A DNA stretch of 64,000 nt from Nemertoderma westbladi (Eukaryota; Animalia; Xenacoelomorpha): NCBI GenBank assembly GCA_032718475.1, contig JAUCBJ010008568.1:1-64000 (forward strand), in the 5' to 3' direction. Below the pieces are notes generated by a model that was not told the DNA's origin, made no database searches, and was given only the letters and a program-made list of their open reading frames with translations. Below are positions 1 through 64,000 of this stretch, one piece after another. A program made the position numbers and the translations under genes. Position 1 is the first letter of the stretch; every line of letters starts with the position of its first letter.

Positions 1-391
1 CATATATGTGGATTATAATTAAGCCATATCGTTGCGAGTAGTTTAAGTCATAACTCTGTTTATGTAGATAAAGCGCCACGTCCTAAAGGAACTGTTAATA
101 TTACCGAAGGTGAATAATATTGTCAGAGATTATATAATACTGTCAGTCGAATAATACATTAGGCTTACATAGCAATACAAATTAAACCGTCGAACCCAAT
201 CTCCCGGGAATATCCAGCGGGTGAATGGTCGCGCACGGATTGGTTTCGACTAGTGTAGTGAATCAAATACTTGTCATAGACTAAAAGGCAGATTTATTAT
301 CTAGAAGACATTCTAATTTGGCGGGTTAAACTGCCAAAGGTCTGAAAGCGCGAACAGCTGCAGCATTTAAAGCACTGTGCCTAAACAGTGA

Positions 392-463
392 TGCCCCATC
401 TAGGGATCGAACCAGGGTTTCCTAATTGGAAGTCCAGGATTGTCACCACTAGACTAAGCTAGC
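392..463 (-). mobile_element. tRNA-derived SINE head (or degenerate tRNA-like sequence)
   Basis: The minus strand reads GCTAGCTTAGTCTAGTGGTGAC...CTTCCAA...GGTTCGATCCC...ATGGGGCA. It has a Pol III A box (TAGTCTAGTGG) and B box (GGTTCGATCCC) at tRNA spacing and a paired D-arm, but the acceptor stem does not pair. The element body probably continues toward position 1. Confidence 0.5.
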
Positions 464-2049
464 TTGGTGTAGTAGTGACAAGCAGCAGCTTGGTCTAGAA
501 ATAAACTAAAATACTAATATTAATTACATACTGTACATATTATTATCCTTGCCCGTCTGAAGCAAAGATTGGTTACATAAAACTTTAATTGTTTATAAAA
601 TATCGATGTATGTTTAAGTTATATCAAGGCCATCGTAGTACAAGATATAAGATCGCAATACAATAAGAATTACTACTATTACTGATACTGTTATGATAAG
701 AATGCTCCAGAATTAAGGAGATAATTAGAAATAGCTAACGAACATTACTTCATGTATTTGATATTTAATATTGATTTATTATTTGATATTATTGATGAAA
801 GCAGAGAAGAAAATGCGTGTTAGAAGTGTATTTTCAATGCAATACAATGGTAATTACACAAGAGTCGAAACACTAAAGAAATTATTTGTTCGGACCACGA
901 GCTGCATCAGCCCCATTAGATTCAGTTTTTATTGTTAGACAGGGGGGGGGGGGGGGGGGGCAACTTGACGCCAATCCCATCCTCAGCAGCAGGTTACAGT
1001 GGCACGTTATTCTAACCAAAACAATTAAAATATAACAAGTTAAAATAATGTTGCGGACAACGATAAAAATTAACTTTACTTATTTTTACGATGGGCTTGG
1101 TTATATTTAGTTAGATAAAATTACAATTTTTTGCATTTTCCTTTTACAATGTCATCATAGGAATAACAAATGCCATGTCAAATTTGCGTTATATAGATTA
1201 GGCTACATCCTGACATCCTACATCTCTACTACAGTACTATTATGTAATGGCAGTGCTCAGTGGCAGTAGTGCATACAATGGATGTACTGATGTATGTATA
1301 TATAATTTATGAGTTGTGATTCTAGCCTTATGGCTATTGGACTGTTGGATGTGGTGCCCATTTCCTTTATTGTGTTTGCTAATGTTTCTCTCAGGCATTC
1401 CCTATTCAGTCAGCCATTGGCTGGCTAGCTGCTGTATTTATGTTTTAAGTTTTGATTACCTGATGATGCCTGTCAAGTGTCAACCAAGCAACCAACCATC
1501 CAGTTAGTTAGTTACCAAGCTCAACTACTGAACTACAGAAATAAAGGGGGTATGTACATTACTATTACAGCATTATGCTTTGGTACCTACTGACCTACCG
1601 TAAAGCTGTTTAGGGTAGGCCTACGTAGTTTGTTGTTCTGTAGTTCTATTGCTGGTCGCGGTCGGGTGCACTGTCTGAATGTCGACTGTGTCCTCCATCA
1701 TCTGTCATACTGTCATAGTTGTTGACTGACTGACTGAGTGTGGTAGTGCAGTGTGCAGTAGTCAGGTAGTTGTGGATGCACTCGCACTGCACACTGTAAA
1801 TACAGAAATAAGACCAGAAGACAGAAGGGTGTCGGACAGGCTGACAGGCAGACAGGAGGAGGCCAGAGAGCCCGCGGCGCCGCGGGGATCATTTTGGAGA
1901 AGACTGAAGATGAAGAATGGCTTGGTCAGTCAGTCAGTTGGTTCTTTCAGTACTACACTGCTGTACTGCAGTAGGCCTATATGAAGTTGCATTTTGCAAT
2001 TCAGTGACCTCACCTGTCACCTGCCTGCCTGCTCACCTTTTAAATATAG

Positions 2050-5000
2050 GCCTACATTACATCGGTAACACTACCAGCCGGTCTGAGTGGCTCTAAAGTT
2101 TTCATAAATGAGGACCTAACCGACAGCCACAAGAAGATCTTTATGGCTGCACTCGCGTTTAAAAAACGGCTCAACTACCGATTCTGTTGGACTCGACAGG
2201 GTACCACATATCTTCGTAAGGCAGTGGGAGAGCGCGTTAGTGTCATCCGTTCAACTGCGGATTTACAGCGACTAGAAAGTGCAGCAGCGGCTCCTACTCC
2301 GGGCCTAACCCCGCTGAGTCGCCACCCCCATGGCCGAACCGCAACCCCCCACAGCCCCAGCCATGGTGTGCCAGACCACAACAACCTGGCTACCGGTTCG
2401 CACCTCCATCGCCGTTTATACCCAGAGTCCAATCGCCAATTATTGACCACCCCAAGCCTACACCTACCTACAATAGCTTCAATGTAGATGGATTTGCACC
2501 GGATGGTGCTTACAACCCACAACCACGATTCTCCACTCCTCATCCAAATCCAATGCAATGTAACCCCATTCTAAGGCCTTACTGGTCTGCCCCCCCTCCG
2601 CTTACTAATCATAATAATGCTTTATTTTATAATTAATACAGTACATAATAGATTACTATAACCACATACATCTTACTGGACTGCTAATTATATTATTAAC
2701 CAGAGGATATTTTATTTCAATGGCTACTACCCACATCTATAGTAATAATAACTCATTTTTTCCTTGTAAATCCTGCAAGAAAAAGGTTTGTGATACACAC
2801 CGCGCTGTGTATTGTGACTCCTGTAATCAATGGTGGCATCTTAGGTGTATATCTGCAAAATTGATCAAAAGAGATTACGAACATTTGACACAGTCTAGCC
2901 TTCCCTGGTTCTGCCCTGATTGTTTAGCTGACATACTACCATTCCAACACATCACTGATGAAAATGAATTTTCTATTACCATGCGAGACTACCGCATACC
3001 AGAGTTCATTGACATTACCTGCCTTGACAAACAATACTTCGAAAAAATTGACACCCCACATACCACAAAATCCAAGGACAGTGAATTTGATAACGATTAC
3101 AATGCCGATGTATTCATACCCGCAGACACTTCCCACCTACGTAATTGTACATACAACTTCACAGACGACTATAACCACAACTTTGCAACGCTACCATCAA
3201 AGTTATCACTCATCCATTTTAATGCACGTAGTTTGTCTGCAAACTTTGAAAAAGTAGAAAATCTCATGTCCTCTCTTAAAACAACTTTTTCGGTCATTGC
3301 CATATCTGAAACATGGTTAAATAATTCTCAGGATAAATCAATGTTTTCAATACCAAATTACAACATGTTGCATGTTTTCGCAGCCTAGGAAAAATAGAGA
3401 TGGTGGTGGTGTAGCCGTATATGTACATAGCGACCTCTCAGCATTTATCAGAAAAGACTTGCATAATAAATCCGATAGCCCTATTGAAACAATATTTATT
3501 GAAATTCCTCAAACCAAAACAAAAAACGTGATTATCGGAACTATATACCGTCCACCAGGTACCAATGTTCAGGAAGGAATTGAGGCCTTAAACCCAATAC
3601 TCGATAAAATAAATACAGAGAGCAAACCATGTTTCTTGTTAGGAGATTATAACATTGATCTAATGAAAACAAATTCCAGCCAATACAGTGCCGATTTTTT
3701 CAACTTTATTACTTCTTTAAACTACTCACATACAATATCCAAACCTACTCGCATTACAGATCACTCAGCGACATTAATTGATAATATCTTCACAAATTCA
3801 GATACAACTAATATGAAATCTGGTATACTAATGGCCTCCATCTCCGACCACTTACCAATATTCCTATTAACTGATATAGTTTCTAATCAAAACACTAAAC
3901 CAAAATTTATACTACGACGAAAAATCAATGGCAAGGCAAAACAACAAGCCTTTAGAACCAGTCTCATTACTGCTGATCGGACTGCAACTTACTTCAAGAC
4001 AACTGCTGACATTGCATATAATACATTTCTAGACCAATATCAGAAACACTACAACACTCACTTCCCATTAGAATGCATCAAACTACGGAATAGTACTAAA
4101 CCATGGCTAACAGATAGCCTGCATAGAGCAATCAGAAAACGAGAAAGATTGTTTGGAAACTATATACGGCAACCTACAGAGGAGAAACTAAAAATATTCA
4201 AAAGGTATAGGAATGCACTGGACGCCCTACTCCGAACAGCTAAAAAGGACTACTACAGTGAGGCCTTAGACTTTAAAAAACAAAATATACAATCTATTTG
4301 GCGGCACATAAGTAACCTACTCCATAGACAACCTAAATCCTCTTCTCCTTCACTATTAACTGATGGAAATCGGACTTACAGTGACCCCACAGATATCACA
4401 AATTGCTTTAATACACACTATCAAACTGTAGGAACAAAACTAGACAAACTCATACCACCAACAGAGGGCTCACCGTTAGATTACTTACCCACCCCACCAA
4501 CTGACAAATTAAAAACGTTTAATACTGTAACTCCTGAGGATATAATGAACATAGCAAATGGTCTCAATAAACGGACAAGCCCCGGTTACGAATTACGATG
4601 ATTTCACAGCAACCGCAGTTCACCCAACTATGTCACTTATAGCTGAACCCTTATCCCATATTGCTAATATCTCACTAATAAGTGGTCAATTTCCAAATAA
4701 AATGAAAGTATCCCGAATCACACCAGTCTTTAAGTCAGAAAATCCAACATTCCCAATAAATTATAGACCCATATCAGTTCTAGCGTACTTTTCTAAAATT
4801 CTCGAAAAGATTGTTCACATTGAGCTCACAGATTACCTTATGAAACATGCGTTACTCAATACAGCACAATTTGGTTTCAGAATCAAACACTCAACCCAAC
4901 ACGCACTTCTTACACTACTGGAGCACATAACAGACGCTTTGGACAATGGGGAATACATGATTGGTGTGTCATTAGATCTATCCAAGGCGTTCGACACAGT

Positions 5001-6655
5001 TAATCACAAAATACTAATACAAAAACTAGAACGCTACGGGATCACAGATACTGTACTACTTTGGCTAACCAATTATCTTTCTAACCGATTGCAGTACGTC
5101 ACAGTAGGCTCTGGAAAATCGAAATTACTACCAATTATAATAGGCTTGCCACAAGGTTCGTTGTTGAGTCCCCTCCTATTTATCATATACTGTAATGACA
5201 TTACTAACTTCTCTACTTCATCAAAACTTATCTTATTTGCCGACGACACTAATCTATTTAAAGCTGGCAAAGACATAAATCAATTAATCACAGTTTCACA
5301 GATATTAATGCTGAACTTACCAAATTAGCTAAGTGGTTTCAATTAAATCGACTCTCTCTCCACACTGGGAAAACGAACTATATCATTTTCCACACTCACA
5401 ATAGATCACCCAAAATCAACAGTGAAGGAAAAGTAATTATTAACAATGTTGAATTAAAAAGAAAACAATCAATAAAATTTCTTGGACTTTACATAGATGA
5501 ACATCTTACCTGGAAACACCACCGGGAACATATACGATACAAAATTAGTCGTAACTTAGGGATAATTAACAAAATAAAAAACTTCATTTCACCACACGCA
5601 CTAAAACTACTCTACCATACGATGATCGACCCATATTTACAGTACTGCAATGCTGTCTGGGCAGCTACATCATACAAGTCAGAATCAAATACTTCCACAA
5701 ACCAACACAGAAATCACTACAGACGGAGGAGGAAAAACAGAAAAACCATGGAAAACCCTACAACCACAATAAAATCACTCCAGAGTTTACAAAACAGGGC
5801 CATAAAAACTGTACAGTCTAGAGGAAACACAGACTTCCGACCACTCACTATTACTTCAATCTTAAAAAAACAAGTCGCGATACTTTGCTATAACTACTTA
5901 CATAAATTACTACCACCAAACATCCTACCAACACTACTTACACTCACGTCTACCACGCACAATCACGGTACAAGAAATGCTACTAACGGACAATGTACTG
6001 TACCCCGTAAAAGATTACAGATTGCCAAACAATCCATCAAAGTCAGGGCCCCGGAAGTCTGGAATGGAGTCCCCGAAACTGTGTGGCAGGCACAATCTAT
6101 TAGAATCTTCAAATATAAATTACATTCATATCTGGCAGATATGCGTTCTATTGAAGCCTAATCAAACTAAGAAATATCCAACTGTAATTAATTATCGATA
6201 AAACTCTATAATTTTGCACCTTAATCATATAAATTATGTAATCTAAGTACTGTAGTTTGGACCTTCCGCTTCGTTATATTCAATTTACTGTGTTATATTG
6301 TATACTGAAATGTTTCCCTTTTTAGACTGCATCCTGCATGATTTATTTACCTACTGTATTACCAATAGTTGTTTTTCATGAGTTGTTAACATATTTACAG
6401 TGCAACATACAGACATACGTATTTACAGTAGCGCTTATTTAGTGTTAGGCCCTACCTACTTAATTACAATGATATACCTACTTATTTACAAATGTACACG
6501 GGGGTTTGTGTAATGGGCCTACCCGACAAGCCTCCGTCTACATTATATAATCATTTATGTACCCGGAACTTAACTTACTCAATTATATGAAATACTGTAT
6601 CAATTTGATTATATTGTGTAGTAAATAGTTCATTAAATAAAATAAATAAATAAAA
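2050..6655 (+). mobile_element. CR1/L2-group non-LTR retrotransposon, 5'-truncated in ORF1, with frameshifted ORF2
   Basis: An ORF1 C-terminal motif (KVFINEDLT...YRFCWTRQGTTYLRK...VIRSTADL) lies at about 2080-2290. ORF2 fragments carry PHD, APE and RT motifs. The 3' end is a (TAAA)n tail at about 6635-6655. Confidence 0.9.
2720..6161 (+). pseudogene. LINE ORF2 (PHD finger + APE endonuclease + reverse transcriptase), broken by frameshifts
   Basis: PHD: CKSC...CDSCNQWWHLRC...WFCPDC. APE: NARS, SETWL, GGGV, YRPP, GDYN, IDNIF, SDHLP. RT: NYRPIS, QFGFR, DLSKAFDTV, GLPQGSLLSPLLF, FADD. The frame is split into ORFs 2720-3388, 3372-4601, 4558-5328 and 5622-6161. Confidence 0.9.
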
Positions 6656-6673
6656 TTCAGACATTCTGATATT

Positions 6674-7795
6674 CAGTCACTCACAGGTTGGAATTTATGT
6701 AGAGTTTGCTCAACATGTGTGGCGCGCATTTAGGATCCTGGCGCGAAGGAACAGGGGCGTGTGGCGCGCATTTAGGATCCTGGCGCGAAGGAACAGGGGC
6801 GTGTGGCGCGCATTGAGGATCCTGGCGCGGAAATGGATGTCATGTACACTAAGTACAGTAGCAAAATGCATTGGCATTTGGCATGGCAACATATCCAGCC
6901 ACTCTACTTCAAATTATATCGGTCTACCAGTAGACAGAGAGTCTATTTTTAAAAAGAGTTAGGCCTAGGCCTTAAAAATTTTTGCTCGCTTCGCTCGCGT
7001 TTGTGTAGATGCCTGCCTATACGCTCTACTCTTATTCATCATTCTAATAACTAAACTATAATAGAATAGGGATATTTGATTACATACAGTGATATTTTAT
7101 TACAATTTGTTTATTAACCTATAGAAGTAGTTCCGTGCCTTGAACTGTTTTGCATTCCCACATTCTGACATTATGCTGTTATGGACAAACCGACAGATTG
7201 AGTGAGCATTGAAGGTACCGTATCCAATCCACGTTAATCATCATGGCCAATCAGGCCAAAGTTTTAATGTCTTTCAAAATATGAGTTGTTTGAAAGGTTT
7301 TTCAATTGTTCACACCAATATAGCCTAAAACCACGATTCAGCAGATTTTCCGTGCTCACTACACTCCGATGTAATTCATAATCACATCTGTCTGTCTGTA
7401 GGTAAAAAATAGACGGTTGACCCAAAAATGTTAAAATTTTCTTGCTCGCTACGCTCGCAATTTAATCACATCTGTATTTAAAAACCTTCGGTTGACCTAC
7501 TATCTGAATATTACAGTATTACTGTACATTCATCAGTTCATGTTTACTTTTCTGCAAAATTTTCTTGCTGGCTGGGCTCGCATTTTCATGTTAAAATACT
7601 GTAGGAGTGGGTCTAACTCTATGCCTGTAGCGTAGGTACTGCAGTATAAACTGATAAATGATTACAATAATTGCAAAATGTAATGGTCAATCTTTCAATG
7701 GTTGGCGCACATTGAATGTCATGGCTGGCGCGCTTTTCGTTTAACCAGAATCTGTGTGGCGCGCTTTTTGTCAATATTCCATATAGGAGTCACTG
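6674..7795. mobile_element. Putative non-autonomous DNA transposon (MITE-like) with GGCGCG-rich subterminal repeats
   Basis: Imperfect inverted ends (CAGTCACTC...TGGAAT / ATTCCA...GAGTCACTG) with TGTGGCGCGC motifs near both ends. No TSD found. Confidence 0.35.
6717..6829. repeat. 42-bp tandem repeat, about 2.7 copies
   Basis: The unit GTGTGGCGCGCATTTAGGATCCTGGCGCGAAGGAACAGGGGC is repeated. Confidence 0.9.
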
Positions 7796-8486
7796 CCAGA
7801 CTGCACTAACTGCAACACCAGACTGCCAGAGCACTGACTGACTGATCTATGCTAAAATTGGCATTTTTCAAAATTGGAAGTTTTCATGCCAAAATTTGAA
7901 TTTTTGATATATTTTCTGTCCAGCAGTCGGCCCTACTGGCCTATCAGCGTATTGAAAAGTTTTACATATACGCCGAGGCCGAGCACGTTCGGCGTAGCAC
8001 TTCGCACTTAGCACTATACAGCTATAACTTGCACCGGGTGCCGGGAGCTGGCTCAGAAATCTGGAAATGTGCGACGCCGGGCATCCGGACGGGTCGGCGC
8101 AGAGAGTCTGAGCGTAGCACCGGCAATGATCAGATGATAGAGACAGAGAGATGCTGCGCTCGGCACACCAGGCTGCCAGCGCCAGGCGTCGAAATATGCC
8201 CGGTGACGTCGCTGCAGAAATTGACCCAGCGCCGGACAGCTGGAGCAGGAATCAGCCCAGCACACCCGGTGTACATATTTGCCTGGCTGCAGACCAGGCT
8301 GCAAACAGGCAAATGGAGTGCAAAAATCGCAACGCGTTGTGCGCGGTTTTGAAATAGTGCGCGGTAAAAGTGCGCGGAATTAAAATAAAAGTGCGCGGAA
8401 TTGTGTGAAAACACCAAAAGCTGAAAAGTGCGCGGTAATCTGTGCAAAATATTAAAAGATATTTATATAGATATATATTATAAAAT

Positions 8487-8972
8487 ATATTTCAACTGAG
8501 TTGAAATTTAAGACTTTTTTTAAAATTCAACTTTTAAGTTGTAAATTCAACTCTAAAATGGCAGGAGCCCCATGAGCCCCCCAAGACGTGACAGAAGGGG
8601 TGTTTTTATTGTTTTTATGGATGTAATTCGAAAAATTAACCCTCATTCAGTCATTACCGACACCGATGGAATAAAAACTTTCACCGCCGAGAATACTTTT
8701 TTATAAAACATTTTAAATGATTACATTTGCAAATTAGCTGAAATACTACGGGAATTTATTAGATGTATTAAAATACCGCTGTATGTCATAATTATTATAC
8801 ATTGGAATACAAGAAATGGATTCCAATTCCGTATTTCAGTATTTCCAAAGCTACTCCAAAAGTTGAATTTAAAAAAAAAGTTGAATTTTAAACTCTACTC
8901 CAAAAGTTGAATTTTAATAAAAAGTTGAATTTTAAAAAATAAAGTTGAAATTTAAACTCAGTTGAAAATATA
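8487..8972. mobile_element. MITE / foldback element
   Basis: Inverted ends (TTTCAACTGAGTT...AATT / AATTT...AACTCAGTTGAAA) with subterminal AATTCAACT / AGTTGAATT repeats in opposite orientations on the two sides. Confidence 0.6.
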
Positions 8973-10003
8973 ACTTCTCCCAGACTGCTAGGTACTCTGA
9001 TTGCGGACTACTTACTGCTGTGTACTGTTTAATTCAAATACGATTTTAATATTATATTCATAAATTTGACGAACCAGTAAATGTTATGGCTGATGCCGAT
9101 GGTACCTTAACGCCACCCCAATCTTTTGTGGATACCCAACCAACAGCCAACACGAAATATCTGCGCTTTTTCGAACTGTTAAGCCAAGAAAAGTGTGTCA
9201 TTAGACGATTAAAAGTACTTGGCGGAATCACTGTCGATGCTAAATGCACTTTACTACGAGGCTTTGCGAGAAATCTCGGAGACATGTAAACTGGTAGTTG
9301 ATGCTCAACAAGAATCCATTAAAGCGATTACGATCTCATTTCACTATTCCAGGGACGCAACGGGGATCAGGCTTCTGCTCCCCCGCAACCAGTTTCTTTT
9401 AGTGCGGTACTTTGTAGTACGCCCACAGTGCCTATATCATCATCACCTATTGCTATTACTAGTGCAGTTTGTTCATCATGATTATCATCCAGATCCGGCA
9501 CGAACTAATGTTCATCCTCCAAACCAGGGAGGCGGACGCAGCCAGCTTGCCGCTGCCGCTGCTCCCTCCAGTCAGCCAGTCATCTACGTAACCCTCCAAT
9601 CTACGGGTGAAGATTGGGAACTGTACTATCAGCCTCACGTGTTCCAAGTGTTTGACTTACTCATGTTTACGTTGGCAATTTCATTTCTGATGTTATGGTT
9701 GATGCAGTCAAAGGTTACCTTCATGATCAGTAGATACCATTTCAGGACGTTATCCCCAATCCCCATTCCCAGGCCAACATACTCCGGCGACAATCTCAAG
9801 ATTAATGGATGGTGAGATACCCCAAGCCTTCCACTTTGTTTGCCTACAAGAAGATCGCGATAAACTCATGGATCCTGATCTCAGGGAGAATGGCGTAATA
9901 ATAAGAAATTACAGGCTCACTGATGATGAATGGGCATTGTATAATCTTCGACCACGCACGTTCTGGGTTAACCAGGATCCTGCAGTCTGCAGATACTGTT
10001 GAT

Positions 10004-10493
10004 CCTGTATGGAATCCATCCAAAAAGTGCGCCGGATAGCACGCCGACCAATTTTTGACCGCGCGCCGATGCAATTTCGAAGCAAACCCCGCCCCAACGA
10101 AATTTTTAAGCGCGCCGCACATAGAAACAATTTTGAAGTGCGCCGCACCAATGCAATTTAAATTTTGAAGGAGTGTAACCAGTCTGCCAATGTCAGTACT
10201 CGGGTATTGCTGTCTGGCTGTACCTGTCCCTGTACAGCAGTAACCATACAATAGAAAAAAATTATTAAAAATTAAAAATTTAGTAATAACTTTTTAAACA
10301 GCTAATGTAATTTTTAAGGCACTTCCGTAATTGTTAAACCAACAAATCGGCGCCGGTTTTTATATTTGGGAGCGCCACGTGCTAAAGCCGGCGCGCTTTA
10401 CAATTTTCGAGTGCGCCACGCACCACATTGTTGAGCTTTTATTGTAAAGTGTGCCGGATTAATCCGGCGCAAAGTGTATGGATTCCAGTCTGG
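10004..10493. mobile_element. hAT-like MITE inserted in the L2 element
   Basis: 8-bp TSD CTGTTGAT (9996-10003 and 10494-10501), imperfect TIRs CCTGTATGGAATCCAT / ATGGATTCCAGTCTGG, and GCGCCG-rich subterminal motifs. Confidence 0.75.
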
Positions 10494-10915
10494 CTGTTGA
10501 TTGATGTCTCAGTAACGGTTCTTCGATTTATATAATCAGGGAAAAACTCTCAGAAACTCCCTTTCTTCCCTCCTTGGAAATGTTTTAGTTTCCCTCCCGG
10601 AATCTCCTGCCACTCCATCTTCCCTTCCATCTCTCGCCACCACTGTTTCCCTCCCAGAAACTCCTGCTATTCGAACTTCCCTCCTGGAAACTCTCGAAGT
10701 TCCGGTTTCCCTCCCAGAACCTCTGCCTGCACCTGATATAGCTGATAATACAAATTTGTCTATCTGTTTCATGAACCCTTGGTTATTAAGAAATAAATCA
10801 ATTCAAACATGGGCATATGTTGAAGAAAATGAGCTTGACATAGTATCAATCGCTGAAATGTGGTTAACCGACCTAGATGATGATTATAGTTTCTTAATCA
10901 ATGAACTAGAAAGCC

Positions 10916-11570
10916 AGCAAGCTGGCTATAAGAAGACCATCTATAAGACAATAAAACCGAAAAACTAAATGATAATCTAATCCCCAATCAAATATCAATC
11001 GCAATCAATATGTAAACCTCTCCCACCCTCCATGCAGCCTTGGAGAAAGCAGAATTAATGTCATGACCAGTTCGGAGTTCTCAACAGACAACCCACCCCA
11101 AACATTGGATTTACTGAGACACACTCAACACTCAGGCTAGCTTGCTACCTGTCTTCCCAGCTAGCTAGAGTTAAATAATTATACAACTTTGATATGATAC
11201 AGAGAAAATCCTTCCCTATTCACTACCATAGGCAAAGTTCAGGCTGCGTGAGGGAATATTACATATTTATATACTATTTCATTTTTAATCAATAAATAAT
11301 AATACAATTTATATTTAACACTCTAATAAATATAAACTTTGTGAGAATGGAACGCGGTTAATCGACCTGTGCTATTTTTATACAGCATGAGCTTAATTTT
11401 ACCCGCTTAAATAATTAATAACCGAAATAAGAACCCAAATAATCGATACATTTCTCTGTATAGTAGCCACGAAGTATAGCACTTCTTACCCTTCCAAGCC
11501 AATATCAATGTGCACAAACATACATACAGACAAACACACACACACATACACACAAACATCAGCAAGAAGC
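10916..11570. mobile_element. Unclassified non-coding insertion interrupting the L2 endonuclease
   Basis: It separates the IAEMWL block from the GGGVG block of the APE domain and ends in a (CA)/(CATA) microsatellite, as many non-autonomous elements do. Boundaries are approximate. Confidence 0.4.
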
Positions 11571-14044
11571 CCTGACGGTCTTCTAATTAAGATCAACAAC
11601 TCATATGTTTGATCATCACCCACCTCCCCTCCATCCTGCGGTGGAGGAGTTGGTTTTCTCCATCAAAAGACCTTAAAAAATGGTTTTCTAGATTCTAAGA
11701 TTAAATCTAAAGCTTTTGAGTTTGCAGCTTTGCAATTTAAGACTCTCCATGGTTTAATTAGAATTATTGTTGTATATCGACCTGAATCGACTACAAGTGG
11801 TGCAATCTATAATGAATTTCTAAACGAATTCGAAGCATTTCTAAGCAATATTTTAGTAACTGGCAATATCATTCAAACTATAATCATTGGAGATTTAAAT
11901 ATTCATCTCGATTCTAACACTTCCTCATCCTCGGTTGAGCGCTTCAAATATATCTTGAATCGTCACAATCTGGTCCAGCTTATAACAGAGGCGACACACA
12001 GAGCTGGTCACATTCTTGATCTTGACGTATTAATACTACATGAAGATGACTCCAGTTTAATACTTAATGATTCGATAATTATTGACAGCAATAATGGCAT
12101 TTATCCAGATCACTTTCCAATATTACTTAAACTCGTCATTACACACATTTCTCTGGTCTATGATAAATGTGAAGTATCGTCTAATGTCCGAAAATAGAAG
12201 AACGTCGATTTTAATCATCTTCAAAGTCTCATTAGCGAAGTCAACCTAAGCAGTTCAAATGTCTCTGAATTATATGAATCCTACAATGGCAATTTGTCTG
12301 CAATCGCCAACATTGTTGCGCCGTACAGAGTATCAAGTTTAGGCCAAGGGGTTTTTCCCCATGGTTTATGGCTGACCTTAAAAGGTTTAGGAACAAAAAA
12401 CGGAGTCTTGAGAGATGATGGCGAAGAACAAAATCAACAAAGAATATGTTCTTATTTAGACAATCGTGTCTTGAATATTATAGAAAATGTGAAACAACTT
12501 CGGAACTGTTTTATTCAACCAAACTTAACACCTCTAACACAGCTGATTTGTTTAATTTCATTAAGTTCTTAGAAAATAAATGGGAACGACCTTTACCAAA
12601 AGCAGAAAAAACAATCTTGAGTTAGCAGATAACTTTGCAATGTTTTTCGACAATAAAGTAAAGAAGCATTCATACATTCATACATAGCATTGTCATATAG
12701 TCCAAATAACAGTAGCCTTAATGACCAGTCATCAAATTGTACTTACCCTGGATGGTCGAAATTCGAGCTACCTTTGATTAATGATACAAGAAAAACAGTG
12801 TCTAATATGCGCAGCACAACATGTTCCCTCGACCCCATTCCTACTAACATCTTGAAGGAAGGAATCTGGTGAAAATTGGATAGTACTCATTAATGCTATA
12901 ACCTGTTTGTCTCTAAGTTCTGGCACCTTCCCCAATAATGCCAAACAGGCCATTCTAAAGCCATCACTTAAAAAAAATAAATCTTGACAAAGAGACTCTC
13001 AATAACTACCGCCCACTGTTTCATTTCAAAAGCCATTGAGAAGACTGTGTCTGAGCAGTTGATCAATCATTTAAATTGTAATGAAATAATACCAAATTTT
13101 ATATATATCCGGCCGGATACAGGAGGCACCACTCCATGGAGACTGTTATGTGCCTTCTACAAAGCGACCTTCTTCAAGTTATTAGTAGAGGACACTATGC
13201 AGCACTGATATTATTAGACCAATCAGCGGCGTTCGATCTCGTAGATTATCAGATTCTGCTAGATCAATTAAGTAGCATCGGTGTCACTGGGACTGTTTAC
13301 CAGTGGTTTGAATCATACTTATTTAATAGGTCTTACGTTGTCACAATTAATGGCATCACATCGCGGGTTATCAGATTGCTTTCTGGTGTGCCTCAAGGCT
13401 CGCTCCTTGGAGCGATTTAATTTATGATTTATTGTTTTCCTGTTGCTTCAAAATGTGACTTATTGGGTGTTAATTATCACATCTATGTGGATGATAATCA
13501 GCTCTTTATGGTCTTCAAGTCACTGGCTTCATCAGCTGTTTCTTCTGCAATTCAAGAATGCGTGAGTGCAATAAACCCTACACTAACTCAATTGAAGCTG
13601 AAGCTCAATGATTCTAAAACAGACATTTTATTAATTGGTAGAGGAGATCAGTTTACAGAGTTTGCATCTACTTTCTCAGTTAATCTTGGTGGAAAAGTAA
13701 TCCACGCCGACACATCTATCAAAACACTTGGAGTGACACTAAATAGTGATCTCAGAATGAATACTCATGTTAACAACATAATTCGCATACTTAATTATCA
13801 CCTGGGGAAGATAAGGCGCATTCGTAAACACCTGTCCACCGAAATCGCAAAGAAACTAGTAAACGCCCTTATAGTCTCATGTCTAGATGCGAACAACTGT
13901 TTATTATATGGTATTACTGAGGATAAACTTGATAGACTACAAGTGGTTCAAAATGCTTGCACCAGGCTAATCTTTAACCTGCCCAAGTCTGCTATTTTTG
14001 GTGGAATTTCTAAATTTTATTACACGTGTTGAAAGAGCATCGAC

Positions 14045-14435
14045 GTAGAAAAAGATTTGCAAGTAATTTGAGCAAAATCCTTTCACACACTCAAAAGTTA
14101 TAGCAACTTTAGTGTCTGCGTGGCGAACTCCAAAACGGAACTCAAGATCCAATTGGTTTATGTTGTTAAGCGGTTCTCTACTACTCTAGTAAGGTAATAA
14201 ATATTCGAGAACACTAAATTATTTATCATTGAGCAGGGCAGCATCAGGAATTGAAGAGTTCAATAATTTGAATCGCAATACTGCAATAGCCAATAACTAT
14301 GGGAGCAATATAGTGAAATATTACAGTTCAATTTCTTTTGTAACACTAGGCCTATATCGCTCTATACAGCTATATTTTATTAAAGAGTTGAGTAGGTAAC
14401 AAAAGGTACCAATTCAAGAATAAAATTACGTATTA
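14045..14435. repeat. Dispersed repeat, copy 1 (copy 2 at about 24985-25285)
   Basis: Shared blocks AGAAAA.GTTTGCAAGTAATTT.AGCAAAATCC, ATTCGAGAACACTA, GGCAGCATCAGGA, AGCAATATAGT and GTACCAATT.AAGAAT.AAATTACG occur in the same order at both loci. Confidence 0.75.
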
Positions 14436-15733
14436 ACGGTAGTTCTAACAGTAGGCCTAGTACCGCAGCCGATTTTCCCCCTTTCTTTTAGTAAAAACTG
14501 AATTTTTTGCCAAATTTTTTACATTTAAAATTAAATCTGTAAATTGAATATTATGATGACTTCGGCACTTCAGTGTGAAATCGTTCAATATTCGGTACCG
14601 AATTTGCCGAATTATATTTAAAATTCGGTTGATCCATAGACGTGGGGTCGTGGCTCGTGGGTGTACTGAAACCGATTTGAGGAATGTAGGGCCACCAATC
14701 ACCGATAGCGGCAGGAGTGGACCCAACACAGATGCCGATAAACAGATAAAGGTGAGGTGCTGACCAGTGACTGACTGTGACACAGGTGCCGAGTGCCGAC
14801 TGGCCGAACACAGTTCCGAAATAGGTGCCGACAAAGTGCAAAGGTGAGGTACCGACAGAGGTTTCAAGCTTCCAACACAGGCTGACAGGAGCACAGGCAG
14901 ACAGGTGCCGTCACAGATACTGACACAGTCTGACAGTTCAATTTCAGTATATTTTCCAATAATATTTCCAATAATTACAGTTGCCGGCATAGGTGCCGAA
15001 TCTAGTATATCACAATCCCATTAGTTAATTATCATATTATTAATTAACCACGTTATATCGCCTTGGTATATTTTCTATCTAATTTAGCATAGGGCCTAAT
15101 CAAATTTTCCGTGTGCTAGCATTAGCTAGATTAGCTGGATAATTTAAATTTTTTATCGATTATATTGAAATTTTTAAATCATTTTTAACCTACCGGTACC
15201 GGTACTGGTACCTATGCGCTACGTAACGTACTGTACATAACCGATACCAATTGGACATACAGGCATAGGCGGATAGGCCTATAAAAGATTACATATAAGA
15301 CTGTAAGATACCGGAAGCGGAAAACTTTTAATTATTTCAATTTTTAAATTATTTTTAAACTATACATAGGCCTACTGGCAGAAATCATTTGTTTTTAACA
15401 TGGTGCAAATTGTTGCTATCATGCTATCCTACTGTCAGACTGTACTAGGCCTATATCAAGAGTTTTACAGGGTGCAATAACTGAATAAGCGCATATGGCT
15501 TTCTAGCCCTTTGCTTTACACATTATGCATTATACTATACAATATACATATTACATGACAGTAGTATGACTCTGCTATCTGACAAGGCCTATTCTGCTAT
15601 TATATCCTAATCCTATATTACCTGGATATTAGGTACACACTATTAATAGATATAGCTACCCTACGGTAGTGGCGGTAGTTGTTTATAATTTTATATTAGC
15701 GATTTCTTCAGTTTTATATTAGCGATTTATACA

Positions 15734-16750
15734 ATGGATATTAATAACACAGTAACTTTTGGTAAAACTAACAACGATACTTCCTTAAAAATTGAGAGTC
15801 AGAATTCTTACCGACGTGAGGAAAGTGATCTAGATGCCCCAACAACCACCACGGTATGCTGCGCAGCGCCTTTCGAGCGCTATAACGGGTCGTGGTGGTC
15901 TCCTAAGTTTAACAACGCAATGATGGAACGACAATACTACACGAGTTCCTTTCCTCTCCGACTCCGGGGATTCCAGACTACCCTAATCTACATCGCCATC
16001 GCCTGTCTCACCTTCCTCATCTACTTCGCTGTTATGGCGAAACCTAATCACCAGCTGTTCATAGCCGGCTGCGTTGCATTCGCTCTGGTTTGCATCGGGT
16101 TACTGGTTTTTACCTGCACGCAGCACTACTGGCGATGGCAGTTCACCGCCTCCATTCTCACTGTCGTCCTTTTATTTGTATTATCTTTAGCGTCGTTCGC
16201 TTTTTACTCCGAACTGCTTAAGCCTGATCTGATTACTCTTTCGCCTATCGCCGCTTTTCTCATCACCATCGAGGTCCTCTTCCTCATATACGCGGTGCTC
16301 CCCCTGCCACTCTACCTCTCCGTCGGTCTCGGCGTTCTCTACAGTATCATCTACGAGCTCCTTTGCTCCGTGAAATCACCCGCAGTGTCATCGTACGGGT
16401 ACGGCTTGTTAGAAGACACTGTAACCGAGTCATACAAACCCTCACAGGTTGTTGTTAAGGTCCTTCTTCATTGCCTTATCCACGCTGTCTGCCTCCACTC
16501 CCATCTGCACATACTACTCCGCAACCGCACCTTGTTCCTCAGCAAGGCTCGCTCCGTCATCGCCAGCAATGAGCTCGAGGCCGAGAAGGCGCTCAAGGAG
16601 AAGATGATTTACTCAGTGATGCCGCGGATGGTGGCCGATAAGCTTATGGAGACGGAGGAGGAGAAACTTAAAAATAAAGAGCCACAATGGGCAGTAAAGA
16701 AGAAACGGAAGGGGAAGAAGGGAAATCAAAGGCAACAACAAGCACCTCAG
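15734..16750 (+). CDS. ADCY9: Adenylate cyclase type 9, coding exon 1 (N-terminus and first 6-TM cassette)
   Basis: Motif FERYNGSWWSPKF...ERQY, then hydrophobic TM segments and EKALKEKMIYSVMPRMVADKLM. The donor CAG|GTTAGT follows 16750 (phase 0). The start codon is tentative. Confidence 0.88.
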
Positions 16751-16896
16751 GTTAGTGGAACGGTGTATATTTTTTATATCTGAACATGTTTATGTTATTC
16801 GTTTCAATTAATCAAAACATACGATATTGTATTGGAAATATACCATTTATATATATATATATAATAATATTATTATTATTATTTTATATTTATATA

Positions 16897-17792
16897 CACC
16901 ATTACCCGTAATATAGCGTCATTTTCTGATGACACGGACCCCCCCCCCCCCCCCCCCCCAAATTTTTCTTCAAATCTTTATCATATTGCTTGAAATTTGA
17001 AACACAACTAGTTCAACTCACCGTGGTTGTTACCATGAAGCTGGAATTTTCGATTTTGCCTTAAAATTTTTTTTATAAGCGTTTTAAAAAAGTGTATTTT
17101 GCGAAATTGCACACCTCCTATCATCGCCATTCTTCACATTATGTCACGTAACAATAACGTATGTCACGTAACAATGCTTGAATTTCATTGAGAAACAGCT
17201 GAGAAATAGGCGTTCAAAGATTGCAAGGATTATTGTTCGCTGCAGGCCATTTATTCTATATAATAAATACACAAAATTCTAGAACGTGTTATTTATTTTA
17301 TGAGTTGGTTGGCAACAGCGGTATGCCTATGCAATATCTATATTGCGTAGCTAATCATGCCTAAACAAATTGTTCCAGAATATTGTTTATTTATTAAATA
17401 GAATAAATGGCATGCAGCGAACGATAATTCTTGCAATCTTTGAATGCCTATTTCTCAGCTGTTTCTCAATTAAATTCAGACATTGTTACATATTTGGAAT
17501 CCTTTCAACGCAAGGTTTCTATTGATATGAAAAAATCACGACTAATGTGAAGAATGGCGATGATAGGAGATGTGCAATTTCGCAAAAGACACTTTTTTAA
17601 AACGCTTATAAAAAAAATTTTAAGGCAAAATCGAAAATTCCAGCTTCATGGTAACAACCACGGTGAGTTGAACTAGTTGTGTTTCAAATTTCAAGCAATT
17701 TGATAAAGATTTGTAGAAAAATTTGGGGGGGGGGGGGGGGGGGTGGGGGGTCCGTGTCATCAGAAAATGACACAATATTACGGGTCATGGTG
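16897..17792. mobile_element. About 900-bp foldback element / long-TIR MITE in the ADCY9 intron
   Basis: Arms of about 390-420 bp are reverse complements (CACCATTACCCGTAATAT...polyC... versus ...polyG...ATATTACGGGTCATGGTG). The element is TA-flanked on both sides and has a short central spacer. Confidence 0.9.
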
Positions 17793-17964
17793 TATATCTG
17801 TCATCTCGACTGGTATTCATACTTCCGTTGGTGGGCGATGACCAACACATCATTCAATAATATATTGTACTGTTCATCGTCTAAGGAAATCCTATTACTA
17901 GTCGCTATATATAATTATGCTATTGAATTAGGAGGCCAGTCAAACCAATGCTAGTATATATATG

Positions 17965-18115
17965 AAGATTGGCGGTGTTACGAGGGTGCGAATTCGCAAA
18001 AAACACTTTTTTAAAACGCTTATATAAAAGTTTTAAGGCAAATTCTAACGGAAGGGGGGGAGGGTTGGTCCGTGACACCAGAATATTACCTTATTATTAC
18101 GGGTCATGGTGTATA
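17965..18115. mobile_element. Diverged, deleted solo arm of the same foldback family
   Basis: TTCGCAAAAAACACTTTTTTAAAACGCTTATA...TTTTAAGGCAAA and ATTACGGGTCATGGTGTA match the right arm of 16897-17792. Confidence 0.75.
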
Positions 18116-18234
18116 ATTATTATTCGTATAGAAAATATGTATCCGAATATGTTGTGATACTGAAAGTAAACATAACTTCACTGTCTATCACGCATTTCCA
18201 AGGTTACGAAATTCAACTATTTTAATATATTTAG

Positions 18235-20565
18235 GTGTTCCGCGACTTCCAGATGTTCCTCATGCAGAACGTCTCCATCCTGTACGCGGACATTGTCGGC
18301 TTCACGAAGATGAGTTCCGGCAAGCGAGCTGACCAGCTTGTCGCACTACTCAATGACCTATTTGGGAGGTTCGATCGACTAGCCGAGCGGCTCGGCTGTG
18401 AGAAGATCTCGACGCTGGGGGACTGCTACTACTGCGTGTCCGGCTGTCCGGAACCGCGAGCCGACCACGCTCGCTGCTGCGTCGAGACGGGACTCGCCAT
18501 GTGCGAGGCCATACAGGAGTTCGATAGGGACGTCGGTGAGGAGGTGAACATGCGGGTCGGGATCCACACGGGGACCGTTCTCTGCGGCATCCTCGGGACC
18601 AAACGTTTCAAGTTCGACGTCTGGAGTCACGACGTCTCCCTCGCTAACACCATGGAGTCCTCTGGGCTGCCCGGTCGGGTTCACATCTCCAACAAAACCT
18701 TCGATTTTCTCGACGGAGAGTACGAGGTTGAAGACGGCAAGGCGCAGAGTCGGAGCACCTCAATGCTCCTCGCCGGGGTCAAATCATACCTGATAGTCCG
18801 TCGGAAGCAGGACGCCCCGCCATTACCGGCCGCGTTCCGTCCGGTTGCGTCCGTGCGTCGACGCGGCACCCTGACCACCGCCGCCGCCAAGGAAGTCGAG
18901 GAGGTTAAACTACCCGACAGCGGAGGCGATCACGACGTCGAAGCGGACGGGGAGGAGGAGGACGAGAGAGAGGATGTTACCCTAGCTCTAGGGTTGGTCG
19001 CCCAGAACCTCGAGGACGACGCCAACGCCATCATAGAGGCCATGGAAGGCAACCCCACCAACATGGACTACTTCTTCAACCCCCCGGTCAACCAACTCAC
19101 CCTGCGGTTCAAACAGTCTGGTTTGGAGTCACGCTACGCAGAGTTCTTCCAGGAGGGTTCCCAATCGTCCGCCGTTTCCTCCACCCTCCGCCAACTCGCT
19201 TATGTCGACTACTTGATCGCCTTCTCCGTATACTTTGTGCTCGCCGTCTGTTGCTTCATTGTCTTTGAGGCCAAAACGCCCTGGTTGATCTACTTCGCCC
19301 TTACCATGGTCGTGGAACTCATTGTCTTTATCTACCAGACCTACTGGTTCGTCCGTGGCGGTATTGAGACCAGTCGTTTTCCAGCAACCAAACAACTAAC
19401 CAAGAGTCTACCTCGTCATCTAATCGGCGTGGTTTTACTTCTCCTCCCTGTCGGCGTCGTCTACGCCAATTTCGTCTGCCAATCCATCTTCCTAGCCGAG
19501 CAATTCGTCGTCTACTTCCTCTGTATTACCATCATGCACTTTGTCAACTTTCCCTTGTTGAGCTCCTGGATGAAGAGTTTGTTGGCGTTTGTCGTCTGTA
19601 TCTCGATGATCGTCGTCCTACAGTTCCCTTGCTGCACCCTCCCCGAACCCACACCCCGCAGCAATGCCACAGTGGGTTCCCAGGGCAACGAGACGCTAAC
19701 CCTCCTCTTCAGCGGCTCCCACGTTGTCAGCTACGAGATCATCCTCGACTTCCTACTCGCCCTCCTCCTCGTCTGGTTCCTCAACCGCGAGTTCGAGCTC
19801 AGCTCTCGCGTCAACTTCCACGGAGAGGCGCTCTCCGTCTCGGACAAAGAGAAGATCGAGTCGATGAGAGACCAGGCCGAATGGCTCCTCCACAACATCA
19901 TACCCAAACACGTCTCTGAGGAACTCAAAGTCAACCTCACCTACTCCCGCAACCACGAAGATATCGGTGTCATCTTCTGGTCCATCACCAACTTCTGGGA
20001 TTTCTACGAGGAGGGCTTCGAAGGCGGCCAAGAATGTCTCAGAGTTCTCAACGAGATTATTGGCGACTTCGACGATCTCTTGGAGAAACCGAAATACAAC
20101 ACGATCAATAAGATTAAGACGATCGGAGCGACGTACATGGCTGCGGCGGGGTTGAATATCCAGCGAAGGGACGAGCGTAACCCATACGGTCATCTCGTTG
20201 CGTTAATTGACTTCGCTATCGATATGCAGCGAGTTATACAGGAGTTCAACTCCAACATGCTGAGTTTCGCGTTCAGCATGCGCTGCGGTTTCAACCACGG
20301 GCCTGTAACCTCCGGGGTTATTGGTACCACGAAGCTGTACTACGACATCTGGGGTGACACAGTCAACGTGGCGTCTCGTATGGACTCGACCGGGGAGACA
20401 GACAGGATACAGGTCGCTGTCAACAGCATGCAGGTACTCAATCGCATGTTCGAGTTCACCCACAGGGGTTCCGTACTAGTAAAGGGCAAAGGGGAGTTAG
20501 ACACCTACCTCGTAGTCAAAAAGAGGGACACCCCTCTGTTAGAAGTTGAAGAATCTGAGACTTAA
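18235..20565 (+). CDS. ADCY9: Adenylate cyclase type 9, coding exon 2 (C1a, C1b, second TM cassette, C2a)
   Basis: Acceptor TTTAG|GTG. C1a: NVSILYADIVGFTKMS, EKISTLGDCYYCVSGCPEPRADHA, FKFDVWS. C2a: FYEEGFEGGQECLRVLNEIIGDFD, KIKTIGATYMAA, GTTKLYYDIWGDTVNVASRMDSTG. These are AC9-type signatures. Confidence 0.93.
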   Translation: MFRDFQMFLMQNVSILYADIVGFTKMSSGKRADQLVALLNDLFGRFDRLAERLGCEKISTLGDCYYCVSGCPEPRADHARCCVETGLAMCEAIQEFDRDVGEEVNMRVGIHTGTVLCGILGTKRFKFDVWSHDVSLANTMESSGLPGRVHISNKTFDFLDGEYEVEDGKAQSRSTSMLLAGVKSYLIVRRKQDAPPLPAAFRPVASVRRRGTLTTAAAKEVEEVKLPDSGGDHDVEADGEEEDEREDVTLALGLVAQNLEDDANAIIEAMEGNPTNMDYFFNPPVNQLTLRFKQSGLESRYAEFFQEGSQSSAVSSTLRQLAYVDYLIAFSVYFVLAVCCFIVFEAKTPWLIYFALTMVVELIVFIYQTYWFVRGGIETSRFPATKQLTKSLPRHLIGVVLLLLPVGVVYANFVCQSIFLAEQFVVYFLCITIMHFVNFPLLSSWMKSLLAFVVCISMIVVLQFPCCTLPEPTPRSNATVGSQGNETLTLLFSGSHVVSYEIILDFLLALLLVWFLNREFELSSRVNFHGEALSVSDKEKIESMRDQAEWLLHNIIPKHVSEELKVNLTYSRNHEDIGVIFWSITNFWDFYEEGFEGGQECLRVLNEIIGDFDDLLEKPKYNTINKIKTIGATYMAAAGLNIQRRDERNPYGHLVALIDFAIDMQRVIQEFNSNMLSFAFSMRCGFNHGPVTSGVIGTTKLYYDIWGDTVNVASRMDSTGETDRIQVAVNSMQVLNRMFEFTHRGSVLVKGKGELDTYLVVKKRDTPLLEVEESET

Positions 20566-21578
20566 TCTTAGCGAATCTCCTATCTTAGGTTCAATAGCAA
20601 CGTAATATTGTAAGGAGTTTGGTTTTGCGCTTAGTAAGTTGGCCTTGCTTTGCTAGAAAATAGTGTTATTATTATATGATGCACTGATAGATTAGTCTAT
20701 TTTCATTGTGCATATATTTATTTTGCAATGTCCCGAGTCCCCAGGTAACCGAGAGGGATGGCTGGTCTTTTCTATTTTAAGTTGGTCTAATACTAATACT
20801 TATACATAGTATCGTGAGAAGTTACTTTCCGATGGCCTTATTGTTCTAATACCATTCGTAGTCCCACTTATTTGATTCCGACACAATTCTAAACAGCACT
20901 GATGATTAAGAATAGTGCAGGTGCACCTTCACATTATCGGTGGATATTTATTGGTTTACTAAGATTTTATCCATTTTATTGTTATAATTCACAATTAATC
21001 AATTATTTTTCTTATTCTCATCATCTCATCCAATAAATTATATTTATTAAAGTATTATCATTCTCACTATCTATAGGAAATAAATTTTCAATAACCACGT
21101 GAGGTACAATTATTTGTTTTGAGTTTGGATCGGGGGATGGGAAGTGTGAAGGAGCTCGAGAGATAGCGCTTAGAATTTATTTTAGATGTTACAACGGTAG
21201 ATAGTTTATTTAATGGAAACCATGGGTGGTGCTCGGTAGATAGTGAGGGAAGTTAATTAGAGAAGCATTACTACTGTGACCATTGGTGACGTCATTCCAT
21301 CATCAGTTTCATTTTAATGCAGCGTTTTTCCATTAATGCTTATTTTAATTATTTTTTTGATGAGTTTTCTGCCGCCGTTATTGGGGGGGCCTTGTAGTTG
21401 AAGGGTTTCCTATATATCGTTATACTGCTCTCTACTTATATTGTGTGAGATCTCACTATGAATCTGGTTATGGTTTATTTGATATTTTGTAAAGTAAGAT
21501 GCCAAAGTATCAATTGTACAGGAATTATTTCACTACAACCTAGCAGCATTCTAATTATAGTTAATACTTATATAAATA

Positions 21579-21879
21579 CACCATAACCCCTAATACAACA
21601 ACCATTTTTAAAATGAAATCTAGATTTCATTCCAAAGACGAAAAATAAAGCTGACGGAGGTGGCTAAAGATTGCTAAATAGACGATTTTTAACGGCTTGT
21701 TGTATCGAAATAGCTCATAAATTAAAAAATCAGGCCAGGCCAGCAGTAAGAAAAGGTATCGATCTATCATCATACCAAATTTCGTAGCATTTTATTGAAA
21801 TTTGAAAAAAATTAGGGGGGGGGGGGGGGGGGGGCGCTCCGACCCCCTAAAAATGGTTGTTGTATTAAGGGAGATGGTA
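21579..21879. mobile_element. TA-flanked MITE related to the ADCY9-intron foldback family
   Basis: TIRs CACCATAACCCCTAATACAACAACCATTTTTA / TAAAAATGGTTGTTGTATTAAGGGAGATGGTA with an internal poly-G tract. The termini resemble CACCAT.ACCC.TAATA of 16897. Confidence 0.75.
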
Positions 21880-22482
21880 TATATAAATAAACTAAATTTG
21901 GTTCCCTGAAAATGTTTGTTTTACGTAACGTAAAGTTCCGTTTAGTTTGTAATAATAAGAAATATAATTATGAACAACGTTATTGACAACTACAATAGAA
22001 CATTGTAACTTTTTATTTATTATTATAAATCGTACTTAATTTTAATTGTATCGCTCGCCTCGCTATTTCTCTACACATCGCCCTTATTAATCGCCTATAA
22101 TTCCCCCACTTTGGTGTATCGCAATCTATTATCTATCAACTAAATGTCCCCGTAAATATCCAGTAATATTCAATTAATTACTATTACTATTATATACCGG
22201 TACTGTGTTTAGTTGTCTATTAGTGTACGAACTTACTTCTTTAATTAATTTAAAAACTTGCGTTTATGTGTGCTCCTTGTATTGCTATCAATGTGGTTTC
22301 TTAAACAAGCAAATTAATTTTTTTGTATTTTAAATTAGTTAATTTGGCGGTTTATTTTCGAAAGAGCAAATAGGCCTCGCGAAAACGGTTATATGTTAAA
22401 AATTAAAATATTGCTTTTATTCTATTCTTTTTTATTCTGAATCTCCCAAATACTTCTAAAACTCCCCAAATATGCGTCGTAT

Positions 22483-23059
22483 TAAGAGTCGAGCGGAATT
22501 ACATTTTTACCGGAACCAGAACCGGAATGATACAAATTTTACCGGAATGTGATTTTTTTGAATTTTTGTACAAGAACTTGGCACATTTAAAAGAAAAATA
22601 CAACACATATGATCAGAGGGCTACTGTGTGTACTAATGCCGTATGTTGCTATGCTATGCGATGCCTAGTTTCCCTATATTTCGTATAGAGATTTATTGTG
22701 TGTACTGGAAACGCGCAGACACGTTTAACCCTTATTGAAGATCGTCAGTTAGGTGTACAGGTTTCCAACAAATGTATATATGATCCTGTCATTAACCCAT
22801 TTCGAATTTTATAATCAAAGGCCACTCCAAGTCCAAATTATAATTTGTAAAAATGTGTCTTACTAACTGACTGATCATATGAAATCGGACAATTGTTCAT
22901 AGTAAATAAATTTAGAGTAATTGTCAGTTAATACTTCTGAAAAAGGAGATGGTTGTGAAAAAATGCGATTCATCTCATTTGTTACATAAATGTATAATTC
23001 CGTTTCCTATAACCGGAACTGTATATTCCAGCCAGAACCGGAATTCCACTCGACCCCCA
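22483..23059. mobile_element. hAT-like MITE
   Basis: 8-bp TSD CGTCGTAT (22475-22482 and 23060-23067), TIRs TAAGAGTCGAGCGGAATT / AATTCCACTCGACCCCCA, and ACCGGAA subterminal repeats. Confidence 0.8.
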
Positions 23060-23787
23060 CGTCGTATCTCGAAATAGTCGCATAAAAACAAACTGTTTGG
23101 TCGTAAAAGCCAAATATATCATAAAAGCCCTAAAATGCTATATTCTATAAACATGATGCTTTTTTTGAACTATTCAAAGCAAATGAAACCGCTAAAATGT
23201 TTTTAATCTTAGCAAAGCAGCACTCAATGTTCATTGAAAAGGAATTCGAATAATCTAAAATATATTTCTATTGAACTAGGCCTATAATGTTTTGTATTTT
23301 TTTTTCAAAATAAACCATTGAAAATGAAATGTATTTTTTGTCCGGCGTTATTTCCTCGTTATATTTCATCAAAATAGAAAAAGCATTTTTCCTCGGCCTT
23401 CGGACTCGGAAAAAAGTATGCTTTATCTATTCCTAGAAATTGCGGATTATAATGTCGGACAATAACTATTTACATACTTGTGTGTAAAAAGTACTTTGCA
23501 ACAAGTATGTATGTATGTAGTTTTATTCCAAAATTTTAACATTACGAAATGATTGTACATATACATTATAAGTGATAGTAAACTGCACAAATTAAAATAG
23601 TTGCCGTATAAATAAATGTAAAAATGACATAAATTATGTTATAAATAAGTTCGCTTATATTTATCGCCGGCGTTTGGAGCCATGTTATAATAATATAGTT
23701 AGGCCAAACTGGTTATTAATAGCTATACCCCGCGCCTACCGGTAGGTAATGCAGTAGGCCTATCTGGCTGTCAGGCAAATTTCCATC

Positions 23788-23877
23788 TATTGTTTACGTG
23801 ATATCCAATGAGGCGTTAAGTAATGTCCCCTTAGTGGACATTACGTAACGCCGTCATGGGTTACAACGTAAACAATA
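23788..23877. repeat. Imperfect inverted repeat (about 90-nt hairpin)
   Basis: TATTGTTTACGT...GGCGTTAAGTAATGTCC pairs with GGACATTACGTAACGCC...ACGTAAACAATA. Confidence 0.75.
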
Positions 23878-26457
23878 ACACCCACTACAATACTAAATGT
23901 ACAGGCCAATACAATGCTGTAATGTACTCTAAAGTTGTAAAGTGCTAAATAACAACTCGCTGTTAATACTAACGGCGTTGAGTAATGTTACAATTTTGGA
24001 ATAATAAAATGTTACTTTCTTTTTGTCAAAAAAAAAATATTAATTATAATTTAGATAACTGCAATATTTGTATTATAAATTATTAGCCAATCAACTGCGC
24101 TTGACTCGTGACGTGACTGAAACTACCCGATTATTCGATGTTGCTAATTTTTCGTTTTAAAATCGCTATAACTTGGCCAATATTATTTTAAAAAGAAAAA
24201 TTGTTGCCCTCTGGGGTTTTTTTCGCATGGAATCAACGAAACTGGAAAAAAATTTCGAGTCGTTAATCCCATCTGAGGATTTGCGGGTAATGAATGTATG
24301 ATAAATCAAAATAATAGATAAGAATGTTTCAATTTCGTAATATTACCAAAGTTTGGGATCCATAACATATAATCCGACTATCTAAAAATATGTTGTTTTA
24401 AGTCATCCAGCGGTTGTTATTTCGCAGGCATTGTGATAATAAGCATTATTAATTAATAATTGTTAAACAATTATTACGATCGACTCAGGTGACGTTCTTG
24501 TTTGTGCATTTTTTATTTTTTTTTTTTTTTCAATTTAGCAATAAAATTACAAACATCAAACATAAAAGAATTTGGTTGATAAACATTTAGCGAATAAAGA
24601 GTTGGTCACTATTGTAGACCGGAAATATATGGTCTGGACTAGGGATGCGACGGAGTTCCGGAATCCGGAGCTATGGACCAATTTTCTAGCTCCGGCTCTG
24701 GTTCCGGCTCCGGGTAAATTAATCCGGAGCCAATCCGGAGGTTATGTTGTTGAAATTCGAATTAAAATAATAGGTTTTATTCTTAAGTTTTAAATTTTTA
24801 CTTTTTTCACTCGAATATACCTCAAAATCGTGAGAAATATGAGTACTTTTTTCCGTAGGGAAAAAGTAATCAATAGGATTGTATTCATTTTACTTTTTTT
24901 CCCGGCGAAAAAAGTCAAATAAAATATTTTTTTGGTGGAACTTCTTAAGTTTTATTACATGTGTTGAAAGATCATATATTGTAAGTAGAAAAGGTTTGCA
25001 AGTAATTTTAGCAAAATCCATTCAAGCGGCTCTCTAGTTACGTGATTACGTTACTTTATTACACTTTATTACTTCATTACGTTATTCGAGAACACTATAT
25101 TATATTAACAATGAACAAGGCAGCATCAGGAGTTTAAGAGTACAATAATTAGAATCGCATTAACTATGGAAGCAATATAGTAAAATACTGCGGTTCAATT
25201 TATTTTGTAACACTATATCGTTCTTTCTTTTATTAAAGAATTGAGCAACAAAAAAGTACCAATTTAAGAATTAAATTACGCATTACATGGGAAAAAACTT
25301 AGAAAATTTTTTTTCAATATTCTATCGACCCATTATTAACCTCGCTGGCGCTCAGTAAATAAAATGCCTCGAGAACAGTGAAAAAAAGTTCTACTTTTTC
25401 CCATACTGTTTTGATGTAAATATCATAATAGTTAAAATAAGTTGTTAACATAATCAAGTGTGGGTGGATGCTGATTGGTTACAGCTTGTTGTCCTTAAGT
25501 TTCCTGATACCCCCCCCCCCCCCCCACCCCCTTTGTTAAATTGTTTAAATGTTTGAACAACTACATTGTTAAAATTATTCAGTTAGTTTGTCGCATTTGT
25601 GTAAAATAATAAGTTTAAGTACTTATAATTCTAGAACTATTTTATTTACATCATACTATTTATAATAGCCATTGGGTGCTGCATCATTGTACAGCAGCCA
25701 TTAAATTTATCCATTAGAACCACCAAATATTTCGATAAGTGCGGCAACGCAGTTGATAAATATATGGAGGGGGGGGGGGGGGATCAAATGAGAAGTCTAA
25801 ATCATTGTATATTTTAGCCCAATGAACACCAGATATGGGGTTTTTGACGCAATAAAAATTCATCCCTCTCCAGGGGAAAATCGACGCAAATAACAGCTGA
25901 TTAACTACCAAAAATAAAACTGTAACCTGTTCTATTGTGTTTAGTTTATTTATTGTTTTGGTTAGAATAACATGCCACTGTAATCGGCTCATTTCCCTTA
26001 ATTAATAATTTAACATTGTGGGGAGATATTAATTCGCCGAGAAGGAATTTGCGTCAAATCCCCCCCCCCCCCCCTCCCTGTCTCATGAACCTACTATAAT
26101 ATATCTGTCTAGGCCTATGGAATTATCAATCCTCAAATTCGAATCCCGCCACTGGCGAATTCAACATTATATTATATTTGTTGATAAAGTGTTCGTCCGA
26201 AATCGGTGATAAATTATTTTGTATATCCCGGGAAAAACGTTTGTAACTAATTACAACAACTAACAGTGTATTGTAGATTTTCGTTTTTCACGCCGGTTTC
26301 TTTTCTAACTGTTGTATTTGTAACGCCTTTTTTTTCTTTTTTTTTCCACCCGTGTAGTAATAATAGCAATCAGTACGGTGCACTTTGTGTTTTTTTTGAA
26401 TTAGTTAATTAATTATTATAATGTTAAATTTTGCGTAGCGTAATTAATTCATTACTC

Positions 26458-26532
26458 TTTTTAAAAAGTAGCGATTTCTTTAGAATCCAAAGACCGACTT
26501 TGGATTCTAAAGAAATCGCTACTTTTTAAAAA
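26458..26532. repeat. Perfect inverted repeat, 35-bp arms and 5-nt loop
   Basis: TTTTTAAAAAGTAGCGATTTCTTTAGAATCCAAAG-ACCGA-CTTTGGATTCTAAAGAAATCGCTACTTTTTAAAAA. Confidence 0.95.
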
Positions 26533-27224
26533 TACAATATTTATTCATACATATTGCTGTTTTAAAATTTCCTTCAAAACTCGTAAATCATAAATTTATA
26601 ATGAAAAAATATGAATTTCATTTATAAAAACCTTCATAACTCAAACACTTTAGCTCATAATTGATATTACTGCGTCGTAATATAAAAATATTTGCACTGC
26701 CAAGTGATGGGAATGGCAGTTACATTATTGTTTTTCTATTTCGTGGCTGTAACGATTCATACAATTAAAAATGAGAAATGCTACTCAATTCTAATAATCG
26801 AGATTTTTTAATACATTGTCGTTTGTTAAAAAAGGATACCCGGTACTTTAAGCAAATTACTTTACAGTGTGATGACTACTCGTGATTTGTTTGCCTCACT
26901 TCGTTCGTTCGTGTAACAACCCACTCGGTTCACCACACTGTAAAGTGCTCCTTTACATAAAATTGTGTAAATAGTTTCTGTATGTGTTCATTATATTATA
27001 GCATAAAACCGCTCGGAGCTGTAAAATTAATAACAAGGTGATAATTGATTATTGTTGTTTATATTTTAACAATTATTATTTGCTTAGTGTTGGCTGTTCT
27101 TTGCATTGTGTACCAATGCCCACCCACGCAGTTGTGCATTAAGTATGAGTACCTTTTGTATTTCAAAGCGCACAGTTTCTGCTGCCATAACTATAGTTTA
27201 ACAGATAAATAGAATAGCAACTAA

Positions 27225-27444
27225 AGGCCATGATACACTATAGGAGCGGCGAGCGGCAGCGGCCGCGGCGAGCGGCCGATGTGAGCGGCGGCTTTTAGTA
27301 TGATACACCACAGGAGCGGCGAGCGGCAGCAGCCATTTGTGGTGGGTGTATCATCACCCATAGAAAATAATGTGTTCTATTTTTAAAAAGTGGCCGGTTG
27401 CCGCGGCCGCTGCCGCTCGTCGCTCCTGTGGTGTATCATGGCCT
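27225..27444. mobile_element. PIF/Harbinger (Tourist-like) MITE
   Basis: TIRs of about 45 bp (AGGCCATGATACAC...GGAGCGGCGAGCGGCAGCGGCCGCGGC and its reverse complement) with a 3-bp TSD TAA (27222-27224 and 27445-27447). Confidence 0.85.
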
Positions 27445-28599
27445 TAAGATATAATTTAAATCATTCGCATTATTTAGCGTTGTGTTGTGTTTTTTGTAAT
27501 GCTTTTAATGCTATTATGTGATGCCTTTATTACAAACGTAGTTCATTATAGAAAATAATTATTATTCTGTTAACAATATTAACATTTAGCTTTAAACGAC
27601 TGCAGAGGTAACAGAGGTAACTAATATACTGGTGCACTCTGATACGTCTTTCCAATGTTTTCGTGCATAACCTAACCAACAACCAGGTGAACCACTCTGC
27701 ATTAGTTGATAAAGGTCGTTAAACTCGCTATTAGGTTAAATTTATCATTGTTTAACGTAAACTATTTCATTGTCAATCATGTATTTATATAGTTATTAAT
27801 ATTGTGTCACATGTGTATTATTATTATCTTTAATAAAATGCCAAAGACATGAATGAATTCCATTTTCTATTCGAAATACCAATATTATAAATTATTGGTT
27901 CAATGCTTTTTGACATACGGATCCCCTATTACAGTTTTTGGTTTGCGTATTTGTGTATCTTCTCTATGTCCAATCTCTATGTCTCTATGTCTCTAATCAA
28001 TTGACCTGTTTTTTTTGCTGATGCATTTCATAAGAAACCTGGCCAGCGCTGTAGTAAAACAATGCTGGTCCGTCCGGTGGTCAAAAGTACCAAATCGGTT
28101 ATTTGGGAAGATAGGAACTGCTTAAGGAAAAATCAATTATTCTGATTTACAACTGGTCTGATATGACGAACTGGTCAGTGAACAAGTGGATCACATTGAT
28201 AGGTATATACAAATACTGCTGTATATATACACATGTAGGTATACCTGTATAGTATATCTACCGCGTGTTCCATAATGACCCCCCCCCCCCCTGGCCAGCC
28301 AAAACTGCCAGACATGTACTTTAGTGTAATATATCATTCGAAAGATAATTTCATTCTGAGCTTGCATGCAAAAGTTTAGGGTCCAATACAAAAGTATAAA
28401 AATTTTATAGGCAATTCTTTAAACTTATCTTACTTTCCAATATTTGTGATTTAATCACAATTTAAAAAAATATATAATTTATCCAGCGTTAGTCATCAGA
28501 TTAGCAGCCCTGTTTAAACAGTTATTACTGCCTGACTTTTGCTGTATTGCAATATATTGCAGTATTCTGTTACCAGTATTAGTGTTTCTTTGGTAATAT

Positions 28600-29935
28600 G
28601 CTGCATTGCAGCTGCATTTTTAAGAATGCTGTGCCGGCTTGTCAACAAAATTGCACCGCCACAACTCCCTATCACCAATGACATTTGCTAGATCATCCAC
28701 ATCTTCAAGGCCAGTGTCCTTTAAGATGCGTCTCAAGAAAGTCATGGGCTGTCCACCATGCTTATTCACTCCATGAGGCTGCAAAAGTACAAGATTATAT
28801 GCACTGGCTGGTCCTCACGGCGAAAGCAATGTCCTGCAAAGCGGAGGCGATTTTGTTCTAGTGTCAAGCTTGGGGGAACCAATGAGACCCCTCCAATGTT
28901 ATGTAGTGTCTGGTTGGAGATGTGTGCATTGTACTTGACACAATGAACCCGGCGTAGCATTCTTGTGAATGTGCCATCCAGAGATTTGGTGTCCTCAGCA
29001 GTTAGAGCCCAGCATGGACTCCTGTAGAGGAGTACTGGAACTACTGCTGCTCTAAATAATCGGATCTTAAGTTTCCGATTAATTCTCGGTGACTTCCAAA
29101 TCCTGGAAAGCCTATTCAAGGCTGCCCATGCCTTTCCCTTACGTATTCGAAGGTCCTCACCTGACTTCCGGATCCATGATCCCAGGTAACGGAAGTCGTC
29201 CACATGCTCAAGCATACCATCCTTTGAGCTTATGCTCATCCGATCAGAGACTTGCTGAGGACTTTCAAAGTTAACTGTCAAAATTTTGGTCTTTCTGGAG
29301 TTAATAAAAAGACCAACACTAGAAGCAGCATGTTCTAATGAGCTGAGGACCCGTTGGGCTCCCTCTAATGATTCTGAGAGTACTCCTAAGTCATCAGCAA
29401 AGTCTAGATCAGTTAGGTACTTGGCAGGATTTCCTCGACTTCTGGAGCCAGTAGGTGGAGTTATCATCACCCCATCATCATTATGATGATCTAAGGACAT
29501 GCGTAGAACATAGTCAACCACAATAATGAACAAGAATGGTGCAAGTGTGTCTCCTTGGAGGACGCCCCATAACACTTCAAATGGTTCTGTGTCACCGTCA
29601 ACAGTAGACACAAATGTTGTCGAACCATCGTATACTGATCTTATTGCTGCAATAATTTCATCAGGAATCCCATATAATGAAAGTATGCTGAACATACGTG
29701 AGCGAGAGACTGAATCAAAGGCCTTGAATAAGTCAACAAAGATAACAGCCAGATGCCTGTCTTTCTTTTTTGATAACTCTTCAATTATCCTTCTAAGTGC
29801 CAAAATGGGCTCCATGGTCCCACGACCTTTACGGAACCCATTCTGATTTCCACGGAGCAGTCTCTCAATGGGATCCCTGATGCGATTTAATAGAATCCTA
29901 TTGTATAGCTTTGCAGCAATTGAGATCATTGAGAT
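28600..29935 (-). mobile_element. RTE-clade LINE, 5'-truncated (RT domain and C-terminus)
   Basis: ORF 29929->28766 contains AAKLYNRILLNRI, NQNGFRKGR, DLFKAFDSV, GVLQGDTLAPFLF, DFADDL, FRYLGS and NRLRFAGHC. The 3' boundary is approximate. Confidence 0.88.
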
Positions 29936-30740
29936 AAATCTCTCTCTCTAAATCTTTCCAAAACTGAATATACAATACTATCTTTACTAACTACCGGCAT
30001 AATTTAGATAATTTTCCTCCAATAAAAATAAATTCCAATAATGTAAAAAAATCCCAATGTACATAATTCTTAGGCATATCTATGTAGACAATAAACTCTC
30101 ATGGAAACCTCACATAAAATATATTACTAAGAAAATTTCTAGAACTTCAGGCATTTTTATAGGTTGCGCCATATTTATCCTCTGAATAGTCTACATCAGC
30201 TGTACTTTACTTTGATACACCCCTAGCTATCCTATGGACTAATTCTGTGTGGGAGTACTTACTCTACTATAATAAAACCGCTTCGTACTAAAGTAAATAA
30301 ATTAATCAGATGCATAACATTTTCTCAATATCAAGCCTCTTCAAATCCCATTTACAAAACACCTCACATTATACTTCTTAATCTACTATATAAACATCAA
30401 CTAGCGCTCTTCATGTATGACATAAATAACTCTCTATCCGGAACTATTGATATAGGAAATTTTTTTAGAAAAACTGAATCAATACACAGGTACCCTACAC
30501 GCTCTTCCTCTCGCTGTGATTATTACACACAAACTGCCCAACTCACGTCTACCCAACAATCCGTAAGCTCCCAAGGCCCCCTGATCTGGAATGTCATCCC
30601 ACCCTATATCCGGGAAAATAAATCCAAAGTTTCATTTTCCCGAACTTACAAAAAAATACTGTTCTCTCAAATATAATACTGTAGGTCTCCACTAATTCCA
30701 TATACTCAAAAAATCCTTTACTATATCCTTCCCTCACTCT
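29936..30740 (+). mobile_element. Degraded 3' fragment of a CR1/L2-group LINE
   Basis: Post-RT motifs: LSLNLSKTEY, FLGI..DNKLSWKPHI, YFTLIHP.LSYG, IHRYPTRSS, QGPLIWNVIP..IRE. Confidence 0.75.
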
Positions 30741-31792
30741 ATATTATTGTATTCAAATTTAAAAAATAAATCCAAAATATTTTACTTCATGTCTGTTTCG
30801 CAAAATTCTAACAGACTAGACGAAATCCACAGGAAAAATTTTAAATTCTAAAATGCTGTTATCTAAGTAAACATTAGTAAATTTTACAACTCTGAAGTAT
30901 TGTCTTTTTATTTTTCAACAATTATAGAAACCAAACGAGAAAAGATGTGTTCTATCACATATCTGACAAGTTTCATCTTGAACGGATCTTAAATAACAGA
31001 ATGGAGCAAGGATTTCACTTTCAGACATTTCGCTCTCTAGCGGCAGACTAGATAACTGTGAATGAAACAGTTGATGGCCTCGCACACATCTGCCAAGTTT
31101 CAGCTTGAACGAATTAAAAGCAAAGAAATTGGAGGAAATTTAATGTTTAGACATGTAGCCCTCTAGTGGGAGATTGTTGAACTGATGATGTCTGAAGTCT
31201 TTAAAAATTCTCAGCTTTTGGTCTTATTGATTTCTACATATTTTCAACTCAACAGCTTTTAATCCGACAAAGTTATTAGCATGTCAAAATCGTAAAGACG
31301 ACCGCGACAATTTGTCATTATTGACCCACCGCCCCTAAAAGAGTGTACCGCGCGCACACACATAAAATACATAAATGGGAAGTTACGTTCTCATCACCCC
31401 TTAGTAACGAAGCTAAAAATAGCTCAATACTGTAGGTGACAGATAGTAGACGTTGGCTTACCACCTACTGTACTGACCTACTGCTGTACTGCAGTACGGT
31501 ACTGAATACAGTCAGGCAACTAACAGCGCAGGCCCAGACCGTCCTGGAATTGTTAATACTGGCCAGCCTTGCTGTCGGTGTCGGTGCGCAACGACAACTC
31601 GAACTCCCATATCTGTTCAATCTGTACCGGCACGGTACGGAACGTAGCTTACCTCTGTACCTTGCACAGCGACAGCTCATTGCTACCGTACCGGTAGGCC
31701 TACTGTTTGACCTTGACGGAGGACGGTAGAGGCTGAGAAGTGAGAGGCCAACCTCTTCAACCAGTCAACCTGCCAACTACAAAAATCAGAAA

Positions 31793-31868
31793 ATGTACAA
31801 GAAAATCAAACATAATTCGTCTGATATCAGAGAATGTTCTCATGCGGGGACGTGGTATAATAGTGATG
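31793..31868 (+). CDS. MEMO1: MEMO1 coding exon 1
   Basis: Translates as MYKKIKHNSSDIRECSHAGTWYNSD, matching the MEMO1 REASHAGSWY motif. The donor G|GTAAGT is phase 1 and compatible with the next exon. It is too short to appear in the ORF track. Confidence 0.85.
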
Positions 31869-32939
31869 GTAAGTCGATTCCTGTATTCCAGTATCAGAGT
31901 AGGCCTATTCTGGGATTACAGGATTAGGCGTATGGCGTACTTAGTCTGCCAGTTACCAGTCGGTACAGTTCAGCCGGTACCTGTTAGCCAGGGTTGGCAA
32001 CCAATGGTTTTTCTCACCATTGGTTTTTTATGGTTTTTTGGTTTAACCAACTTTTAAAAAAAGGCGAAAAAATTGGTTTTTTATGGTTTTTCATAAAATT
32101 TTACAATTACCGGTAACGCTGTAAATAATATAAAGCAGACTGCACCCGACAGCCCGACTGGTAGTCGCGTTTCTTTTTCATTTTGCACTGTTCACTGTTA
32201 GAATGAAAAAATTTCGAACACTTTGACTGTTTGAGTTTTGCTCGCGTTTCTTTTTCATTTTGCACTGTTAGGGCCTACATGTAGAAGGAAAAAATTTCTC
32301 TCACTTTGAGTTTTGCTCGCGTTTCTTTTTCATCTGTTCATTTTGCAATGTTAATGAAAAGGTTTTGCTCGCTTCGCTGGCGTATGTTTCTCGTTCTGTC
32401 GTTTACATTGTTAAAATGTGGTGTGCGCGTTTTTTTTTGGTGCATGCGCGGTATATTGTCCAATATTGCGCGGCTGAAAAATTGTGCGCAGGCGTTGTGC
32501 GCGGCTCAGTGGTCTGGTGGTGGTTTGCAGCCTGGCGTGCAGTGGAGCAGTCACTGCTCCATTGCACCTCAGCTCCTCAGCAGTGCAGACGTCTGGACGT
32601 TGGTATGTATTTTTACGTTGTATGTTGTTAGTAGTTTGTCACATGCTCATGCTGACATGGGCTGATGGTGGATGGGTTGGATGAGAGTAATTACAGAACA
32701 GAACAGCAGAAGAAACGCTTCAAACCAGCATACTGTATGTGGCCTTATTCAGTTATTCCAGTATTTTGTTCTATTGGGCAAGCGCAAGGGTTGTACTGTC
32801 AGACTGTTGTAGGTAGGTCCTACATTTGTATGTATTGCTATATTGGATTTAATTGGCCTTGGAAGACAGGTGAACAATAATAATATCAGAAACGGTAGGC
32901 CTGCCGGTAGGCCTACTGGTTCTGGAGGTACTGCACATA

Positions 32940-33409
32940 GTAGTCATCGCAGTATTCCCCGCTTGTTGAAAGTGTCTTTTAGTTCAGAGCACGAGGCCAA
33001 ATTATTTCGCGAGTATTTTGATTCAGCTAGAAAGGATCAAGGTGACTTTGAATTCTCCGACTTGAAAGTTCGACCGAGCCTCAGTTTATCTACACGTAAG
33101 CTGGTTCAGGAACGTCGTAAGACTATATTCCAATGGAATAATAGTCATAATGTTGGCAACGTATCAGATCGGACTACGAGTTTCAGTGTTCGTGATAATG
33201 GCGACGTTTGGAAGTTCATCAAGGAGGTTGAGGGGGGTACCTGGAAGCGCGATCGATCGTGGCACTTCAACCCCGCTAGTCCGAATCCGACCTCCCTGGA
33301 TCAACCTTCTCCAACTCTTCCTGCTTCCATGCAACCGATTATCGCTACGCCAACACCTTCTCTGCGGGCTCCGGTCATTCCGGACACTCATAGTCAGGGA
33401 AACTGCTAA
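32940..33409 (+). CDS. CR1 ORF1 C-terminal part (5'-truncated)
   Basis: PRLLKVSF...LKVRPSLS...R is a typical ORF1 C-terminal signature. It is followed by a Pro/Ser/Thr-rich tail ending QGNC*. The 5' boundary is approximate. Confidence 0.6.
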
Positions 33410-36246
33410 AGGGAGAAGATCTAACTAACAAACCATCAAAAGCAGGACTTTCTAACCCGTGGTTAAAATGTGCGTGTATAAATGCGCGTTCCCTTAAAAA
33501 CAAACTTCCTGAGTTCGAAAATTTGTGTGATGCTTTGTACGACATAGTTGGTGTCACCGAAACTTGGTTAGATGCTACTGTTACAGACGCCATGCTTTCG
33601 CGTGCGGATAAATACAAAGTTTATCGTAATGATCGCCCATCTCGTGGAGGAGGTGTAGCCCTTTTAATCCATAACTCGATTAAATGCTCCCGTGTTCTGA
33701 TACCCCAAATATTTAACGATGTCGAGATTATCGCTGTTGACCTTCTCGGAAATGTTCCCAGTCGTATTGTATGTGTATACAGAAGTACTAGTCTTTCACC
33801 TGACCAGTCGGACATTTTGTATGGTTGCCTATCTAGTCTGTGTGACATTGACCGGCCCTGCGTAATAATGGGCGATTTTAATCTACCAGATTTTGATTGG
33901 GTTGAACTATCTCATCCGGACTCACAAATATATAATTCATGTTCTAATTTTGTTTTAGAATCTGGTCTTTCTCAACTTCAATTAGAGCCAACGCGCTTAG
34001 ATAATGTCCTAGACCTAGTTTTCTGTTCGGAAGACTTACATGTATCTTGTGTTTCAGTAATTGAAAATTTTTCTACTAGTGATCATGCTACAGTTTGTTT
34101 TAATATTATTTCCCCACATGAGTTAATTCAGCGAGATTGCATTGGTTTTCATGACTTTTCTAACTGTGACTATAACAAATTTTCGTCATATTTACAAAAT
34201 ATCAATTGGACTATCGAATTTCAATTATGTAACACTATAGATGATTTCTGGTGCAAATTTACAAGTATACTCAAAGTAGGTATTGATAATTGTGTGCCTT
34301 TCAAATCTATTAATCCTAATAAGAAAGCATACCCGGTTTATGTAAAGCAACTTCAGAATAATAAAAAGAAACTGTGGCGCCGCAGGCACACAGTATCTGG
34401 CAGAGCAGCTTACACTAAGGCTGCTAAAGCTGCTTCTCAGGGTGCATTCCGGGCTGCCTGCGCCAAAGAATGTAAAATTCTCAGCTCAGGAAGTCCGGAA
34501 GCAGTCTTTAAGTACACTAACTCACGAAAACGCAATAAAGCGGGTATTGCACCATTACAGTACAATGGTAATACTGTAGTTGATGATGTTACTAAAGCTA
34601 ATATATTTTCAATGGTACTCTCGCAAAACTTCAGTGAGGACAATGGGTCTATCCCACCATTTCCTAGAAAAGTACATTCTAGCGCCCAGTTATCTGATAT
34701 AAATTTTGAACCTGCAACTATTTTAACAATGCTGAGAAAACTGAAAGGCAAGACAAGCCGTACTCCGGATGATCTGCCAAGTATTTTATTTTCTAAACTT
34801 GCATTATTTTTAGCTGTGCCTTTATCAGTTATTTTTAATATATCATTTGCTTCCAATGCTCTGCCATCTGTTTGGCGTACTGCTTTAGTTATTCCATTGT
34901 ACAAGAAAGGCGATCCTTCGGACCCTTATAATTATAGACCTGTATCACTAACTTGTATAGCCTGTAAACTTATGGAAATGTGCATTAAAGTAGAGTTAAC
35001 TAAGTATCTTTTAGAACATAAATTGATATCAAAATCTCAGCATGGGTTCCTACAGCGTAGATCTACTTGTACGCAATTATTAGAGTGTATCACCGACTGG
35101 ACACAACTGCTTGATAATCGTAAGAATATTGATATTGTATACATTGATTTTGCTAAAGCTTTTGATTCGGTGGTGCACTCTAAGCTTTTGGCAAAACTGT
35201 CTTCATATGGTATCTGCGGCAATTTACTAGGTTGGATTGGTGCATTTTTGGCTAACAGAACTCAACGAATAGTGGTTGGTAATTGTTTTTCTGAAATTTG
35301 CAAGGTTACTTCAGGCACTCCCCAAGGTAGTGTTCTGGGACCTGTCCTGTTTCTGATTTTTATAAATGACCTTCCGGTGCTATTAGACTCTGTTACAGTT
35401 AAACTATTCGCTGATGACGTTAAACTATATTCTCCTGTTGTCGCTAATTGCAGTAATGCTAATCTTATTTCACAATCGCTTAACACGTTAGGTAACTGGG
35501 CTATCAGTTGGCAGTTAGGAGTGGCTGCCCATAAGTGCTCAGTTATACACATTGGTATTACAAATCCTTTGTTAACTTATTCACTCAATGACAAGCCGAT
35601 TAAATCAGTTTCTCATTGTAAAGATTTAGGTATTACTGTGTGCGACAACCTTAAGTTCGATAAATATTGTCGTGAACAAGTAGCTAAGGCTTATAAAATC
35701 TCTAACATGATTTTTCGTTGTTTCTATACGAACAACGAAAAGGCATTGCTTTTAGCCTACAAGGCATATGTTAGGCCTTTACTAGAGTATTGTACTCAAG
35801 TATGGTCGCCGTTCACGATGGGTAGTATCGATCTCATTGAAGGTGTGCAACGTTATTATACAAGACGTCTTTATCTTCGGTGCAATCTAGGTAGGACTAG
35901 TTATTTCGAACGATTGAAGCATTTTAAGCTACAACCATTAGAAATTCGCCGTATTATTTATGATCAAAAAATGGTTTTTTCTATTTTACACGGTCTGATA
36001 GATTTAGCCTTTGATGATTTTTTCTCTTATCCAGTGCGTAGTGGATTGAGAGGACACAACCACAAGCTATTGGTTAACTACAGTAGACTGCAAATTTCGA
36101 AATTTTCGTTTGCCAATCGCGCGATTCCAATATGGAATTCATTAGACGCAACAGTAGTAGATTCAGAGAGCTTACTCTCTTTTTCACGTAAATTACTCGA
36201 TGTTGATTTGCTGCATTTTTGCAAATTTGATAGAAACTTGGCGTGA
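33394..36246 (+). CDS. CR1-clade LINE ORF2 (APE endonuclease + RT), uninterrupted
   Basis: The frame is open from 33394 with no ATG before the APE motifs. Motifs: INARSLKNK, VTETWL, GGGV, MGDFN, LDLV, SDH, NYRPVSLT, QHGF, DFAKAFDSV, GTPQGSVLGPVLF, FADD, YVRPLLEY, LRGH, FANRAIPIWNSL. Confidence 0.93.
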   Translation, partial: SGKLLKGEDLTNKPSKAGLSNPWLKCACINARSLKNKLPEFENLCDALYDIVGVTETWLDATVTDAMLSRADKYKVYRNDRPSRGGGVALLIHNSIKCSRVLIPQIFNDVEIIAVDLLGNVPSRIVCVYRSTSLSPDQSDILYGCLSSLCDIDRPCVIMGDFNLPDFDWVELSHPDSQIYNSCSNFVLESGLSQLQLEPTRLDNVLDLVFCSEDLHVSCVSVIENFSTSDHATVCFNIISPHELIQRDCIGFHDFSNCDYNKFSSYLQNINWTIEFQLCNTIDDFWCKFTSILKVGIDNCVPFKSINPNKKAYPVYVKQLQNNKKKLWRRRHTVSGRAAYTKAAKAASQGAFRAACAKECKILSSGSPEAVFKYTNSRKRNKAGIAPLQYNGNTVVDDVTKANIFSMVLSQNFSEDNGSIPPFPRKVHSSAQLSDINFEPATILTMLRKLKGKTSRTPDDLPSILFSKLALFLAVPLSVIFNISFASNALPSVWRTALVIPLYKKGDPSDPYNYRPVSLTCIACKLMEMCIKVELTKYLLEHKLISKSQHGFLQRRSTCTQLLECITDWTQLLDNRKNIDIVYIDFAKAFDSVVHSKLLAKLSSYGICGNLLGWIGAFLANRTQRIVVGNCFSEICKVTSGTPQGSVLGPVLFLIFINDLPVLLDSVTVKLFADDVKLYSPVVANCSNANLISQSLNTLGNWAISWQLGVAAHKCSVIHIGITNPLLTYSLNDKPIKSVSHCKDLGITVCDNLKFDKYCREQVAKAYKISNMIFRCFYTNNEKALLLAYKAYVRPLLEYCTQVWSPFTMGSIDLIEGVQRYYTRRLYLRCNLGRTSYFERLKHFKLQPLEIRRIIYDQKMVFSILHGLIDLAFDDFFSYPVRSGLRGHNHKLLVNYSRLQISKFSFANRAIPIWNSLDATVVDSESLLSFSRKLLDVDLLHFCKFDRNLA

Positions 36247-38415
36247 TCCTTTTTAACTATTTTTTAATTAATTATTTTGTACTTATTTTTAATTCAGATT
36301 CGTCATTGTAATTAATTGGTTTTTAGTACCGGTACGGTTTCTGCTTCACTACTGTTTCATTAGTTTTTATTCGCTTTAATATTTAGTTAATAGATATAAT
36401 CAATGTTCCTTGCTTTATTTATAGTGTATTTGCTTTCTTTAATTATTGTTCATACCTTATTTTATATTAATAAGTTTCTGGATTTTTAGTGTATGGCCCC
36501 CATAAGTGCAGTTAAAGCCTGGGCGGTCTTCTCCCCTTTTATAATTACTTATAATTTAGTGCATGCATAATTTATTATGTTTATCGCATCAATGTTTATT
36601 TTACCATGGTCTGAGTGTTGATAATAATAATAATATAATTAAACCACAGAAAAACCATAAAAAACCGCAAAAAACCATAAAAAACCAAACAATAAAACCA
36701 AAACCAAAAATTTTTTTTCAAAAAACCATGGTTTTTGCCATCCCTGCTGTTAGCCTTATTCTTATTCTTAATCATCAACATTTACCGCACAAAGACATGC
36801 AATAAATTGAATAATACATAATATTATATACGGTAATAATTGTGGAATACTGGGAGTAAATAAAATAATAATAACTATTACAGTATTATGGTGTTCACGT
36901 CATCATGCATGCAATGTGCAGTAAGTGCAGATGGTGGACAGACGGGTAGTCCCATTACACAGTTACACTATGACTATCCACAATTAGTAAGTATAAAAAA
37001 AAATATGTAAAGAGCTATGTAAAAATTTCAAGTACTGAGCCTACTAATGACTAAGTACCGGTACTGACAGAACTGCAAAATATAAGTTGAAGTTAAGGTT
37101 GGAAGTTTACTAAATCAAATAATGCTATGATACTAGTCTAAAATAAGCTGACAATTATCCTACTGCAGTACTGTGCATGCATGCTAAATAGATACTGCAA
37201 AATAGGCCTATTTATTATTATAATGTATATGTATAAAAGGAGATATCTGGATGTAGAGCGTACGCGAAATAAATTAAAGTAAATCTAAAGATTTGGATAC
37301 AAGGCCTTGGAGCAACAGCAACCTACGTAGATCCGTGACCATTCAAAAGATGCTGCCATAGTGTTTTTTTAAAAATATTTATTCTGGCGCTCTGCCTTAC
37401 AGATGTCGGCACTCGGCAGGCTATTCCAAATCAAAGGGAAACAATATAAATAGATTGCCGACGTATTTTGAGGCAAAACCGTTGATGAAACGAATTTTGG
37501 TTTGATGATTGGCGCGTGTTATGTGAGTGAACAGCCTGGTGCTGGCATAAGGCTAGGCCTAGTGCTGTAGGCGTAGTGGTCTGGCCAGGTACGTATTCAA
37601 GGGTATGTTTCCTAGGTACTACTGTAATACCAGAATACAGTTGCTATTTATTTTATATCCTATCTATTTTCTATCCTATCTATTTATTTTCTGCGCCGAA
37701 CGCGGCCCCAAGTGCAAAAATTCCAGCGCCGGCTTGGTGCAAAACTACGCCACCAATTAAAAAAAATGCGCTGCAGCGCTGAGCGCAGCATCTCTATCAT
37801 TGACGATGCTACGCTGGCCGCCTCGGCGCAGTATATTCATTGACATTTCTGCGCCAGCCCTATCAGAACCTCACCCGGCGTAGCACATTTCTGCGCCAGC
37901 TCCCGGCACGCAGCGTAACTTGAAATGCTGCGCCAAACAGCCGAACACATGGAAAACTTTTCAATAGGAAATACAGTAGGCCTACTACAGTACTAGATGA
38001 TATGCAGGCTAGCGGCTAGGCCTATGCCTATAATCTGATAATTGCCTATGGTAGGCTATTTCAGTATTTCTGTAATAGAAAAAAACGCGAACGAAGCGAG
38101 TGAAATCTTTTAAACTGATGGAAAACTACGATGCTATGTGGAATAGACCTTACAAATTTTGAAATTTTTGAAAAAATTCGAAACATTATTCGTGTGTCTT
38201 GGATTTTTCGCATCGTATCGTAATTTCTCAAAATTGCATTCGTACGTTATTGTACCGTATCATGATTCATGAAAAATTGGTTCGTCTCGAATCGTCTTTT
38301 CGTATCGTATTTTTTCCCTGCGCTACCTGTACTGCGCCCCTTTGGCCTCTCTAAATCTGGAATCACATAAATAACTTTTTCTAACTTCACTTTATTTCCT
38401 TTTCATTCCCATTAG

Positions 38416-38691
38416 CTTCATCGCTCTCACGGCAGTTGGACGGCTGGTTGAATAAAGCTTCAGACAGCGACGCGGAATGTTTGCGTCCAGCGCGTGCGAT
38501 TATCGCGCCCCATGCCGGCTACACCTACTGCGGCGACTGTGCTTCCTACGCTTACAGACAGGTGGAGCCCTCCATAGTCCGTAGAGTCTTCATACTTGGA
38601 CCTTCACACCATCGATATCTCTCGAAATGTGCCCTCACTAGCTGTCTCGTTTACAGAACTCCTTTTGGTAATCTACGAATCGACGCCGAGG
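38416..38691 (+). CDS. MEMO1: MEMO1 coding exon 2
   Basis: Acceptor CCCATTAG|CT. Translation includes [31 protein letters not shown] and [11 protein letters not shown]. The donor G|GTTGGT is phase 1. Confidence 0.92.
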
Positions 38692-38945
38692 GTTGGTATT
38701 ATTGTTATGGGCTGTCCCTCTAAATCTAAATGTTGTAAATGATTTTATGTACCGGTAGTATTTATTTGTATGTGCGGTAACCTTTTTGCTCAGTTAGTTT
38801 CAATTTATTATTATATATTGTATATTCTTCCAGAGTTCCAGTCTCTGATATTTTCAATTCCCTTTATGCTTTATTTATTTATTTATTTATTGCTTATTAA
38901 TATTAATTTTATAATATTGTATATGTGTTTAACATCCATAGATTG

Positions 38946-39080
38946 TATAAATTAATAAGTAATTAAACAGGACTAAGGATGATCCAACTCCTCCCCGCTG
39001 GTGGCGAATTCATTTTTTCCGCTCCATTTGCTATAGAGTTGGATCATCCTTAGTCCTGTTTAATTACTTATTAATTTATA
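38946..39080. mobile_element. Small MITE / inverted repeat with 45-bp perfect arms and a 45-nt spacer, in MEMO1 intron 2
   Basis: TATAAATTAATAAGTAATTAAACAGGACTAAGGATGATCCAACTC (38946-38990) and its exact reverse complement (39036-39080). Confidence 0.85.
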
Positions 39081-39348
39081 TATATTAATTTATAAGTTTC
39101 GAGAAACGAGCATGTTACAGTGACACGTTATATACTAACCAAAACAAATAAACTAAATACAATTAAACAAATAACTCATATATTTTTGGTGCTAAGCAAC
39201 TGTTTTTGCGTCTATTTTCCCCTGGAGAGGAATGTATATTGATTCGGCGAATGTCACCCCCCCCCCCCCCCCCCATTCTGTTCAAGGCTTTCATGTTGTT
39301 TGTTATCAGTTTGTCGTTCAACATTCCATTATCAACCGTTTATTTTAG

Positions 39349-39457
39349 TTTACCAAGCTTTAGAAGCAACTGAGAAGTTTGAAACTATCAGTAAACAAAC
39401 AGACGAAGATGAACACAGTATCGAGATGCAGTTGCCCTTTATAGCAAAAGTCATGGA
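39349..39457 (+). CDS. MEMO1: MEMO1 coding exon 3
   Basis: Acceptor TATTTTAG|TT. Translates as VYQALEATEKFETISKQTDEDEHSIEMQLPFIAKVME (EHS.EM motif). The donor GA|GTTAGT is phase 2. Confidence 0.9.
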
Positions 39458-39691
39458 GTTAGTTAACTACCTTTATATTTATAACGACAAATGTATTATT
39501 ATTAGTAGTTTTATTAGAACATTTAGTATTATTGGATCGTGCTTAAATAAGTTTAATCTGAATATTATTCACAGGAATCAGTTCCTCGCTAAATGTGATT
39601 TATATATTTATCCAGCAACGAGTACCAATGAACGTAACATCTCACAAGTTCGGCTCCCTTTCATGAATTGGACTCAATCTTATTTTTACAG

Positions 39692-39914
39692 GGACTATAT
39701 TGACCATGTTACCATAGTACCCATTTTAGTTGGGTCTATAAAGCTTGCAGAGGAGCGTTGCTATGGTGCTATATTGGCCCCTTACCTGGCCGACCCGTCT
39801 ACTTTATTTGTAATATCTTCGGATTTCTGCCACTGGGGACATCGATTCCGTTATACATATCACGATGCTACTCGTGGTCATATTCACCAGAGCATCCAAC
39901 ATTTAGATAGAATG
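39692..39914 (+). CDS. MEMO1: MEMO1 coding exon 4
   Basis: Acceptor TTTTTACAG|G. Translation includes TIVPILVGS, YGAILAPYLADPSTLFVISSDFCHWGHRFRY and IHQSIQHLDRM. The donor ATG|GTGAGT is phase 0. Confidence 0.92.
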
Positions 39915-42900
39915 GTGAGTCACTTACACCAGAGTATACAACATATAGATAGAATGGTAAGTCACTTACACCAGAGTATACAACATATAGATAGAATGGT
40001 GAGTCACTTACACCAGAGTATACAACATATAGATAGAATGGTGAGTCACTTACACCAGAGTATACAACATATAGATAGAATGGTGAGTCACTTACACCAG
40101 AGTATACAACATATAGATAGAATGGTGAGTCACTTACACCAGAGTATACAACATATAGATAGAATGGTGAGTCACTTACACCAGAGTATACAACATATAG
40201 ATAGAATGGTGAGTCACTTACACCAGAGTATACAACATATAGATAGAATGGTGAGTCACTTACACCAGAGTATACAACATATAGATAGAATGGTGAGTCA
40301 CTTACACCAGAGTATACAACATATAGATAGAATGGTGAGTCACTTACACCAGAGTATACAACATATAGATAGAATGGTGAGTCACTTACACCAGAGTATA
40401 CAACATATAGATAGAATGGTGACTCACTTACACCAGAGTATACAACATATAGATAGAATGGTGAGTCACTTACACCAGAGTATACAACATATAGATAGAA
40501 TGGTGAGTCACTTACACCAGAGTATACAACATATAGATAGAATGGTGAGTCACTTACACCAGAGCATCCAACATATAGATAGAATGGTGAGTCACTTACA
40601 CCAGAGTATACAACATATAGATAGAATGGTGAGTCACTTACAACAGAGTATACAACATATAGATAGAATGGTGAGTCACTTACACCAGAGTATACAACAT
40701 TTAGATAGAATGGTGAGTCACTTACACCAGAGTATACAACATATAGATAGAATGGTGAGTCACTTACACCAGAGTATACAACATATAGATGAATGGTTAG
40801 TCACTTACACCAGAGTATACAACATAGATAGAATGGTGAGTCACTTACACCAGAGTATACAACATAGATAGAATGGTGAGTCACTTACACCAGAGTATAC
40901 AACATAGATAGAATGGTGAGTCACTTACACCAGAGTATACAACATAGATAGAATGGTGAGTCACTTACACCAGAGTATACAACATATAGATAGAATGGTG
41001 AGTCACTTACACCAGAGTATACAACATATAGATAGAATGGTGAGTCACTTACACCAGATTATACAACATTTAGATAGAATGGTGAGTCACTTACACCAGA
41101 GTATACAACATATAGATGAATGGTTAGTCACTTACACCAGAGTATACAACATATAGATAGAATGGTGAGTCACTTACACCAGTGTATACAACATATAGAT
41201 AGAATGGTGAGTCACTTACACCAGAGTATACAACATATAGATAGAATGGTGAGTCACTTACACCAGAGTATACAACATATGGATAGAATGGTGAGTCACT
41301 TACACCAGAGTATACAACATCTAGATAGAATGGTGAGTCACTTACACCAGAGTATACAACATATAGATAGAATGGTGAGTCACTTACACCAGTGTATACA
41401 ACATATAGATAGAATGGTGAGTCACTTACACCAGAGTATACAACATATAGATAGAATGGTGAGTCACTTACACCAGAGTATACAACATATAGATAGAATG
41501 GTGAGTCACTTACACCAGAGTATACAACATATAGATAGAATGGTGAGTCACTTACACCAGAGTATACAACATTTAGATAGAATGGTGAGTCACTTACACC
41601 AGAGTATACAACATATAGATAGAATGGTGAGTCACTTACACCAGAGTATACAACATATAGATAGAATGGTGAGTCACTTACACCAGAGTATACAACATAT
41701 AGATAGAATGGTGAGTCACTTACACCAGAGTATACAACATTTAGATAGAATGGTGAGTCACTTACACCAGAGTATACAACATAGATAGAATGGTGAGTCA
41801 CTTACACCAGAGTATACATCATAGATAGAATGGTGAGTCACTTACACCAGAGTATACAACAAATAGATAGAATGGTGAGTCACTTACACCAGAGTATACA
41901 ACATAGATAGAATGGTGAGTCACTTACACCAGAGTATACAACATATAGATAGAATGGTGAGTCACTTACACCAGAGTATACAACATATAGATAGAATGGT
42001 GAGTCACTTACACCAGAGTATACAACATATAGATAGAATGGAGAGTCACTTACACCAGAGTATACAACATATAGATAGAATGGTGAGTCACTTACACCAG
42101 AGTATACAACATATATATAGAATGGTGAGTCACTTACATCAGAGTATACAACATATAGATAGAATGGTGAGTCACTTACACCAGAGTATACAACATATAG
42201 ATAGAATGGTGAGTCACTTACACCAGAGTATACAACATTTAGATAGAATGGTGAGTCACTTACACCAGAGTATACAACATATAGATAGAATGGTGAGTCA
42301 CTTACACCAGAGTATACAACATATAGATAGAATGGTGAGTCACTTACACCAGAGTATACAACATATAGATAGAATGGTGCGTCACTTACACCAGAGTATA
42401 CAACATAGATAGAATGGTGAGTCACTTACACCAGAGTATACATCATTAGATAGAATGGTGAGTCACTTACACCAGAGTATACAACATATAGATAGAATGG
42501 TGAGTCACTTACACCAGAGTATACAACATATAGATAGAATGGTGAGTCACTTACACCAGAGTATACAACATATAGATAGAATGGTGAGTCACTTACACCA
42601 GAGTATACAACATATAGATAGAATGGTGAGTCACTTACACCAGAGTATACAACATATAGATAGAATGGTGAGTCACTTACACCAGAGTATACAACAAATA
42701 GATAGAATGGTGAGTCACTTACACCAGAGTATACAACAAATAGATAGAATGGTGAGTCACTTACACCAGAGTATACAACATATAGATAGAATGGTGAGTC
42801 ACTTACACCAGAGTATACAACATATAGATAGAATGGTGAGTCACTTACACCAGAGTATACAACATATAGATAGAATGGTGAGTCACTTACACCAGAGTAT

Positions 42901-45900
42901 ACAACATATAGATAGAATGGTGAGTCACTTACACCAGAGTATACAACATTTAGATAGAATGGTGAGTCACTTACACCAGAGTATACAACATAGATAGAAT
43001 GGTGAGTCACTTACACCAGAGTATACATCATAGATAGAATGGTGAAACACTTACACCAGAGTATACAACATATAGATAGAATGGTGAGTCACTTACACCA
43101 GAGTATACAACATATAGATAGAATGGTGAGTCACTTACACCAGAGTATACAACATATAGATAGAATGGTGAGTCACTTACACCAGAGTATACAACATATA
43201 GATAGAATGGTGAGTCACTTACACCAGAGTATACAACATATAGATAGAATGGTGAGTCACTTACACCAGAGTATACAACATATAGATAGAATGGTGAGTC
43301 ACTTACACCAGAGTATACAACATATAGATAGAATGGTGAGTCACTTACACCAGAGTATACAACATATAGATAGAATGGTGAGTCACTTACACCAGAGTAT
43401 ACAACATATAGATAGAATGGTGAGTCACTTACACCAGAGTATACAACATATAGATAGAATGGTGAGTCACTTACACCAGAGTATACAACATATAGATAGA
43501 ATGGTGAGTCACTTACACCAGAGTATACAACATATAGATAGAATGGTGAGTCACTTACACCAGAGTATACAACATATAGATAGAATGGTGAGTCACTTAC
43601 ACCAGAGTATACAACATATAGATAGAATGGTGAGTCACTTACACCAGAGTATACAACATATAGATAGAATGGTGAGTCACTTACACCAGAGTATACAACA
43701 TATAGATAGAATGGTGAGTCACTTACACCAGAGTATACAACATATAGATAGAATGGTGAGTCACTTACACCAGAGTATACAACATATAGATAGAATGGTG
43801 AGTCACTTACACCAGAGTATACAACATATAGATAGAATGGTGAGTCACTTACACCAGAGTATACAACATATAGATAGAATGGTGAGTCACTTACACCAGA
43901 GTATACAACATATAGATAGAATGGTGAGTCACTTACACCAGAGTATACAACATATAGATAGAATGGTGAGTCACTTACACCAGAGTATACAACATATAGA
44001 TAGAATGGTGAGTCACTTACACCAGAGTATACAACATATAGATAGAATGGTGAGTCACTTACACCAGAGTATACAACATATAGATAGAATGGTGAGTCAC
44101 TTACACCAGAGTATACAACAATAGATAGAATGGTGAGTCACTTACACCAGAGTATACAACATTAGGTAGAATGGTGAGTCACTTACACCAGAGTATACAA
44201 CAAATAGATAGAATGGTGAGTCACTTACACCAGAGTATACAACATATAGATAGAATGGTGAGTCACTTACACCAGAGTATACAACATATAGATAGAATGG
44301 TGAGTCACTTACACCAGAGTATACAACATATAGATAGAATGGTGAGTCACTTAACACCAGAGTATACAACATTTAGATAGAATGGTGAGTCACTTACACC
44401 AGAGTATACAACAAATAGATAGAATGGTGAGTCACTTACACCAGAGTATACAACATATAGATAGAATGGTGAGTCACTTACACCAGAGTGGAGTATACAA
44501 CATTTAGATAGAATGGTGAGTCACTTACACCAGAGTATACAACATATAGATAGAATGGTGAGTCACTTACACCAGAGTATACAACATATAGATAGAATGG
44601 TGAGTCACTTACACCAGAGTATACAACATTTAGATAGAATGGTGAGTCACTTACACCAGAGTATACAACATATAGATAGAATGGTGAGTCACTTACACCA
44701 GAGTATACAACATATAGATAGAATGGTGAGTCACTTACACCAGAGTATACAACATTTAGATAGAATGGTGAGTCACTTACACCAGAGTATACAACATATA
44801 GATAGAATGGTGAGTCACTTACACCAGAGTATACAACATATAGATAGAATGGTGAGTCACTTACACCAGAGTATACAACATATAGATAGAATGGTGAGTC
44901 ACTTACACCAGAGTATACAACATATAGATAGAATGGTGAGTCACTTACACCAGAGTATACAACATATAGATAGAATGGTGAGTCACTTACACCAGAGTAT
45001 ACAACATATAGATAGAATGGTGAGTCACTTACACCAGAGTATACAACATATAGATAGAATGGTGAGTCACTTACACCAGAGTATACAACATATAGATAGA
45101 ATGGTGAGTCACTTACACCAGAGTATACAACATATAGATAGAATGGTGAGTCACTTACACCAGAGTATACAACATATAGATAGAATGGTGAGTCACTTAC
45201 ACCAGAGTATACAACATATAGATAGAATGGTGAGTCACTTACACCAGAGTATACAACATATAGATAGAATGGTGAGTCACTTACACCAGAGTATACAACA
45301 TTTAGATAGAATGGTGAGTCACTTACACCAGAGTATACAACATATAGATAGAATGGTGAGTCACTTACACCAGAGTATACAACATATAGATAGAATGGTG
45401 AGTCACTTACACCAGAGTATACAACATATAGATAGAATGGTGAGTCACTTACACCAGAGTATACAACATATAGATAGAATGGTGAGTCACTTACACCAGA
45501 GTATACAACATATAGATAGAATGGTGAGTCACTTACACCAGAGTATACAACATATAGATAGAATGGTGAGTCACTTACACCAGAGTATACAACATATAGA
45601 TAGAATGGTGAGTCACTTACACCAGAGTATACAACATATAGATAGAATGGTGAGTCACTTACACCAGAGTATACAACATATAGATAGAATGGTGAGTCAC
45701 TTACACCAGAGTATACAACATATAGATAGAATGGTGAGTCACTTACACCAGAGTATACAACATATAGATAGAATGGTGAGTCACTTACACCAGAGTATAC
45801 AACATATAGATAGAATGGTGAGTCACTTACACCAGAGTATACAACATATAGATAGAATGGTGAGTCACTTACACCAGAGTATACAACATATAGATAGAAT

Positions 45901-48900
45901 GGTGAGTCACTTACACCAGAGTATACAACATATAGATAGAATGGTGAGTCACTTACACCAGAGTATACAACATATAGATAGAATGGTGAGTCACTTACAC
46001 CAGAGTATACAACATATAGATAGAATGGTGAGTCACTTACACCAGAGTATACAACATATAGATAGAATGGTGAGTCACTTACACCAGAGTATACAACATA
46101 TAGATAGAATGGTGAGTCACTTACACCAGAGTATACAACATATAGATAGAATGGTGAGTCACTTACACCAGAGTATACAACATATAGATAGAATGGTGAG
46201 TCACTTACACCAGAGTATACAACATATAGATAGAATGGTGAGTCACTTACACCAGAGTATACAACATATAGATAGAATGGTGAGTCACTTACACCAGAGT
46301 ATACAACATATAGATAGAATGGTGAGTCACTTACACCAGAGTATACAACATATAGATAGAATGGTGAGTCACTTACACCAGAGTATACAACATATAGATA
46401 GAATGGTGAGTCACTTACACCAGAGTATACAACATATAGATAGAATGGTGAGTCACTTACACCAGAGTATACAACATATAGATAGAATGGTGAGTCACTT
46501 ACACCAGAGTATACAACATATAGATAGAATGGTGAGTCACTTACACCAGAGTATACAACATATAGATAGAATGGTGAGTCACTTACACCAGAGTATACAA
46601 CATATAGATAGAATGGTGAGTCACTTACACCAGAGTATACAACATATAGATAGAATGGTGAGTCACTTACACCAGAGTATACAACATATAGATAGAATGG
46701 TGAGTCACTTACACCAGAGTATACAACATATAGATAGAATGGTGAGTCACTTACACCAGAGTATACAACATATAGATAGAATGGTGAGTCACTTACACCA
46801 GAGTATACAACATATAGATAGAATGGTGAGTCACTTACACCAGAGTATACAACATATAGATAGAATGGTGAGTCACTTACACCAGAGTATACAACATATA
46901 GATAGAATGGTGAGTCACTTACACCAGAGTATACAACATATAGATAGAATGGTGAGTCACTTACACCAGAGTATACAACATATAGATAGAATGGTGAGTC
47001 ACTTACACCAGAGTATACAACATATAGATAGAATGGTGAGTCACTTACACCAGAGTATACAACATATAGATAGAATGGTGAGTCACTTACACCAGAGTAT
47101 ACAACATATAGATAGAATGGTGAGTCACTTACACCAGAGTATACAACATATAGATAGAATGGTGAGTCACTTACACCAGAGTATACAACATATAGATAGA
47201 ATGGTGAGTCACTTACACCAGAGTATACAACATATAGATAGAATGGTGAGTCACTTACACCAGAGTATACAACATATAGATAGAATGGTGAGTCACTTAC
47301 ACCAGAGTATACAACATATAGATAGAATGGTGAGTCACTTACACCAGAGTATACAACATATAGATAGAATGGTGAGTCACTTACACCAGAGTATACAACA
47401 TATAGATAGAATGGTGAGTCACTTACACCAGAGTATACAACATATAGATAGAATGGTGAGTCACTTACACCAGAGTATACAACATATAGATAGAATGGTG
47501 AGTCACTTACACCAGAGTATACAACATATAGATAGAATGGTGAGTCACTTACACCAGAGTATACAACATATAGATAGAATGGTGAGTCACTTACACCAGA
47601 GTATACAACATATAGATAGAATGGTGAGTCACTTACACCAGAGTATACAACATATAGATAGAATGGTGAGTCACTTACACCAGAGTATACAACATATAGA
47701 TAGAATGGTGAGTCACTTACACCAGAGTATACAACATATAGATAGAATGGTGAGTCACTTACACCAGAGTATACAACATATAGATAGAATGGTGAGTCAC
47801 TTACACCAGAGTATACAACATATAGATAGAATGGTGAGTCACTTACACCAGAGTATACAACATATAGATAGAATGGTGAGTCACTTACACCAGAGTATAC
47901 AACATATAGATAGAATGGTGAGTCACTTACACCAGAGTATACAACATATAGATAGAATGGTGAGTCACTTACACCAGAGTATACAACATATAGATAGAAT
48001 GGTGAGTCACTTACACCAGAGTATACAACATATAGATAGAATGGTGAGTCACTTACACCAGAGTATACAACATATAGATAGAATGGTGAGTCACTTACAC
48101 CAGAGTATACAACATATAGATAGAATGGTGAGTCACTTACACCAGAGTATACAACATATAGATAGAATGGTGAGTCACTTACACCAGAGTATACAACATA
48201 TAGATAGAATGGTGAGTCACTTACACCAGAGTATACAACATATAGATAGAATGGTGAGTCACTTACACCAGAGTATACAACATATAGATAGAATGGTGAG
48301 TCACTTACACCAGAGTATACAACATATAGATAGAATGGTGAGTCACTTACACCAGAGTATACAACATATAGATAGAATGGTGAGTCACTTACACCAGAGT
48401 ATACAACATATAGATAGAATGGTGAGTCACTTACACCAGAGTATACAACATATAGATAGAATGGTGAGTCACTTACACCAGAGTATACAACATATAGATA
48501 GAATGGTGAGTCACTTACACCAGAGTATACAACATATAGATAGAATGGTGAGTCACTTACACCAGAGTATACAACATATAGATAGAATGGTGAGTCACTT
48601 ACACCAGAGTATACAACATATAGATAGAATGGTGAGTCACTTACACCAGAGTATACAACATATAGATAGAATGGTGAGTCACTTACACCAGAGTATACAA
48701 CATATAGATAGAATGGTGAGTCACTTACACCAGAGTATACAACATATAGATAGAATGGTGAGTCACTTACACCAGAGTATACAACATATAGATAGAATGG
48801 TGAGTCACTTACACCAGAGTATACAACATATAGATAGAATGGTGAGTCACTTACACCAGAGTATACAACATATAGATAGAATGGTGAGTCACTTACACCA

Positions 48901-50725
48901 GAGTATACAACATATAGATAGAATGGTGAGTCACTTACACCAGAGTATACAACATATAGATAGAATGGTGAGTCACTTACACCAGAGTATACAACATATA
49001 GATAGAATGGTGAGTCACTTACACCAGAGTATACAACATATAGATAGAATGGTGAGTCACTTACACCAGAGTATACAACATATAGATAGAATGGTGAGTC
49101 ACTTACACCAGAGTATACAACATATAGATAGAATGGTGAGTCACTTACACCAGAGTATACAACATATAGATAGAATGGTGAGTCACTTACACCAGAGTAT
49201 ACAACATATAGATAGAATGGTGAGTCACTTACACCAGAGTATACAACATATAGATAGAATGGTGAGTCACTTACACCAGAGTATACAACATATAGATAGA
49301 ATGGTGAGTCACTTACACCAGAGTATACAACATATAGATAGAATGGTGAGTCACTTACACCAGAGTATACAACATATAGATAGAATGGTGAGTCACTTAC
49401 ACCAGAGTATACAACATATAGATAGAATGGTGAGTCACTTACACCAGAGTATACAACATATAGATAGAATGGTGAGTCACTTACACCAGAGTATACAACA
49501 TATAGATAGAATGGTGAGTCACTTACACCAGAGTATACAACATATAGATAGAATGGTGAGTCACTTACACCAGAGTATACAACATATAGATAGAATGGTG
49601 AGTCACTTACACCAGAGTATACAACATATAGATAGAATGGTGAGTCACTTACACCAGAGTATACAACATATAGATAGAATGGTGAGTCACTTACACCAGA
49701 GTATACAACATATAGATAGAATGGTGAGTCACTTACACCAGAGTATACAACATATAGATAGAATGGTGAGTCACTTACACCAGAGTATACAACATATAGA
49801 TAGAATGGTGAGTCACTTACACCAGAGTATACAACATATAGATAGAATGGTGAGTCACTTACACCAGAGTATACAACATATAGATAGAATGGTGAGTCAC
49901 TTACACCAGAGTATACAACATATAGATAGAATGGTGAGTCACTTACACCAGAGTATACAACATATAGATAGAATGGTGAGTCACTTACACCAGAGTATAC
50001 AACATATAGATAGAATGGTGAGTCACTTACACCAGAGTATACAACATATAGATAGAATGGTGAGTCACTTACACCAGAGTATACAACATATAGATAGAAT
50101 GGTGAGTCACTTACACCAGAGTATACAACATATAGATAGAATGGTGAGTCACTTACACCAGAGTATACAACATATAGATAGAATGGTGAGTCACTTACAC
50201 CAGAGTATACAACATATAGATAGAATGGTGAGTCACTTACACCAGAGTATACAACATATAGATAGAATGGTGAGTCACTTACACCAGAGTATACAACATA
50301 TAGATAGAATGGTGAGTCACTTACACCAGAGTATACAACATTTAGATAGAATGGTGAGTCACTTACACCAGAGTATACAACATATAGATAGAATGGTGAG
50401 TCACTTACACCAGAGTATACAACATATAGATAGAATGGTGAGTCACTTACACCAGAGTATACAACAAATAGATAGAATGGTGAGTCACTTACACCAGAGT
50501 ATACAACATTTAGATAGAATGGTGAGTCACTTACACCAGAGTATACAACATATAGATAGAATGGTGAGTCACTTACACCAGAGTATACAACATATAGATA
50601 GAATGGTGAGTCACTTACACCAGAGTATACAACAAATAGATAGAATGGTGAGTCACTTACACCAGAGTATACAACATATAGATAGAATGGTGAGTCACTT
50701 ACACCAGAGTATACAACATATAGAT
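39885..50725 (+). repeat. 42-bp minisatellite (about 258 copies) derived from the MEMO1 exon 4/intron 4 junction
   Basis: The unit CACCAGAGTATACAACATATAGATAGAATG|GTGAGTCACTTA is the last 30 nt of exon 4 (3 substitutions) plus the first 12 intron nt. Copy number is estimated as length/42. Confidence 0.98.
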
Positions 50726-50850
50726 TTCCGCCTAGATTCCGGATTTAGTGCACCGGATACCCGACTGTCCGATCCGGCCGGATATGCGGCGGATTTTGGG
50801 CAAAATCTGCTATCCGGCCGGATAGTTGAAAAATCCGGCGATCCACCGTA
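50726..50850. mobile_element. Fragment of a CCGG-rich MITE end (hAT-like subterminal repeats)
   Basis: Repeated TCCGG/CCGGAT motifs (GCACCGGATACCCG, ATCCGGCCGGATA twice), similar in style to TAGGGATGCG...CCGGA at about 24640-24740. Confidence 0.4.
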
Positions 50851-51327
50851 TAATTTGTATAGTCAATGTTTTGTATAACCTTTGTTATTAATACTCACTT
50901 TTTCTTTTAATAATTTTAATTTAATACTCAGCTGCCAAAAATATGTTCACGACAAGTTTACTGCATGTTCTGAAAGAGTCCAAAATCGAATCTGAATTAC
51001 TGGTATATAATATATTTTGATAAGATACTCAGATACTTCTGCTATCTGATAGCAGCTGTTAATACTACGCTGGATTTAAATGGCAATCCTCAAACGTCAC
51101 GTGAAGGTCTGGATCGAAAGGCAATTTTAAGAGTAAAAATATGTTAATATAAATATTTATTATTAATTCTTAGAGAATTATTACATTCTACTTTATACAA
51201 TATTATAAAAAGTTTTTCCTTCAATAGCGTTTATTTTTCGTTGCAATACAGTTTTAAGAGGTTTACTCGGCCCTCTACATTAGATTATCCAACCGAAGTA
51301 ACCAACTAATACTTTCCGTTCTCCCAG

Positions 51328-51666
51328 GGTATGGATCTGATTGAGCAACTGGATGCCGATGGCTTTTACGATTATCTAAAACAATACGCGAACACAATCT
51401 GTGGTCGCCATCCCATCTCGGTGCTGCTAAACGCTATACACGAGTTGAGTAACCACAACGGTCATTCGTGTATAACCCTTCGATTCCTTAAGTACAAACA
51501 GTCTAGCAGGTGTAAACACAACAGTGACAGTTCCGTGAGTTACGCTGCCGCCTCGCTGGTTGTCCGCCCGTTAAACAGCACGGTCCATAGAGGAGGCGGA
51601 GATGCATCAGCCAATCGCAGGTCGGAAGAGTCAACGACCAATCACGCTTCCGGATCACGTCGGTGA
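51328..51666 (+). CDS. MEMO1: MEMO1 coding exon 5 (terminal)
   Basis: Acceptor TTCTCCCAG|GGT. Translation includes [28 protein letters not shown] and [11 protein letters not shown]...[10 protein letters not shown]. The five exons sum to 1023 nt (340 aa plus stop). Confidence 0.93.
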
Positions 51667-52273
51667 CGTCATCATATCTGTTCTACTTACTACTGCGAGG
51701 AACCTTGCTTTGTTATAGAAACGAACTGTCTGGTTGATTCTACTTATTGGGATAAATACATACGGACCATTCCCAACCCATATGTTCTCACGGTTACGTG
51801 TATTTTAATTATTCCTGTTACTTGTTTTAGAACTACTTATTCTATTGCCTAACACATGCCTAACTTATAAAAGAAAACCTGCCTAACTCTTCCTATTCGA
51901 AGAATTTGTCATTGTCTTTGTCTTCTCTGTCTTTGTCTTTTTGTTATTTTTTGTTACAAGTTTGTCGTCGATATTGTCACATATTGTGGTTATTATAAGA
52001 ATATTGATCTAAATAAATTTAATTTAATACAACGCAAATAAATTTATCTTCAATATTGTGATAACCCCCAACCCACATTAAGCTTCACCTTCAGCAAACA
52101 ATGCGGAAAAGCGAAAGGCGTTTGCTGCAATGGGATGCCTTTCGAATCTCCATATTTTATCAGTTGCTGTTACGGGGATGAAAATCTTCCATATGAAATT
52201 CTACGCCCTTGCGCCTTGTGACATACGCGTTCCCTTTCGTACGAAAATTTCTCACCCTAAACCAAAAGTACTC

Positions 52274-55200
52274 GATATAATTAAGGCAAGATTTGTTAAA
52301 CGCCTGCTAGGATATAATTAAGGCAAGATTTGTTAAACGCCTGCTAGGATATAATTAATACAAGATTTGTTAAACGCCTGCTAGGATATAATTAATGCAA
52401 GATTTGTTAAACGCCTGCTAGGATATAATTAAGGCAAGATTTGTTAAACGCCTGCTAGGATATAATTAATGCAAGATTTGTTAAACGCCTGCTAGGATAT
52501 AATTAATGCAAGATTTGTTAAACGCCTGCTAGGGTATAATTAATGCAAGATATGTTAAACGCCTGCTAGGATATAATTAAGGCAAGATTTGTTAAACGCC
52601 TGCTAGGATATAATTAATGCAAGATTTGTTAAACGCCTGCTAGGATATAATTAAGGCAAGATTTGTTAAACGCCTGCTAGGATATAATTAATGCAAGATT
52701 TGTTAAACGCCTGCTAGGATATAATTAATGCAAGATTTGTTAAACGCCTGCTAGGATATAATTAATGCAAGATTTGTTAAACGCCTGCTAGGATATAATT
52801 AAGGCAAGATTTGTTAAACGCCTGCTAGGATATAATTAATGCAAGATTTGTTAAACACCTGCTAGGATATAATTAATACAAGATTTGTTAAACGCCTGCT
52901 AGGATATAATTAATGCAAGATTTGTTAAACGCCTGCTAGGATATAATTAATGCAAGATTTGTTAAACGCCTGCTAGGATATAATTAATGCAAGATTTGTT
53001 AAACGCCTGCTAGGATATAATTAAGGCAAGATTTGTTAAACGCCTGCTAGGATATAATTAATGCAAGATTTGTTAAACGCCTGCTAGGATATAATTAATG
53101 CAAGATTTGTTAAACGCCTGCTAGGATATAATTAAGGCAAGATTTGTTAAACGCCTGCTAGGGTATAATTAATGCAAGATTTGTTAAACGCCTGCTAGGA
53201 TATAATTAATGCAAGATTTGTTAAACGCCTGCTAGGATATAATTAATGCAAGATTTGTTAAACGCCTGCTAGGATACAATTAAGGCAAGATTTGTTAAAC
53301 GCCTGCTAGGATATAATTAATGCAAGATTTGATAAACGCCTGCTAGGATATAATTAAGGCAAGATTTGTTAAACGCCTGCTAGGATATAATTAAGGCAAG
53401 ATTTGTTAAACGCCTGCTAGGATATAATTAATGCAAGATTTGTTAAACGCCTGCTAGGATATAATTAAGGCAAGATTTGTTAAACGCCTGCTAGGATATA
53501 ATTAATGCAAGATTTGTTAAACGCCTGCTAGGATATAATTAAGGCAAGATTTGTTAAACGCCTGCTAGGATATAATTAATGCAAGATTTGTTAAACGCCT
53601 GCTAGGATATAATTAAGGCAAGATTTGTTAAACGCCTGCTAGAGGATATAATTAAGGCAAGATTTTTAAACGCCTGCTAGGATATAATTAAGGCAAGATT
53701 TGTTAAACGCCTGCTAGGATATAATTAATGCAAGATTTGTTAAACGCCTGCTAGGATATAATTAAGGCAAGATTAGTTAAACGCCTGCTAGGATATAATT
53801 AATGCAAGATTTGTTAAACGCCTGCTAGGATATAATTAATGCAAGATTTGTTAAACGCCTGCTAGGATATAATTAATGCAAGATTTGTTAAACACCTGCT
53901 AGGATATAATTAATGCAAGATTTGTTAAACGCCTGCTAGGATATAATTAATGCAAGATTTGTTAAACGCCTGCTAGGATATAATTAATGCAAGATTTGTT
54001 AAACACCTGCTAGGATATAATTAATGCAAGATTTGTTAAACGCCTGCTAGGATATAATTAATGCAAGATTTGTTAAACACCTGCTAGGATATAATTAATG
54101 CAAGATTTGTTAAACGCCTGCTAGGATATAATTAATGCAAGATTTGTTAAACACCTGCTAGGATATAATTAATGCAAGATTTGTTAAACGCCTGCTAGGA
54201 TATAATTAAGGCAAGATTTGTTAACGCGCCTGCTAGGATATAATTAAGGCAAGATTTGTTAAACGCCTGCTAGGATATAATTAAGGCAAGATTTGTTAAA
54301 CGCCTGCTAGGATATAATTAAGGCAAGATTTGTTAAACGCCTGCTAGGATATAATTAATGCAAGATTTGTTAAACGCCTGCTAGGATATAATTAAGGCAA
54401 GATTTGTTAAACGCCTGCTAGGATATAATTAATGCAAGATTTGTTAAACGCCTGCTAGGATATAATTAATACAAGATTTGTTAAACGCCTGCTAGGATAT
54501 AATTAATGCAAGATTTGTTAAACGCCTGCTAGGATATAATTAATGCAAGATTTGTTAAACGCCTGCTAGGATATAATTAATGCAAGATTTGTTAAACGCC
54601 TGCTAGGTTATAATTAATGGAAGATTTGTTAAACGCCTGCTAGGATATAATTAATGCAAGATTTGTTAAACGCCTGCTAGGATATAATTAATGCAAGATT
54701 TGTTAAACGCCTGCTAGGATATAATTAATGCAAGATTTGTTAAACGCCTGCTAGGATATAATTAATGCAAGATTTGTTAAACGCCTGCTAGGATATAATT
54801 AATGCAAGATTTGTTAAACGCCTGCTAGGATATAATTAATGCAAGATTTGTTAAACGCCGGCTAGGATATAATTAAGGCAAGATTTGTTAAACGCCTGCT
54901 AGGATATAATTAAGGCAAGATTTGTTAAACGCCTGCTAGGATATAATTAATGCAAGATTTGTTAAACGCCTGCTAGGATATAATTAATGCAAGATTTGTT
55001 AAACGCCTGCTAGGATATAATTAATGCAAGATTTGTTAAACGCCTGCTAGGATATAATTAATGCAAGATTTGTTAAACGCCTGCTAGGATATAATTAAGG
55101 CAAGATTTGTTAAACGCCTGCTAGGGTATAATTAATGCAAGATTTGTTAAACGCCTGCTAGGATATAATTAATGCAAGATTTGTTAAACGCCTGCTAGGA

Positions 55201-58198
55201 TATAATTAATGCAAGATTTGTTAAACGCCTGCTAGGATATAATTAAGGCAAGATTTGTTAAACGCCTGCTAGGATATAATTAATGCAAGATTTGTTAAAC
55301 GCCTGCTAGGATATAATTAAGGCAAGATTTGTTAAACGCCTGCTAGGATATAATTAAGGCAAGATTTGTTAAACGCCTGCTAGGATATAATTAATGCAAG
55401 ATTTGTTAAACGCCTGCTGGGATATAATTAAGGCAAGATTTGTTAAACGCCTGCTAGGATATAATTAATGCAAGATTTGTTAAACACCTGCTAGGATATA
55501 ATTAATGCAAGATTTGTTAAACGCCTGCTAGGATATAATTAAGGCAAGATTTGTTAAACGCCTGCTAGAGGATATAATTAAGGCAAGATTTGTTAAACGC
55601 CTGCTAGGATATAATTAATGCAAGATTTGTTAAACGCCTGCTAGGATATAATTAATGCAAGATTTGTTAAACGCCTGCTAGGATATAATTAAGGCAAGAT
55701 TTGTTAAACGCCTGCTAGGATATAATTAAGGCAAGATTTGTTAAACGCCTGCTAGGATATAATTAAGGCAAGATTTGTTAAACGCCTGCTGGATATAATT
55801 AAGGCAAGATTTGTTAAACGCCTGCTAGGATATAATTAATGCAAGATTTGTTAAACGCCTGCTAGGATATAATTAAGGCAAGATTTGTTAAACGCCTGCT
55901 GGATATAATTAAGGCAAGATTTGTTAAACGCCTGCTAGGATATAATTAATGCAAGATTTGTTAAACACCTGCTAGGATATAATTAATGCAAGATTTGTTA
56001 AACGCCTGATAGGATATAATTAATGCAAGATTTGTTAAACGCCTGCTAGGATATAATTAATGCAAGATTTGTTAAACGCCTGCTAGGATATAATTAATGC
56101 AAGATTTGTTAAACGCCTGATAGGATATAATTAATGCAAGATTTGTTAAACGCCTGCTAGGATATAATTAATGCAAGATTTGTTAACGCGCCTGCTAGGA
56201 TATAATTAATGCAAGATTTGTTAAACGCCTGCTAGGATATAATTAATGCAAGATTTGTTAAACGCCTGCTAGGATATAATTAATGCAAGATTTGTTAAAC
56301 GCCTGCTAGGATATAATTAATGCAAGATTTGTTAAACGCCTGCTAGGATATAATTAATGCAAGATTTGTTAAACGCCTGCTAGGATATAATTAATACAAG
56401 ATTTGTTAAACGCCTGCTAGGATATAATTAATGCAAGATTTGTTAAACGCCTGCTAGGATATAATTAAGGCAAGATTTGTTAAACGCCTGCTAGGTTATA
56501 ATTAATGCAAGATTTGTTAAACGCCTGCTAGGATATAATTAATGCAAGATTTGTTAAACGCCTGCTAGGATATAATTAATGCAAGATTTGTTAAACGCCT
56601 GCTAGGATATAATTAATGCAAGATTTGTTAAACGCCTGCTAGGATATAATTAAGGCAAGATTTGTTAACGCGCCTGCTAGGATATAATTAAGGCAAGATT
56701 TGTTAAACGCCTGCTAGGATATAATTAAGGCAAGATTTGTTAAACGCCTGCTAGGATATAATTAAGGCAAGATTTGTTAAACGCCTGCTAGGATATAATT
56801 AAGGCAAGATTTGTTAAACGCCTGCTAGAGGATATAATTAAGGCAAGATTTGTTAAACGCCTGCTAGGATATAATTAATGCAAGATTTGTTAAACGCCTG
56901 CTAGGATATAATTAATACAAGATTTGTTAAACGCCTGCTAGGATATAATTAATGCAAGATTTGTTAAACGCCTGCTAGGATATAATTAAGGCAAGATTTG
57001 TTAAACGCCTGCTAGGATATAATTAAGGCAAGATTTGTTAAACGCCTGCTGGATATAATTAAGGCAAGATTTGTTAAACGCCTGCTAGGATATAATTAAT
57101 GCAAGATTTGTTAAACGCCTGCTAGGATATAATTAAGGCAAGATTTGTTAAACGCCTGCTGGATATAATTAAGGCAAGATTTGTTAAACGCCTGCTAGGA
57201 TATAATTAATGCAAGATTTGTTAAACACCTGCTAGGATATAATTAATGCAAGATTTGTTAAACGCCTGATAGGATATAATTAATGCAAGATTTGTTAAAC
57301 GCCTGCTAGGATATAATTAATGCAAGATTTGTTAAACGCCTGCTAGGATATAATTAATGCAAGATTTGTTAAACGCCTGATAGGATATAATTAATGCAAG
57401 ATTTGTTAAACGCCTGCTAGGATATAATTAATGCAAGATTTGTTAACGCGCCTGCTAGGATATAATTAATGCAAGATTTGTTAAACGCCTGCTAGGATAT
57501 AATTAATGCAAGATTTGTTAAACGCCTGCTAGGATATAATTAATGCAAGATTTGTTAAACGCCTGCTAGGATATAATTAATGCAAGATTTGTTAAACGCC
57601 TGCTAGGATATAATTAATGCAAGATTTGTTAAACGCCTGCTAGGATATAATTAATACAAGATTTGTTAAACGCCTGCTAGGATATAATTAATGCAAGATT
57701 TGTTAAACGCCTGCTAGGATATAATTAAGGCAAGATTTGTTAAACGCCTGCTAGGTTATAATTAATGCAAGATTTGTTAAACGCCTGCTAGGATATAATT
57801 AATGCAAGATTTGTTAAACGCCTGCTAGGATATAATTAATGCAAGATTTGTTAAACGCCTGCTAGGATATAATTAATGCAAGATTTGTTAAACGCCTGCT
57901 AGGATATAATTAATGCAAGATTTGTTAAACGCCTGCTAGGATATAATTAATGCAAGATTTGTTAAACGCCTGCTAGGATATAATTAAGGCAAGATTTGTT
58001 AAACTCCTGCTAGGATATAATTAAGGCAAGATTTGTTAAACGCCTGCTAGGATATAATTAATGCAAGATTTGTTAAACGCCTGCTAGGATATAATTAATG
58101 CAAGATTTGTTAAACGCCTGCTAGGATATAATTAATGCAAGATTTGTTAAACGCCTGCTATGATATAATTAATGCAAGATTTGTTAAACGCCTGCTAA
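52274..58198. repeat. 37-bp minisatellite (about 160 copies)
   Basis: Unit GATATAATTAA(T/G)GCAAGATTTGTTAAACGCCTGCTAG. Confidence 0.98.
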
Positions 58199-58361
58199 GA
58201 CTGTCAAAAACTGCCTCATCTACTGTACTATGGCTCTCAGAGCCGTAAATGAAAAAACATTCTGTGAAGACATTATTGATAAAACATAGAATGTTTTCAA
58301 ACTCGAAATAATTTAAGACTACAGACAATACAGGCGAGTGCGTGATGATACTTCTATAAAC

Positions 58362-58630
58362 CAGGGCTTCTTAAATGGACCGGCGTTTATAAATTCGTCT
58401 TGGATAGGAGCTCTCCAACAGAACAGCCACACCATAACTAGAACTACGGCCCATGGTTGGCACTTCAAATTATGCTCAAACTCTGAACCATTCGACAGGG
58501 CTTCTTAAATGGACCGGCGTTTATAAATTCGTCTTGGATAGGAGCTCTCCAACAGAACAGCCACACCATAACTAGAACTACGGCCCATGGTTGGCACTTC
58601 AAATTATGCTCAAACTCTGAACCATTCGAC
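58362..58630. repeat. 134-bp exact tandem duplication
   Basis: CAGGGCTTCTTAAATGGACC...AACCATTCGA starts at 58362 and again at 58496. Confidence 0.95.
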
Positions 58631-59096
58631 GATCGATCGGATCAGTGTTTATGAAACTTTTGCGACAGCTCAGCCCATCACCTGTGCCACGTGCTAGACT
58701 GCCCCAACCGTCCCTCTTTAAAATCATTATCGAATTCTGTGAAATTTAAAGTCTATTTTAACGTTAAATTTTTAAACTATATTGTTTTAATTTAAATTTT
58801 ATTTATAACGATTAAACACTCATTCACCCCGATCATGGGGTGATCACAATATATATTTGAAAAATATATATTATTGTGATAAAAAATGTATAAAGTTTCA
58901 CCCATCTCTTACCTGAAAAAATGCAGCTGTAAATTTAGAACGGATGAGTTATCCGACATAATATTTGACACCTCAAATTTTATGGAACTCTATTTCAATA
59001 TTAATATTAATATTGCTTTTCTTTTATTTTTTCATTCTTTGATTTATTTTGTAACAACTAGGGTATACTCTATAAGCCAGCCATATCGACTTATAC

Positions 59097-62000
59097 GAGT
59101 CGGATTAGTGTAGTAGTCCTAGGGATGTGAGTCGGATTAGTGTAGAAGTCCTAGGGATGTGAGTCGGATTAGTGTAGTAGGCCTAGGGATGTGAGTCGGA
59201 TTAGTGTAGTAGTCCTAGGGATGTGAGTCTGATTAGTGTAGTAGTGCTAGGGATGTGAGTCGGATTAGTGTAGTAGTCCTAGTGATGTGAGTCGGATTAG
59301 TGTAGTTGTGCTAGGGATGTGAGTCGGATTAGTGTAGTAGGCCTAGGGATGTGAGTCGAATTAGTGTAGTAGGTCTAGGGATGTGAGTCGGATTAGTGTA
59401 ATAGTCCTAGGGATGTGAGTCGGATTAGTGTAGTAGTCCTAGGGATGTGAGTCGGATTAGTGTAGTAGTGCTAGGGATGTGAGTCGGAGTAGTCTAGTAG
59501 GCCTAGGGATGTGAGTCGGATGAGTGTAGTAGTCCTAGGGATGTGAGTCGGATTAGTGTAGTAGTCCTAGGGATGTTGGTCGGATTAGTGTAGTAGGCCT
59601 AGGGATGTGAGTCGGATTAGTGTAGTAGGCATAGGGATGTGAGTCGGATTAGTGTAGTAATCCTAGGGATGTGAGTCGGAGTAGTGTAGTAGTCCTAGGG
59701 ATGTGAGTCAGATTAGTGTAGTGGGCCTAGGGATGTGAGTCGGATTAGTGTAGTAGTCCTAGGGATGTGAGTCGGATTATTGTAGTAGTCCTAGGGATGT
59801 GAGTCGGATTAGTGTAGTAGTCCTAGGGATGTGAGTCGGATTAGTGTAGTAGTCCTAGGGTTGTGAGTCGGATTAGTGTAGTAGGCATAGGGATGTGAGT
59901 CGGATTAGTGTAGTAGTCCTAGGGATGTGAGTCGGATTAGTGTAGTAGGTCTAGGGATGTGAGTCGGATTAGTGTAGTAGTCCTAGGGATGTGAGTCGGA
60001 TTAGTGTAGTAGTCCTAGGGATGTGAGTCGGAGTAGTGTAGTAGGCCTAGGGATGTGAGTCGGATTAGTGTAGTAGTCCTAGGGATGTGAGTCGGATTAG
60101 TGTAGTAGGCCCAGGGATGTGAGTCGGATTAGTGTAGTAGTCCTAGGGATGTGAGTCGGATTAGTGTAGTGGGCCTAGGGATGTGAGTCGGATTAGTGTA
60201 GTAGTCCTAGGGATGTGAGTCGGATTAGTGTAGTAGTTCTAGGGATGTGAGTCGGATTAGTGTAGTAGGCCTAGGGATGTGAGTCGGATTAGTGTAGTAG
60301 TCCTAGGGATGTGAGTCGGATTAGTGTAGTAGTCCTAGGGATGTGAGTCGAATTAGTGTAGTAGTCCTAGTGATGTGAGTCGGATTAGTGCAATAGGCCT
60401 AGGGATGTGAGTCGGATTAGTGTAGTAGTTCTAGGGATGTGAGTCGGATTAGTGTAGTAGTCCTAGGGATGTGAGTCGGATTAGTGTAGTAGTCCTAGGG
60501 ATGTGAGTCGGATTAGTGTAGTAGGCCTGGGGATGTGAGTCGGATTAGTGTAGTAGGTCTAGGGATGTGAGTCGGATTAGTGTAGTAGTCCTAGGGATGT
60601 GAGTCGGATTAGTGTAGTAGTCCTAGGGACGTGAGTCGGATTAGTGTAGTAAGCCTAGGGATGTGAGTCGGATTAGTGTAGTAGTCCTAGGGATGTGAGT
60701 CGGATTAGTGTAGTAGTGCTAGGGATGTGAGTCGGATTAGTGTAGTGGTCCTAGGGATGTGAGTCGGATTAGTGTAGTAGTCCTAGGGATGTGAGTCGGA
60801 TTAGTGTAGTGGTCCTAGGGATGTAAGTCGGATTAGTGTAGTAGTCCTATGGATGTGAGTCGGATTAGTGTAGTAGTCCTAGGGATGTGAGTCGGATTAG
60901 TGTAGTAGGCCTAGGGATTAGTGTAGTAGGTCTAGGGGTGTGAGTCGGATTAGTGTAGTAGTCCTAGGGATGTGAGTCGGATTAGTGTAGTAGGCCTAGG
61001 GATGTGAGTCGGATTAGTGTAGTAGGCATAGGGATGTGAGTCGGATCAGTGTAGTAGGCCTAGGGATGTGAGTCGGATTAGTGTAGTAGGCTTAGGGATG
61101 TGAGTCGGATTAGTGTAGAAGGCGTAGGGATGTGAGTCGGATTAGTGTAGTAGGCCTAGGGATGTGAGTCGGATTAGTGTAGTAGTCCTAGGGATGTGAG
61201 TCGGATTAGTGTAGTAGTCCTAGGGATGTGAGTCGGATTAGTGTAGTAGTGCTAGGGATGTGAGTCGGATTAGTGTAGTGGTCCTAGGGATGTGAGTCGG
61301 ATTAATGTAGTAGTCCTAGGGATGTGAGTCGGATTAGTGTAGTAGTCCTAGGGATGTGAGTCGGATTAGAGTAGTTGGCCTAGGGATGTGAGTCGGATTA
61401 GTGTAGTAGGCCTAGGGATGTGAGTCGGATTAGTGCAGTCGGTCTAGGGATGTGAGTCGGATTAGTGTAGTAGTCCGAGGGATGTGAGTCGGATTAGTGT
61501 AGTAGGTCTAGGGATGTGAGTCGGATTAGTGTAGTAGTCCTAGGGATGTGAGTCGGATTAGTGTAGTAGGTCTAGGGATGTGAGTCGGATTAGTGTAGTG
61601 GTCCTAGGGATGTGAGTCGGATTAGTGTAGTAGGTCTAGGGATGTGAGTCAGATTAGTGTAGTAGGTCTAGGGATGTGAGTCGGATTAGTGTAGTAGGTC
61701 TAGGGATGTGGGTCGGATTAGTGTAGTAGTCCTAGGGATGTGAGTCGGATTAGTGTAGTAGGTCTAGGGATGTGAGTCAGATTAGTGTAGTAGGTCTAGG
61801 GATGTAAGTCGGAGTAGTGTAGTAGGTCTAGGGATGTGGGTCGGATTAGTGTAGTAGTCCTAGGGATGTGAGTCGGATTAGTGTAGTAGGTCTAGGGATG
61901 TGAGTCGGATTAGTGTAGTAGGTCTAGGGTTGTGGGTCGGATTAGTGTAGTAGTCCTAGGGATGTGAGTTGGATTAGTGTAGTAGGTCTAGGGATGTGAG

Positions 62001-63698
62001 TCAGATTAGTGTAGTAGTCCTAGGGATGTGAGTCGGAGTAGTGTAGTAGTTCTAGGGATGTGAGTCGGATTAGTGTAGTAGTCCTAGGGATGTGAGTCGG
62101 ATTAGTGTAGTAGTCCGAGGGATGTGAGTCGGATTAGTGTAGTAGTCCTAGGGATGTGAGTCGGATTAGTGTAGTAGGTCTAGGGATGTGGGTCGGATTA
62201 GTGTAGTAGTCCTAGGGATGTGAGTCGGATTAGTGTAGTAGGTCTAGGGATGTGAGTCAGATTCGTGTAGTAGTCCTAGGGATGTGAGTCAGAGTAGTGT
62301 AGTAGTTCTAGGGATGTGAGTCGGATTAGTGTAGTAGTCCTAGGGATGTGAGTCGGATTAGTGTAGTAGGCCTAGGGATGTGAGTCGGATTAGTGTAGTA
62401 GTCCTAGGGATGTGAGTCGGATTAGTGTAGTAGGTCTAGGGATGTGAGTCGGATTAGTGTAGTAGTCCTAGGGATGTGAGTCGGATTAGTGTAGTAGTCC
62501 TAGGGATGTGAGTCGGATTAGTGTAGTGGGCCTAGGGATGTGAGTCGGAGTAGTGTAGTAGTTCTAGGGATGTGAGTCGGATTAGTGTAGTAGTCCTAGG
62601 GATGTGAGTGGGATTAGTGTAGTAGTCCTAGGGATGTGAGTCGGATTAGTGTAGTAGTCCTAGGGATGTGAGTCGGATTAGTGTAGTAGTCCTAGGGATG
62701 TGAGTCGGATTAGTGTAGTGGGCCTAGGGATGTGAGTCGGATTAGTGTAGTAGTCCTAGGGATGTGAGTCGGATTAGTGTAGTAGGTCCAGGGATGTGAG
62801 TCGGATTAGTGTAGTAGGTCTAGGGATGTGAGTCGGATTAGTGTAGTAGTCCTAGGGATGTGAGTCGGATTAGTGTAGTAGTCCTAGGGATGTGAGTCGG
62901 ATTAGTGTAGTGGGCCTAGGGATGTGAGTCGGAGTAGTGTAGTAGTTCTAGGGATGTGAGTCGGATTAGTGTAGTAGTCCTAGGGATGTGAGTGGGATTA
63001 GTGTAGTAGTCCTAGGGATGTGAGTCGGATTAGTGTAGTAGTCCTAGGGATGTGAGTCGGATTAGTGTAGTAGTCCTAGGGATGTGAGTCGGATTAGTGT
63101 AGTAGGTCCAGGGATGTGAGTCGGATTAGTGTAGTAGGTCTAGGGATGTGAGTCGGATTAGTGTAGTAGTCCTAGGGATGTGAGTCGGATTAGTGTAGTA
63201 GTCCTAGGGATGTGAGTGGGATTAGTGTAGTAGTCCTAGGGATGTGAGTCGGATTAGTGTAGTAGTCCTAGGGATGTGAGTCGGATTAGTGTAGTAGGTC
63301 CAGGGATGTGAGTCGGATTAGTGTAGTAGTCCTAGGGATGTGAGTCGGATTAGTGTAGTAGTCCTAGGGATGTGAGTCGGATTAGTGTAGTAGTCCTAGG
63401 GATGTGAGTCGGATTAGTGTAGTAGTCCTAGGGATGTGAGTCGGATTAGTGTAGTAGTCCTAGGGATGTGAGTCGGATTAGTGTAGTAGGTCTAGGGATG
63501 TGAGTCGGATTAGTGTAGTAGTCCTATGGATGTGAGTCGGATTAGTGTAGTAGTCCTAGGGATGTGAGTCGGAGTAGTGTAGTAGGCCTAGGGATGTGAG
63601 TCGGATTAGTGTAGTAGGTCTAGGGATGTGAGTCGGATTAGTGTAGTAGTCCTATGGATGTGAGTCGGATTAGTGTAGTAGTCCTGGGGATGTGAGTG
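59097..63698. repeat. 32-bp minisatellite (about 144 copies)
   Basis: Unit GTGAGTCGGATTAGTGTAGTAG(TC/GC/GT)CTAGGGAT, with frequent point variants. Confidence 0.98.
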
Positions 63699-63734
63699 GT
63701 GTAAGTAGTTTCGCCATTCTTTCCCTAGTCGGTA

Positions 63735-64000
63735 TCACGAGATAATAACTAGGGATCCCGAGATAATAACTCGGGATCCCGAGATAATAAGTCAGGATTC
63801 CGAGATAATATGTCGGGATCCCGAGATAATAACTCGCGGGATCCTGATATAATAAGTCAGGATCACAAGATAGTAACTCGGGATCCCGAGATAATAACTC
63901 GGGATCTTTAGATATTAAGTCAGAGTCACGAAATAATAAATCGGGATCCCGAGATATTAACTCGGGATCCCGATATATAATAAGTCGGGATCCCGAGATA
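63735..64000. repeat. 21-bp palindromic minisatellite, runs off the window end
   Basis: The unit CGAGATAATAACTCGGGATCC creates a 14-bp palindrome (CTCGGGATCCCGAG) across units. About 12 diverged copies are visible. Confidence 0.93.

What the first reader, a model, noticed from the sequence alone, without database searches (positions are those of the whole stretch)
39885..51327. Last MEMO1 intron is an array of about 250 tandem, frame-preserving copies of its own 5' splice donor
Seen: each 42-nt unit is the end of exon 4 (HQSIQH[L/I]DRM) plus GTGAGTCACTTA, so nearly every unit presents ATG|GTGAGT. The unit is exactly 14 codons, has no stop, and matches the phase 0 of exon 5 (|GGT ATG, giving DRM-GM as in MEMO1 orthologues). 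The first 21 donor positions (39915 + 42k, up to 40755) are in frame with no intervening stop. The second donor (39957) is a perfect GTAAGT, closer to consensus than the native one. Indels from about 40790 onward put a stop upstream of all later donors. Inference: donor choice could produce a ladder of MEMO1 isoforms with 0-20 extra 14-aa modules, with distal donors feeding NMD, so repeat length would tune isoform mix or expression. Alternatively, the cell must silence about 250 near-identical donors. Established: short VNTRs spanning a donor are known (e.g. human CBS intron 13), but I know of none at this 11-kb in-frame scale.
Basis: partly seen in the sequence, partly recalled or inferred. 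Interest (0 to 1): 0.85.

Follow-up and report, generated by a model that had tools for sequence, protein, structure and literature searches.

The report
Giant splice-donor minisatellite in MEMO1 intron
In an invertebrate animal's MEMO1 gene, the end of one exon and its splice signal are repeated about 258 times into the next intron; this type of repeat is already known from human, lancelet and chicken genes, and it is likely harmless because the cell would mostly use the first signal.

Summary
The array is in the sequence as described. It has 258.6 copies of a 42-bp unit (30 exonic + 12 intronic bases) at 39885-50725, with 257 ATG|GT donors, in the last intron of an intact five-exon MEMO1 gene. 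Corrections: it ends at 50725, and 22 donors, not 21, are in frame and stop-free. The open frame is unremarkable: chance is about 0.3, 17 units break frame, and substitutions show no coding selection. It belongs to a described kind: junction-spanning minisatellites (human F7, CBS, IFI6; lancelet 'mirages'; chicken 'exon stuttering', up to 23.5 kb and 44 copies). In the reported cases the first donor is used, at most with two more nearby. The most likely reading is a neutral expansion spliced at the native donor, with possible leak at donor 2 giving a 14-residue longer protein that would probably fold. No RNA or reads could be examined, so donor use is untested. The scan has already noted many such arrays elsewhere in this genome (one a ~470-copy MEMO1 array) and in other animals. 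A gecko MEMO1 gene model hints at an independent repeat at the same donor.

The parts
31793..31868 (+). MEMO1 coding exon 1 (ATG to donor GTAAGT)
   Evidence: weak tblastn hits to the N-terminal motif of homologues; closes the open five-exon model
38416..38691 (+). MEMO1 exon 2
   Evidence: Pfam Memo E 2.8e-23; tblastn
39349..39457 (+). MEMO1 exon 3
   Evidence: Pfam Memo E 1.4e-6; boundaries
39692..39914 (+). MEMO1 exon 4 (223 nt); its last 30 nt are the exonic part of the first repeat unit
   Evidence: human MEMO1 PDB chains E 4.6e-26
39885..50725 (+). 42-bp minisatellite, 258.6 copies, unit = 30 exonic + 12 intronic nt; ends in a 24-nt partial unit
39912..39920 (+). native donor ATG|GTGAGT (intron starts 39915)
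   Evidence: restores the ungapped homologue alignment across exons 4-5; open model
39954..39962 (+). donor 2, ATG|GTAAGT, the likeliest leak site; would add 14 residues in frame
   Evidence: use is inferred, untested
39915..40841 (+). stretch holding the 22 in-frame, stop-free donors (1-21 and 23 at 40836); donor 22 at 40796 frameshifts
40869..40871 (+). first stop codon in the exon-4 frame; all 234 later donors lie downstream of it
39873..39884 (+). exon stretch that matches the 12 intronic bases of the unit at 5 of 12 positions in register (GTCA 42 nt apart); possible seeding microhomology
   Evidence: role inferred
50726..51327 (+). non-array 3' part of intron 4 (602 nt) with pyrimidine tract and acceptor CAG
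   Evidence: no second copy in the window by self-BLAST
51328..51666 (+). MEMO1 last coding exon, phase 0, to stop TGA
   Evidence: Pfam Memo E 5e-14

Best explanation
A 42-bp piece spanning the MEMO1 exon 4/intron 4 junction stands in about 258 tandem copies; it is likely a neutral minisatellite ('mirage' or exon stutter), and splicing likely uses mainly the first, native donor, so normal MEMO1 would be made. Shown: the anatomy, the intact gene, the absence of a coding-selection signal in the array, and two more multi-kb arrays next door. Inferred: (1) a local duplication across the junction, perhaps at the GTCA microhomology 42 nt apart, seeded the array; (2) slippage or unequal exchange expanded and homogenised it, leaving native-like relics; (3) exon definition or oriented 5'-to-3' choice picks the most upstream donor, so the other 256 are simply spliced out with the intron; (4) any leak is mostly at donors 2-3 and adds 14 or 28 residues; (5) rare use of far donors gives stop-bearing RNA that is probably degraded.
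For: The gene is intact: 340-aa open frame, canonical GT/AG. 188 of 221 homologues with both flanking motifs keep the native spacing. No selection signal: open frame by chance 0.30; 17 of 257 units break frame; P 0.24 for the first 21 being clean; 4 of 15 substitutions synonymous against 15% expected, P 0.18; 4 of 15 hit the donor 9-mer. Three arrays fill 21,366 of the last 24,116 bases of the window, so expansion is a regional habit. Precedent: F7 uses only the most upstream of identical donors, whatever the repeat number, and also when downstream sites are improved to consensus value 91 (PMC1557585). LMNB2 and PDGF use only the authentic donor (cited there). Lancelet mirages do not disturb splicing (PMC3087553; PMC3902484).
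Against: There is no RNA evidence from this locus. CBS and IFI6 use two pseudo-donors besides the authentic one, and in F7 a perfect downstream donor took about 70-90% of splicing; donor 2 here is GTAAGT. Predicted opening energy as the donors emerge is lower for donors 2 and 3 (2.0 and 1.1 kcal/mol) than for the native one (4.1). The F7 rule was shown in mammalian cells with up to 12 repeats, not in an invertebrate with 258. Two of the three fixed differences between exon and consensus unit are synonymous and the third is Leu to Ile, which could hint at constraint, though three sites prove nothing.
Confidence: 0.72

Rival explanations
1. Leaky mirage: donor 2 (GTAAGT), and perhaps donor 3, take a sizeable share (over 10%) of splicing and give +14 or +28 residue MEMO1 isoforms that fold, as an unselected by-product.
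For: CBS and IFI6 precedents. Perfect downstream donors compete in F7. Donors 2-3 are predicted more open when they emerge. The junction lies inside helix 209-225 of a homologue model (pLDDT 97; residue 219 = exon end), and the last repeat supplies residues 209-219 again, so the extra piece would loop out ahead of the helix. At that place 7 unnamed homologues among the 33 off-length rows carry 15-21 extra residues.
Against: U1 duplex energy is equal for donors 1-3. ATG|GTAAGT lacks the -3/-2 match of the perfect F7 test site. F7 sites at consensus value 91 did not compete.
Confidence: 0.15
2. Selected isoform ladder: donor choice yields 0-21 extra modules, far donors feed nonsense-mediated decay, and repeat length tunes MEMO1 output.
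For: 22 of 257 donors are in frame and stop-free, and 232 have a stop more than 50 nt upstream. The insertion site may tolerate extra residues.
Against: The frame is near chance. There is no synonymous excess, and the clean proximal run is not significant. F7 donor choice was independent of repeat number. 0 of 486 fetched proteins carried this repeat's words in tandem. Neighbouring arrays show that arrays arise here without such a role.
Confidence: 0.05
3. Intron-definition outcome: the donor nearest the acceptor (about 50690, leaving an intron of about 640 nt) wins, so this allele makes mostly stop-bearing RNA and is crippled.
For: A preference for the intron-proximal of duplicated strong donors is reported for in vitro substrates (recalled, not read here). 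The gene's introns 2 and 3 are short (657 and 234 nt).
Against: It would need an 11-kb internal exon. The coding sequence is intact with its conserved motifs. All junction-minisatellite cases read here use upstream donors.
Confidence: 0.04
4. Assembly artefact: the array, or much of its length, was produced by the assembler.
For: A run of 119 identical units (130-248) lies in an array whose first 116 units hold 44 of the 49 variants. No reads were available.
Against: Linked variants recur: a 41-bp unit with two changes appears twice, and a four-unit pattern repeats at units 249 and 253. Both ends join unique, coherent gene sequence. The next array shows a duplicated block of about 24 units. 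These argue that the array exists; its exact length stays open.
Confidence: 0.04

Closest known systems
Human CBS intron 13 31-bp VNTR, c.1444_1467+7(16_21) (PMC2630376, passages; splicing outcome as cited in PMC1557585; Lievers 2001 not read)
   Same: The unit is mostly exon end plus the first intron bases (24+7 there, 30+12 here), and the donor is reiterated in each copy.
   Different: 16-21 copies against 258; 31 bp shifts frame while 42 bp keeps it; two pseudo-donors are used in CBS, and use is unknown here.
Human F7 IVS7 37-bp minisatellite, with IFI6 (6-16), LMNB2 and PDGF cases (PMC1557585, parts 1-4 of 6 read)
   Same: The first monomer spans the exon-intron boundary and identical donors follow. 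It supplies the tested rule that the most upstream donor is chosen.
   Different: 5-9 copies (up to 25 pseudo-sites in IFI6); only 4 exonic bases per F7 unit; mammalian; splicing measured there, not here.
Amphioxus 'mirage' minisatellites: Adh3, globins BflGb6/BflGb9, troponin C, PGBD5 (PMC3087553 passages; PMC3902484 passage; the Adh3 paper known only through these)
   Same: Invertebrate; tandem copies of an exon-intron boundary with intact splice signals; concerted evolution with divergent edge units; unit 10-160 bp.
   Different: 3-6 copies in BflGb6 against 258; length instability was shown there and is untested here.
Chicken dot-chromosome 'exon stuttering' (PMC12954441, passages)
   Same: Local expansion of an exon edge with its splice site into the intron; median exonic part 36 bp; spans up to 23,555 bp; accompanied by intergenic and intronic repeats in the same regions.
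   Different: 1-44 imperfect copies in GC-rich DNA against 258 near-identical copies in 36% GC DNA. The authors found it only in birds (and gerbils); invertebrates are not treated in the passages seen.

Membership tests
junction-spanning minisatellite (mirage / exon stuttering) | head-to-tail tandem array with a unit of tens of bases | tested here: met
   42 bp x 258.6, 98%
junction-spanning minisatellite (mirage / exon stuttering) | first unit spans a true exon-intron boundary of a real gene | tested here: met
   exon 4 end aligns to MEMO1 homologues and structures; GT/AG model open
junction-spanning minisatellite (mirage / exon stuttering) | splice signal reiterated intact in most copies | tested here: met
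   251 of 257 ATG|GT sites read ATGGTGAGT
junction-spanning minisatellite (mirage / exon stuttering) | local origin (unit not a dispersed repeat) | tested here: inconclusive
   no other copy in the 64-kb window; unit derives from the adjacent exon; no whole genome held
junction-spanning minisatellite (mirage / exon stuttering) | tandem-repeat turnover: homogenised interior, divergent edge or relic units | tested here: met
   native unit differs from consensus at 3 sites; native states survive in unit 17 and in 12 scattered units; 119-unit pure run
junction-spanning minisatellite (mirage / exon stuttering) | length polymorphism between alleles or individuals | not testable with these tools
   no reads or second haplotype in hand; an unchecked scan note (e1-10614283) reports ~470 copies on another piece of this assembly
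junction-spanning minisatellite (mirage / exon stuttering) | authentic donor remains the main one used | not testable with these tools
   no RNA holder was listed
functional coding VNTR (selected in-frame repeat isoforms) | frame and codons of the repeats under purifying selection | tested here: not met
   17 frameshifting units; 4 of 15 substitutions synonymous, P 0.18; low power
array of acceptor-flanked microexons | pyrimidine tract before the unit's AG like the gene's true acceptors | tested here: not met
   pyrimidine fraction 0.38-0.50 for the 3 unit AGs scored against 0.69-0.88 for the 4 true acceptors

The most novel reading that the evidence does not exclude
This animal stutters splice donors into satellites of hundreds of copies across its genome, and at MEMO1 the stutter is read by the spliceosome. 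Donor 2 and its neighbours make foldable +14-residue isoforms in which the last repeat rebuilds the split helix, so the array acts as a length-variable coding extension that also trades sequence with the true exon end. The same MEMO1 donor seems to have been stuttered independently in a gecko, which would mark particular donors as recurrent seeds and tie the mutation process to splicing itself.
Probability: 0.1. Interest if true: 0.65.

Novelty: new member of a known kind. Interest (0 to 1): 0.27.

Why it matters
As a single locus it is a large example of a known oddity. Its value is as a natural test of 5' splice-site choice: one native donor against 256 near-identical ones over 11 kb, which reads can tell apart by three exonic bases. 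The F7 rule was tested with up to 12 repeats in mammalian cells. Copy number exceeds every published case that I read (at most 44), though the span does not. If the scan's unchecked notes hold, the more interesting object is the genome-wide habit of amplifying donors, not this gene. Such arrays also mislead gene prediction, as the gecko model suggests.

Tried and rejected
RNA and reads: the look-up of sequencing runs for exon 4 and its upstream intron listed no RNA holder; this is no evidence either way, and no reads could be laid. No whole genome is held, so no genome-wide donor-enrichment test was possible. A metagenome scan for 27 bases of the unit found 0 stretches. Rfam on 38000-64000 gave 0 matches.
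U1-mimic idea: each unit carries ACTTAC just after the donor and folding pairs the donors (unpaired probability under 0.001 in repeats, 0.002 native). I rejected it as a discriminator: 7% of 200 donor-fixed shuffles are as closed, the true exon 2 donor is as closed, and opening energies do not favour the native donor. The exon 1 and exon 3 values used off-by-one coordinates, corrected. Fold z-score is -2.29, with 4 of 200 shuffles as stable; a repeat inflates this.
Microexon-array idea (CAG...GT in each unit, in frame): rejected for lack of a pyrimidine tract. Pfam hits to the 2,076-codon repeat frame (88 families) are low-complexity coiled-coil noise, as are the top repeat hits.
Organism: best ADCY9 identities are about 43-45%, to a nemertean, a hemichordate and bivalves, and best MEMO1 exon identity is 71%, so only 'invertebrate animal without close relatives in the database' can be said. 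The post-array sequence looks transposon-like to me (recalled) but has no Pfam hit and no second copy in the window.
Paper searches listed no report of a MEMO1 array; I read no case above 44 copies. Most listings were not opened, and supplements were not consulted (the per-gene list of PMC12954441 may bear on copy numbers).
Full report
Observation. Tandem Repeats Finder reports one array at 39885-50725, period 42, 258.6 copies, 98% matches, and the raw sequence shows it. Cut into units, 208 of 258 segments are the consensus, and there are 26 types. The unit is the last 30 bases of an exon plus GTGAGTCACTTA. There are 257 ATG|GT sites including the native one; 251 read ATGGTGAGT, one is GTAAGT (donor 2, 39957) and five are weaker. 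The array stops in a 24-base partial unit, and 602 bases of other intron follow, so it fills 10,811 of 11,413 intron bases.

The gene. Exons 2-5 each match Pfam Memo, exon 4 matches human MEMO1 chains at E 4.6e-26, and tblastn with 11 of the 120 fetched homologues places five exons (exon 1 only weakly). The model 31793-31868, 38416-38691, 39349-39457, 39692-39914, 51328-51666 has GT/AG at all four introns and one open frame of 340 codons. Only the native donor restores the ungapped alignment across exons 4 and 5. The host is an invertebrate animal with no close relative in the protein database: about 43-45% best identity for the neighbouring ADCY9-like gene and 71% for exon 4.

Donor consequences. 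Of 257 donors, 22 are in frame with no stop (1-21, and 23 at 40836). Donor 22 frameshifts to a stop in the last exon, 2 have a stop within 50 nt of the junction, and 232 have a stop further upstream. The first stop is at 40869. The 50-nt decay rule is recalled and is mammalian; in many invertebrates decay follows other cues.

Is the open frame meaningful? No sign of it. A junction-spanning unit copies stop-free exon codons, so it needs only a length divisible by three and no stop in its intronic codons: about 0.30. Seventeen of 257 units break frame. The chance that none lies in the first 21 is 0.24, and the last 147 units, which no ladder could reach, are just as clean. Four of 15 distinct substitutions are synonymous against 15% expected (P 0.18), and four fall in the donor 9-mer. 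Against this, the three fixed differences between the exon and the consensus unit are two synonymous and one Leu to Ile. The test has low power.

History (inferred). The exon bases 42 nt upstream of the intron start match it at 5 of 12 positions, including GTCA in register, which is a possible seed. Native states survive in unit 17 and in 12 scattered units, as expected from homogenisation that spares some copies, or from exchange with the exon. Two more arrays follow: 37 bp x 160 and 32 bp x 143. The three fill 21,366 of the last 24,116 bases. The 32-bp unit also holds a GTGAGT after a candidate 65-nt exon (chance about 0.03 per unit), though its peptide has no Pfam hit.

Is it real? Recurring linked variants and a repeated four-unit pattern, and a duplicated block of about 24 units in the next array, argue for real arrays. 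A run of 119 identical units leaves the length uncertain.

How splicing likely copes. In human F7, five to nine identical donors follow the exon and only the most upstream is used. Inactivating it moves splicing to the next. Deleting or adding repeats (up to 12) changes nothing, sites improved to consensus value 91 do not compete, and perfect sites take about 70-90% (PMC1557585, parts 1-4 of 6). The same paper cites CBS and IFI6, where two pseudo-donors are also used, and LMNB2 and PDGF, where none is. Lancelet mirages do not disturb splicing (PMC3087553; PMC3902484; passages). I therefore expect native-donor splicing, with possible leak at donor 2. U1 pairing energy is equal for donors 1-3 (U1 motif recalled). 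RNA structure does not single out the native donor: all are predicted paired, 7% of 200 shuffles are as closed, and donors 2-3 are somewhat more open as they emerge.

What a leak would make. In a model of a fish homologue (pLDDT 97) the junction falls after residue 219, inside helix 209-225. The last included repeat would supply the first half of that helix again, so the extra 14 residues would loop out before it. Of 221 fetched proteins with both flanking motifs, 188 keep the usual spacing. Among the 33 that do not, 7 unnamed ones carry 15-21 extra residues at that loop (predicted proteins, some may be model errors). A +14 isoform would probably fold. The isoform itself was not folded, so this is inference from the homologue.

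Known kind. CBS c.1444_1467+7(16_21) has the same build, 24 exonic plus 7 intronic bases (PMC2630376, passages). Chicken exon stuttering covers 236 introns in 115 genes, 1-44 copies, up to 23,555 bp (PMC12954441, passages). The tested membership features are met; polymorphism and donor use could not be tested. The copy number is above any case I read, and the span is not. Ten paper searches listed no MEMO1 array; most listings were not opened.

Scan notes (unchecked leads). In this genome 73 of 79 notes fit my look-up words, and the 8 shown all describe donor-seeded arrays, several saying that the RNA seen uses the first donor and one reporting use of a variant copy. One note describes a ~470-copy array in the last MEMO1 intron on another piece. 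Look-ups by sequence returned nothing, so I cannot say whether it is the other allele or a paralogue. The word 'mirage' and the lancelet and F7 papers came to me from these notes, and I read the papers myself as stated.

A side result. Among 348 fetched MEMO1-like proteins, 3 have a repeat after the active-site motif. Two are Gly/Ser stretches. The third is Gekko japonicus XP_015263938.1, where the usual exon is replaced by two 12-residue units, each ending in EHLDKM, the second starting with VS, while Gekko kuhli is normal there. This looks like a gene model built on a 36-bp repeat of the same donor. It is protein-level evidence only.

Verdict. The feature is real, corrected in detail, and a new, very large member of a known kind, most likely neutral. 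The ladder reading is unsupported but not excluded for one or two steps. Interest 0.27.

Noticed in passing
protein P0012 (Gekko japonicus MEMO1, XP_015263938.1), residues about 198-221: The predicted protein replaces the normal exon with two 12-residue units ending in EHLDKM, the second starting with VS. This is likely a 36-bp junction repeat at the donor homologous to this one; Gekko kuhli is normal there. DNA not seen.
   Followed up: partly
window 59062-63697 (+): A 32-bp x 143 array contains GAT|GTGAGT, follows a T-rich tract, TAG and an open 65-nt candidate exon, and is bounded by GAGT 32 nt apart. It is likely a second donor-spanning array of an unidentified gene; no Pfam hit.
   Followed up: partly
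window 52274-58197: A 37-bp x 160 array with a duplicated block of about 24 units in its variant pattern. It is flanked on the minus strand by two short exon-like open frames (52163-52255, 58161-58370) without a significant Pfam match.
   Followed up: partly
window 39921-39932 and each unit: ACTTAC, the complement of a consensus donor, follows every donor (so the minus strand carries GTAAGT in each unit). Folding pairs the donors, but no more than 7% of shuffles do.
   Followed up: yes
window 44490-50725: The distal 147 units are free of frameshifts and give stop-free frames of over 2,000 codons on both strands; a by-product of the repeat that gene finders may call as a gene.
   Followed up: partly
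window 51568-51666: MEMO1 here runs about 30 codons past the usual C-terminus (340 aa against about 297); no Pfam match for the tail.
   Followed up: no
window 15689-20562 (+): Adenylate cyclase type 9-like gene in two very large coding exons, only about 43-45% identical to its best database matches.
   Followed up: partly
window 33394-36243 (+): A 950-codon open endonuclease/reverse transcriptase frame (LINE-type) inside MEMO1 intron 1; other broken LINE-like frames at about 2600-6200, 10500-14000 and 28769-29947.
   Followed up: no
window 50726-50830: The array ends mid-unit against a GC-rich stretch with CCGGAT/ATCCGG motifs that resembles a small transposon end (recalled resemblance); an insertion or deletion may have removed the original junction.
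   Followed up: partly
window 16892-17797: A 900-bp imperfect palindrome (84% self-complementary) in the ADCY9-like intron, probably a foldback or MITE element.
   Followed up: no
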